Assembly: GCA_048885525.1 (NCBI GenBank) | Contig: JBHLLP010000047.1 | Coordinates: 1 to 27,774, forward strand | Reading direction: 5' to 3' | Source: Candidatus Hermodarchaeota archaeon | GTDB lineage: Archaea > Asgardarchaeota > Lokiarchaeia > Sigyniarchaeales > SOKP01 | Length of the DNA: 27,774 nt | In this document: in pieces, positions 1 to 27,774 of the stretch | How the letters are laid out: every line of letters starts with the position of its first letter | How positions within the stretch are numbered: position 1 is the stretch's first letter | Notes under the pieces: generated by a model | Told to the model about the DNA's origin: nothing | What the model saw: the letters and a program-made list of their open reading frames with translations, nothing else | The model's database searches: none | Position numbers and translations under genes: made by a program

Positions 1-231
1 AAAGATAAACCAAAGTACCCTGATTTCGTAAAAAAAATTCATCACTGGACAGTAGTAGCTTCAGATGGACATTATAAAACATATGCGGTTTATGAATTTC
101 CAGATGATAAAATAAAGGAAACAATGAAAGCATTAGCTATAAGATATACTTTGTATGCCACAGTGGAAGGTTACAGATATTATCCTGAATTTTTAATGGA
201 TGCTGAAGAAATAATCAAATCTATTTTTTGA
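1..231 (+). CDS. 3' part of a small hypothetical protein (truncated by window edge)
   Basis: Frame +1 is open from base 1 (KDKPKYPDFVKKIHHWTVVASDGHYKTYAVYEFPDD...IIKSIF) to TGA at 229-231 and is followed by a long T tract. Not in the ORF track. Confidence 0.75.
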   Translation, partial: KDKPKYPDFVKKIHHWTVVASDGHYKTYAVYEFPDDKIKETMKALAIRYTLYATVEGYRYYPEFLMDAEEIIKSIF

Positions 232-263
232 TTTCTTCTTTTTTTTTTTTTTTTATTATTTTA
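232..263 (+). terminator. Poly-T archaeal-type terminator
   Basis: Long T run immediately after the stop codon at 231. Confidence 0.6.
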
Positions 264-285
264 TTCCCTTATTCGGTGTATTAAA

Positions 286-1242
286 TTGTTTGAAGTTAGA
301 GAACTTAAATATTCACAGAATAGCTATAAAAAAATTCTTAGAAGTCTTAAAGAATCTTTGCAAAAATATTTTGTAGAAACGATACAAGAGGATTTGAAAG
401 AAGCTGATTTTTGGTATAAACGGATTGAAAACATTATTAAATCTAGAAGTGAAAATTATACATGTTTTGAAGTCAGAAAAGAAGATGATATTATAGGTTT
501 CTTAACTTTTAGACATTTAAAAGAAAATTTCGTTTTGATTAGACATTTTTTTATATTAGATACTGTTAAGAGAGAAGAAGTTGCATTTATTCTATTAAAG
601 GAATCCATTGAAAAGTTAAAAAATGCTAATGAGAGTATTAAAATTGATAATGCTGCATTTACATTTCCAGATGACTACTTAGTTGGTCCATTAAAAAAAC
701 TTGGATACAGTCTAATGAAAAGACATAATATGATATTGAACTTAGATTCGTTTGATAAAACTTATGAGTTGTTACCTGAATACTCCTTTGCTCCCTTTAT
801 TGAAAATGACTTTTCAGAAATAGCAGAACTATGTGTTGATGCATTTAAAAATCATCCCGATACAACTATTTGGGAAGATGTGACTTCAGTTCCTAGTTAT
901 TTAGAATATTTGAAAAATAGTATGACAACCTACATGTTAAAAGAATGTTCATTTGTCGTAAAAGATAAAAATGGACAGATCGTTGGAATATGTCTAATTG
1001 AAAATGGAGACAAAGAAGGTGAATTTATCATTCAAAACATTGTAGTCAACAAAACACTCCAAAGTAAAGGAATTGGATCGGCTCTTCTTTCAAAAAGCTT
1101 GAATAATATTCGAAAAAAAGGTTATCGAAAAGCCATTCTTACAGTTACAGAAGGGATCCCAGCTCAAAAATTATATGAACGTTTTGGTTTTAAGAAATAT
1201 AATTCAATGAATGTAATAGTGAATTATAATTCTAAAACTTGA
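286..1242 (+). CDS. Tandem GNAT-family N-acetyltransferase
   Basis: The C-terminal domain has the acetyl-CoA motif A (IVVNKTLQSKGIGSALL) and AQKLYERFGF. The N-terminal half is a degenerate GNAT (IIGFLTF...LKKLGY). TTG start lies 6 nt after a GGTGT SD-like site. Confidence 0.85.
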   Translation: MFEVRELKYSQNSYKKILRSLKESLQKYFVETIQEDLKEADFWYKRIENIIKSRSENYTCFEVRKEDDIIGFLTFRHLKENFVLIRHFFILDTVKREEVAFILLKESIEKLKNANESIKIDNAAFTFPDDYLVGPLKKLGYSLMKRHNMILNLDSFDKTYELLPEYSFAPFIENDFSEIAELCVDAFKNHPDTTIWEDVTSVPSYLEYLKNSMTTYMLKECSFVVKDKNGQIVGICLIENGDKEGEFIIQNIVVNKTLQSKGIGSALLSKSLNNIRKKGYRKAILTVTEGIPAQKLYERFGFKKYNSMNVIVNYNSKT

Positions 1243-1676
1243 AGTCTTGAATATCCTTCTTTAACAAAGTCATAATCTAGAAGTTCTATTTTTTCAGGTA
1301 TAATTTTTAATATTAGTTTTCTTCTACCCCTTACGATTTTTTGAGCTTTTTTGAATTCTTCATCACCTTCAGTTAAAAAAATCAACCTCTCTTTACCTGT
1401 AGCTGTTATCTGCATTCCTTGGATTTTCCCTTCCGACATAGGTGTATAAATACCAATACTAACTATTGGGTTTTCTTCCATATTCTTCACTTTCCTTCCT
1501 GGAGCTGGACCTACATAAATGTTAAAACTATCTTTATCTGTGTAAAAATCCATTGGAGTTGCACGAGGAATATTATTGCTACAAGTACAGAGAACTAGTA
1601 CTTTTCTATTATCTAAAAAGTTACGAATTTCTGTCTTAAGCATATCTAAAGGCATTTTTTCTTTACTCATTTTCAA
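1224..1676 (-). CDS. Pyridoxamine 5'-phosphate oxidase-like (split-barrel FMN/F420-binding) protein
   Basis: VLCTCSNNIPRATPM and RKVKNMEENPIVSIGI motifs, and KIIPEKIELLD near the C-terminus. True start may be the ATG at 1670. Confidence 0.8.
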   Translation of the reverse strand: MKMSKEKMPLDMLKTEIRNFLDNRKVLVLCTCSNNIPRATPMDFYTDKDSFNIYVGPAPGRKVKNMEENPIVSIGIYTPMSEGKIQGMQITATGKERLIFLTEGDEEFKKAQKIVRGRRKLILKIIPEKIELLDYDFVKEGYSRLQVLEL

Positions 1677-1768
1677 ATATCACTTAAGTTTTTTATTATA
1701 ACTATAATTGAAAATGAATGAAATAAGATAAATCTTCAAAAATAGTTTTAAGGTTGTTAACTTTACAA

Positions 1769-2923
1769 TTAAAATCCGACTATGTTAGTTGGCGAAAAAT
1801 CAATAGTTGAATCTACAGCTGCTCTTACATAAGGAGATACAGGCCCATTTGCTAATACCATTATCTTTATTTTGGAACCCATATCAGGTTTATTCTGAAC
1901 TCCAAACTTTAATTGAGCCTCTTCAGGAATTTCATTTGAAATAGTAGATACAACTTTATCGACCTTAGATAATGTTAAATTATGATCACCAGTAACCGAT
2001 ACTAAACATCTATTAACTTGTTTTGGGTCTGGCTTTAAAAGAGGATTGTTTAACGCTAGTTTGGCTTTTTCAATTAAATCTGAGTCGTCTCCTATACATT
2101 CTGCAATACCAACTAATCCCGAAGGATATTTTCCAGTAGGGTTTTCCAATAATGTTTTTTTCACATCTGCAAAATCAATATTAACTAAACCACAATTATT
2201 GATTAAATTAACAACTTCTCCAATATTCCTTATTAGTATTTCATCCATAATTTTAAATCCCGTTATCATGGGTATTTTTCCGACGATTCCTAACAAATTA
2301 TCATTTGGAATTGGAATTAGGAAATCAGAATATTTAGCTAGATTTTTTAAACCCAATTGAGCTCTTGCAGTTCTTTGTTTACCTTCAGAGTTAAATGGAA
2401 GTGAGCAAAATGTAACAACTATAGCATCATTTCTTTTTGCTTCTTCTGCAATAATGGGTGCTGCTCCAGTCCCCGTACCACCACCTAATCCGCAAGTTAA
2501 AAAAATAATGTCGGCGTTCAATGTTTTATTTAATCTTTCACGGTCTTCTTCTGCTGCCTCAGCACCGATTAAAGGGTCATTTCCTGACCCTAATCCATTA
2601 CATCGTTCTTTTCCAATTAATATTTTATGTTTTGAATTTGAGTAATATAAGTCATGTGCGTCGGTATTTATATTAATAGTTTCAGCATGAGTGATCCCCA
2701 TATCGTCTAATCGAGATACTGTATTATTTCCTGCACCTCCAACACCAACTACATATGTCTTAATTTTTAAAACTTTTAAAAGATCTGCTAAAAATTTGTC
2801 ATCATCACAACTTGGGTTTGAATTAGGATTCCGGTTATGTGACGCTATTTCATTAAATCGTTCTCTTACTGATGCTCGAGATTTTGCTAGCTCTACTAAA
2901 TCAAAAATATCTTCATTGCTCAT
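1769..2923 (-). CDS. ftsZ: Cell division GTPase FtsZ (archaeal type)
   Basis: VVGVGGAGNN, INTD, GLGGGTGTGAAP tubulin signature, PFxxEG and T7 loop NIDFADV. An archaeal-type N-terminal helix (DDDKFLADLL) precedes the GTPase domain. Confidence 0.93.
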   Translation of the reverse strand: MSNEDIFDLVELAKSRASVRERFNEIASHNRNPNSNPSCDDDKFLADLLKVLKIKTYVVGVGGAGNNTVSRLDDMGITHAETININTDAHDLYYSNSKHKILIGKERCNGLGSGNDPLIGAEAAEEDRERLNKTLNADIIFLTCGLGGGTGTGAAPIIAEEAKRNDAIVVTFCSLPFNSEGKQRTARAQLGLKNLAKYSDFLIPIPNDNLLGIVGKIPMITGFKIMDEILIRNIGEVVNLINNCGLVNIDFADVKKTLLENPTGKYPSGLVGIAECIGDDSDLIEKAKLALNNPLLKPDPKQVNRCLVSVTGDHNLTLSKVDKVVSTISNEIPEEAQLKFGVQNKPDMGSKIKIMVLANGPVSPYVRAAVDSTIDFSPTNIVGF

Positions 2924-3200
2924 CTATCATCATCATAAAAAATGAGTTAAATAGTTAATAATACGAGAACAATATCAGTATAATATAACTAAGAAATATC
3001 TAGGTAATATCTTAGTAACATTTTATTTATTACAAAACTGTTTAAATTAGAATATTTTAGTTATTTGTTAAAGATTTTTTTAGAATTCAATTTTTTTAAT
3101 AAATCATTTTTACGTTTGAAAAAGAAGACAATTAATTATAGAGAATAAATTTATAAATCTTTATTATCATAATAGTCATGGTTTAGGGGTAAAACAAAAT

Positions 3201-3440
3201 ATGGAAATTGATAGAGCTCAAGATAATGGTAGGGAATCAGTAAATTCATCAGAAAATAGCGATTTAATAAAAGTGAGAGCTATCATTACTTGTCCAAATG
3301 GTGATTATAAGAAAAAGTTTAGAAATCAATTTCTAAGAAAAGAAATGGAAATGATGATTGTTAGCTTTAAAGTTTTCGATTGGTTAACATGTAATAAATG
3401 TGGTGAACTTTTAAAGCTAGATTTAGAGTTTAATATTTAA
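3201..3440 (+). CDS. Small hypothetical protein, putative Zn ribbon
   Basis: 79 aa with TCPNG and LTCNKCG knuckle-like motifs. GGGGT lies upstream and a T tract downstream. Confidence 0.65.
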   Translation: MEIDRAQDNGRESVNSSENSDLIKVRAIITCPNGDYKKKFRNQFLRKEMEMMIVSFKVFDWLTCNKCGELLKLDLEFNI

Positions 3441-3514
3441 TCCGTTATAATTTAAAGTTATCTTTTTTTATTCTTGATGAAAATTTTATTTATTTAAAAG
3501 TAACATTTTTAATT

Positions 3515-4825
3515 TTAGATTTCAAAATTAATGCTGCCATATGTACCGCCGCCACCGGGAGTATATTCAATTTTATTATTTCTAAATGCTTCTATGATTT
3601 TTCCTGTAGTATGATCATATTCCTCAATTTTATTAATTGGGATATCAATTGAAACTTCAAATTCGGTTCCTAGTTTTTGAATTATTTTGTTATATTCATT
3701 TAATACAGTTTTACTTGTTGTACTTTTAATTCCCTTTACTGCGCGAATAATATCTATTAACGGTATAGCGTTTATATATTTTGGTCTATGATTTGGATGT
3801 TGAGGTTCAGGATATTGTGAAATTACATCAATTCGTTCACTTACACCTAATTTAATTTTATAATTTCGATTTCTTTCTTCTTTACAAGCTGGACAAACTA
3901 TTTTATTTTTAGAAACTTGATCTATATATTGTTTTTTAGTAATAATTGGATTATCTGAAAAAAAAGTGACAAAATCTTCTGTTTTTGTAAATTGATTAAA
4001 GATTGAATATCCTTTTTTCTTTGTTTTTTTGAAAAGGATTCTTCTACGACATTTACTACAAAACATATTGTAATATTTTCCAAGTTTTGGATGTAACCCT
4101 ACATTTAAAATGATTTTTCTACCTTCTTTTCGTCTTATAGCTAAAGAAATCTCACTAAAAGAAGGGTTATCAACATCAAATCTGTTAAATTCTCTACCTA
4201 AAGATCGAGGATCTTGTGAGTGTGCGTCACTATTACTTAGAAAAGTTACATCTTTTAAGGAACTCATTCTATCTGCGAGATTGGTGTTAGCAGATAGTCC
4301 CAACTCAATAAAATTAATATATTTAGTAGTTTCACCATAACATTGCTTAAGTGTTTCAAATTTATTCTGCCGAAAAATAGCTTTAAAAGGCGTGAAAGCA
4401 TGTGCTGGACCAATTAAAGCCCCTTCACCAGAAACTATCTCGGTTAACTCTGCTGGGGAGAGATTAACCCTTGGTCGACCGCCCCATTCATCTAAAATAT
4501 TTTTTGAATAATGCTTTAATTTCTTTTGTAGAGATCGTACCATATCAAAATCTTCTAATAATATAACTTCATGTACACTTTCTAGATCTTCTATTTCAGT
4601 TTGTAGAATAAAATAAATGTCTTTATAACAATAAGCGCCATCTTTATCTTTTTTTAATTTATTTTCTAAATAATTCAACCAATCTGGTTGTAAAACATCT
4701 CCAGTACCTAAAATATTTAAACCTTTTTTTTTACAAGTATCTATCATTGTGTCAAGATTCAATGATTTCGATACTCCTATTGAATGTGGAGAATGTATAT
4801 GTAGATCTGCGTTATAAATATCCAT
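3515..4825 (-). CDS. endoQ: Endonuclease Q (PHP-domain damaged-base DNA endonuclease, TIGR00375-like)
   Basis: ADLHIHS, GTGD, PAHAFTP, ELGLSA, SNSDAHS, LGRE, GLHPKLGKY, CxxC...CxxC, LGVSERI, RPKY and the terminal PGGGGTYG all match the EndoQ family layout. Confidence 0.85.
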   Translation of the reverse strand: MDIYNADLHIHSPHSIGVSKSLNLDTMIDTCKKKGLNILGTGDVLQPDWLNYLENKLKKDKDGAYCYKDIYFILQTEIEDLESVHEVILLEDFDMVRSLQKKLKHYSKNILDEWGGRPRVNLSPAELTEIVSGEGALIGPAHAFTPFKAIFRQNKFETLKQCYGETTKYINFIELGLSANTNLADRMSSLKDVTFLSNSDAHSQDPRSLGREFNRFDVDNPSFSEISLAIRRKEGRKIILNVGLHPKLGKYYNMFCSKCRRRILFKKTKKKGYSIFNQFTKTEDFVTFFSDNPIITKKQYIDQVSKNKIVCPACKEERNRNYKIKLGVSERIDVISQYPEPQHPNHRPKYINAIPLIDIIRAVKGIKSTTSKTVLNEYNKIIQKLGTEFEVSIDIPINKIEEYDHTTGKIIEAFRNNKIEYTPGGGGTYGSINFEI

Positions 4826-4893
4826 TTCTTCAGTTAAAATTTGATTTTATAAATAATTTAAGTACAGTCTAATTAAGAATATTTTATTTATCA

Positions 4894-5931
4894 TTAAATA
4901 ATGATCATTTTGTCTTGAATAGGATTGTTCAATAAAATCCTAAAATATTCTAATTCATTTTTGAACATTACTTTCTCTAACTTTCCTTCAACTAATACAG
5001 TTTCTTTTTCTCTAGCTTGTTCACAAAAACGACCTCTGAATGAATTTATTTCACTTATATCATCGGTTTTAATATTCTCTAAATTAATATCAGAGTTGAG
5101 AATTGTTAAAGGATTTATTTTGTATGAACAAGGAGTAAAAATAGAATCTTCTGAGTTAATAATTTCTGCTTTAAGTTTAATTCTTCCAAGATTTTTGTAT
5201 TTATAATCATAAAAGTTTCCTTTCCAATCTTCAGGACTTTTTATATATCTAACGAAAAAATCTTTATCCATAAATTTGCCTTGATGTTGTTTTCTTTGTT
5301 CACTTTTAAGAAAATCTCCAAAAGGAATATCAGAACCACCAAATCTCCACTCGTAATGAATTTTATACTCATATTTATTATATTTTCGAATTTTATTGGA
5401 TTTTTTAAATAACCGTTCCAATTTTTCTTGAAAATTCAAACTTGCTTGTGTACCATATATTATTATATCAATGTCGGAATCTTTAGTATTTAATCCTACC
5501 ATTGTTGATCCTGTAATCCCTATTGAATCCTCAGAAAGGTTTCCTTGAGAAATAAATAATTCACATAATTCTCTAGAGCGTAGTTCTATACTAGATAACA
5601 AGTTTTTTTCTAATAGTTTTTTAAAAAAGATTCGAGGGGTATAAATTTTTTTTATTTCTTCCTTTTTAACTCCTTGGACTTCTAAATCAAGTTCTCTTGA
5701 AAAAAAAAGATAATTAGGATATTTTTCTCTCAACAGGGCATATCTTTCTTCAAGGTTGTAAATTTTTCTAAATTTAATATCGTCTTTTATCCGCTCTCCT
5801 TCTGGAGCTGGAAAAAATCGTAAAAAGCATATGATATATTCATCTGGATGGAGAAGACCTTTTACATCAAAAAACAAATGATCCTTTTTTGTTTCTATGT
5901 AGTCTCCTTCAATTCCTTGAATAAATTTCAT
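4894..5931 (-). CDS. Predicted nucleotidyltransferase (Pol-beta superfamily, COG1665-like)
   Basis: IGITGS...SDIDIIIYG catalytic signature. N-terminal EGD...FDVKGLLHP and C-terminal SFRGRFCEQA...VEGKLE are typical of this archaeal family. Confidence 0.75.
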   Translation of the reverse strand: MKFIQGIEGDYIETKKDHLFFDVKGLLHPDEYIICFLRFFPAPEGERIKDDIKFRKIYNLEERYALLREKYPNYLFFSRELDLEVQGVKKEEIKKIYTPRIFFKKLLEKNLLSSIELRSRELCELFISQGNLSEDSIGITGSTMVGLNTKDSDIDIIIYGTQASLNFQEKLERLFKKSNKIRKYNKYEYKIHYEWRFGGSDIPFGDFLKSEQRKQHQGKFMDKDFFVRYIKSPEDWKGNFYDYKYKNLGRIKLKAEIINSEDSIFTPCSYKINPLTILNSDINLENIKTDDISEINSFRGRFCEQAREKETVLVEGKLEKVMFKNELEYFRILLNNPIQDKMIII

Positions 5932-5951
5932 GAATTATATAAGTTTAATAA

Positions 5952-7109
5952 TTAATAATTTGAAGGCGTTTTGGTTTTAATTTTTGAGGGCGTTTTGGTT
6001 TTAATTGAAGGCGTTTTCTTCCTAATCTTTCTCAATTCTCTTTCAAATTCCCTTTTTTCATTTAGGAATCGTTGTTTATCTTTTGCTAATTTTTCTCTTT
6101 CACGTTTTATTGTATTTTTTTCACTTTCTAAGTTCGATTTTTGTTTTTCTAATTGTCTATATTCATTATTTAACCTGCTAAATTTTTCTTCTAAATTTGG
6201 AATTTTCCTATTTAAGGAAAAATACCTATTTTCAGCGCTAGGAATTTTTCTTTCCAATTCTTTTAGTTTTGCTTCTTGTTGTCGTCTTCTTTTTTCTAAA
6301 TCTTTAACATCTCTTTCTACTTTATCTCTATATTTTTTTAGATCTGCTTTTTTCTTATCAATTTCTCGAGTTTTAAGGTCAAGATCTTGCTTTTTATAAC
6401 GAGTCTTTTCTCTTTCTTCCTTTAATTTTTTCTTTTCCTCAGAAATTCTATTTTTTTCATCGTTAATTTCTCTCCGTAGATTATTAAGCTCCTTATTTAG
6501 ATTATCTCGATCTTTAGTTAAATTTTTAATTTCATTTCGTAATTCCATCAATTTAGACTCTAAATCATTGATAGTTCTTTCTAAAGCATTTTCTCTTCTT
6601 TCCATACCTGGAATTTTTGTTTTTATTTCCTTTATTCGTTTTTCTGTTCTTTCTTTTTCCCAATCTAAATTTTTTTTTTGATTAGCAATATCTTCTCTTA
6701 AATTATCTAATTTTTTTTGAAATCTTTCTAATTCAGCATTTTTTTGATCTAATTCTTCATTCTTACTCTTGATCTTTTCTCTAAATTGCCGTTCTTTAGT
6801 AAGTATTTCAATTTTTTGTTGATCTATTTGATTTTTCATTTTTTCTAGCTCGTTTTTTAAGTTATTACGCTGATCAAGAAGAAATTTAATTTTAAGTTCC
6901 TTTTCTTTCCTTTTCTTTTCAAGATCCTCAATGCTTTCTTTGTAATCTTCAACTTGATTAAAAACTTTTTCCCATTCGTTTTTTTCTTTAATTAGTTTGA
7001 TTCTTTCTTTTTTAATTCTTTTTAGTAATTTTTTATCTGGAATTGTTTCTAGTTCTTCATCTGGTGTTTTTTCTCGAATTTGATACTTAGGAATTGGTTC
7101 GTCGTTCAT
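5952..7109 (-). CDS. Long coiled-coil protein with KTPS-repeat tail
   Basis: About 330 aa of K/E/R/L-rich heptad-type sequence with almost no Gly or Pro and no ATPase motifs. Ends KKTPSIKTKTPSKIKTKTPSNY. Confidence 0.8.
   Translation of the reverse strand: MNDEPIPKYQIREKTPDEELETIPDKKLLKRIKKERIKLIKEKNEWEKVFNQVEDYKESIEDLEKKRKEKELKIKFLLDQRNNLKNELEKMKNQIDQQKIEILTKERQFREKIKSKNEELDQKNAELERFQKKLDNLREDIANQKKNLDWEKERTEKRIKEIKTKIPGMERRENALERTINDLESKLMELRNEIKNLTKDRDNLNKELNNLRREINDEKNRISEEKKKLKEEREKTRYKKQDLDLKTREIDKKKADLKKYRDKVERDVKDLEKRRRQQEAKLKELERKIPSAENRYFSLNRKIPNLEEKFSRLNNEYRQLEKQKSNLESEKNTIKREREKLAKDKQRFLNEKREFERELRKIRKKTPSIKTKTPSKIKTKTPSNY
5961..6017. repeat. Short imperfect tandem repeat (GA[A/G]GGCGTTTTGGTTTTAATT, ~2.5 copies) encoding the KTPS tail
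   Basis: Visible directly: tgaaggcgttttggttttaattttt gagggcgttttggttttaatt gaaggcgtttt. Confidence 0.85.
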
Positions 7110-7300
7110 AATGTTTCAATTTTTACATAATCTATTAATAAAGTCATATGAATATTGACTCTAAAGTGTTTGCTAATCAAAACTTTAAAATTAAAATTTT
7201 GTTGATTCTATTTATATAGCTTAATTTCTATTATTTTCATATAATCATAGTAAAAAATTACATTATTTATTATTAAATTATAATCATTGGGGATTACTTT

Positions 7301-7726
7301 ATGGGTTTTGATAATGAATTTGATGATGAATTTGATGAACAAGAATTTGATGAAGACTTAGAAGATTTAGATGAAGAAATTGAAGAAAAGCCGGAAGAGG
7401 ATAAAGAAGAACCTTTTGAAAAGATTCCTGAGGAAGAAGTTGAAGTAAAAACTCCTACTACTAAAGTTGTTTCTAGAGGTAAGAAACTTTCAGTATATTT
7501 TATGTCTACTATTGGTCCAGGTGAGAAAAAACAAAAACTGACTGTTAACGATGGAAATCTTGTAGGTGATATCAAAGAAACTGTAGCAAATTTATTTGGT
7601 TTAGTTCCTGCTGACTTTCATTTATCTTGTGGGGGTGTAACAATGGATGAAACTAATCCTTTAAGCGATTATAATATTTCTGACGGAGATGATATACTTT
7701 TAATTCCAGCTAGTATTGCTGGTTAA
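7301..7726 (+). CDS. Ubiquitin-like protein 1 with long acidic N-terminal extension, C-terminal AG
   Basis: The last 81 aa show a beta-grasp pattern (KLTV..D.K...LSDYNI.DGD.ILLIP) including the ubiquitin hexapeptide LSDYNI. Ends IPASIAG-stop. The N-tail is about 60 aa and D/E-rich. Confidence 0.88.
   Translation: MGFDNEFDDEFDEQEFDEDLEDLDEEIEEKPEEDKEEPFEKIPEEEVEVKTPTTKVVSRGKKLSVYFMSTIGPGEKKQKLTVNDGNLVGDIKETVANLFGLVPADFHLSCGGVTMDETNPLSDYNISDGDDILLIPASIAG
7307..7357 (+). repeat. Tandem TTTGAT-based repeats encoding FDNE-FDDE-FDEQE-FDED
   Basis: tttgataatgaa tttgatgatgaa tttgatgaacaagaa tttgatgaagac. Confidence 0.7.
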
Positions 7727-7775
7727 ATCTTTCTTAAAGAAATAATGGGAGTAAATATTAATTTTCGATTTTTTT

Positions 7776-8570
7776 TTAATTTTTATCTTTTCTTGAGGGA
7801 ATTAGAGCAATTTCATCGTCATCATCTATGCTGTAGTCTTTTATTTGTGAGGTTTCATCTAATAATATCCCTCCGGATGATAAGAGAAAAACTTGATCTT
7901 CATAATCAAATAGTAGTGCAATTTTCTCTTTAACAGCTCTTACTGATTCATCTATATCTATTATAATAATTTTTGTTTTCTCACCAGGTTCCAATAATGA
8001 TCGTATATATACGCGAATTTGATCTTCAATTTTTATAGAGCTCCTTGGTGACATATAAGGTATCACATCATTAATATTATTCCTATTTTCTAACATATTT
8101 TCGATTAGCTCTTTTCTTTCTTTTGGATCATAGTATATCATTTCTCTGATAAACAATATTTTATCCATTTTTGATAGATCCAGTAGGTTAATTTTATTTA
8201 ATTCTTCTTTACTTAAAATTGAAAAAATATATTTATCTATGATTGGCATATCCTTATAGGATTTATTTGATTCAACATATTCATCTAAAGAAGGCATGGC
8301 ATCAATATAATCTTCAACAATATTGAAAGATTTCTTTTGTATTAACTTCTGTTTAGTAGTATATTTTTTTTCTTTTAACATCTTGACTGAACTAGTTTTA
8401 GATTGTATTACGGTATAAATTGTACTAGTGGATAATACAGCAACACTACCTATAGTTAGAGTAAATAATAAGAGATTATTTTCTATATGAAATAGGAAAA
8501 ATAAAATATAGAGCAAAATACAAACAGTATAAAGAACGACAACACTTAATATTCTATAATTTTTTCTCAT
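7776..8570 (-). CDS. Membrane-anchored protein (2 N-terminal TM helices) with C-terminal ubiquitin-like domain
   Basis: Hydrophobic segments at about aa 7-29 and 33-55. The last ~80 aa share PGEK, LSSGG, DE, DY.I.D.D.I.LIP with the free Ubls but end SRKDKN (no Gly). Confidence 0.82.
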   Translation of the reverse strand: MRKNYRILSVVVLYTVCILLYILFFLFHIENNLLLFTLTIGSVAVLSTSTIYTVIQSKTSSVKMLKEKKYTTKQKLIQKKSFNIVEDYIDAMPSLDEYVESNKSYKDMPIIDKYIFSILSKEELNKINLLDLSKMDKILFIREMIYYDPKERKELIENMLENRNNINDVIPYMSPRSSIKIEDQIRVYIRSLLEPGEKTKIIIIDIDESVRAVKEKIALLFDYEDQVFLLSSGGILLDETSQIKDYSIDDDDEIALIPSRKDKN

Positions 8571-8654
8571 GATTTTTTATTAGATTATTTTCTGTAGTTA
8601 AAATATTTAATTTAACATTTAAATGGGATTGGAATAAAAGTGGAGTTTTTAATC

Positions 8655-9326
8655 TCATTCACCTTGAATCAATTTTCTTATATTAGTATATTTTTTTTGA
8701 TCTAATTTGTATATATGTCTATTTTTTTCTTTTTCAATTTTTATTAACTTTAGATCTGCTAAAATATCTATATATTTTTTTATAGTAGTATGATTCTTTT
8801 TCAGTCCATTTGCTATCTCTGTGATTTTTAATGCTTTATTTTCTATTTTCATAAACTCTATAATATTTTGAACAATTTTTTTTTTTAAATAATAGTGAAA
8901 CGGGTCAAGTGTTGGATCTGAATCGAATTTGAAGAAATATCTATGGTTATTGATTTGTTTTGATCTGACAAATTGAAATTTTTCTAAGCATGATAGATGC
9001 CATAAAGCTTGATTACTGCCAATTTTTAGAACCTTCATTATTTTATTAATATTTGATGGATTCTTTTTAATAAAATTGAATATCTCATTTCTTTTCGGAT
9101 GTTCTATTATATTATTTTTCATTAATTTTGTTCCAGGGATAATAACGCGTCTTTTAATGAAATCCTTCAGAATTAACTCTATTCTATTCTCATTTATATT
9201 AGGATTGTATCGCACTCTATTGCTTATATAGGAGATAATTTCTTTAATTGAAAAGAAGGTCTTCTTTGTTAAATACTCTCTTACTAATTTAAGAACAACA
9301 GATTCTGCATCATCAAAAGAACTCAT
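8655..9326 (-). CDS. Multi-winged-helix (ArsR/MarR-like) DNA-binding protein
   Basis: Repeated wHTH patterns: RNEIFNFIKKNP...ALWHLSCLEKFQFV and KITEIANGLKKNHTTIKKYIDILADLKLI. A probable third wHTH lies at the N-terminus. Confidence 0.8.
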   Translation of the reverse strand: MSSFDDAESVVLKLVREYLTKKTFFSIKEIISYISNRVRYNPNINENRIELILKDFIKRRVIIPGTKLMKNNIIEHPKRNEIFNFIKKNPSNINKIMKVLKIGSNQALWHLSCLEKFQFVRSKQINNHRYFFKFDSDPTLDPFHYYLKKKIVQNIIEFMKIENKALKITEIANGLKKNHTTIKKYIDILADLKLIKIEKEKNRHIYKLDQKKYTNIRKLIQGE

Positions 9327-9590
9327 AAAACTTTACTTCAAATAGATTGATTAATTTGGTTTTTATAACAATTTACTTTCTTTAAAACAACTTTCACAAT
9401 TTATATATATTGATAGGGGTTCATAAAATTTATAATATAATTTCTTAAGAATTCTAATTTTGATTTTTTTATTTTTAATAATGATTTGAAAACTTCAATA
9501 TTATTCCAATGGGTTTTATAATATCTTTTTAACGCCATTTTAATAAGTTTAATAAAATTAAAAATTAAAAAAAAAAAGGAAGTGATTTGA

Positions 9591-9923
9591 ATGAGTTTTG
9601 ATGAATTTGATGAAGATTTAGGAGGAAATGAACCAGTAAAATCTAAAACTCCAGCAGGTAAAACTCCGACTGGAGGAAAGAAATTAACTTTATATTTCAT
9701 GTCTACAATTGGTCCTGGTGAAAAGAAAGAGAAGTTAACTGTGAATGACAGCAATAGAGTAAGAGATATTAAACAAACATTAGGAAATTTATATGGACTT
9801 GACCCTAATGATTTCCACCTTTCTAGTGGAGGGGTCACTATGGATGAAAATAGTGATTTAAGAGACTATGATATAAATGATGGTGACGATATTCTATTAA
9901 TTCCAGCGAGTACAGCTGGTTAG
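9591..9923 (+). CDS. Ubiquitin-like protein 2 with acidic N-terminal extension, C-terminal AG
   Basis: 61 of 81 core residues are identical to the 7301 Ubl (manual count). Ends IPASTAG-stop and lies directly upstream of E1. Confidence 0.9.
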   Translation: MSFDEFDEDLGGNEPVKSKTPAGKTPTGGKKLTLYFMSTIGPGEKKEKLTVNDSNRVRDIKQTLGNLYGLDPNDFHLSSGGVTMDENSDLRDYDINDGDDILLIPASTAG

Positions 9924-9957
9924 ACTTATAAAACTTTCTTCATAAAATATAATAAAT

Positions 9958-9994
9958 GGGCAATAGCCCTTCAATTTTTTTTTTATTTTTTTTT
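9958..9994 (+). terminator. Small hairpin plus long T tracts between Ubl2 and E1
   Basis: GGGC-AATA-GCCC at 9958-9969, followed by T10-A-T9. Confidence 0.5.
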
Positions 9995-10001
9995 AAAACT
10001 T

Positions 10002-11261
10002 ATGGTGATAATATTGGATAAGGATTCAGATTTTTTCGCAAAAGAATTATCAGTGGAAGAAAGAGCCCTGTATGACCGCCAATTTCGTCTGGAAGGGTGG
10101 TCTCAGAAATTGGTAAAGAATTCTAGAGTTCTAGTAGTTGGTGTGGGAGGTTTAGGTTGTGAAATTGCCAAAAACTTGGCTATGCTTGGTGTTGGTCAGC
10201 TTGATCTTATCGATTTAGACATTATTGAGCATTCTAATTTAAATCGTCAAGTTCTTTTTACAGGTGCAAAGCTAGGAGAACCTAAGGCAATTGTTGCTGC
10301 TCGTAAGCTAAAAGAAATTAATCCTAATATTATTGTTAAGGGATACCACACCTCTCTAGAACGATTGAACCCAGCACTTTACCAAGCTGCGGATGTTGTT
10401 ATCGGAGGCCTTGATTCTATGAACGCACGTCTGAATTTAAATGCACAATGTATAAGATTTAAAAAGCCATTAGTAGATGGAGGTGTATCTGGTTATCACG
10501 GTCATGTATATACAGTTTTTCCTTATAAAAATGCGTGTTATGAATGCAATCCATTACCTATAGGTGAGTCTGATGAAATGGCTGCTTGTACAGTAGTAGG
10601 AATCCCTCGAAAAAGGATTCATTGTGTTTTTAAAGGAGATATGGTCTTTAGAGAAAAATTTGATAGAGATCCAAATCCAAAAGATGTAAATGATATAGAA
10701 TTCATTCAAAAGGTTGCAAATGAATTAGTAATTGAGCATAATTTCTTACCCGAATATACTCAGGACGATATTGTAAAAATCATTGATAGACATGATCCTG
10801 GTATAATAACTATAAATGCCGTTATTTCTGCTTTACAATCACATGAAGCAACCAAAATCCTTCATTGGAAAAAAGGACATAAAGGATTAGGTGAACCTAT
10901 TAAAAGTTATGTGATTTATAATGCAATTACAATGAAGTTTTATCATATTGAAAAAAAAAGAAATCCAGAATGTCCTCAGTGTAGTAAAAACGTTCGACGA
11001 GTATCTATAAAATTGAGATCTGAATCGCCTTGCATAAATATAATAAAGATATTAGAGAAGAATGGATATAAATTAGATAGAGATTCTGAACCAATTTTGA
11101 CTTTACAAGACTTTAATGATATTATAATGGTCGATTTACAGAAGAATCCAATTGAAAATGGTTTAAGAAATTACGAATTTGTAACAGTTGCAGGGTTTAA
11201 AGGGGGAGAAATTTTTGTAACCTTAAAATTAAAACAAAATTTGAATCAAAAAAGATTTTAA
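10002..11261 (+). CDS. Ubiquitin-activating enzyme E1 (ThiF/MoeB family, UBA2/UBA3-like)
   Basis: LYDRQ, GVGGLG, DLDIIEHSNLNRQ, Zn motifs CYEC and CPQC, catalytic loop AACTVVGIPRKRIHC (Cys196), and a C-terminal ~80 aa probable ubiquitin-fold domain. Confidence 0.92.
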   Translation: MVIILDKDSDFFAKELSVEERALYDRQFRLEGWSQKLVKNSRVLVVGVGGLGCEIAKNLAMLGVGQLDLIDLDIIEHSNLNRQVLFTGAKLGEPKAIVAARKLKEINPNIIVKGYHTSLERLNPALYQAADVVIGGLDSMNARLNLNAQCIRFKKPLVDGGVSGYHGHVYTVFPYKNACYECNPLPIGESDEMAACTVVGIPRKRIHCVFKGDMVFREKFDRDPNPKDVNDIEFIQKVANELVIEHNFLPEYTQDDIVKIIDRHDPGIITINAVISALQSHEATKILHWKKGHKGLGEPIKSYVIYNAITMKFYHIEKKRNPECPQCSKNVRRVSIKLRSESPCINIIKILEKNGYKLDRDSEPILTLQDFNDIIMVDLQKNPIENGLRNYEFVTVAGFKGGEIFVTLKLKQNLNQKRF

Positions 11262-11340
11262 ATTAATATAATAAAAAACAATAAAAATTTAAACAAAAAA
11301 TTTCAATATAAAATTAGATATAATAAAAAGGGTTGAGAAA

Positions 11341-11868
11341 ATGAGTATAAGAAGTAGTCGTATTTCCCGCGATGTTGCGGGATTAAAGAAAATGCAGAAA
11401 GAGGGTAATATTGTTCAACTACAACCATTTAATCCTAAAAGGAAGAGTATTAATCATTTAGCAATTTCATTTAGAGGCCCCAAAGGTACTGCTTATGCAG
11501 GAGGTCTTTTTAGATTAGAAATGAAATTCCCTGCTCAATATCCTAGACAACCCCCTTTTGTTAGATTACATACACCAATTTGGCATCCAAATTTTTGGCC
11601 AAAACCATCTGAATATAAAGGCCAAAGAAATATATGTTTAGCATTAGTAGATCCTTCGTTAGTTGGTAAAAAAGGGGGCTGGAGTCCCTCAAAAACAGCA
11701 GTTACAGTTGTCCAGGCAATCATTGCAATGTTAAATACACATGGTAAATATGTAAATCCTACCGATGTTTTTAATAAAAAAGCAGCGGTTGAAATGATGA
11801 AAAATCCTAAATTTTTCGAGAAAAAAGTAAAAAATCTTGTTAAGAAGTATGCTAATAAAAAATGGTGA
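11341..11868 (+). CDS. Ubiquitin-conjugating enzyme E2 (UBC fold)
   Basis: GPKGTAYAGGLF, FPAQYPRQPP, IWHPN...NICL (Cys99), WSP and N..AA motifs. Confidence 0.95.
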   Translation: MSIRSSRISRDVAGLKKMQKEGNIVQLQPFNPKRKSINHLAISFRGPKGTAYAGGLFRLEMKFPAQYPRQPPFVRLHTPIWHPNFWPKPSEYKGQRNICLALVDPSLVGKKGGWSPSKTAVTVVQAIIAMLNTHGKYVNPTDVFNKKAAVEMMKNPKFFEKKVKNLVKKYANKKW

Positions 11869-12692
11869 TATTTTCAATGGAAGATAAGGAATCAGCTAAT
11901 AATTCAATCAAAGATACAATAAAGAGGAAGATAAAAGAAAAAATAAAACAAGAATTGTTAGATGAAATCTGTGAAGAGCTTGCGTTAGAAGAAGATGAAT
12001 TAACAGAGGAAATCACTTCAATACTTACAAAAAAGTCCTCTAGTAAGTCAATAATAAAACTTACAAAGATACCTTCAGAAGAAATTGTAGAAAAAAAAGA
12101 GGTTGAAATTCAAAAAGAAGAAAAGATTCAAAAGGAAATTTATATTTCGGTAAAAGCAATCCTTAAAATAGCGAGTCATGCACTTAAATATGCCAATTCT
12201 CAGATTCAAAGAGAAAAATGGGTTGAGGTTATAGGGCTTCTTGCCGGAAAAATAGAAAAAAGTAATGGTATCTTACATATTGAAGATGCTTATCCGATGG
12301 GACATGGTACAGCTGTTTATGCTGAAATTAAAGACTATAAAAACTATGCTAGAGCTTTCCAAGATATTAAAAAACAAAAATTATTTATATGTGGGTGGTA
12401 TCATTCTCACCCAAGCTACGGATGTTTCTTAAGTTCAGAAGATATGGGCACACAAGCGAGATATCAAAAACTTTGGGACAAATCTGTGGCTCTTGTTATC
12501 GATCCTTACCAAATCGATGGTAAATCCACAGGATTTGAAATATATAAAGCGGATCTTAGAAGTAAAACATGGTATCCTTTAGTATATGGAATTAAAGGAT
12601 CACTAGATGTTAAGATGCTTCCAGAAGTTTTAAAATTCATGAATCCTATAATTGAAGGGAGAGCTGTTTATCTCGAATATGATGAAGATTGA
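11862..12692 (+). CDS. JAMM/MPN+ metallo-isopeptidase (Rpn11/CSN5-like)
   Basis: ISVKAILKIASHA, EVIGLL, GWYHSHPSYGCFLSSED (E...HxH-x7-S-x2-D) and ALVIDP. Start overlaps the E2 stop; an alternative ATG occurs five codons downstream. Confidence 0.93.
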   Translation: MVIFSMEDKESANNSIKDTIKRKIKEKIKQELLDEICEELALEEDELTEEITSILTKKSSSKSIIKLTKIPSEEIVEKKEVEIQKEEKIQKEIYISVKAILKIASHALKYANSQIQREKWVEVIGLLAGKIEKSNGILHIEDAYPMGHGTAVYAEIKDYKNYARAFQDIKKQKLFICGWYHSHPSYGCFLSSEDMGTQARYQKLWDKSVALVIDPYQIDGKSTGFEIYKADLRSKTWYPLVYGIKGSLDVKMLPEVLKFMNPIIEGRAVYLEYDED

Positions 12693-12721
12693 AACAACGG
12701 AAATTTGGTGATTATTAAACT

Positions 12722-13906
12722 ATGCCTAAATATAAAGCTGTCGCATTAACAATGACAATATTTTCATTGATAGGCATAATACACAGTATAATTCTAGATT
12801 CTTTTAATGTATTTGTGAGCTGGCTATTAATAGGAATATGGTTAATTTTTTCTCTCAAAGTTTTAAAAAATATTAAACAATATCGAGAATATCGGAGTCC
12901 TCATAATACAGCTTTCTTTATTATTAGTCCTGTTTTTGTGGGTATATTTTATTCAATATGGGGAAATTTTACTGGTTTGTTAGGAGAAAATCTTCTATTA
13001 AGTTCAGATGTATACTTAAGTTGGTGGAGCATTTTATTTGGATTTCCTTATGTTTTATATGGTTCGATATCTTTATTTCGTTGTTTTAAAAAATATAATG
13101 TAATCTATTTTGGAACGAAATCTGTAAATGCTAGGAAATTTGGGTATATTTTAGGATTTTCAATATTTTCTTTCATAATTGTTTATTGGATAAGTTTTTA
13201 TTCACTTATTGACTTCTATGAATCTTTATTGATACCTATTCATTTCTTAATTGATTTAAATCTTTTATTTTTGCTAATTGGTAGTTTATTAATAACAATT
13301 GTTTTTGGTTTTTTCGGAGCTCGAACCCAATTACCTCAGTTGACTAGAGATTATATAACAAGACGCACAACTAGATTGAATGATTTAATGTCGCCTAATC
13401 GACGTACAGTAAGAAATCGTAGCACAATACGATCATCTCCAACACCTTCAACTAGAACAGTATCTCGTACTTCAAGATCAGTTTCAAATTCCTCAAGATC
13501 AACACCTACTGCGCATTTACAATCAAGAAGTTCTAGAGTTAAAACAACTACTCGAACTACAAGCAGTAGTAGAACAGGAAAACCAATTAGAAGTAGTCAT
13601 AAAACCATGAAACAAATAAATTTTAAGTTATATAGACCAAAAGCAGGAAATTTATCATTAGAAGATTTTAAATGCATATTTTGCTTTAAGCTGCCCGAAA
13701 TTCCTAAGGATAATGCTAGAGGAATAATCTTATGCCCAAGTTGTAGATATCCCGCTCATGCTGATGAATTCAAAGACTGGCTTAAAAGTTCTCATCTTTG
13801 TTCAAGATGCAATGCCACTATTCCGTCAAATTATAGGAAAAATCCTAAAATTATCAGTGTAAAAAATTATATAATCATTTATAAGGGCTTATTAAGGAGT
13901 GGATAA
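12722..13906 (+). CDS. Polytopic membrane protein with C-terminal RING-variant Zn finger (putative E3 ligase)
   Basis: About six hydrophobic segments in aa 5-200, an S/T/R-rich linker, then CIFC-x16-CPSC-x4-H-x2-E-x3-W-x6-CSRC. Last gene of the E1-E2-JAMM run. Confidence 0.8.
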   Translation: MPKYKAVALTMTIFSLIGIIHSIILDSFNVFVSWLLIGIWLIFSLKVLKNIKQYREYRSPHNTAFFIISPVFVGIFYSIWGNFTGLLGENLLLSSDVYLSWWSILFGFPYVLYGSISLFRCFKKYNVIYFGTKSVNARKFGYILGFSIFSFIIVYWISFYSLIDFYESLLIPIHFLIDLNLLFLLIGSLLITIVFGFFGARTQLPQLTRDYITRRTTRLNDLMSPNRRTVRNRSTIRSSPTPSTRTVSRTSRSVSNSSRSTPTAHLQSRSSRVKTTTRTTSSSRTGKPIRSSHKTMKQINFKLYRPKAGNLSLEDFKCIFCFKLPEIPKDNARGIILCPSCRYPAHADEFKDWLKSSHLCSRCNATIPSNYRKNPKIISVKNYIIIYKGLLRSG

Positions 13907-13940
13907 TAATTTTCAAAAATTTTAGTATTTTTATTAAAAA

Positions 13941-14900
13941 TTAATAGCTAATTTTCAGTTTTTTTTTTAAATCTCCTACCGTTGTTTTCAATTCAGCATA
14001 AACATTATGAGGATGAATAGATTCAAGACTTTCAATTTTAAATTTAACTTTAAATTGATCTTCCAGATTTGGAAATTTTCTTAAAATGAAATTCTTTGCC
14101 ATTTCTCTTATAACATCTTCAGAAAAAAGAGGTTTTAAATGTGCACTTCTCACTAATTCGGCTTCTTCTGGTCTTTTTAAAACAGATTGAATTTTACCAC
14201 TCATAGATTGTTCTATAACATCAATAATATCTAAAACATCTATTTTATGGTTAGTTAAATCTTTAATCTGAATAATAATTGTCCCGATTGATCTTTGATT
14301 ATGTGAAGAAAAAGGAAGAATATTCAATAATTTATTGAGATCTTCTTCGGAAACAGTTATATCTTTTCTAGATTTAACTACTTCTTCTGCATATTCCAAA
14401 GAAAGCTCTTTAGCGCATGGACAAACAGTCATACCCACTGCACTAGCACCAATAAAATAATTATAATCAAGATAACCTGAAATATCTCGACTTGCTTTTA
14501 CAAAAGAACTGATATCATATGATTTTTGAATAACCCTCTTATCATTTTCTCTTACTTGAACAATAATCTTACCTTCTAATTTTACTTCAGCTTTAGAAGT
14601 ATAAGGGTGCCTTTCCATTAATTTCTTGACAATCCTATCTCCAACAAGCTCAATTGTTGGAGTAGGTTTAAAAATTACTTCATTTATGACTTCCTCTATA
14701 GTTTCTGAAGTTCGGGACATATGAATTCCACGCTGCTCAGCGGGCAGATTGATTAAAGCGGAAATTTTAGGGTAGAAAGAATACCTTTTACTCTCTTGAA
14801 CTATTTCAACTTTTTTTTCCAATTCTACAATACCAACCTTATCAATTGGAATATAAATTCCAGAGCCAGAATCTTGTAAATCAGTTTTAAATTTAGGAAT
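13941..14900 (-). CDS. mptA: GTP cyclohydrolase MptA (FolE2/IB family)
   Basis: QRGIHMSR, GMTVCPCA, SHNQRS, LKRPEE, PLFSED and ESIHPHN motifs. The family N-terminal motif (DLQD...IPIDKVG) lies in frame upstream of the ORF-track TTG at 14822, so the start is extended to a probable ATT at 14900. Confidence 0.88.
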   Translation of the reverse strand: MPKFKTDLQDSGSGIYIPIDKVGIVELEKKVEIVQESKRYSFYPKISALINLPAEQRGIHMSRTSETIEEVINEVIFKPTPTIELVGDRIVKKLMERHPYTSKAEVKLEGKIIVQVRENDKRVIQKSYDISSFVKASRDISGYLDYNYFIGASAVGMTVCPCAKELSLEYAEEVVKSRKDITVSEEDLNKLLNILPFSSHNQRSIGTIIIQIKDLTNHKIDVLDIIDVIEQSMSGKIQSVLKRPEEAELVRSAHLKPLFSEDVIREMAKNFILRKFPNLEDQFKVKFKIESLESIHPHNVYAELKTTVGDLKKKLKISY

Positions 14901-14993
14901 TAATAGCCACCAGTATCAAAAATTAATTTATTAATGTTCTATTCTTTAAAAGGATTAGAAATATTTAAAATGATTTAGATTGTTTATGAATTA

Positions 14994-16163
14994 ATGGCTA
15001 AAAAATACATCTCTAGCAAATATGCTTTAATTGGAGAGAATTTAGATTTAAAGCAGAATGTAAATATTGAAATTGATCAAAATGGAAGAATTATAAATAT
15101 TTCTTATGATGATATATGTAATAGTGTCGAAATTCTACCCAATCATCAGACATTCTTAATGATTCCAGGTTTTATAAACTCACATGTCCATATTGGAGAT
15201 AATTTCGCAAAAGAATTGGGTTTTAATAAAGATTTGAGGGAAATAGTTGCTCCACCATTTGGTATAAAGCATAAATTATTAAGACAAACCCCAGAAGATA
15301 TAAAAATTAAAGGAATTCATAATGCCGCTTTAGAAATGTTTTCAAATGGTATTACTTTTTTCATTGATTTTAGAGAGGGAGGTGTAGAAGGAATAGATCT
15401 TTTAAAAAGAGCGCTAGCAATTCATAAAATTAATTATTTAATCTTAGGGCGTTTTATGGATGAAAGTGAAATAGATTCTGTTTTTGACAGAGCAGATGGA
15501 ATTGGATTATCTAGTTATAAACAAATTAATTCTAAAAATAAAAGATTTATAGTATCTGCTAAACAAAAGTTCAAAAAACTTATAGCATGTCATTGTGCAG
15601 AGAACACTCGTAATGTTGATCTTATAAATAATATATTTATTGATGATATTGTAGATGTAATCGTCCATGGAACAAAATTTGTGAAAAGTGATTTGGAAAA
15701 AATAGTAAATAACAATAAATCTCTAATTTTATGTCCTCGTTGTAATGGATATTTTGGAGTTGGATTTCCACCTATCAGTGAGATTTTAGAGTTGAAAATA
15801 CCAATATCATTAGGAACGGATAATTTAATGATAAATAACACTGATTTATTAGAAGAGATACGATATCTTTATCGTATCTCGAGAGTATTATGCAATTATA
15901 ATACAAAACTTCAAATTTCCTCCAAAGATTTATTGAAGATGGTAACTTTCAATGCTGCAAAAAATTTTCACCTTGAAAGAGAATTTGGTACAATTTCAAA
16001 AGGTAAATTTGCTGATTTTTTTTTAATCGATCTTTGTGATCCAAATCTATATTCTTCCCAATTAGATTCTAATAATATTTATAATATCATTACTCAAAGA
16101 ACAAAATCAGAAAATATTAAAAAAACATATATCAAGGGAGAATTAGTATTTGAAAGAAAATAA
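14994..16163 (+). CDS. Metal-dependent amidohydrolase (cytosine/guanine deaminase-like)
   Basis: PGFINSHVHIGD, HCAE, IVHG, LGTDN and GTISKGKFADF motifs. Confidence 0.85.
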   Translation: MAKKYISSKYALIGENLDLKQNVNIEIDQNGRIINISYDDICNSVEILPNHQTFLMIPGFINSHVHIGDNFAKELGFNKDLREIVAPPFGIKHKLLRQTPEDIKIKGIHNAALEMFSNGITFFIDFREGGVEGIDLLKRALAIHKINYLILGRFMDESEIDSVFDRADGIGLSSYKQINSKNKRFIVSAKQKFKKLIACHCAENTRNVDLINNIFIDDIVDVIVHGTKFVKSDLEKIVNNNKSLILCPRCNGYFGVGFPPISEILELKIPISLGTDNLMINNTDLLEEIRYLYRISRVLCNYNTKLQISSKDLLKMVTFNAAKNFHLEREFGTISKGKFADFFLIDLCDPNLYSSQLDSNNIYNIITQRTKSENIKKTYIKGELVFERK

Positions 16164-16821
16164 TCGCCCCTATATAATTTTAAGTGCAGCAATGACTATC
16201 GATGGAAAGATTGCATCAAAAACAGGAGATCCTGAATTATCAGATGATCAAGATTGGAAAGAAGTTCATAAATTAAGATCTCAAGTAGATGCCATAATCG
16301 TTGGAAAAAATACAATTTTGAAAGATAACCCAAAACTTCATATTAAATTTCATGAACATAAGGGATATAAAAGAATTGTTGTAGATAGTAATCTTTCAAT
16401 TCCTATTAATTCAAATGTTGTTTCGTTTCAACTAGAAACATACCCTACAATAATATGTACTACAGAAAATGCTCCTTTACAGAGAATTAAAGAATTTGAA
16501 TCAAAAGGCGTAAAAATATTGAAGGTTGGAGACAGAAAGCTAGTAAATATATTGGATCTTATGCCCAGACTCTACAATTTAGGTATTCAGAAGATCTTAT
16601 TAGAGGGGGGTGGTACACTAAATTGGAGCTTTATTGAAAAGAATTTAGTAGATGAAATTAGGTTAACAATTGCTCCATGGATTATTGGAGGTAAAGATGC
16701 CACAACATTAGTCGAAGGTACAGGTTTTGAAAGCATGGCTCAAGGACAAAGGTTTAAATTGCTTGAAATTTTAAATAGGGATAATTATGTTATGTTAAGA
16801 TACAAAAAGAATGAATTATGA
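16150..16821 (+). CDS. arfC: 2,5-diamino-6-ribosylamino-4(3H)-pyrimidinone 5'-phosphate reductase (stand-alone RibD C-terminal domain)
   Basis: RPYIILSAAMTIDGKIA, VHKLRSQVDAIIVGKNTILKDNP, ILLEGGGTLNWS and APWIIGG. No deaminase domain. Confidence 0.88.
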   Translation: MKENNRPYIILSAAMTIDGKIASKTGDPELSDDQDWKEVHKLRSQVDAIIVGKNTILKDNPKLHIKFHEHKGYKRIVVDSNLSIPINSNVVSFQLETYPTIICTTENAPLQRIKEFESKGVKILKVGDRKLVNILDLMPRLYNLGIQKILLEGGGTLNWSFIEKNLVDEIRLTIAPWIIGGKDATTLVEGTGFESMAQGQRFKLLEILNRDNYVMLRYKKNEL

Positions 16822-17942
16822 AACATAAGAGTGAAATTACAAGTTTTAAAAAACTTACGTTGAAACAGATTAAAGAAAAAGTAAAAAAAGTAAAAGATCA
16901 ATTACCGAGTGATGAGAAAAAGATAATAACTTATTCAAAAAATTTCACACTTTCACTATCAAACTATTGTATTAATAAATGTGGGTATTGTTCTTATAAC
17001 TTTACAATTCCTAAATTAAATGATGAATATAATGTTATATTGCTTAAAAATGAACAAATGGTATCATTAGTTCAAAAGGCTCTTCAAAATGATTGTAAAG
17101 AAGCCTTGATTATGTCGGGAGAACGTCCTGGAAGTTTTCTTGAAGTTCAAAATGAATTAAAAAACATAAATTGTTTAGATTTTATAAATTTTGTAAAAGA
17201 TGTTTGTAGGTATTTACTTGAGTTTAATGTTCTACCTCATACAAATATAGGATATTTAACTTATGATGAAATAAAGAATTTAAAAAAATACAATGCAAGC
17301 ATGGGATTAATGCTTGAAAGTACAAGTTTGAGACTTTTTGAAAAAGGTGAAGTACATGAACATTCTCCTGGAAAACTACCAAATAGAAGAATAGAGCATA
17401 TAAAAAATGCAGGAAAATTAAAAATTCCATTCACTACAGGTATCTTATTAGGTATTGGAGAAAATATTGAAGATATCATAAGCGATTTATTTTTAATTAA
17501 GAATATTAATGATGAATATCAACATATTCAAGAATTTATAATTCAGAATTTTGTAAATAAACAAAATATTCCATACCAGCCTAAAAAGTCAGTTTCTATT
17601 AAGGAAATGCTTAAAATCGTAGGATTTGCTCGCATTATTTTTGAGAATGAAATTGCCGTCCAAGTTCCACCAAATCTTATCTCAGGTTTTGAAAGAGAAT
17701 TTATCGATATGGGTATCGATGATTTTGGTGGAATTTCTCCTTTTTCATTAGATTATATAAATCCTGAAAATCAGTGGCCTCAAATAGATGATTTATATAA
17801 AATTTGCAAAGAAGAAGGTTATAATCTCAAAGAGAGACTCCCAATCTATAACAAATTTATATATAAAGAAGGTTTTTGTCCAGAAAATATTAAAAAAGTA
17901 ATAGATAATATAAACTTAGATGATAAATACTCAGTTTTCTGA
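16818..17942 (+). CDS. cofG: FO synthase subunit CofG
   Basis: ITYSKN, radical-SAM CINKCGYC, LPHTNIG, ASMGLMLE, PFTTGILLGIGE, QVPPNL, DFGGISP and NPENQWP. Confidence 0.92.
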   Translation: MKHKSEITSFKKLTLKQIKEKVKKVKDQLPSDEKKIITYSKNFTLSLSNYCINKCGYCSYNFTIPKLNDEYNVILLKNEQMVSLVQKALQNDCKEALIMSGERPGSFLEVQNELKNINCLDFINFVKDVCRYLLEFNVLPHTNIGYLTYDEIKNLKKYNASMGLMLESTSLRLFEKGEVHEHSPGKLPNRRIEHIKNAGKLKIPFTTGILLGIGENIEDIISDLFLIKNINDEYQHIQEFIIQNFVNKQNIPYQPKKSVSIKEMLKIVGFARIIFENEIAVQVPPNLISGFEREFIDMGIDDFGGISPFSLDYINPENQWPQIDDLYKICKEEGYNLKERLPIYNKFIYKEGFCPENIKKVIDNINLDDKYSVF

Positions 17943-19050
17943 AAATATTAACCCAAAAGTAAAGAAGATTCTAAAGAAGGCATTAGAGTCAGATGAAATA
18001 AGCTCTGAAGAAGCCTTAGAGATTTTAAAGGTAAAGGGAAAAGAATTTTTTGCTTTACAATATGTAGCTGATCAGATCTGCTATGAAAAAAAGCAAAATA
18101 TTGTAACTTTTGTTATAAACAGAAATATAAATTTCACAAACATTTGTTATCAACGCTGTAAATTCTGTTCATTCAGTTTACCAGCTACAGATCCTAATGC
18201 TTTTTTACTTACTATTGATCAAATTAGAGAAAAAGTAATAGAGGCTAAAAATTTTGGATGTACGGAAGTCTGTATACAAGGAGGTATAAATCCTAAGATA
18301 AATTTTGATTTCTACTTAGATGTTCTTAAAACTGTTAAAAATATTGATCCAAGAATACATATACATGCATTTTCTCCTCAAGAAATCTTTTATATGTCAA
18401 AGTTATTTGAAAACTCGATAGTAGACACCCTTAGAGAATTAAAAAAAGCAGGATTAGATTCAATTCCAGGAACAGCTGCAGAGATATTGGTTGATGAAAT
18501 AAGAGAAATAATTTGTCCAAAAAAGGTTAATACTTCTCAATGGAAGGAAATCATAACTACTGCCCACAATTTAAAGATTCCAACAACATCTACAATAATG
18601 TATGGGCATATTGAGAACCTGAGTGATAGGGTTAAGCATTTGGAAATTCTAAGAGAAATACAAAAAGAAACTAAGGGTTTTACTGAATTTGTACCCTTAC
18701 CTTTCGTAAAAGAAAATCCAATTTTATCGCAACTTAAAAAATTTCCTTTAAAACCTAGCTATGGAATGGATGATTTAAAACTATTTTGTGTTGCACGGTT
18801 ATTCTTAAATAATTACATTGATAATGTTCAATGTAGTTGGGTAAAATTAGGACCAAGTTTTGCCCAAGTGGCTTTAAATTATGGAGTTAATGACTTCTCT
18901 GGAACATTAATGGAAGAAAATATTTCAAAAAGTGCTGGCGCTGAATTTGGCGAGTATTTATCTCCAGAAGAAATTGTAAAAATAATAATTAACGCAGGAA
19001 AAAGACCCGCACAAAGAGACACAATATATAATATTATAAAATATTATTAA
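17920..19050 (+). CDS. cofH: FO synthase subunit CofH
   Basis: VTFVINRNINFTNICYQRCKFCSF, EVCIQGG, HAFSPQE, PGTAAEIL, TIMYGHIE, EFVPLPF, QCSWVKLG and GTLMEENIS. Adjacent to cofG. Confidence 0.92.
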   Translation: MINTQFSENINPKVKKILKKALESDEISSEEALEILKVKGKEFFALQYVADQICYEKKQNIVTFVINRNINFTNICYQRCKFCSFSLPATDPNAFLLTIDQIREKVIEAKNFGCTEVCIQGGINPKINFDFYLDVLKTVKNIDPRIHIHAFSPQEIFYMSKLFENSIVDTLRELKKAGLDSIPGTAAEILVDEIREIICPKKVNTSQWKEIITTAHNLKIPTTSTIMYGHIENLSDRVKHLEILREIQKETKGFTEFVPLPFVKENPILSQLKKFPLKPSYGMDDLKLFCVARLFLNNYIDNVQCSWVKLGPSFAQVALNYGVNDFSGTLMEENISKSAGAEFGEYLSPEEIVKIIINAGKRPAQRDTIYNIIKYY

Positions 19051-19092
19051 GTTCTTGATCTTTTTAATAAATTAAATTTAAGAATTTAATTA

Positions 19093-20958
19093 TTAATGTG
19101 GTTCTCGAGACTGTAGTAAATCTAATACGTAACGCTGAGCAATTAAATCTGAGTTAACTTTTCCTAATACAATACCTTCTTCTACAACAGGCATTGCTGA
19201 GATTTTATATTGTTCTAATTCACGTACTATATCTACAATTGTAAAATTTGGATGAGCAGTAATAACTTCTTTAGTCATTATTTTATCAAGAGTAGCATCT
19301 ATACTTCCCTCTGCCATTGCTTTAGTAATATCCCAATCAGTTACAACACCAACAAGTTTACCACTTGAGAGAACAGCAATGATATCACTTACTTCTTTTA
19401 TAAGTAATGATGCAGCTACTTGAATTGTACTTTTGACGTCGATAGTAGGAATTTGGATCATAATATCTTTTGCTGTACGTTGTCTTTCTTTCGCAGTAAG
19501 ACGTTGAAGGCTTATTTGTTCAGCAGCAGTGCAAGGTAACATATCCGGATTTTTTGTTAATATATCAGCCAATTCAATCATGTTATTATGAATTATATTT
19601 TCTCTGTATTCTTCACCTGCTATTAATCGCTGTTTTGATAATTCACCAAATTCAGTTATATGATCTTTTAGCCATTTTTCTACTGCTTCATGGTTGCCTA
19701 ACATTTCTTCTGGAATTTGTAAGTGATCTGGGGTTTTAATTATATGTTCTTGTGCTGCAAATATTACTCCACCTGAATTAACTAAATAATCATTTGCTAT
19801 CATGACTCCTTTTTCTCGATATACAATTTGTTCCATCCGAATTCGAGCAGTTTTTCTATTTGGATCAGGAGAATAGGTATTAGCACCTTCAATAATCACA
19901 GACCATTTTCCCATTCGATCAACAGTCATCGAAGGATTTTCAGAACTTCTAACACACAGGTAATTAAAAATGGGTGCTGCTGGAATGAAGCAAAATGCAT
20001 TTTCTAAGAGTAGATTATCTGCATTTGTAGAAAATTTAGTTGGATGTTTATATCCTTCTGAGATTATTTTATTTTTAAAATATATATTAGTAACTAATTT
20101 ATTTTCTTTCCATAATTTAAACAATTCTTCAATAGGTAATCCAGATTCATTATATAAATATCCTTCCAAATCACTAATTCCTATAACTTTTGCTTCAGGT
20201 AATCTTTCTTTTAATATACGAGCTGCATGAGCACCTACTGCTCCAAAACCTTGAATCAATATGTTAAGATCTTTTTTATCAGGAATTTCTAAATTAGCAA
20301 ACTGAGTTAGTATTCTTAATCTTGGCATAATTTCTAACAGAGTTTGTAAAGCAATTATAACGCCTCCTGCAGCAGCTCCAAGTTCATCAATACGATTCCC
20401 TCCCATATCAGCAGGCTTAGAGAGAGCATTATCTAACCCATTTTCAATGGCAATAGTCTTCATATCAGCATCATTCGTACCAACATCAGGTCCAGGAAGA
20501 TAAATTTCTTTATACCGTCGAATTAATCGAGCGAAACCACGGACAATATCAGTATGTTTTTCGGGAGAGATATCACGTTCTGCTACGATTCCTGCTTTTC
20601 CACCTCCATATGGGAGATTTGCAGCAGCATTTTTTAACGTCATACCTCGTGCTAGATTATGGATATCAGAAGGAGTTATATCTGGTAACATCCTAATTCC
20701 TCCCATTGAAGGGCGTCCTCCTGCGAGAGAATCCACGACAATATATCCACCAATTTGAAGAGGTGAATCCTCATCCCATATACATGCAACTAAGTGAGGA
20801 CCCACTTTATCGCTTATAATCCCTAAATGTGATAAAAGATGGACATCTAAGTTGCTAAATTCTAGATAACATTTTCCTTGATCTTTTTTAAGCCGAGCCT
20901 TAAAAGTAGCTTTAGGGAGATGTTCATTAAGAAATGATTCCATATTTTTTGGGATCAT
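19093..20958 (-). CDS. Glu/Leu/Phe/Val dehydrogenase fused to a C-terminal CBS pair
   Basis: GGIRM, MTLKNA, GGGKAG, GPDVGT, QGFGAVG, EGAN and NSGGV motifs. CBS repeats (AKDIM...LVGVVTDWDI...IMTKEVIT...SAMPVV) occupy the last ~125 aa. Confidence 0.88.
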   Translation of the reverse strand: MIPKNMESFLNEHLPKATFKARLKKDQGKCYLEFSNLDVHLLSHLGIISDKVGPHLVACIWDEDSPLQIGGYIVVDSLAGGRPSMGGIRMLPDITPSDIHNLARGMTLKNAAANLPYGGGKAGIVAERDISPEKHTDIVRGFARLIRRYKEIYLPGPDVGTNDADMKTIAIENGLDNALSKPADMGGNRIDELGAAAGGVIIALQTLLEIMPRLRILTQFANLEIPDKKDLNILIQGFGAVGAHAARILKERLPEAKVIGISDLEGYLYNESGLPIEELFKLWKENKLVTNIYFKNKIISEGYKHPTKFSTNADNLLLENAFCFIPAAPIFNYLCVRSSENPSMTVDRMGKWSVIIEGANTYSPDPNRKTARIRMEQIVYREKGVMIANDYLVNSGGVIFAAQEHIIKTPDHLQIPEEMLGNHEAVEKWLKDHITEFGELSKQRLIAGEEYRENIIHNNMIELADILTKNPDMLPCTAAEQISLQRLTAKERQRTAKDIMIQIPTIDVKSTIQVAASLLIKEVSDIIAVLSSGKLVGVVTDWDITKAMAEGSIDATLDKIMTKEVITAHPNFTIVDIVRELEQYKISAMPVVEEGIVLGKVNSDLIAQRYVLDLLQSREPH

Positions 20959-21130
20959 AATATCAAACTATTTGAGGTTATTTAGTTCATAAACGTATGC
21001 TATATAAGTTTATTAATTATTTAAATTTCTACTCATGAATTTATATTAAAAGCAATTTTTTATAGAAGTTATATTTTTATTAATTATCTATTTAAAAATA
21101 AAAGAAAATATCAACATTATAAATAAAGAA

Positions 21131-21430
21131 TTGATAATTGCTATGCCAATAACGTTAATTGCAAATGTTCGAGTGAAAAATGGGAATATGGAAAAAGCAA
21201 TTAAATCCTTAAAAGAAATAGTACCTAAAATAAAAGAGTCAGAACCAGGATGTTTACAATACATTCCTCACACAATAAAGGGAGAAGAAAATTCAATTAT
21301 TTTTTATGAAGTATATGCTGATTCTGATGCATTAAAAGAACATAATAAGAATTTAGGTAAGAACATGGTAAAATTAAGTCCTCTTTTAGAACCAGGAATC
21401 GATATAAAGATTTGTCGTGAAATTATTTAA
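21131..21430 (+). CDS. ABM (antibiotic biosynthesis monooxygenase)-domain protein
   Basis: EPGCLQY and IFYEVYADSDALKEH pattern. True start probably the ATG at 21143. Confidence 0.8.
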   Translation: MIIAMPITLIANVRVKNGNMEKAIKSLKEIVPKIKESEPGCLQYIPHTIKGEENSIIFYEVYADSDALKEHNKNLGKNMVKLSPLLEPGIDIKICREII

Positions 21431-21446
21431 CACAATATTTTTTTAT

Positions 21447-23027
21447 TTAATCATCTTGAATATAAGGTTTTCCAGAAAATAAACAAATTTCCGCTTTTTT
21501 CAGTTCTCTACCTAAATAATTTAAATGATATATATCTTTAGTTAAGTCACTTTGAATTATCTTTTTACTTAAAGCTTCAGCATTTTCCCCAATAAAAGTT
21601 TGTATTAATTTATCATCATTTGAGTAAAAAAGAACATAAATTTTCCTTGAATAATGATTAGCATAAATTCTAAAGTAACCTTTAGTATCGGGAATATAAT
21701 CAGGAATTAATTTATTCATAATTATTGCATTTTCTTCATTTATTTTTGGCATCTCTTGATCTAACTTTGCTTTAGCCTTAAAAACTTGGATACCTTGATT
21801 GATTGGGGGGGTTTTTTTATGTTTTGCAAGGTAATTTAATTTTATGCTTTCTTTTAACTCTCTTACTCCACCCATTAATTTTGTACTATGTTCAACAGTA
21901 AAAAGAATTCCTATATCTAATTCAATAGCAATACTGGCTAAAAGGCCATTAATTCCAACAGAATCAATATCCATTAGTTCTACTACATTTGAAACTCCAA
22001 AGAACATTGGTAACTCAAAGGGTTTGTATTTATTTTCCTTAATTTTCTTATTATATAGGAAATAAGCTTCTAAAGAGTTACATATGCCTGGACTAATTGG
22101 TGTTTCTAATAATGGATCAGCAATTAATTTCTTAAATCCACTATTTATTAATTCCTTCGTTAATTTAAATAGATTTTCAATACGAGATTCTGGGTCTTTA
22201 GGAAAATACGCCTCCTTAACATTAGTAGGGAGAATAACAATAGGAATATCTTTAGGGAGATTTAACATTTCTTTATAATTGCCAAGATCTAAGCTCAATA
22301 TTAGATCTATGTTTTCATCTACAGCAGTATTTATTTCCTCTGGGACCATTGAATCGATACTCACGAGCACATTATATTTTGAATTTATTAAACTAATTAT
22401 CTCTTTGACTCTTTGGGGGTTTGGTTTATTAGATACGCATCCAATATCTATAATACCTGCTCCAGAATTGATATAGTGCTTTGTTTTTTTTAGAATATGA
22501 TCATCGCTTTTTTCAGTGCAATTTACAATCTCAGCAATTATGGGAGGTGGCATATTCCTTCCAATTATTATATTGGATTTTTTTTTATTAAGGTAATAAG
22601 TATGAGAGCCTAGTTTAGTTTTAGCTAATTTTAATTGGTCCTTTACAATTTCTGAAAATTCACTTTCTCTTGAAAGCTCTAATATTCTATTTGCCGGTAT
22701 TGTATTAGATAGATTGAAATTCTCTAAATTTTTTAAAATTATTGGTAAATCAGAGGCAAATTCAGGTCCTTTTCTAATACTTATTGAAAATTTTTCTTCC
22801 AATTTAGTAGAATCCCACTGGACAAAACCAGGCAATAATATCAAATCATAATTTGAAATTTCTATTTGTTCTAAAATATCAGATGTTACAGTTTCTGTAA
22901 TAAATGCAGAAATAGATATTGGTGCTTTTATAACTTCTATCTCATGCTCTTTTAAAGGTTTAACTATCTTATCTATTATATCATAACTCTGTAGGCCAGT
23001 AATTATAAGAATTCTAATCCAAATCAC
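21447..23027 (-). CDS. Dihydropteroate synthase-like protein (archaeal TIGR00284-type, C-terminal DUF4346-like)
   Basis: ILIITG N-terminus, IAEIV, GAGIIDIG, VSIDS, IADP, GVSNVVELMDIDSVGINGLL, DTKGYFRI and HLNYLGRELKKAE...YIQD. Confidence 0.82.
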   Translation of the reverse strand: MIWIRILIITGLQSYDIIDKIVKPLKEHEIEVIKAPISISAFITETVTSDILEQIEISNYDLILLPGFVQWDSTKLEEKFSISIRKGPEFASDLPIILKNLENFNLSNTIPANRILELSRESEFSEIVKDQLKLAKTKLGSHTYYLNKKKSNIIIGRNMPPPIIAEIVNCTEKSDDHILKKTKHYINSGAGIIDIGCVSNKPNPQRVKEIISLINSKYNVLVSIDSMVPEEINTAVDENIDLILSLDLGNYKEMLNLPKDIPIVILPTNVKEAYFPKDPESRIENLFKLTKELINSGFKKLIADPLLETPISPGICNSLEAYFLYNKKIKENKYKPFELPMFFGVSNVVELMDIDSVGINGLLASIAIELDIGILFTVEHSTKLMGGVRELKESIKLNYLAKHKKTPPINQGIQVFKAKAKLDQEMPKINEENAIIMNKLIPDYIPDTKGYFRIYANHYSRKIYVLFYSNDDKLIQTFIGENAEALSKKIIQSDLTKDIYHLNYLGRELKKAEICLFSGKPYIQDD

Positions 23028-24108
23028 TTATCAATTTTTCTTTTTCAAATGGAATAAAAATATCATCTAATATAGAACCAGTAGCTTCTTTAATTTTTAA
23101 ATTATTAATGATTGGTTCGAATCTACCACCTAATATTCCATTGGCTATAAATGCTGCTCCTTGAGCAGCACGTTTTGCTATTTGACTAAAAGAACTCATT
23201 ACTCTTACGGGAGCAACATCATTTAAACCACGAACCATTTTCTCCCGGAAATATACTAAATTTGATCCTCTACCCGCCAATAAGACTTCTTTAATTTTTT
23301 CTTTGGATGAAAAAGAAGAAGATATTCCATAAACAGCCTTTTTCACGCTTGATAAATATGCTTTTAGAGCAATCTTAGTTTGTTCATCCTTCTCTGCTAA
23401 TAATGTAATCTCTTTCAAGCTCAAATCGGAATATCCAGAGATATAGGCTACACCACCTTTATAGATATTTTTTTTTTCAATATTTTTAATTAGATATGCT
23501 AATTCACCATCAAGACTACCACAAGCTCTAAAACCCATTATGTTACTACCTCCAATTCCATCTATAATTTGACCATTTTCAATTGCTAAAACTGCTGTAA
23601 ATCCATAACCTATTTCAACCAAAATAAAATTGGTTTTTTCTGGACTTACCTTAAATCTTTCCATTTGATCCCTAATTCCAGTAACAGCTGTACAAATTTT
23701 ATCTGCTGTGCCCATATCAATTTTATTAATTTTTCGATATTTTGGAACAGTAGTTAAATGCTTAACTCCGGGCACAATAACGCCAGGTATTTTTTGAGCT
23801 TTAATTAATCTTAAAACTTCCCCAAGACCAATTAATTTATTTTTTTCTTTCTGATCAAACTTTAATAATGTAAAAAAAATATCTTGCTCAGTTAAATCAT
23901 GCACATCTTTTAAAGGAAGCCCAAACCCACTTGGAGCAACCATTAGATCAATATCTTTTATAGAATTAATTATAGTTATAGCTTTCTGAGGATTAGCAAT
24001 TAATTCTTTAGTGGGTAAGGATGTGTCAAGAATTATTTTATCATTCTCCATACCGAAGAAATCCCATGATAAACTACCAGGATCTATGCCTAGAACTCTA
24101 TAACTCAT
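23014..24108 (-). CDS. DUF1464-family ASKHA-fold (butyrate kinase-like) protein
   Basis: RVLGIDPGS, APSGFGLP, NKIDMGTADK, EIGYGF, IIDGIGG, GSLDGELAY and AKRAAQGAA. Confidence 0.8.
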   Translation of the reverse strand: MSYRVLGIDPGSLSWDFFGMENDKIILDTSLPTKELIANPQKAITIINSIKDIDLMVAPSGFGLPLKDVHDLTEQDIFFTLLKFDQKEKNKLIGLGEVLRLIKAQKIPGVIVPGVKHLTTVPKYRKINKIDMGTADKICTAVTGIRDQMERFKVSPEKTNFILVEIGYGFTAVLAIENGQIIDGIGGSNIMGFRACGSLDGELAYLIKNIEKKNIYKGGVAYISGYSDLSLKEITLLAEKDEQTKIALKAYLSSVKKAVYGISSSFSSKEKIKEVLLAGRGSNLVYFREKMVRGLNDVAPVRVMSSFSQIAKRAAQGAAFIANGILGGRFEPIINNLKIKEATGSILDDIFIPFEKEKLISDLD

Positions 24109-24320
24109 TTCAATGATTAAAAATGTTAAAGCATTTTAAAAGATTCTATAATTCTTTTTATATTCTATTTTTTTTTAATAATTGCATTTAACCTATGATA
24201 TTTATAGAAATTAATTCAAAACTATAAAAACTGTGGAAATTTTTAATAATTTAAACTAAACATGAAATTTTATACTAAGTTGTAGGAAAATAATAAGAAT
24301 TATAAAAGCGGTGAAAAAAG

Positions 24321-24851
24321 ATTTTTGTTAAAGTATTTGTATGTAAAATCTGTGGAGAAGCATATATTGGAGAGGACGCACCAAGTCGATGTCCTTTTTG
24401 TGGTGCATTTAAAAAATATTTTGTAGAATCAACAGAATATGATGATAACGGTGCTTGGGACGTTGAATTAAACGAAAAAGATAAGGCTAATGCAGAAAAA
24501 GCTTTAGAAGTTGAAATATCGAATAATATCTTTTATAAATGTGCAAGTAAAAGAACTCCAGAATTAGATGGTCAGAAGTTATTTAAGATACTTGCGAAGG
24601 TTGAAATGGAGCATGCGAGTGTTTGGAAGAAGATTTTAAAGCTAGATAAAGTAGAATTTCCAGATTATGATAAATGTGCTGACGAATATACTCCAAATCT
24701 AGAAGAATCTCACAGTAGGGAAGATAGAGCAATAAAATTTTATGGACAAGCCGCAGCAGAAGCTCAAAATGCTAGAGTAAAAGAAATTTTTAAAGCTTTT
24801 GTAGAAGTCGAAACAGACCATCTCCATCTCTCTGAAGCGAGACTTAAATAA
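24321..24851 (+). CDS. Rubredoxin-like Zn/Fe ribbon plus ferritin-like di-iron protein (reverse rubrerythrin-type)
   Basis: The frame of ORF 24606 is open upstream to 24315 and reads IFVKVFVCKICGEAYIGEDAPSRCPFCGA...ALEVEISNNIFY...KVEMEHA...EDRAIKFY...VETDH (two CxxC, two ExxH). Probable ATT start at 24321. Confidence 0.85.
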   Translation: MFVKVFVCKICGEAYIGEDAPSRCPFCGAFKKYFVESTEYDDNGAWDVELNEKDKANAEKALEVEISNNIFYKCASKRTPELDGQKLFKILAKVEMEHASVWKKILKLDKVEFPDYDKCADEYTPNLEESHSREDRAIKFYGQAAAEAQNARVKEIFKAFVEVETDHLHLSEARLK

Positions 24852-25114
24852 ATTAATTTATTGTTTTTAAATATTTTTTTTTTAAATATTAAAGAGATTT
24901 TTTACGAAAATATATAAAAAAGTAGAGGAAAAAGAAAATATCTTTTTTTTTATTATTTCATTAAAAATAATATTCCATTTGGGAATAATTATTATTAAAA
25001 ATAAATTGAAATTTTAAAATATTACTTAGTTTAAATAACATTAAAAGAAGAACTCTTAAATTAATAAGAGATTCAAAATTCTTTTTTATTAATAAGATTG
25101 ATAGGTTCAGAATC

Positions 25115-27619
25115 ATGAGTAACACCAATGTGAATCATTCTTACCAAAAAAGAGTCCCAAAATTCCCTATTGCTCAACCTCTTGATCTTTCTCCTCGGTC
25201 TAAATGGCTTAGGGATTATTACTTTAAGGGATTAGAAAGAGAATGGAATAATCAATATATGTCATTTACAACAGGAACAGATTGGGATATCGTTTTTCAT
25301 GAGGGAGATTGGTATATTAATCCCGAAGTGTATTATTATATCCAAATATTAGGAAAAAATGATAAAGGTGTATTTGCTTCATGTTATAGATCAATGGCTA
25401 TACCTGTTGAATTACCGGATAATTTTTGGGAATTATCTTTACCAGAACGTAGAGCAACTTTTCTCGAAAATGTTATGCTTGATTATATTCCTCATGAAAT
25501 TATTTCTGAAAACGATTTAATTGCAGGCGGAAGATTTAATACTCAATTAGGCAGATGTTTTAACGAGGAAGAAGCAAAAGAATATTGGAAGAAAAACATA
25601 AGAAATAGAGAAGCTGTTTTTAAGTACCATAAATCTGGATTCGGAAATCTAGGAGCAGTTCCAGGTCATATTATACCTGATTATGAAACTGTGGTTAAAA
25701 AAGGATTTAAATATATTTATGATAAAGCTAAGAAAAAATACAATAGGCTTAGTGATGCGGAAAAAAGTGGACCTAAAGGAGAAGAACTTAGGGCAATGAT
25801 GATTTCAGCAGAAATTCCAAGGAAATTAGCAAAAAAGTATGCTGAAGAATGTCAAAGATTAAAAAAAGAAGCTACAAAACCTGAAATTGTTGAACAATTT
25901 GAACAAATGACAAAAAATTTGGAAAGAGTGCCATGGGAACCAGCTGAGACTTTTTGGCAAGGAATTCAAGCAGTTTGGCTCACTCACATGTTAGTAATGG
26001 CTGAAGAATCATATCCAGGACCAGGTTTATCTTTTGGAAGAATTGATCAGTACCTATGGGATTTGTATAAAAAGGATGTCATTGAGCAAAAATTAATTAC
26101 CAAAGAATTCACAAAAGATATCTTAGGTTGTTTTTGGTTTCACTGTAATACTGTATATGATGCAATGATTAGAGTCGGTAATCAGGGAATCTTATCCGGA
26201 TATGGTCAAATTATAACACTTTCTGGGTGTGGGCCAAATGGAGAGGATTTAACAAATGAACTTACATACACTATTCTGGAAGTCATAGATTCATGGTATC
26301 CGAGTCTTGAGCCTAAACCTAATGTAAGAATTCATAGAAATTCTCCAGATAAACTCATAGAAATATTGGTAAATATGATTGCTAGAGCTCAAGGTGCTCC
26401 ATTCATTCTGAACTTTGACGAGAGAAGTATTGCTGGAATGATTAAAGAAGGTATTGCTAAAGAAGAAGCTTGGAATTATGGGGTAGTGGGTTGCCTAGAA
26501 AATACTATGCAAGGTAATGATAGAAGTGGAACTGTAAATTGTAATCCTAATTTAACTAAATCTATTGAGTTGACATTATGGAATGGTAAAAATATGCCTG
26601 GAAATGATAATGCTACTAAACCTGGCGAAAAAATTGGACCAGAAACTGGAGATCCTGAAAATTTCCAAGCATGGGAAGAATTTTATAACGCGTGGAAAGA
26701 ACAAGTGAAGTTTATTATTAAATACACTGTAGAGATAAATAATTTATGCGAAGAACTTCGGGGTGATTTCATTCGCACTCCATACCTATCATCGATAGTT
26801 CGAGGATGTATAGAACAAGGTTTAGATATTATAAATGGTGGACCTGAATTAAGATTTGTAACTGTTGAAGGAGTAGGATTTGCAACAACAGTAGATTCAT
26901 TATTATCAATTAAGAAGCTTGTATTTGATGATAAGAAATACACAATATCACAAATTAAAGACGCTATTAAAAATGATTTCAAGGGAAACGAAATAATGCA
27001 AAGTTACATGATAAATAAAACTCCTAAATACGGAAATGACGAGGATGATGCTGATAAATTTGCTAAAATAGTAATGGAAGTATGGTCTGAAGAATGTTGG
27101 AAATATAGAACACCAACTAATTATCAATATCGTCCTGGAATGTTATCATGGAACTACTGGGCTGGAGCAGATGCTAGTTATACAATAGCAACACCAAATG
27201 GTCGAAATAAGGGATCATTTCTATCAAATGCAATTTGTCCTACTGATGGAGTTGATAAAAAAGGACCCACAGCAGTTACTAATTCTGTTGGTAAAGTATT
27301 AGGAGGAAAAACTGAAATTGGAGATTATATTAATTATTTACCCAATGGAGCAAGCCATACAATTACGTTTAATCCGTCAATTATTGAAGATCCAGAACAT
27401 AAAGAGAAATTTAAATCTTATTTGAGAGGGTATATAGAAAATGGAGGGACCGCCTTACAAGTTAATATGCTTGATGCTGAGATGTTGAAAGATGCTCAAA
27501 AACATCCCGAAAATTATAAAAATCTTTTAGTTAGAGTAACAGGTTATAATGCTTACTTTACCACCATTGGTAGAGAATTACAGGATGAGATAATCGCAAG
27601 AGAATCTCATAGAATTTAA
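25115..27619 (+). CDS. Glycyl-radical enzyme (PFL-like family, substrate unknown)
   Basis: C-terminal LLVRVTGYNAYF glycyl loop, GCLE thiyl loop, SFGRIDQY, PKYGND and ATPNGR. Confidence 0.92.
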   Translation: MSNTNVNHSYQKRVPKFPIAQPLDLSPRSKWLRDYYFKGLEREWNNQYMSFTTGTDWDIVFHEGDWYINPEVYYYIQILGKNDKGVFASCYRSMAIPVELPDNFWELSLPERRATFLENVMLDYIPHEIISENDLIAGGRFNTQLGRCFNEEEAKEYWKKNIRNREAVFKYHKSGFGNLGAVPGHIIPDYETVVKKGFKYIYDKAKKKYNRLSDAEKSGPKGEELRAMMISAEIPRKLAKKYAEECQRLKKEATKPEIVEQFEQMTKNLERVPWEPAETFWQGIQAVWLTHMLVMAEESYPGPGLSFGRIDQYLWDLYKKDVIEQKLITKEFTKDILGCFWFHCNTVYDAMIRVGNQGILSGYGQIITLSGCGPNGEDLTNELTYTILEVIDSWYPSLEPKPNVRIHRNSPDKLIEILVNMIARAQGAPFILNFDERSIAGMIKEGIAKEEAWNYGVVGCLENTMQGNDRSGTVNCNPNLTKSIELTLWNGKNMPGNDNATKPGEKIGPETGDPENFQAWEEFYNAWKEQVKFIIKYTVEINNLCEELRGDFIRTPYLSSIVRGCIEQGLDIINGGPELRFVTVEGVGFATTVDSLLSIKKLVFDDKKYTISQIKDAIKNDFKGNEIMQSYMINKTPKYGNDEDDADKFAKIVMEVWSEECWKYRTPTNYQYRPGMLSWNYWAGADASYTIATPNGRNKGSFLSNAICPTDGVDKKGPTAVTNSVGKVLGGKTEIGDYINYLPNGASHTITFNPSIIEDPEHKEKFKSYLRGYIENGGTALQVNMLDAEMLKDAQKHPENYKNLLVRVTGYNAYFTTIGRELQDEIIARESHRI

Positions 27620-27670
27620 AAATTATTAAATTTGACCAATTTTAAAAAAATATAGAATATATTTAAGAAA

Positions 27671-27774
27671 ATGGCAATATCTAAAGCTTTAATTTTCCAA
27701 ATTCAGAAATTTTCAACTGAAGATGGCCCAGGTATTAGAACAACTGTGTTTTTTAAAAAATGTCCATTAAAGTG
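27671..27774 (+). CDS. Glycyl-radical enzyme activating protein, 5' part (truncated by window edge)
   Basis: [34 protein letters not shown]..., the typical activase N-terminus running into the radical-SAM Cys motif. Confidence 0.92.

Follow-up and report, generated by a model that had tools for sequence, protein, structure and literature searches.

A conserved Asgard operon with a probable role in ubiquitin-family conjugation at the cell membrane

Introduction

When ubiquitin-like (Ubl) proteins, conjugation enzymes and membrane proteins are encoded side by side in an archaeon, do they belong to one tagging pathway sited at the membrane, and of which kind would it be? The question was raised by a 27,774-nt stretch of DNA (hereafter the window) from Candidatus Hermodarchaeota archaeon (forward strand of contig JBHLLP010000047.1, assembly GCA_048885525.1; GTDB lineage Archaea; Asgardarchaeota; Lokiarchaeia; Sigyniarchaeales; SOKP01). 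The initial annotation had placed a complete, membrane-associated Ubl conjugation locus at positions 7301-13906, and had suggested an ERAD-like or UFMylation-like function. We conclude that this locus probably holds a conserved Asgard five-gene operon for ubiquitin-family conjugation on the cytoplasmic side of the cell membrane. Nothing in the analysis shows an ERAD-like or UFMylation-like working.

Results

Gene content of the locus

All eight ORFs claimed in the 6.6-kb locus were present, at the positions given, in an ORF check: two free Ubls, a membrane-anchored Ubl protein, a double winged-helix protein, and E1, E2, JAMM and 6-TM variant-RING (TM-RING) genes. The last four form a co-oriented run, which becomes a five-gene run with Ubl2 in front. 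They are listed here with a coiled-coil gene that lies outside the coordinates of the initial annotation.

5952..7109, minus strand: coiled-coil protein (385 aa), divergent from Ubl1
7301..7726, plus strand: Ubl1 (141 aa), free modifier; PF00240 2.2e-5, alignments, tail composition
7776..8570, minus strand: membrane-anchored Ubl-domain protein (264 aa); PF00240 8.4e-5, hydrophobic stretch
8655..9326, minus strand: double winged-helix protein, ArsR/SdpR/HrcA-type (223 aa); Pfam and NCBIfam
9591..9923, plus strand: Ubl2 (110 aa), free modifier, opening the five-gene run; PF00240 8.6e-7, above cut-off
10002..11261, plus strand: E1 (419 aa); ThiF 3.8e-60, motif positions
11341..11868, plus strand: E2 (175 aa); UQ_con 4.2e-25, UBC fold
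11862..12692, plus strand: MPN+/JAMM isopeptidase (276 aa); JAB 5.5e-17
12722..13321, plus strand: TM-RING, six-helix membrane domain (aa 1-200); AF2 model
13322..13636, plus strand: TM-RING, linker (aa 201-305), basic, Arg/Ser/Thr-rich and of low complexity by composition
13637..13906, plus strand: TM-RING, variant RING, helix-flanked (aa 306-394); profile, AF2, Foldseek, conservation

Modifiers and enzymes

The Pfam ubiquitin model PF00240 matched all three Ubl domains of the locus, with 29.1, 24.6 and 22.7 bits (cut-off 25.4 bits, Ubl2 being above it), and a PDB sequence search with Ubl2 returned matches to ubiquitin. Searches by single sequence, profile and language model all gave ubiquitin or Rad60-SLD. 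UFM1 was absent among the best 60 matches of the Ubl profile, and Pfam Ufm1 found no match across the genome (best E 0.24, not at the Ubl genes). Ubl1 and Ubl2 are 70% identical and have the common end ...IPAS[IT]AG-stop (IPASIAG in Ubl1, IPASTAG in Ubl2), which confirms the single-Gly modifier proposed earlier: Ala-Gly-stop, not Gly-Gly. The STAG end is near-invariant in the alignment of the Ubl family. Acidic tails, also proposed, do exist, but they are N-terminal rather than C-terminal. In Ubl1 an F-D-repeat tail (aa 1-61, with 28 D/E and one V-x-x-K-T-P) precedes the ubiquitin-fold domain (aa ~62-141); in Ubl2 the tail is short, with two KTP motifs, and the domain spans aa ~31-110. The three copies of the Ubl domain described in the locus are joined in the genome by a fourth, a solitary 110-aa Ubl ending in IPASTAG, on contig C35.

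The E1 has a Gly loop (47-52), NLNRQ (79-83), zinc-type CxxC pairs (179-182 and 324-327), a catalytic-Cys insertion (Cys196) and a C-terminal extension of ~85 aa, a candidate ubiquitin-fold domain. Its best solved relatives are UBA3, UBA2 and UBA1 at 1e-37, UBA5 scoring 4e-16, and its 'AACTV' aligns to 'PMCTI' of UBA3. In the E2, which has 538 members in its 90%-identity cluster, HPN (82-84) and Cys99 were found, with a loop insertion after the Cys; Ubc15 and Cdc34/UBE2R-type E2s are the best solved relatives. The E2 gene overlaps the JAMM gene by 7 nt (11862-11868). The JAMM protein, whose N-terminal 90 aa are of low complexity, has the motif residues Glu122, His181, His183, Ser191 and Asp194, and is closest among solved structures to the Caldiarchaeum Rpn11-like protein 6fjv (1.5e-17), followed by Rpn11 and CSN5.

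Pfam matches and catalytic motifs, together with the profile, AF2 and conservation evidence for the RING given below, bear out a self-contained Ubl/E1/E2/JAMM/RING locus, complete as far as gene content goes. Since a separate GG-type Ubl/E2/E1/JAB cluster sits elsewhere in the genome, on contig C37, the operon of the window is a second system.

The membrane RING protein

As had been announced, the last gene encodes a polytopic RING protein, with a six-helix membrane domain and a C-terminal variant RING. The membrane domain was modelled by AF2 with a pLDDT of 93.5 and a pTM of 0.87 (helices 2-25, 28-56, 64-80, 101-123, 137-162, 179-197). Compared to the PDB with Foldseek, the model gave no meaningful match (all E>1); the highest Z from an exhaustive aligner was 7.9, for an unrelated helical protein, and no Hrd1 chain was among the structural matches listed. 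Having no recognisable relative, the domain offers no clue to substrates. Its loops, as read from the sequence, are Lys/Arg-rich, and by the positive-inside rule an N-in/C-in topology is predicted. The linker contains 20 R, 20 S and 20 T per 105 residues; among relatives its length and sequence differ while its character stays.

Pfam had no match for the 394-aa protein: its RING models were below significance on the single sequence, and marginal matches of the finger were to zf_UBZ, Zn_ribbon_15 and zf-RING_16. The family profile was more informative, with RNF24 RING-H2 as best match (E=6.1e-6), then RNF4, Arkadia, EL5 and listerin, and with weak matches to the gp78 and HRD1 RINGs (E 0.12-0.7). 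The pattern is C318-x2-C321 ... C338-x2-C341-x4-H346-x2-E349-x3-W353-x6-C360-x2-C363, and these nine residues do not vary among 56 diverse members of the family, a set reaching down to 16-25% full-length identity. In the RNF24 alignment H346 falls on ligand 5, E349 on ligand 6 and W353 on the RING Trp. The ligand set is a variant one, with Glu at position 6 and C-x2-C instead of C-x-H at positions 3/4, so that two-zinc cross-brace binding is putative. For the AF2 model of the RING (pLDDT 90.4), Foldseek ranks 1-50 were RING/U-box E3 domains, save for RING-like fingers of IFT-A and GATOR2 and two spliceosome chains; E-values were modest (5e-3 and weaker), and the HRD1 RING was among the matches listed. 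The retrieved fingers of IFT144/WDR19 and GATOR2 are not known ligases. Profile, model and conservation together show a RING fold for this C-terminal domain, and the protein is likely the ligase of the system.

Distribution and neighbouring genes

The gene order Ubl-E1-E2-JAMM-TM-RING was found in 19 loci from several families of the phylum, where the Ubl always ends in (L)IP[AVSH]STAG plus 0-4 residues. Even TM-RING relatives of only 24-29% identity sit after JAB and E2. The family profile matched 267 of 400 genomes of the phylum, and full-length matches came from at least 12 family-level groups. Checked in relatives, the membrane genes co-occur with E1 and E2, an association on which the initial reading depended. 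Within the genus the operon neighbours are kept, with a GCHY-1 gene downstream and the coiled-coil gene upstream. One complete genome has the operon beside Sec61-beta, a ribophorin-I-like gene and a GT4 glycosyltransferase. No linked Hrd3-, Derlin- or Cdc48-type gene was seen in any locus examined.

In the source genus and three neighbouring ones, the operon is joined by a divergent winged-helix/membrane-Ubl unit and by a second Ubl paralogue, whose acidic tail is long. The membrane-anchored Ubl protein has a single long N-terminal hydrophobic stretch (aa 4-51), which may be read as a two-helix hairpin, followed by a helical region and, at the C-terminus, a Ubl domain (aa ~183-258) that is 35% identical to Ubl1. 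This domain ends in ...IPSRKDKN, without a terminal Gly, and would thus not be conjugatable; it is most likely a membrane scaffold or a decoy for Ubl-recognising proteins. Upstream of its gene, in the same orientation, lies the double winged-helix gene, whose product matches Pfam HTH_5 and HrcA_DNA-bdg and NCBIfam HTH_metalloreg (1.4e-9) and is presumed to be a regulator. The two genes adjoin in all 7 examined loci that hold the membrane-Ubl gene, and the pair is confined to four genera of the source family; the membrane-Ubl N-terminal part was found in these (102 of 135 genomes of the family), and a fifth genus gave weak matches, to other, longer proteins. In the loci examined, a free STAG Ubl is always adjacent to the unit. 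Across the genomes of the family, the TM-RING gene is usually ~4.7 kb from the membrane-Ubl gene. In one genome the unit also adjoins a 222-aa TM-RING-like paralogue.

The coiled-coil protein, for which Pfam returned coiled-coil noise only, carries four [I]-x-x-K-T-P motifs (aa 11-16, 362-367, 369-374, 377-382). The rare [IV]-x-x-K-T-P motif is common to this protein and the Ubl N-tails and is kept in orthologues, which retain it at both ends of the coiled-coil protein; no other of 5368 ORFs in the genome has at least three KTP or at least two [IVM]xxK[TV]P. In 9 of the 19 loci, from the source's own and other families, the Ubl gene has a divergently oriented homologue of the coiled-coil gene next to it, and one was seen again in further membrane-Ubl loci. 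The protein may serve as a built-in substrate or as a docking partner.

Discussion

We propose the following pathway. The modifier would be made ready for use, with its Ala-Gly end; where relatives have 1-4 extra residues, these would be cut off by the Rpn11-like JAMM. The E1 would adenylate the terminal Gly and then form a thioester on Cys196, acceptance of Ala-Gly by a canonical-type E1 being putative, and the canonical E2 would take over the modifier on its Cys99. The RING at the C-terminus of the 6-TM protein would bind the charged E2, with the conserved Trp353 at the E2-contact position, and promote transfer to lysines of near-membrane proteins, from which the JAMM would remove the mark. 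As the set is complete, widely conserved in Asgard archaea and endowed with a likely membrane ligase, membrane-sited tagging of the ubiquitin kind is probably older than eukaryotes.

Alternatively, the 6-TM RING might be a Hrd1-type ligase for misfolded membrane or secreted proteins bound for Cdc48/proteasome degradation, perhaps helping extraction, with the anchored Ubl protein as a Herp/Usa1-like scaffold. Like Hrd1 and gp78, the protein indeed has a polytopic domain, then a linker and a RING at its C-terminus, and this layout is the part of the ERAD-like proposal that stands. It is accompanied by the gp78 and HRD1 RING matches, an E2 related to Ubc15 and Cdc34-type enzymes with a loop insertion, and the Sec61-beta neighbourhood. 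That neighbourhood, however, occurs in one genome, the membrane domain matched no solved fold, Hrd3-, Derlin- and Cdc48-type genes are unlinked, nothing bears on retrotranslocation, and in archaea, which have no ER, the cell membrane must substitute; such quality control seems unlikely. Nor need the finger be a ligase: it could be a zinc-ribbon or RING-like binding module, such as a receptor of the Ubl or of proteins tagged with it, or a structural element as in IFT-A and GATOR2, with the E2 transferring directly to motif-bearing substrates as Ubc9 does. The unusual ligands, the marginal Pfam matches, the high rank of the IFT144/WDR19 fingers and the conserved psi-x-x-K-T-P, which could permit E3-independent recognition, would agree with this. 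Yet the strongest profile matches, RNF24 at 6e-6 followed by RNF4, Arkadia and EL5, are active RING-H2 E3s, the family has an invariant Trp at the E2-contact position, and TM-RING is fixed last in the E1-E2-JAMM run across deep divergence, all of which makes a non-ligase finger rather improbable.

The Ala-Gly Ubl could also be an Asgard UFM1 counterpart, acting perhaps on membrane-bound ribosomes, as its single terminal Gly and I-P-x4-G spacing would allow. Ufm1 homologues were reported in 2026 from nine Asgard clades, some within longer proteins (PMC12962969), which fits the fused Ubl copies found here, and the genome encodes a 790-aa winged-helix protein matching UFL1, DDRGK and PCI models. 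But these UFL1-like matches are in a Vps28-ended WH-repeat protein on a different contig, the linked ligase is a RING, the Ubl profile retrieves ubiquitin and the E1 is far nearer UBA3/UBA2/UBA1 than UBA5 and has the catalytic-Cys insertion. The E2 is a canonical UBC with HPN and Cys; a UFC1 search of the genome gave no match, its control likewise matching nowhere. The UFMylation-like proposal is not supported and seems very unlikely. Least probable is an antiviral defence module like the bacterial Bil or CBASS-Cap2 systems. Bacterial Ubl defence operons do have a similar gene content (E1, E2, JAB, Ubl), and the E1 adenylation domain matches PADLOC E1-E2 (Cap2) models at 6e-17, the JAB weakly matching PADLOC JAB. 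These matches are to generic adenylation and JAB cores, whereas E2, Ubl, RING and membrane-Ubl have none; E1 and E2 are separate, canonical, eukaryote-like proteins, and presence in about two thirds of the phylum's genomes, with neighbours kept within the genus, is not a defence-island pattern.

Among known systems, the operon of Candidatus Caldiarchaeum subterraneum encodes Ub, E1-like, E2-like, small RING finger and Rpn11-like proteins (the last described in PMC6043591) and was reconstituted in vitro (PMC5654768). The present operon likewise encodes a modifier of the Ub fold, an E1 that carries the catalytic-Cys insertion, an E2 of the UBC class, a RING-type protein and a JAMM resembling Rpn11. 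It differs in that the modifier ends in Ala-Gly (STAG family-wide) instead of Gly-Gly and has a conserved acidic, KTP-bearing N-tail, that a 6-TM protein carries the RING, which has Glu as ligand 6, at its C-terminus in place of a small soluble finger, and that this lineage adds the membrane-anchored Ubl-domain protein and the regulator. Asgard Gly-Gly ubiquitin/E1/E2/RING E3 clusters are linked to ESCRT (PMC9192718), and a ubiquitin cascade is described from Helarchaeia (bioRxiv 10.1101/2023.07.25.550441); according to both sources, Lokiarchaeota have a discrete Ub gene region, and in the clusters a di-glycine ubiquitin, made with a short propeptide, is encoded together with a soluble RING E3 binding UEV-Vps23. 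The phylum and the enzyme classes are in common, whereas the Ala-Gly modifier and the membrane RING set the present operon apart. Neither source was found to mention a membrane RING, and a literature search gave no paper describing it.

The ER RING-H2 ligases Hrd1/synoviolin and gp78/AMFR similarly place a cytosolic RING, which has the E2-contact Trp, after a multi-pass membrane domain. Similarity is weak at the RING level and undetectable in the membrane domain (six helices here, eight there), and the R/S/T-rich linker, the variant ligand set and the lack of a linked Hrd3 or Derlin are further differences. With the UFM1 pathway (UBA5, UFC1, UFL1/DDRGK1) the operon has in common the single C-terminal Gly, the I-P-x4-G spacing and a membrane-sited ligase step, but its E1, E2 and E3 are of canonical Ub/NEDD8/SUMO type and its Ubl scores as ubiquitin family. 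SUMO is attached at consensus-motif lysines and has a chain-forming lysine in its disordered N-tail. Here too a conserved lysine lies within a short motif of the modifier's disordered N-tail, and the motif is repeated on the neighbouring candidate substrate; it is psi-x-x-K-T-P rather than psi-K-x-E, and its lysine is, by analogy, a putative acceptor.

Gene content of the locus and its modifiers

The G+C content of the window is about 28%. All eight open reading frames that the initial annotation had placed in 7301-13906 are present exactly as listed by it. They are given here with one neighbouring gene:

5952-7109, minus strand: coiled-coil protein, 385 aa, outside 7301-13906
7301-7726, plus strand: Ubl1, free ubiquitin-like modifier, 141 aa
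7776-8570, minus strand: membrane-anchored Ubl protein, 264 aa
8655-9326, minus strand: winged-helix (wHTH) regulator, 223 aa
9591-9923, plus strand: Ubl2, free ubiquitin-like modifier, 110 aa
10002-11261, plus strand: E1, 419 aa
11341-11868, plus strand: E2, 175 aa
11862-12692, plus strand: JAMM/JAB protein, 276 aa
within 7301-13906: TM-RING protein, 394 aa, with a six-helix membrane domain, an R/S/T linker and a putative variant RING (aa 306-394)

In Pfam, Ubl2 belongs to the ubiquitin family (PF00240, 29.1 bits, above the 25.4 cut-off); against the same cut-off, Ubl1 scores 24.6 bits and the C-terminus of the 264-aa membrane protein 22.7 bits. Searches with the single sequence, with a 22-member family profile and with language-model features matched the Ubls to ubiquitin, ubiquilin UBLs and Rad60-SLD. 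The 223-aa protein carries two copies of ArsR/HrcA-type winged helices. Ubl1 and Ubl2 are 70% identical, and in each the stop codon directly follows Ala-Gly. The last Lys/Arg of Ubl2 is placed 19 residues ahead of its C-terminus, so that a tryptic remnant would be 19 residues long (DYDIN...STAG). The free Ubls thus combine, by PF00240 and their final glycine, the ubiquitin fold and the C-terminal Gly for adenylation that define the modifier of archaeal operonic ubiquitylation. The single-Gly, non-GG end noticed initially was confirmed in both, and it is kept family-wide: all Ubls in the 19 loci surveyed (see below) end in (L)IP[AVSH]STAG plus 0-4 further residues, so the Ala-Gly end is a family trait and not a local mutation. 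As a correction to the initial annotation, the acidic tails are, by sequence composition, N-terminal. Since some lineages have short C-terminal extensions, processing is implied, for which the linked JAMM protein is the obvious candidate; CsRpn11 performs such ubiquitin processing in Caldiarchaeum (PMC6043591). The anchored Ubl copy, 35% identical to Ubl1, ends in IPSRKDKN and lacks a terminal glycine, hence it is not adenylatable at such a residue.

E1, E2 and JAMM are of eukaryote-like types

The 419-aa protein matches ThiF (3.8e-60, Pfam). Its closest solved relatives are UBA3 (1.2e-37), UBA2 and the second half of UBA1, all around 1e-37, with UBA5 at just 4e-16. Residues 35-335 align to UBA3, Cys196 ('AACTV') falls on the catalytic-Cys motif of UBA3 and both zinc CxxC pairs were found, so that the protein has the adenylation domain and catalytic-Cys insertion of an E1. 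The 175-aa protein (UQ_con, 4.2e-25) is a UBC-fold E2 with HPN at 82-84 and Cys99, nearest to Ubc15 and Cdc34-type E2s. In the 276-aa protein (JAB, 5.5e-17), the motif E-x(n)-HxH-x7-S-x2-D of an Rpn11-like MPN+ protease is complete, and the top solved relative is CsRpn11, the Rpn11-like protein of Caldiarchaeum; Rpn11 and CSN5 come next. By these sequence signatures, the predicted E1, E2 and JAMM of the operon are of canonical, eukaryote-like types.

The membrane protein ends in a RING-type domain

The locus holds one RING only, at the C-terminus of the 394-aa six-helix membrane protein. The whole protein has no match in Pfam or NCBIfam; the isolated finger gave merely marginal zinc-ribbon, UBZ and zf-RING_16 matches in Pfam. 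A shallow profile built from close relatives matched IFT144 only (E 0.036), and a deep profile was needed for the RING to be recognised. Close homologues number 382, all in Lokiarchaeota/Promethearchaeota assemblies and every one annotated 'hypothetical protein'. An exhaustive search among 1.84 billion representatives yielded 116 TM-RING clusters; among the relatives that are full-length and equal in size, identity in the matched regions falls as low as about 24%.

We aligned 56 diverse family members, the most distant at 16-25% full-length identity. The only invariant residues are P306, C318, C321, C338, C341, H346, E349, W353, C360 and C363, giving the pattern C-x2-C-x11-16-C-x2-C-x4-H-x2-E-x3-W-x6-C-x2-C. 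The best match of the resulting profile is the RING-H2 of RNF24 (E=6.1e-6), followed by RNF4, Arkadia/RNF165, EL5, listerin and RNF38, with gp78 and HRD1 matched more weakly. In the profile alignment, ligands 3 and 4 form a C-x2-C pair, H346 is ligand 5, and the position of ligand 6, a Cys, is held by the invariant E349, so that seven invariant Cys/His and one Glu occupy the eight putative ligand positions. W353, invariant as well, corresponds to the E2-contact Trp and aligns with that of RNF24, Arkadia and RNF165; the hydrophobic E2-contact residue that a RING has after ligand 6 is thus present. An AlphaFold2 model on the 56-member alignment reached pLDDT 90.4. Compared with the PDB by Foldseek (E from 5e-3, TM about 0.5, probability up to 1.00), it retrieved nearly exclusively RING/U-box E3 structures (3lrq, Rad18, Bmi1/Ring1b, RNF146, TRIM32, HRD1, RNF165, RNF4, RNF8), together with the RING-like fingers of IFT-A and GATOR2. 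Language-model neighbours outside the family's own cluster were bacterial Prok-RING_1/2 clusters only (0.76-0.82, under the lead threshold). On the profile and model results, we accept the domain as a RING-type fold of the RING/U-box class, putatively zinc-binding, and the protein as a candidate ligase.

Residues 1-215 were modelled as six long helices (AlphaFold2, pLDDT 93.5, pTM 0.87). Foldseek found no convincing PDB relative for them (all E>1), which does not in itself make the fold new. In an exhaustive alignment to 48,161 chains, the best Z, 7.9 with an unrelated helical protein, was inside the stated noise range of the tool, and a shape search of the ESM Atlas (TM<=0.44) allowed no family to be named. 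No Hrd1 or gp78 chain was among the membrane-domain matches listed, an absence that does not amount to a different fold. Between the membrane domain and the RING runs a linker of 105 residues, of which 20 are Arg, 20 Ser and 20 Thr. The loops following helices 2, 4 and 6 are rich in Lys/Arg; the sequence suggests an N-in/C-in topology, which would put the RING in the cytoplasm alongside E1 and E2.

The operon is conserved across the phylum

A lack of co-occurrence of the membrane genes with E1/E2 in relatives had been set beforehand as a ground for refuting the proposal; the genes were found to co-occur. In relatives at 69%, 58%, 29%, 26% and 24% identity, the TM-RING gene always lies directly 3' of JAB, with Ubl-E1-E2 preceding JAB wherever the contig extends far enough. 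A scripted survey found the order Ubl-E1-E2-JAB-TM-RING throughout 19 loci that represent several families of the phylum; in two of them, one or two genes separate the Ubl-E1 pair from E2-JAB-RING. Of 400 genomes of the phylum, 267 have a match to the TM-RING family profile, and full-length matches come from at least 12 family-level groups.

The complete genome CP070831.1 (loci L001 and L044) holds the locus in two parts about 100 kb apart: an intact Ubl-E1-E2-JAB-TM-RING beside Sec61-beta, a ribophorin-I-like gene and a GT4 glycosyltransferase, and a second part with the coiled-coil gene, Ubl1, membrane-Ubl, wHTH, Ubl2 and a 136-aa E1 remnant. In the window, the locus is preceded, 3 kb upstream, by an FtsZ gene (1769-2923, minus strand). 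On the downstream side, 13941-19050 holds a GTP cyclohydrolase of FolE2/MptA type (GCHY-1), an amidohydrolase and further genes, whose counterparts in another locus, L002, match RibD_C and two radical-SAM models, one of them CofH-type (F420-related). GCHY-1 is a constant neighbour of the operon within the genus.

A lineage-specific unit with a wHTH regulator and an anchored Ubl

The pair formed by the wHTH and membrane-anchored Ubl genes, and the long-tailed Ubl1, are outside the phylum-wide core. Of the 135 family genomes, 102, belonging to four genera, encode the N-terminal 185 residues of the anchored protein; a fifth genus gave weak matches to this part, but in proteins that are different and longer. 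Usually, some 4.7 kb of the same contig separate the membrane-Ubl gene from the TM-RING gene. Among the seven examined loci holding the membrane-Ubl gene, the wHTH gene adjoins it in all, and a free STAG Ubl (a Ubl ending S-T-A-G) is found in six. This adjacency, with a free STAG Ubl nearby, argues for a functional tie, in which the anchored domain may act as a scaffold, a decoy or otherwise.

In another genus (genome G170, L046:6360-9302), membrane-Ubl, wHTH and a free Ubl ending in STAGYE adjoin an ORF of 222 aa with a match to the TM-RING protein at 1e-33, a shorter paralogue or a fragment. Related genomes also contain open frames of 400-1500 aa, in some cases broken by a stop codon, that match the helical middle of the anchored protein (about residues 30-170) at E 1e-8 to 1e-19; these similarities suggest a shared unnamed domain. 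C-terminal copies of the Ubl domain also occur in a 580-aa protein ending in IPSSRAG (L027:15072-16814, minus strand) and in a 296-aa protein ending in IPSSTAGFF (L032:11770-12660, plus strand). Judging from these ends, both fusions look conjugatable or processable.

A coiled-coil neighbour shares a rare motif with the modifiers

In 9 of the 19 loci, and likewise in additional loci, the Ubl gene has a homologue of the 385-aa coiled-coil gene as its divergent neighbour. Orthologues of the coiled-coil protein retain K-T-P motifs at both ends, and the disordered N-tail of the Ubl family carries a near-invariant psi-x-[ST]-K-[TV]-P (psi, hydrophobic residue) after a conserved acidic F-D/E-rich start. 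KTP occurs in the genome at 1.7e-4 per residue. Among its 5368 ORFs, just eight have two or more copies, the 110-aa Ubl2 being one, and the coiled-coil protein alone has at least three (four copies). When a hydrophobic residue before KTP was required, the coiled-coil protein was the only one of all genome ORFs with more than one copy. By analogy with SUMO, an attractive reading is that K-T-P may be an acceptor-lysine or docking motif common to the Ubl tail and the coiled-coil protein.

The Ala-Gly operon could then represent a second branch of archaeal ubiquitin-type tagging, sited at the membrane and directed by a motif, a reading that we hold to be rather unlikely as a whole. Under it, the membrane E2/RING pair would attach Ubl to the lysine of psi-x-x-K-T-P; the motif on the modifier's own N-tail would allow chain formation, as in SUMO; the co-inherited coiled-coil protein, with its four motifs, would be a built-in substrate or a filament-like scaffold; and recruitment of the machinery would fall to the membrane-anchored Ubl-domain protein. 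If this were true, consensus-directed Ubl modification and polytopic RING ligases would both have an Asgard forerunner in this system.

On the far side of the coiled-coil gene, a 345-aa nucleotidyltransferase-domain protein is encoded (4894-5931, minus strand; NTP_transf_2, 1.3e-6). The two genes also adjoin in loci L002, L044, L047 and L048, and the nucleotidyltransferase gene may be part of the same conserved neighbourhood.

Other ubiquitin-type genes of the genome

Contig C37 (27311-29676; L011) encodes a 165-aa JAB protein, a short E1 of 294 aa, a 194-aa HPN/Cys E2 and a divergent Ubl of 89 aa that ends in ...KVIGGC, a Gly-Gly cluster without an adjacent RING. Given this cluster elsewhere in the genome, the window operon is a separate system alongside a Gly-Gly one. 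The genome's best PF00240 match (35.8 bits) is a ubiquitin-like ORF at a contig end (C17:30-218, minus strand), ending in ...ATQAGGI. A 172-aa E2 is solitary (C16:59218-59625), as is a fourth STAG Ubl (C35:5235-5567; L006:1477-1809, minus strand; 110 aa, end IPASTAG), 88% identical to Ubl2 and flanked by unrelated membrane-protein genes. Further matches to the RING profile, at 2e-7 to 2e-2, were found at C32:27508-28035, C25:1610-3661 and in three ORFs of C61; the genome thus holds several more RING-like proteins unlinked to E1/E2.

On contig C70 (L043:433-2805, minus strand), a 790-aa WH-repeat protein matches the PCI, E3_UFM1_ligase and DDRGK winged-helix models and has a Vps28-like C-terminus. 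It is probably of the kind listed as 'UFL1/DDRGK1-like' in Asgard ESP tables. As a UFL1 of the operon it was rejected, on its Vps28-like end and its lack of linkage to the Ubl operon.

Comparison with known systems

Asgard and Aigarchaeota ubiquitin operons are the accepted prokaryotic forerunners of eukaryotic ubiquitylation, and those described combine a Gly-Gly ubiquitin with a small soluble RING. Two other affiliations had been proposed initially, UFMylation-like and ERAD-like. The UFM1 conjugation system was rejected on modifier family, E1 and E2: the Ubls are of the ubiquitin family, the E1 is nearer UBA3 than UBA5 and the E2 is a canonical HPN enzyme. No Ubl matched Ufm1 (PF03671) at E<=0.1, the genome-wide best (E 0.24) lying elsewhere than in the Ubls, and UFM1 was absent among the Ubl matches listed from the single-sequence, profile and language-model atlas searches. 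The genome has no UFC1 match, on which control genomes were equally silent. 'Ufm1 homologues' have been described in nine Asgard clades from structure comparisons (PMC12962969). Should those homologues be the STAG Ubls, the modifier would already be known in part by a different name; even so, the sequences of Ubl, E1 and E2 indicate a system that is not UFM1-type. As for membrane quality control, membrane-sited tagging is well supported by the gene content, and the ERAD-like part stands as an analogy only: none of the Hrd3/SEL1L, Derlin, Usa1/Herp or Cdc48 recruitment genes was found in the window or the 19 loci, and the membrane-anchored Ubl protein would be at most an analogue of Herp/Usa1. 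A bacterial Ubl defence operon (CBASS Cap2/Cap3, Bil) was rejected on distribution and on the PADLOC results, in which matches were to generic adenylation and JAB cores only and the E2, Ubl, RING and membrane-Ubl proteins had none.

We conclude that much of the phylum shares a second, conserved system, in which the ligase candidate is an integral membrane protein and the tag ends in Ala-Gly. Such a system would mean that membrane-sited Ubl tagging preceded the endomembrane system. The five core proteins and the rare-motif candidate substrate make a small defined set for reconstitution, which could test the origin of membrane RING ligases and of Ubl specificity, and cultured Lokiarchaeia make conjugate proteomics feasible.

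In the full texts searched, neither a membrane RING nor an Ala-Gly Ubl is described for Asgard operons. Among characterised systems, the Caldiarchaeum operon (PMC5654768, PMC6043591) comes closest, and the nearest within Asgard are the ESCRT-linked clusters of GG-ubiquitin, E1, E2 and soluble RING (PMC9192718; bioRxiv 10.1101/2023.07.25.550441). The locus differs from both types in having no small soluble RING as E3, and from the described archaeal members in a modifier ending in Ala-Gly instead of Gly-Gly. The feature is real and strongly conserved, a variant of the known archaeal ubiquitylation operons distinguished by its Ala-Gly modifier and its polytopic variant-RING ligase candidate, to which this lineage adds the regulator and membrane-anchored Ubl unit.

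Follow-up and report, generated by a model that had tools for sequence, protein, structure and literature searches.

A membrane-anchored, Gly-less ubiquitin-like protein as a candidate tether of a winged-helix regulator in a Lokiarchaeial conjugation locus

Introduction

Asgard archaea have been studied for the origins of eukaryotic ubiquitin signalling. Among the eukaryotic membrane-associated proteins with a ubiquitin-like (UBL) domain, HERP carries the UBL domain at its N-terminus, and the MUBs are prenylated at a C-terminal CAAX box. Membrane anti-sigma factors and ECF sigma factors are encoded by side-by-side genes, and a cytoplasmic helical domain of the anti-sigma factor masks the nucleic-acid- or polymerase-binding surface of the regulator; archaea are not known to have sigma factors. 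In Bacillus subtilis, the membrane protein SdpI sequesters the ArsR-family autorepressor SdpR, which is encoded just upstream (PMC2910880). Operonic ubiquitin systems are described for Caldiarchaeum subterraneum and Asgard archaea (PMC5654768, PMC6043591, PMC9192718), and the locus analysed here is, like them, an operon-like Ubl-E1-E2-JAMM-RING locus.

Within this locus lies the gene of TM-Ubl, a protein that shares features with each of these systems. As in the SdpI/SdpR pair, the gene of a wHTH regulator directly precedes that of the membrane protein and has the same orientation, the membrane protein is proposed to hold the regulator on its cytoplasmic side, and the membrane protein would itself belong to the controlled gene set. 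However, TM-Ubl and its wHTH partner have no sequence or fold relationship to SdpI and SdpR. SdpI is polytopic and binds via membrane-proximal loops, whereas TM-Ubl has a two-helix hairpin with a soluble helical module; the input of SdpI is an extracellular toxin, whereas that of TM-Ubl would presumably be its cytoplasmic Ubl domain; and the partner regulator, unlike SdpR, has three winged-helix domains. With anti-sigma/ECF pairs, TM-Ubl shares the neighbouring genes, a helical domain predicted to mask the regulator, and expanded paralogous pairs with varied sensory ectodomains, but its partner is a wHTH protein and not a sigma factor, and its module has no informative match to solved folds. 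Like HERP/Usa1, TMUB1/2 and the MUBs, TM-Ubl is predicted to place a non-conjugatable ubiquitin fold at the cytoplasmic membrane face, near a membrane RING-type ligase system. The comparison with these proteins, which was drawn in the initial annotation, stands as an analogy of architecture only: unlike in HERP and the MUBs, the membrane hairpin is N-terminal and the Ubl domain C-terminal; unlike all of them, TM-Ubl has a predicted regulator-docking module; and its origin is independent of the eukaryotic UBL proteins because its Ubl domain is a recent paralogue of the lineage's own Ala-Gly modifier.

UBL-domain proteins and membrane sequestration of regulators are already known, and their combination with a docking module, as in TM-Ubl, was not found described in the searched literature. 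Text searches of three Asgard papers (PMC9192718, PMC12962969, PMC10936438) revealed neither a membrane-tethered Gly-less Ubl paralogue nor a wHTH partner, and the searched literature on Asgard archaea, ubiquitin and related subjects gave no description of a membrane-tethered Ubl or of the helical module. In the same literature, no non-covalently used archaeal Ubl domain built into another protein and no control circuit for an archaeal Ubl system were found. With about even confidence, we propose that TM-Ubl tethers the wHTH protein, a putative regulator of a Ubl regulon, to the membrane in the manner of SdpI/SdpR or of an anti-sigma factor, and that a decoy Ubl domain is the probable input.

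Results

Gene and domain organization of TM-Ubl

The window, which is the whole stretch of 27,774 nt that was analysed, is AT-rich (~28% G+C). ORF calling and translation assigned to TM-Ubl the minus-strand ORF 7776-8570, which encodes 264 aa plus a stop and lies between the two free Ubl genes Ubl1 (7301-7726, plus strand) and Ubl2 (9591-9923, plus strand); the residue M1 was close to invariant among homologues. The elements listed in the initial annotation, namely two TM helices, a helical middle region, a Ubl-like C-terminus and the end SRKDKN, were all present in this ORF. The protein starts with a membrane hairpin of two helices, which is followed by a basic linker, a folded helical domain and, at the C-terminus, a β-grasp domain. 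A plus-strand ORF at 7745-7933 was dismissed since it overlaps the TM-Ubl gene and has no support. The features of the locus are as follows, with their basis in brackets where one applies.

7776..8570, minus strand: TM-Ubl gene (ORF, homologues)
8400..8552, minus strand: membrane hairpin, aa 7-57, with TM1 at 7-27, a 5-aa loop and TM2 at 33-57 (hydropathy, AF2, conservation)
8319..8399, minus strand: Lys-rich disordered linker, aa 58-84 (pLDDT, K+R count, conservation)
8085..8318, minus strand: helical module, aa 85-162, predicted wHTH docking domain (profile matches, model, interface residues 85-175)
8022..8084, minus strand: second linker, aa 163-183, partly within the predicted wHTH interface (AF2, complex prediction, conservation)
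7797..8021, minus strand: β-grasp Ubl domain, aa 184-258, paralogue of the free Ubls (Pfam, BLASTP, fold, tree)
7776..7796, minus strand: basic tail SRKDKN plus stop, without Gly where the modifiers have terminal Ala-Gly (alignment)
8628..8649, minus strand: 22-nt motif AAAACTCCACTTTTATTCCAAT, 58 nt before the TM-Ubl ATG, followed by CCC and the TATA-like ATTTAAAT
8655..9326, minus strand: tandem wHTH protein gene, 223 aa, 84 nt upstream of TM-Ubl on the same strand
9489..9510, plus strand: second copy of the 22-nt motif, 81 nt before the Ubl2 ATG, followed by GGG and the TATA-like TTTTATAAT
9591..9923, plus strand: free Ubl2, 110 aa, ending in STAG, at the head of the Ubl2-E1-E2-JAMM-TM-RING array
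7301..7726, plus strand: free Ubl1, 141 aa, ending in SIAG, convergent with TM-Ubl
10002..13906, plus strand: E1 (ThiF), E2 (UQ_con), JAMM and a polytopic membrane protein with a Cys-rich C-terminus (TM-RING), given as context

The Ubl domain and its Gly-less tail

Sequence comparison by BLASTP showed that the C-terminal 76 residues of TM-Ubl share 37% identity with Ubl2 (E 3e-17) and that the C-terminal domain shares 39% identity with Ubl1 (E 4e-16). In a three-way alignment of TM-Ubl, Ubl1 and Ubl2, the elements PGEK, LS(S/C)GG, DE, DY and I.LIP were invariant. The Pfam ubiquitin profile PF00240 matched aa 195-256 of TM-Ubl with an E of 8.4e-5 and 22.7 bits, below the cut-off of 25.4, and a precomputed PF00240 match was present in many orthologues. 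In the AF2 model, the domain comprised strands at 184-191, 198-205, 228-232 and 252-258 and a helix at 210-221. Its closest structure in the PDB by Foldseek was Caldiarchaeum ubiquitin 6fno_D (E 6.6e-7, rmsd 1.5 Å over 77 columns), and the superpositions on ubiquitin, ISG15 and Hub1 gave TM values by target of ~0.8-0.9, with ~0.9 for ubiquitin and ISG15, and rmsd of 1.1-1.5 Å. The Ubl assignment made from the sequence in the initial annotation was borne out by this match to the ubiquitin fold together with the homology to both free Ubls.

TM-Ubl ends in IPSRKDKN, which contains no Gly. Throughout the family (123 members), the tail followed the consensus IPSRK[EDK][KR]N and a conserved Gly was absent, in agreement with the earlier proposal that this copy is non-conjugatable. 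The 75 free Ubls from the same loci carried the tail IPAS[TIV]AG, some of them with up to ~5 further residues. In a hand alignment of the last strand with ubiquitin, the position of Gly76 coincides exactly with the end of the free Ubls and is occupied by Lys in TM-Ubl. Because it has no C-terminal Gly, the Ubl domain of TM-Ubl, judged by its sequence, cannot be activated by E1 as it stands. A natural protein with three head-to-tail Ubl domains (P0133) was also observed in relatives.

Of 118 Ubl domains placed in a tree, the 40 from TM-Ubl proteins formed a single clade (support 1.0) on a long stem, and their rate of evolution was ~2 times that of the free Ubls. The Ubl domain had a conservation of 0.81 and was, together with TM2 and the helical module, among the best-conserved parts of TM-Ubl; PGEK, LSsGG, DY and LIP were common to the TM-Ubl domains of the family and the free Ubls. 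Selection on the Ubl domain is supported at the sequence level, and the reading of TM-Ubl as a relic or pseudogene was dismissed because conservation within the protein is highest in the Ubl domain, the module and TM2.

Membrane hairpin, linkers and topology

Two hydrophobic stretches were detected at ~aa 7-27 and 33-57 by Kyte-Doolittle analysis, and in the AF2 model of TM-Ubl, which was built from 76 homologues, they corresponded to a hairpin of helices 3-26 and 32-66. TM-Ubl has no Cys near the C-terminus and so no CAAX prenylation site; its anchor is the N-terminal TM hairpin. The mean number of Lys and Arg residues was 3.4 in the N-terminal tail of 6.6 residues, 0.5 in the loop of 5-7 residues and 8.6 in the 31 residues after TM2. 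Because of this positive-inside charge distribution, both ends of TM-Ubl, and hence the Ubl domain, are predicted to be cytoplasmic. The initial annotation expected a cytoplasmic Ubl domain, in agreement with this prediction from the positive-inside rule.

After the hairpin, residues 61-84 were disordered in the AF2 model (pLDDT <50), and the basic linker was poorly conserved (0.59); a second linker spanned residues ~162-183. The Lys-rich, disordered character of the first linker would also suit a membrane acceptor or chain primer, in which free Ubl would be conjugated to lysines of the linker or of the Ubl domain to form a membrane-anchored Ubl chain, and both the resemblance of the Ubl domain to the modifier and the natural tri-Ubl protein of relatives (P0133) are in line with such a role. 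However, the lysines of the linker agree with the positive-inside rule and show little conservation, no specific acceptor site stands out, and the pairing of the module with the wHTH protein, described below, would be left unexplained. We therefore regard a chain-priming role as very improbable, and the tethering of the wHTH protein remains our preferred reading of TM-Ubl.

Distribution and synteny of the TM-Ubl locus

A word-indexed search identified 402 TM-Ubl homologues, almost all of 259-269 aa, with 58-81% identity and with source names of Promethearchaeota/Lokiarchaeia. Among 400 genomes of the phylum, full-length matches were confined to four genera of one Lokiarchaeial family, with TM-Ubl in nearly all genomes of two genera (g1 and g12) and in part of the genomes of the other two (g11 and g5). 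Forty loci were cut out and annotated by comparison with the proteins of the window, and 39 of them were informative for linkage to the Ubl locus. The linkage across genomes anticipated in the initial annotation held in 34 of these 39, in which TM-Ubl was located inside the Ubl-E1-E2-JAMM-TM-RING locus, within 5 kb. The conserved order in the 34 loci, with > and < for the direction of transcription, was FtsZ - small ORF - MJ0043-like - NTase - coiled coil - Ubl1> <TM-Ubl <wHTH Ubl2> E1> E2> JAMM> TM-RING>. In each of the five genomes with a split locus, the orthologous E2 was encoded elsewhere. Three sister genera (g6, g7, g13) and a distant family had the locus in the form coiled coil< Ubl> E1> E2> JAMM> TM-RING>, without TM-Ubl. 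Since such loci exist without it, we conclude that the block <TM-Ubl <wHTH Ubl2> is a later insertion into a working conjugation locus. Two candidate within-genus natural deletions (G235 and G154) were uninformative, as their contigs stop at Ubl2.

These data bear on the role suggested in the initial annotation, that of a membrane adaptor or decoy. In its ERAD-like form, the Ubl domain would bring E2, JAMM, E1 or a Cdc48/proteasome-type ATPase to the polytopic TM-RING ligase, in the manner of HERP/Usa1, TMUB1 or plant MUBs in eukaryotes. The premise of a membrane-tethered copy of the Ubl domain was supported, and several findings are in keeping with recruitment: the Ubl domain is predicted to be cytoplasmic, shows strong conservation and retains the motifs that it has in common with the modifiers; the gene is within 5 kb of E1-E2-JAMM-TM-RING in 34 of the 39 informative loci, and the genomes with split loci retain E2 elsewhere; and TM2, the most conserved segment of TM-Ubl (0.86), is rich in Ser, Thr and Gly, as expected if it packs against another membrane helix. 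A role as a core scaffold of the ligase was dismissed because the sister genera keep the E1-E2-JAMM-TM-RING locus without TM-Ubl, and the conjugation locus with TM-RING likewise works without TM-Ubl in the distant family. An adaptor would also leave the conserved helical module, its pairing with wHTH paralogues and the shared promoter motif unexplained. We consider this role unlikely; it concerns the Ubl domain only and is compatible with TM-Ubl being a tether of the wHTH protein.

A recurrent helical module in the middle of TM-Ubl

Residues 83-161 of TM-Ubl were modelled by AF2 as a folded helical domain (pLDDT 82-88), and when the module was modelled by itself, a domain of six helices was predicted with confidence (pLDDT 86.8). 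In an exhaustive HMMER search, residues ~73-165 had matches at the very C-terminal end of many proteins, whose lengths range from 413 to 1912 aa and which consist of a β-helix/NosD, Ig-like, laminin-G or β-propeller ectodomain, a TM helix, a basic stretch and the module. The middle region had been described in the initial annotation as helical, which was correct; it is not a spacer but an independent conserved module that also closes the cytoplasmic tail in receptor-like surface proteins. Because the module recurs at the C-termini of other proteins, TM-Ubl can be regarded as a TM segment and module to which a Ubl domain has been added. A 162-aa ORF with TM and module alone was also found, and is possibly a fragment from ORF calling. 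In the receptor-like proteins, a zinc finger of the type CxxH...CxxC...CxxC...CWxC often precedes the C-terminal module; its identity as a RING was dismissed on the basis of Pfam, in which only weak B-box and double-zinc-ribbon matches were obtained. The window's own genome had no module protein besides TM-Ubl, so the argument for a cassette comes from relatives.

The module had no informative counterpart among the families and structures searched. Pfam gave no significant match for 36 module sequences, and the match to Cue1_U7BR was taken as chance since it was weak and limited to 4 of the 36 members (best E 0.0099). A profile search of the PDB gave nothing under E 0.07, and a Foldseek search of the PDB gave no match. 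VIA-align wide returned only generic three-helix bundles with Z of at most 6.1, spanning module residues 40-91; the top match was a designed helical tetramer (Z 6.1), and an anti-sigma cytosolic domain ranked 21 (Z 4.5) among the generic helical bundles. In the ESM Atlas, only its own family was found by structure and nothing by features.

Pairing of the module with wHTH proteins

The product of the gene upstream of TM-Ubl (8655-9326) exceeded the Pfam cut-offs for HTH_5 and HrcA_DNA-bdg, and together with its paralogues those for HTH_5, HrcA_DNA-bdg, HTH_24 and HVO_0163_N; a search of the PDB with the wHTH sequence gave nothing under E 0.1. The wHTH and TM-Ubl genes adjoined and were co-directional in 39 of the 40 loci, across four genera. 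According to the per-genome tables of 135 family genomes, orthologous wHTH and TM-Ubl were both present in ~90 and both absent in ~38, and almost all of the ~7 mismatches were at contig ends. In one closed genome (G188), TM-Ubl and its motif were kept and the orthologous wHTH gene was not adjacent, which counts against a tether. The wHTH family had 3-22 copies per genome. The paralogous module genes, which encode a large ectodomain, a TM helix and the module, offered five informative contexts: a paralogous wHTH gene was directly upstream on the same strand in three of them (L053, L054, L055), a wHTH paralogue headed the same gene array as the module gene in a fourth (L056), and the remaining one had no wHTH paralogue within 2 kb.

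Complex prediction pointed to a direct interaction. In a single job, residues 75-264 of TM-Ubl were paired with the wHTH protein in three runs with our own alignments and with three controls. The median ipSAE was 0.66 (0.66, 0.81 and 0.62 in the runs), and the best control had 0.00; this level was attained in 58 of 80 solved complexes and in 2 of 110 mismatched pairs, counts that are only rough when own alignments are used. The runs shared at least 47% of contacts, and the pLDDT of the partners was at least 81. The predicted interface was formed by residues 85-185 of TM-Ubl (the module and the second linker) and residues 15-129 of the wHTH protein (WH1 and WH2), and 206 was the only residue of the Ubl domain within it. 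The closest pairs involved the invariant F116 and F140, the nearly invariant L155, and M159 of TM-Ubl, and F25, G65, W109, H110 and L111 of the wHTH protein, all of which are invariant. The third winged helix (~148-210) was free in the model. Binding of the module to the wHTH protein is thus supported by the model as a predicted interaction.

The recognition-type helix of WH2 lies within the predicted interface, and for this reason WH2 is possibly a pure protein-binding domain and the wHTH protein a scaffold rather than a regulator. One such scaffold would be of the ESCRT-II type, with TM-Ubl and the wHTH protein as a membrane sorting complex that permanently displays a 'ubiquitylated cargo' signal. 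According to PMC9192718 and PMC10936438, the subunits of ESCRT-II are built of tandem winged helices and the ESCRT-I/II proteins of Asgard archaea bind to ubiquitin, and WH1-WH2 serve protein binding in the complex model. In contrast, the Pfam matches of the wHTH protein are to DNA-binding families of the ArsR/HrcA/HTH_24/TrmB type and not to EAP30 or Vps25, the 3-22 copies per genome, often beside receptor-like genes, are a pattern of signalling regulators, and a specific motif marks the promoters. A sorting complex is distinctly improbable in our view, and the tethered wHTH protein is treated below as a putative regulator.

A shared 22-nt promoter motif

Intergenic alignment of the orthologous loci revealed one conserved block before TM-Ubl and one before Ubl2, with an identical sequence. 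This 22-nt motif, AAAACTYCANNNTNATTCCAAT, was exact at 8628-8649 (minus strand) and 9489-9510 (plus strand), and was followed by three G/C bases and then a TATA-like box. The 3.58-Mb genome contained three exact copies of AAAACTYCANNNTNATTCCAAT, of which two are those before TM-Ubl and Ubl2 and the third lies 70 nt before a 71-aa ORF. A copy with one mismatch preceded a 97-aa membrane ORF, and a copy with two mismatches was located 76 nt before a third free Ubl gene; the exact and near copies were all 58-102 nt from an ATG. With up to two mismatches, the motif was present before TM-Ubl in 29 of the 40 loci (spacing of 58-60 nt in 26 of the 29), before Ubl2 in 28 of the 40, and before E2 in two loci of g5. 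Four loci without wHTH and TM-Ubl had no such motif ahead of their single Ubl gene.

The placement of the motif suggests that TM-Ubl is transcribed from a promoter of its own and that, together with the Ubl genes, it forms a small regulon. From this position, and from the co-occurrence among related genomes, we infer that the wHTH protein may bind the 22-nt motif. The motif abuts the position where the BRE would lie, so repression and activation are both possible.

Discussion

The computed domain structure, homology, Gly loss, synteny, recurrent cassette and promoter motif can be combined in a tethering mechanism. The helical module of TM-Ubl would dock WH1 and WH2 of the wHTH protein, with the recognition-type helix of WH2 in the contact, and the docking would hold the wHTH protein at the cytoplasmic membrane face. 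In the paralogous receptor-like module proteins, the input would be the ectodomain, for which the Ubl domain may stand in; since the outside loop of TM-Ubl has only five residues, the appended cytoplasmic Ubl domain is the likely input. As a decoy, the Ubl domain might also be bound by the factors that recognise free Ubl (E1, E2, JAMM or a receptor); alternatively, it might be a built-in degradation or extraction signal. Under either option, the state of the Ubl system would decide whether the wHTH protein is held or released, and the wHTH protein would act on the motif before TM-Ubl, the Ubl2-E1-E2-JAMM-RING operon and the third Ubl gene.

The direction of regulation and what the Ubl domain senses are matters that we infer. 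A bolder form of the mechanism, possible though doubtful, is that the Ubl domain, which lacks the Gly, acts as a molecular mimic and gives a readout of how much of the Ubl machinery is free. When the free modifier became scarce, idle E1, E2, JAMM or receptors would bind the decoy, the module would release (or capture) the wHTH protein, and transcription of the Ubl regulon would be reset. More broadly, and with the same doubt, the cassettes of a wHTH gene and a TM-module gene with β-propeller or β-helix ectodomains might be unrecognised transmembrane signalling pairs in Lokiarchaeia.

The named interface residues and the 22-nt DNA site make the readings of TM-Ubl and the wHTH protein cheaply testable at the bench. 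Our results suggest that a Lokiarchaeial lineage has converted a duplicate of its own modifier into a domain permanently bound to the membrane, and the model suggests that this domain has been wired to a transcription-factor-like protein via an undescribed docking module. The reuse of the module-regulator pair behind large surface receptors suggests a candidate transmembrane signalling system. TM-Ubl itself probably links the control of the Ubl-tagging genes to the state of the tagging system.

Conservation of TM2 in the membrane Ubl protein

The highest conservation within TM-Ubl, the membrane Ubl protein, was found in its second TM helix, TM2 (0.86; aa 33-57, window 8400-8474), which is rich in Ser, Thr and Gly. 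A TM helix resembling TM2 also precedes the helical module in the module paralogues. The conservation of TM2, its composition, and the similar helix in the paralogues together suggest packing of helices against each other or signal transmission within the membrane.

Promoter motif copies and Ubl genes

Further copies of the 22-nt promoter motif were located on contigs of the window's own genome, G000:

C46:22043-22064, + strand (locus L061), before an ORF of 71 aa that has a nearby paralogue
C48:17071-17092, - strand (locus L062), before a 97-aa membrane ORF
C35:5643-5664, - strand (locus L063), before a free Ubl gene besides Ubl1 and Ubl2 (110 aa, ending in STAG)

The three downstream genes lie 64-97 nt from the motif and may belong to the same regulon.

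S/K-K-T-P motifs recurred at three sites:

Window 5952-7109, - strand, tail of the coiled-coil protein
Window 9591-9680, + strand, N-tails of the free Ubls
L061:1635-1850, the product of the 71-aa ORF that follows the third exact copy of the 22-nt motif

Relatives encode a head-to-tail tri-Ubl protein, resembling a polyubiquitin precursor, with STAG at the end of each repeat, as well as Ubl domains fused C-terminal to other N-terminal domains, one such protein ending in STAGLMY (tri-Ubl and fused proteins, P0133, P0141, P0164). These termini imply processing after Ala-Gly.

In the closed genome G189 (L013, L002:6288-6560), the locus was broken immediately after Ubl2, with a 91-aa ThiF fragment as the sole remnant at the break and the E2 ~100 kb away. 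Insertions of ~3-4 kb interrupted two other loci:

L019:11177-15053 (G227), between wHTH and Ubl2
L065:405-3528 (G235), between Ubl2 and E1

Receptor-like cassettes

A tandem-wHTH gene followed by a gene for a receptor-like membrane protein recurred in relatives only, such a cassette being absent from the window's own genome:

L053:4446-7008
L054:5147-7828
L055:5464-9215
L056:4854-12711

The receptor-like protein comprised a signal/TM segment, a β-propeller or β-helix ectodomain, a TM helix, and the module at the C-terminus, with a CxxH/CxxC zinc finger between TM helix and module in some cases. These cassettes may represent a family-specific transmembrane signalling system.

Follow-up and report, generated by a model that had tools for sequence, protein, structure and literature searches.

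The window, by which we mean the whole stretch of 27,774 nucleotides that was analysed, has a G+C content of about 28 %, and the homologs of its genes are found in Asgard (Promethearchaeota, Loki-type) metagenome genomes. Five genes follow one another on the plus strand in the order Ubl, E1, E2, JAB and TM-RING ORF, the last of which encodes a protein with six transmembrane (TM) helices, a basic linker and a RING-like module. The genes and the parts of the TM-RING protein were located as follows:

9591..9923, plus strand: Ubl with an Ala-Gly end, operon partner, next to the E1 in 73 loci.
10002..11261, plus strand: E1 (ThiF), operon partner (Pfam ThiF, E 3.8e-60).
11341..11868, plus strand: E2 (UQ_con), operon partner (Pfam UQ_con, E 4.2e-25), with the same genome distribution as the TM-RING gene.
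11862..12692, plus strand: JAB/MPN peptidase, operon partner, directly upstream of TM-RING (Pfam JAB, E 5.5e-17).
12722..13906, plus strand: the whole TM-RING gene, an ORF for a 6-TM/basic linker/RING-like protein of 394 aa, last of the Ubl operon.
12728..13312, plus strand: six-helix TM bundle, residues 3–197, predicted N-in/C-in with cytoplasmic loops 49–63 and 120–138 (AF2 pLDDT 93.1; positive-inside count).
13328..13636, plus strand: basic Arg/Ser/Thr/Pro-rich linker, probably disordered, residues ~203–305, with a short helix (209–223) at its start (24 K/R versus 2 D/E).
13637..13903, plus strand: predicted RING/U-box-fold domain, residues 306–394, with a central helix (347–356) and a C-terminal one (380–393) (AF2 pLDDT 92.7).
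13673..13810, plus strand: core finger C318-x2-C321-x16-C338-x2-C341-x4-H346-x2-E349-x3-W353-x6-C360-x2-C363 (invariant columns in 49 members).

The gap between the JAB gene and the TM-RING ORF is 29 nt, and a Shine–Dalgarno-like GGTGA is present ~10 nt upstream of the latter. Since the next gene, mptA, converges on the TM-RING ORF, the TM-RING gene closes the operon. Scans for bacterial-type promoters and terminators were uninformative in the AT-rich archaeal DNA of the locus. The TM-RING protein has 382 homologs, all labelled ‘hypothetical’, and M1, K3 and K5 are conserved at its N-terminus. As read from its sequence, the operon E2 carries an Arg where UbcH5 has Phe62. The same locus also codes for a membrane-tethered Ubl that is not conjugatable. 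A previous model-made reading of the DNA (hereafter the sequence-only reading) had described about six TM segments, a linker and a RING-like module at 12722–13906, and all three were found to be present, as determined by the AF2 models, a composition count and the invariant columns, respectively.

The AF2 model of residues 1–225, built with 76 aligned relatives as input (pLDDT 93.1, pTM 0.85), contains six long hydrophobic helices (residues 3–25, 28–56, 64–80, 101–123, 137–162 and 179–197), a beta-hairpin (127–136) within the loop between TM4 and TM5, and a short helix (209–223) after TM6. Two K/R residues are present at the N-terminus, four in loop 2-3, five in loop 4-5 and five after TM6, while loops 1-2, 3-4 and 5-6 together contain no K/R and six D/E. 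According to the positive-inside rule, this very clear split among the loops indicates that both termini are cytoplasmic, and this topology would place the RING on the cytoplasmic side, together with the E1 and the E2.

When the bundle was compared with solved structures, Foldseek against the PDB produced no significant match (best E 1.2), while VIA-align against 48,161 chains reached a best Z of 8.0 with an rmsd of 8.8 for an unrelated helical protein, a value within the helical-bundle background. The ESM Atlas gave no usable look-alikes for residues 1–225. The sequence-only reading had proposed a Foldseek comparison with Hrd1, Doa10, rhomboid and Derlin; nothing ranked above E 1.2, and the VIA list was free of these families, a negative among solved structures that is no proof that a likeness is lacking. 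Inside the Loki-type class the conservation of the bundle is striking (56–85 % identity overall), and the motifs NSPHNT and CFKKYNVIYFGTKS are conserved in its cytoplasmic loops. Across the wide family, no bundle residue is invariant among 49 diverse members, the best conserved being P109 (43/49) and F66 (41/49), and no polar bundle residue is conserved family-wide among them. The bundle was also examined for a motif of catalysis or transport, and with 0 residues invariant in these members the idea of a membrane enzyme was dropped. We read the bundle as an anchor, possibly a partner- or substrate-binding module, and not as an enzyme.

Besides its 24 K/R and two D/E residues, the linker contains 20 Ser, 19 Thr and 6 Pro, which corresponds to an S/T content of 38 % over a length of ~100 aa. 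The sequence-only reading had described an Arg/Ser/Thr-rich linker of about 85 aa; the basic, S/T-rich composition was as described, while the length is nearer 100 aa. The basic character is a family trait, with a net charge of +9 to +33 over 78–137 aa in 49/49 diverse members. S/T richness is common but not universal (11–50 % across the 49 members), some lineages having an Arg/Glu-rich instead of a Ser/Thr-rich linker, and conservation of the linker sequence is confined to close relatives. It had also been suggested that the linker pairs with acidic Ubl tails, an idea that found no support: among 73 loci, which are related points, the charge of the linker (+11 to +28) did not covary with that of the Ubl N-terminal tail (−12 to +1; Spearman −0.20, p 0.10), and in the Loki-type class the Ubl beside the E1 has a tail that is no more than mildly acidic (net about −3). 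The simplest reading is that the linker would serve as a flexible, membrane-hugging tether.

The C-terminal 99 residues were modelled by AF2 with a pLDDT of 92.7, with strands at 335–337 and 344–346 and a helix at 347–356. The Foldseek top 50 for this finger consisted of RING/U-box domains throughout, with no PHD, and a second look with VIA gave the same picture (top 50 RING/U-box, Z up to 7.6, no PHD). In an unbiased VIA-align search against 48,161 representative PDB chains, RING/U-box domains accounted for 50/50 top matches (Z 5.0–7.5), with 0 PHD. The Z values are middling because only ~75 residues are aligned, and the case for a RING fold places its weight on the uniform match list and not on the Z values. 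A PHD fold, which the sequence-only reading had named as the outcome that would speak against its proposal, was therefore absent from the top 50 of all three fold searches, which favours a RING.

Alignment of 49 members with 17–61 % identity to this protein showed that P306, C318, C321, C338, C341, H346, E349, W353, C360 and C363 are the sole invariant columns, giving the ligand pattern C-x2-C-x16-C-x2-C-x4-H-x2-E-x10-C-x2-C. Glu349 occupies ligand position 6 and is invariant (49/49), as are the other seven Cys/His ligands, which have RING/C4HC3 spacing; C4HC3 is the typical type of prokaryotic RINGs (PMC11354881, a review). Among PDB chains, the family profile matched the RING-H2 of human RNF24 (E 8.7e-4), and the ligands of the two line up: H346 corresponds to ligand 5, E349 to the ligand-6 Cys and W353 to the helix Trp. 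E349 also aligns with the ligand-6 Cys/His of the C4HC3 RING paralogs of the same genome and, since these RING-like genes have a CPxC-x4-H-x2-C/H core, the Glu is a family-specific swap for a Cys/His ligand. Glu is unusual as ligand 6 of a structural zinc site, suggesting that site 1 may be altered. Position 343, the canonical place of ligand 4, is His in 13/49 members and Tyr in this protein, and thus the site-2 ligands must come from C338 and C341.

The positions expected to contact the E2 were also compared among the 49 members. All 49 have Trp353, 48 have a hydrophobic residue at position 320 in loop 1 (F33/I8/V4/L3), and the residue that follows the seventh ligand, at position 361, is S35/P10/A4; these positions line up with their counterparts in RNF24. 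The linchpin residue, which follows the last Cys, is usually Arg, Lys or Asn; here position 364 is variable (N19/D14/S8), indicating that an H-bond donor at this place is not reliable.

Pfam gave no match to this protein at E ≤ 0.1, the best being zf-RING_16 (E 0.42), no RING threshold was reached, and a whole-genome zf-RING_2 search did not retrieve it. As neither Prok-RING_1 nor zf-RING_2 matched at E ≤ 1, the gene was annotated ‘hypothetical’. Over the 49 members the matches were weak but consistent, with Prok-RING_1 in 32 (best E 1e-4), zf-RING_2 in 25 (best E 9.9e-6) and zf-RING_16 in 24, while PHD was matched faintly in 3/49 (E 0.33 or weaker). The RING-like module of the sequence-only reading is thus, in the model, a RING fold, although a non-canonical one, as its sixth ligand position is always Glu and its ligands are spaced as in C4HC3 fingers.

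JAB lies directly upstream of TM-RING, and the E2 before JAB, in 90/90 loci with enough flank. In a set of 80 Asgard loci, every contig that reaches far enough has JAB as the immediate upstream neighbour of TM-RING, with Ubl, E1 and E2 ahead of JAB. Synteny extends in most loci to mptA and to a gene for an amidohydrolase, which shows that inertia accounts for part of the gene order here, and much of the synteny is found among closely related genomes that do not count as independent evidence. In more distant classes (families f16, f7, f28 and f3) the order Ubl-E1-E2-JAB-TMRING is kept, and the mptA synteny is lost in other classes. In family f13, E2-JAB-TMRING is intact and Ubl-E1 has moved downstream (loci L103, L104, L111 and L112), an arrangement that shows that the E2-JAB-TMRING triad survives rearrangement. 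A distant member (P0225), which carries the NCBI label Heimdallarchaeota, leads to families f15 and f13, both of them operon carriers. The operon is also present in G138, a single-contig genome of 6.0 Mb from the same order as the window.

We then scanned 400 Asgard genomes across the phylum, using a best E < 1e-30 for the full-length TM-RING and E ≤ 1e-45 for the ortholog of the operon E2, and the distribution by family was the same for both genes. Each was found in 117/134 genomes of f1, 23/31 of f13, 7/12 of f15 (the same seven genomes), 2/2 of f7, 2/2 of f17 and 2/5 of f28, and neither was found in f18–f27. The few mismatches between TM-RING and E2 that were followed up lie at contig edges (for example G182, G243 and G144) or in incomplete assemblies (for example G021, 78 %; G030, 81 %). 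Genus g2, which belongs to the same family as the genome of the window, lacks TM-RING, and in four of its genomes (90–100 % complete) neither the E2 nor the JAB of the operon was found. The only E2 kept in these genomes is a 42 %-identical paralog, which is also found on another contig of the window's genome; the genus has lost TM-RING jointly with these two operon genes. A lineage with the operon E2 and without the membrane RING was not found among the 400 Asgard genomes, which include non-independent relatives. By a zf-RING_2 search, the genome of the window contains at least seven other RING-like genes, 3/7 of them over the Pfam cut-off, and these could act as alternative E3s.

Taken together, the RING fold, the conserved E2-contact positions, the predicted topology, the tie to the operon and the distribution matching that of the E2 suggest that the product of the TM-RING gene is probably the E3 ligase of the Ubl-E1-E2-JAB operon, a RING-type enzyme anchored in the membrane. 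The membrane E3 ligase proposed by the sequence-only reading is supported by these lines of evidence indirectly, E3 activity being what they point to. Speaking against it are the sub-threshold Pfam scores of this protein, the middling Z values, the Glu in the sixth ligand place, the variable position 364, the Arg of the operon E2, the other RING-like genes of the genome and the relatedness of many of the syntenic loci.

Gene context and genome distribution would fit equally well with a non-catalytic membrane dock, in which the finger tethers E2~Ubl, Ubl conjugates or JAB, or is itself the main Ubl acceptor, and does not stimulate transfer. A Glu as sixth ligand and a linchpin that varies among members could mean that activation was lost, and the presence at the locus of a membrane-tethered, non-conjugatable Ubl suggests scaffolding at the membrane. 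We nevertheless regard a dock as unlikely: the residues through which RINGs usually contact an E2 are unchanged or replaced only conservatively, as expected of working RINGs, the operon is without another E3 candidate, and in Caldiarchaeum a similar operon encodes a small RING finger protein that is an active E3 (PMC5654768). The synteny of mptA and the amidohydrolase gene, which makes the gene order partly a matter of inertia, would in turn be in line with a zinc finger that has nothing to do with Ubl conjugation; in one such case, the basic RS-like tail and the finger would bind nucleic acid or another partner, the gene order being simply inherited. Prokaryotic RING-like fingers are reportedly not all ubiquitin-related (Burroughs and co-workers, 2011). 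Such a finger is nonetheless improbable here, given that the triad survives rearrangement in classes where the mptA synteny is lost, that TM-RING shares the distribution of the operon E2 and was lost jointly with it and with JAB, and that the fold matches are exclusively RING/U-box E3 domains.

The sequence-only reading had called the architecture Hrd1-like and, as in Hrd1 and gp78, a polytopic membrane domain is combined with a cytosolic RING, both kinds of protein being expected to modify proteins at the membrane. Hrd1 has eight TM helices, a RING-H2 directly after the last of them and a long cytosolic tail behind the RING, whereas the protein studied here has six helices and carries its RING at the extreme C-terminus (306–394), after the ~100-aa linker. 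If the likeness reflected descent shared with the eukaryotic enzymes, the bundle would be an ERAD-type retrotranslocation channel fused to a RING, and the HRD1 RING is indeed among the fold matches of the finger (Foldseek rank 28, E 0.054), while an HRD1 chain (9og0_A) has the highest TMq (0.32) in the non-significant list for the TM domain. However, this chain ranked 49 with an E of 9 in a Foldseek search of solved structures only, HRD1 was absent from the VIA top 50 for the bundle among 48,161 chains, no sequence or profile match of the TM-RING protein to Hrd1 was found, and the bundle has no polar residue conserved family-wide. A true Hrd1/gp78 homolog is therefore very improbable and homology of the bundle to Hrd1 is unsupported, the likeness being one of layout only; the layout part of the earlier description stood, while the bundle without a significant match, the six instead of eight helices and the RING placed after a linker departed from it. 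This agrees with the caution in the same reading that similar architecture does not prove homology. The x2/x4/x2 spacing of the finger is that of PHD fingers, and together with the faint Pfam PHD matches it would fit a PHD-type reader, a C4HC3-spaced finger with a peptide mark instead of an E2 as its binding partner. This reading is extremely improbable, as PHD domains are missing from the top matches of the three fold searches, the long central helix after ligand 6, with Trp353, is RING-like in the model, and the C4HC3 fingers of the same genome match zf-RING_2, C4HC3 being typical of prokaryotic RINGs (PMC11354881).

The preferred reading, that of an operon-encoded E3 ligase, can be compared with archaeal systems in which the E3 is known. 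The operon Ub/E1/E2/srfp/Rpn11 of Caldiarchaeum subterraneum encodes srfp (small RING finger protein), which is an active E3 (PMC5654768), and a soluble Helarchaeial RING protein is the demonstrated E3 of its cascade (bioRxiv 10.1101/2023.07.25.550441). As in both, the finger described here is encoded with Ubl, E1, E2 and a JAB/Rpn11 peptidase in an archaeal operon. Unlike these small soluble proteins, the TM-RING protein has 394 aa, six TM helices, a basic linker of ~100 aa and a Glu as ligand 6, and its Ubl ends in Ala-Gly. The Pfam families PF14446 (Prok-RING_1) and PF13639 (zf-RING_2) are matched weakly by its relatives and not by the protein itself. According to Pfam, Prok-RING_1 has bacterial members with TM helices and is tied to Ubl/JAB neighbourhoods. 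No described member of Prok-RING_1 or zf-RING_2 with a 6-TM bundle or an invariant Glu was found. The C4HC3 RING-like proteins of the same genome share the core CPxC-x4-H-x2-[C/H]-x3-W...C-x2-C, and some have TM segments (an example of 175 aa is encoded on contig C32 of G000, at L086 1150–1677; membrane forms are found at L089, L090 and L083), but they have Cys/His as ligand 6, lie outside the Ubl operon and have other N-terminal parts.

As a membrane-anchored E3 ligase, the TM-RING protein would work as follows. The six-helix bundle, a fold without a solved relative, would anchor it in the cytoplasmic membrane, its N- and C-terminus both on the inner side, as the model and the charge count suggest, and the basic, probably disordered tether of ~100 residues would give the RING domain a wide reach along the inner surface of the membrane. 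The finger would probably bind two zinc ions in a cross-brace; from the alignment, site 2 would be formed by C338/C341/C360/C363, and site 1 by C318/C321/H346 with Glu349 as a putative fourth ligand or second-shell residue. The RING may then dock the operon E2 charged with the Ala-Gly Ubl through the surface usual for RINGs, made of the hydrophobic I319/F320 (loop 1), W353 (central helix) and S361/R362 (loop 2), and the Ubl would end up on lysines of membrane-embedded or membrane-associated proteins, or on the ligase. The neighbouring JAB peptidase would remove the mark and, where a lineage has a short tail past the Gly, may also mature the Ubl.

RING E3s, E3s encoded in archaeal operons and eukaryotic membrane RING ligases are already known. 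The novelty here lies in an archaeal RING protein that crosses the membrane several times and belongs with a Ubl operon, that has Glu in all members where a zinc ligand is expected, and whose membrane fold has no relative among solved structures. Our literature searches found no paper that describes a polytopic RING in Asgard ubiquitin operons, and none of the searchable papers assigned an E3 to the Loki-type ubiquitin gene cluster. Work on Asgard ubiquitin has so far dealt with soluble components (PMC5654768, PMC9192718 and bioRxiv 10.1101/2023.07.25.550441), and one survey sought E3s through a single InterPro entry (PMC9192718). The soluble tail of the TM-RING protein, together with the E1, E2 and Ubl of the operon, constitutes a concrete, expressible candidate for testing, with an unusual, putative Cys2-His-Glu zinc site.

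A far-reaching and doubtful extension of this reading is that an archaeal membrane-embedded E3 tags integral membrane proteins, and possibly lipid head groups, with Ubl for ESCRT-dependent sorting or for extraction and proteasomal removal. The new six-helix fold might in that case pick substrates from the bilayer, the RING might have a Cys2-His-Glu first zinc site, and the family might have preceded eukaryotic membrane ubiquitylation of the ERAD/MVB type as its prokaryotic precursor, or have been invented independently of it. A polytopic membrane RING that is dedicated to this pathway and is inherited alongside E1-E2-JAB in several Asgard classes would put ubiquitin-type tagging at a prokaryotic membrane, and such tagging is a precondition for the ubiquitin-dependent sorting or extraction of membrane proteins.

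The C-termini of Ubls encoded next to E1 genes were tabulated for 73 loci (L028, L029, L040, L045, L048, L050, L052, L055 and L057, among others). An exact Ala-Gly C-terminus was found in 48 of the 73 E1-adjacent Ubls, and the other 25 carried residues beyond the Gly, with endings such as AGYF, AGKA, AGLN, GRLI and GTFK. Those lineages with extended Ubls would need C-terminal processing, and the JAB peptidase of the operon is presumably the processor. The Ubls encoded in the window are in the mature form.

Three genes lie 5' of the operon in the window:
7301-7726, + strand, upstream gene
7776-8570, - strand, upstream gene
8655-9326, - strand, upstream gene

They code for another free Ubl, whose 50-residue N-tail is very acidic, for a Ubl domain that is membrane-tethered and lacks a terminal Gly, and for a wHTH protein; all three keep their synteny in most Loki-type loci. 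Among closely related, syntenic contigs (L002, L019, L030, L066, L077) the NCBI organism labels conflict, naming Thorarchaeota, Hodarchaeota, Odinarchaeota and, in one case, 'Nanopelagicaceae bacterium' (DATKTW010000176.1). The proteins from these differently labelled contigs are 55-84% identical to the window's Loki-type gene, and the conflict appears to stem from mis-binning or imprecise naming.

The window's own genome also encodes further membrane proteins with C4HC3 RING-like fingers, on contigs C61 and C76 (L090, L089) and on C61 (L083), in which the finger (for example, core CLICKGKV...C[PS]NC-x4-H-x2-C...CWVC) is C-terminal to the TM segments:
L090, about five TM segments before the finger
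L089, two to three TM segments before the finger
L083, one TM segment before the finger

Beyond the Ubl operon, membrane-anchored RING-like fingers thus recur in the archaeon's genome.

The same genome carries a further E2, a paralog that shares 42% identity with the one in the operon:
C16, 59194-59640, second E2 paralog (L120)

In g2, a genus of the same family, this 42%-identical paralog is the only E2 of that kind remaining (genomes G145-G149 and G221; L114-L118), and the Ubl-E1-E2-JAB-TMRING operon is lost whole. Within the window's order, the complete single-contig genome G135 (4.4 Mb) lacked both the membrane RING and the operon E2, its match to the former covering the finger only (E 3.5e-11), whereas G138 (6.0 Mb, one contig) retained the full operon (L109), indicating that the Ubl system is dispensable within the order.
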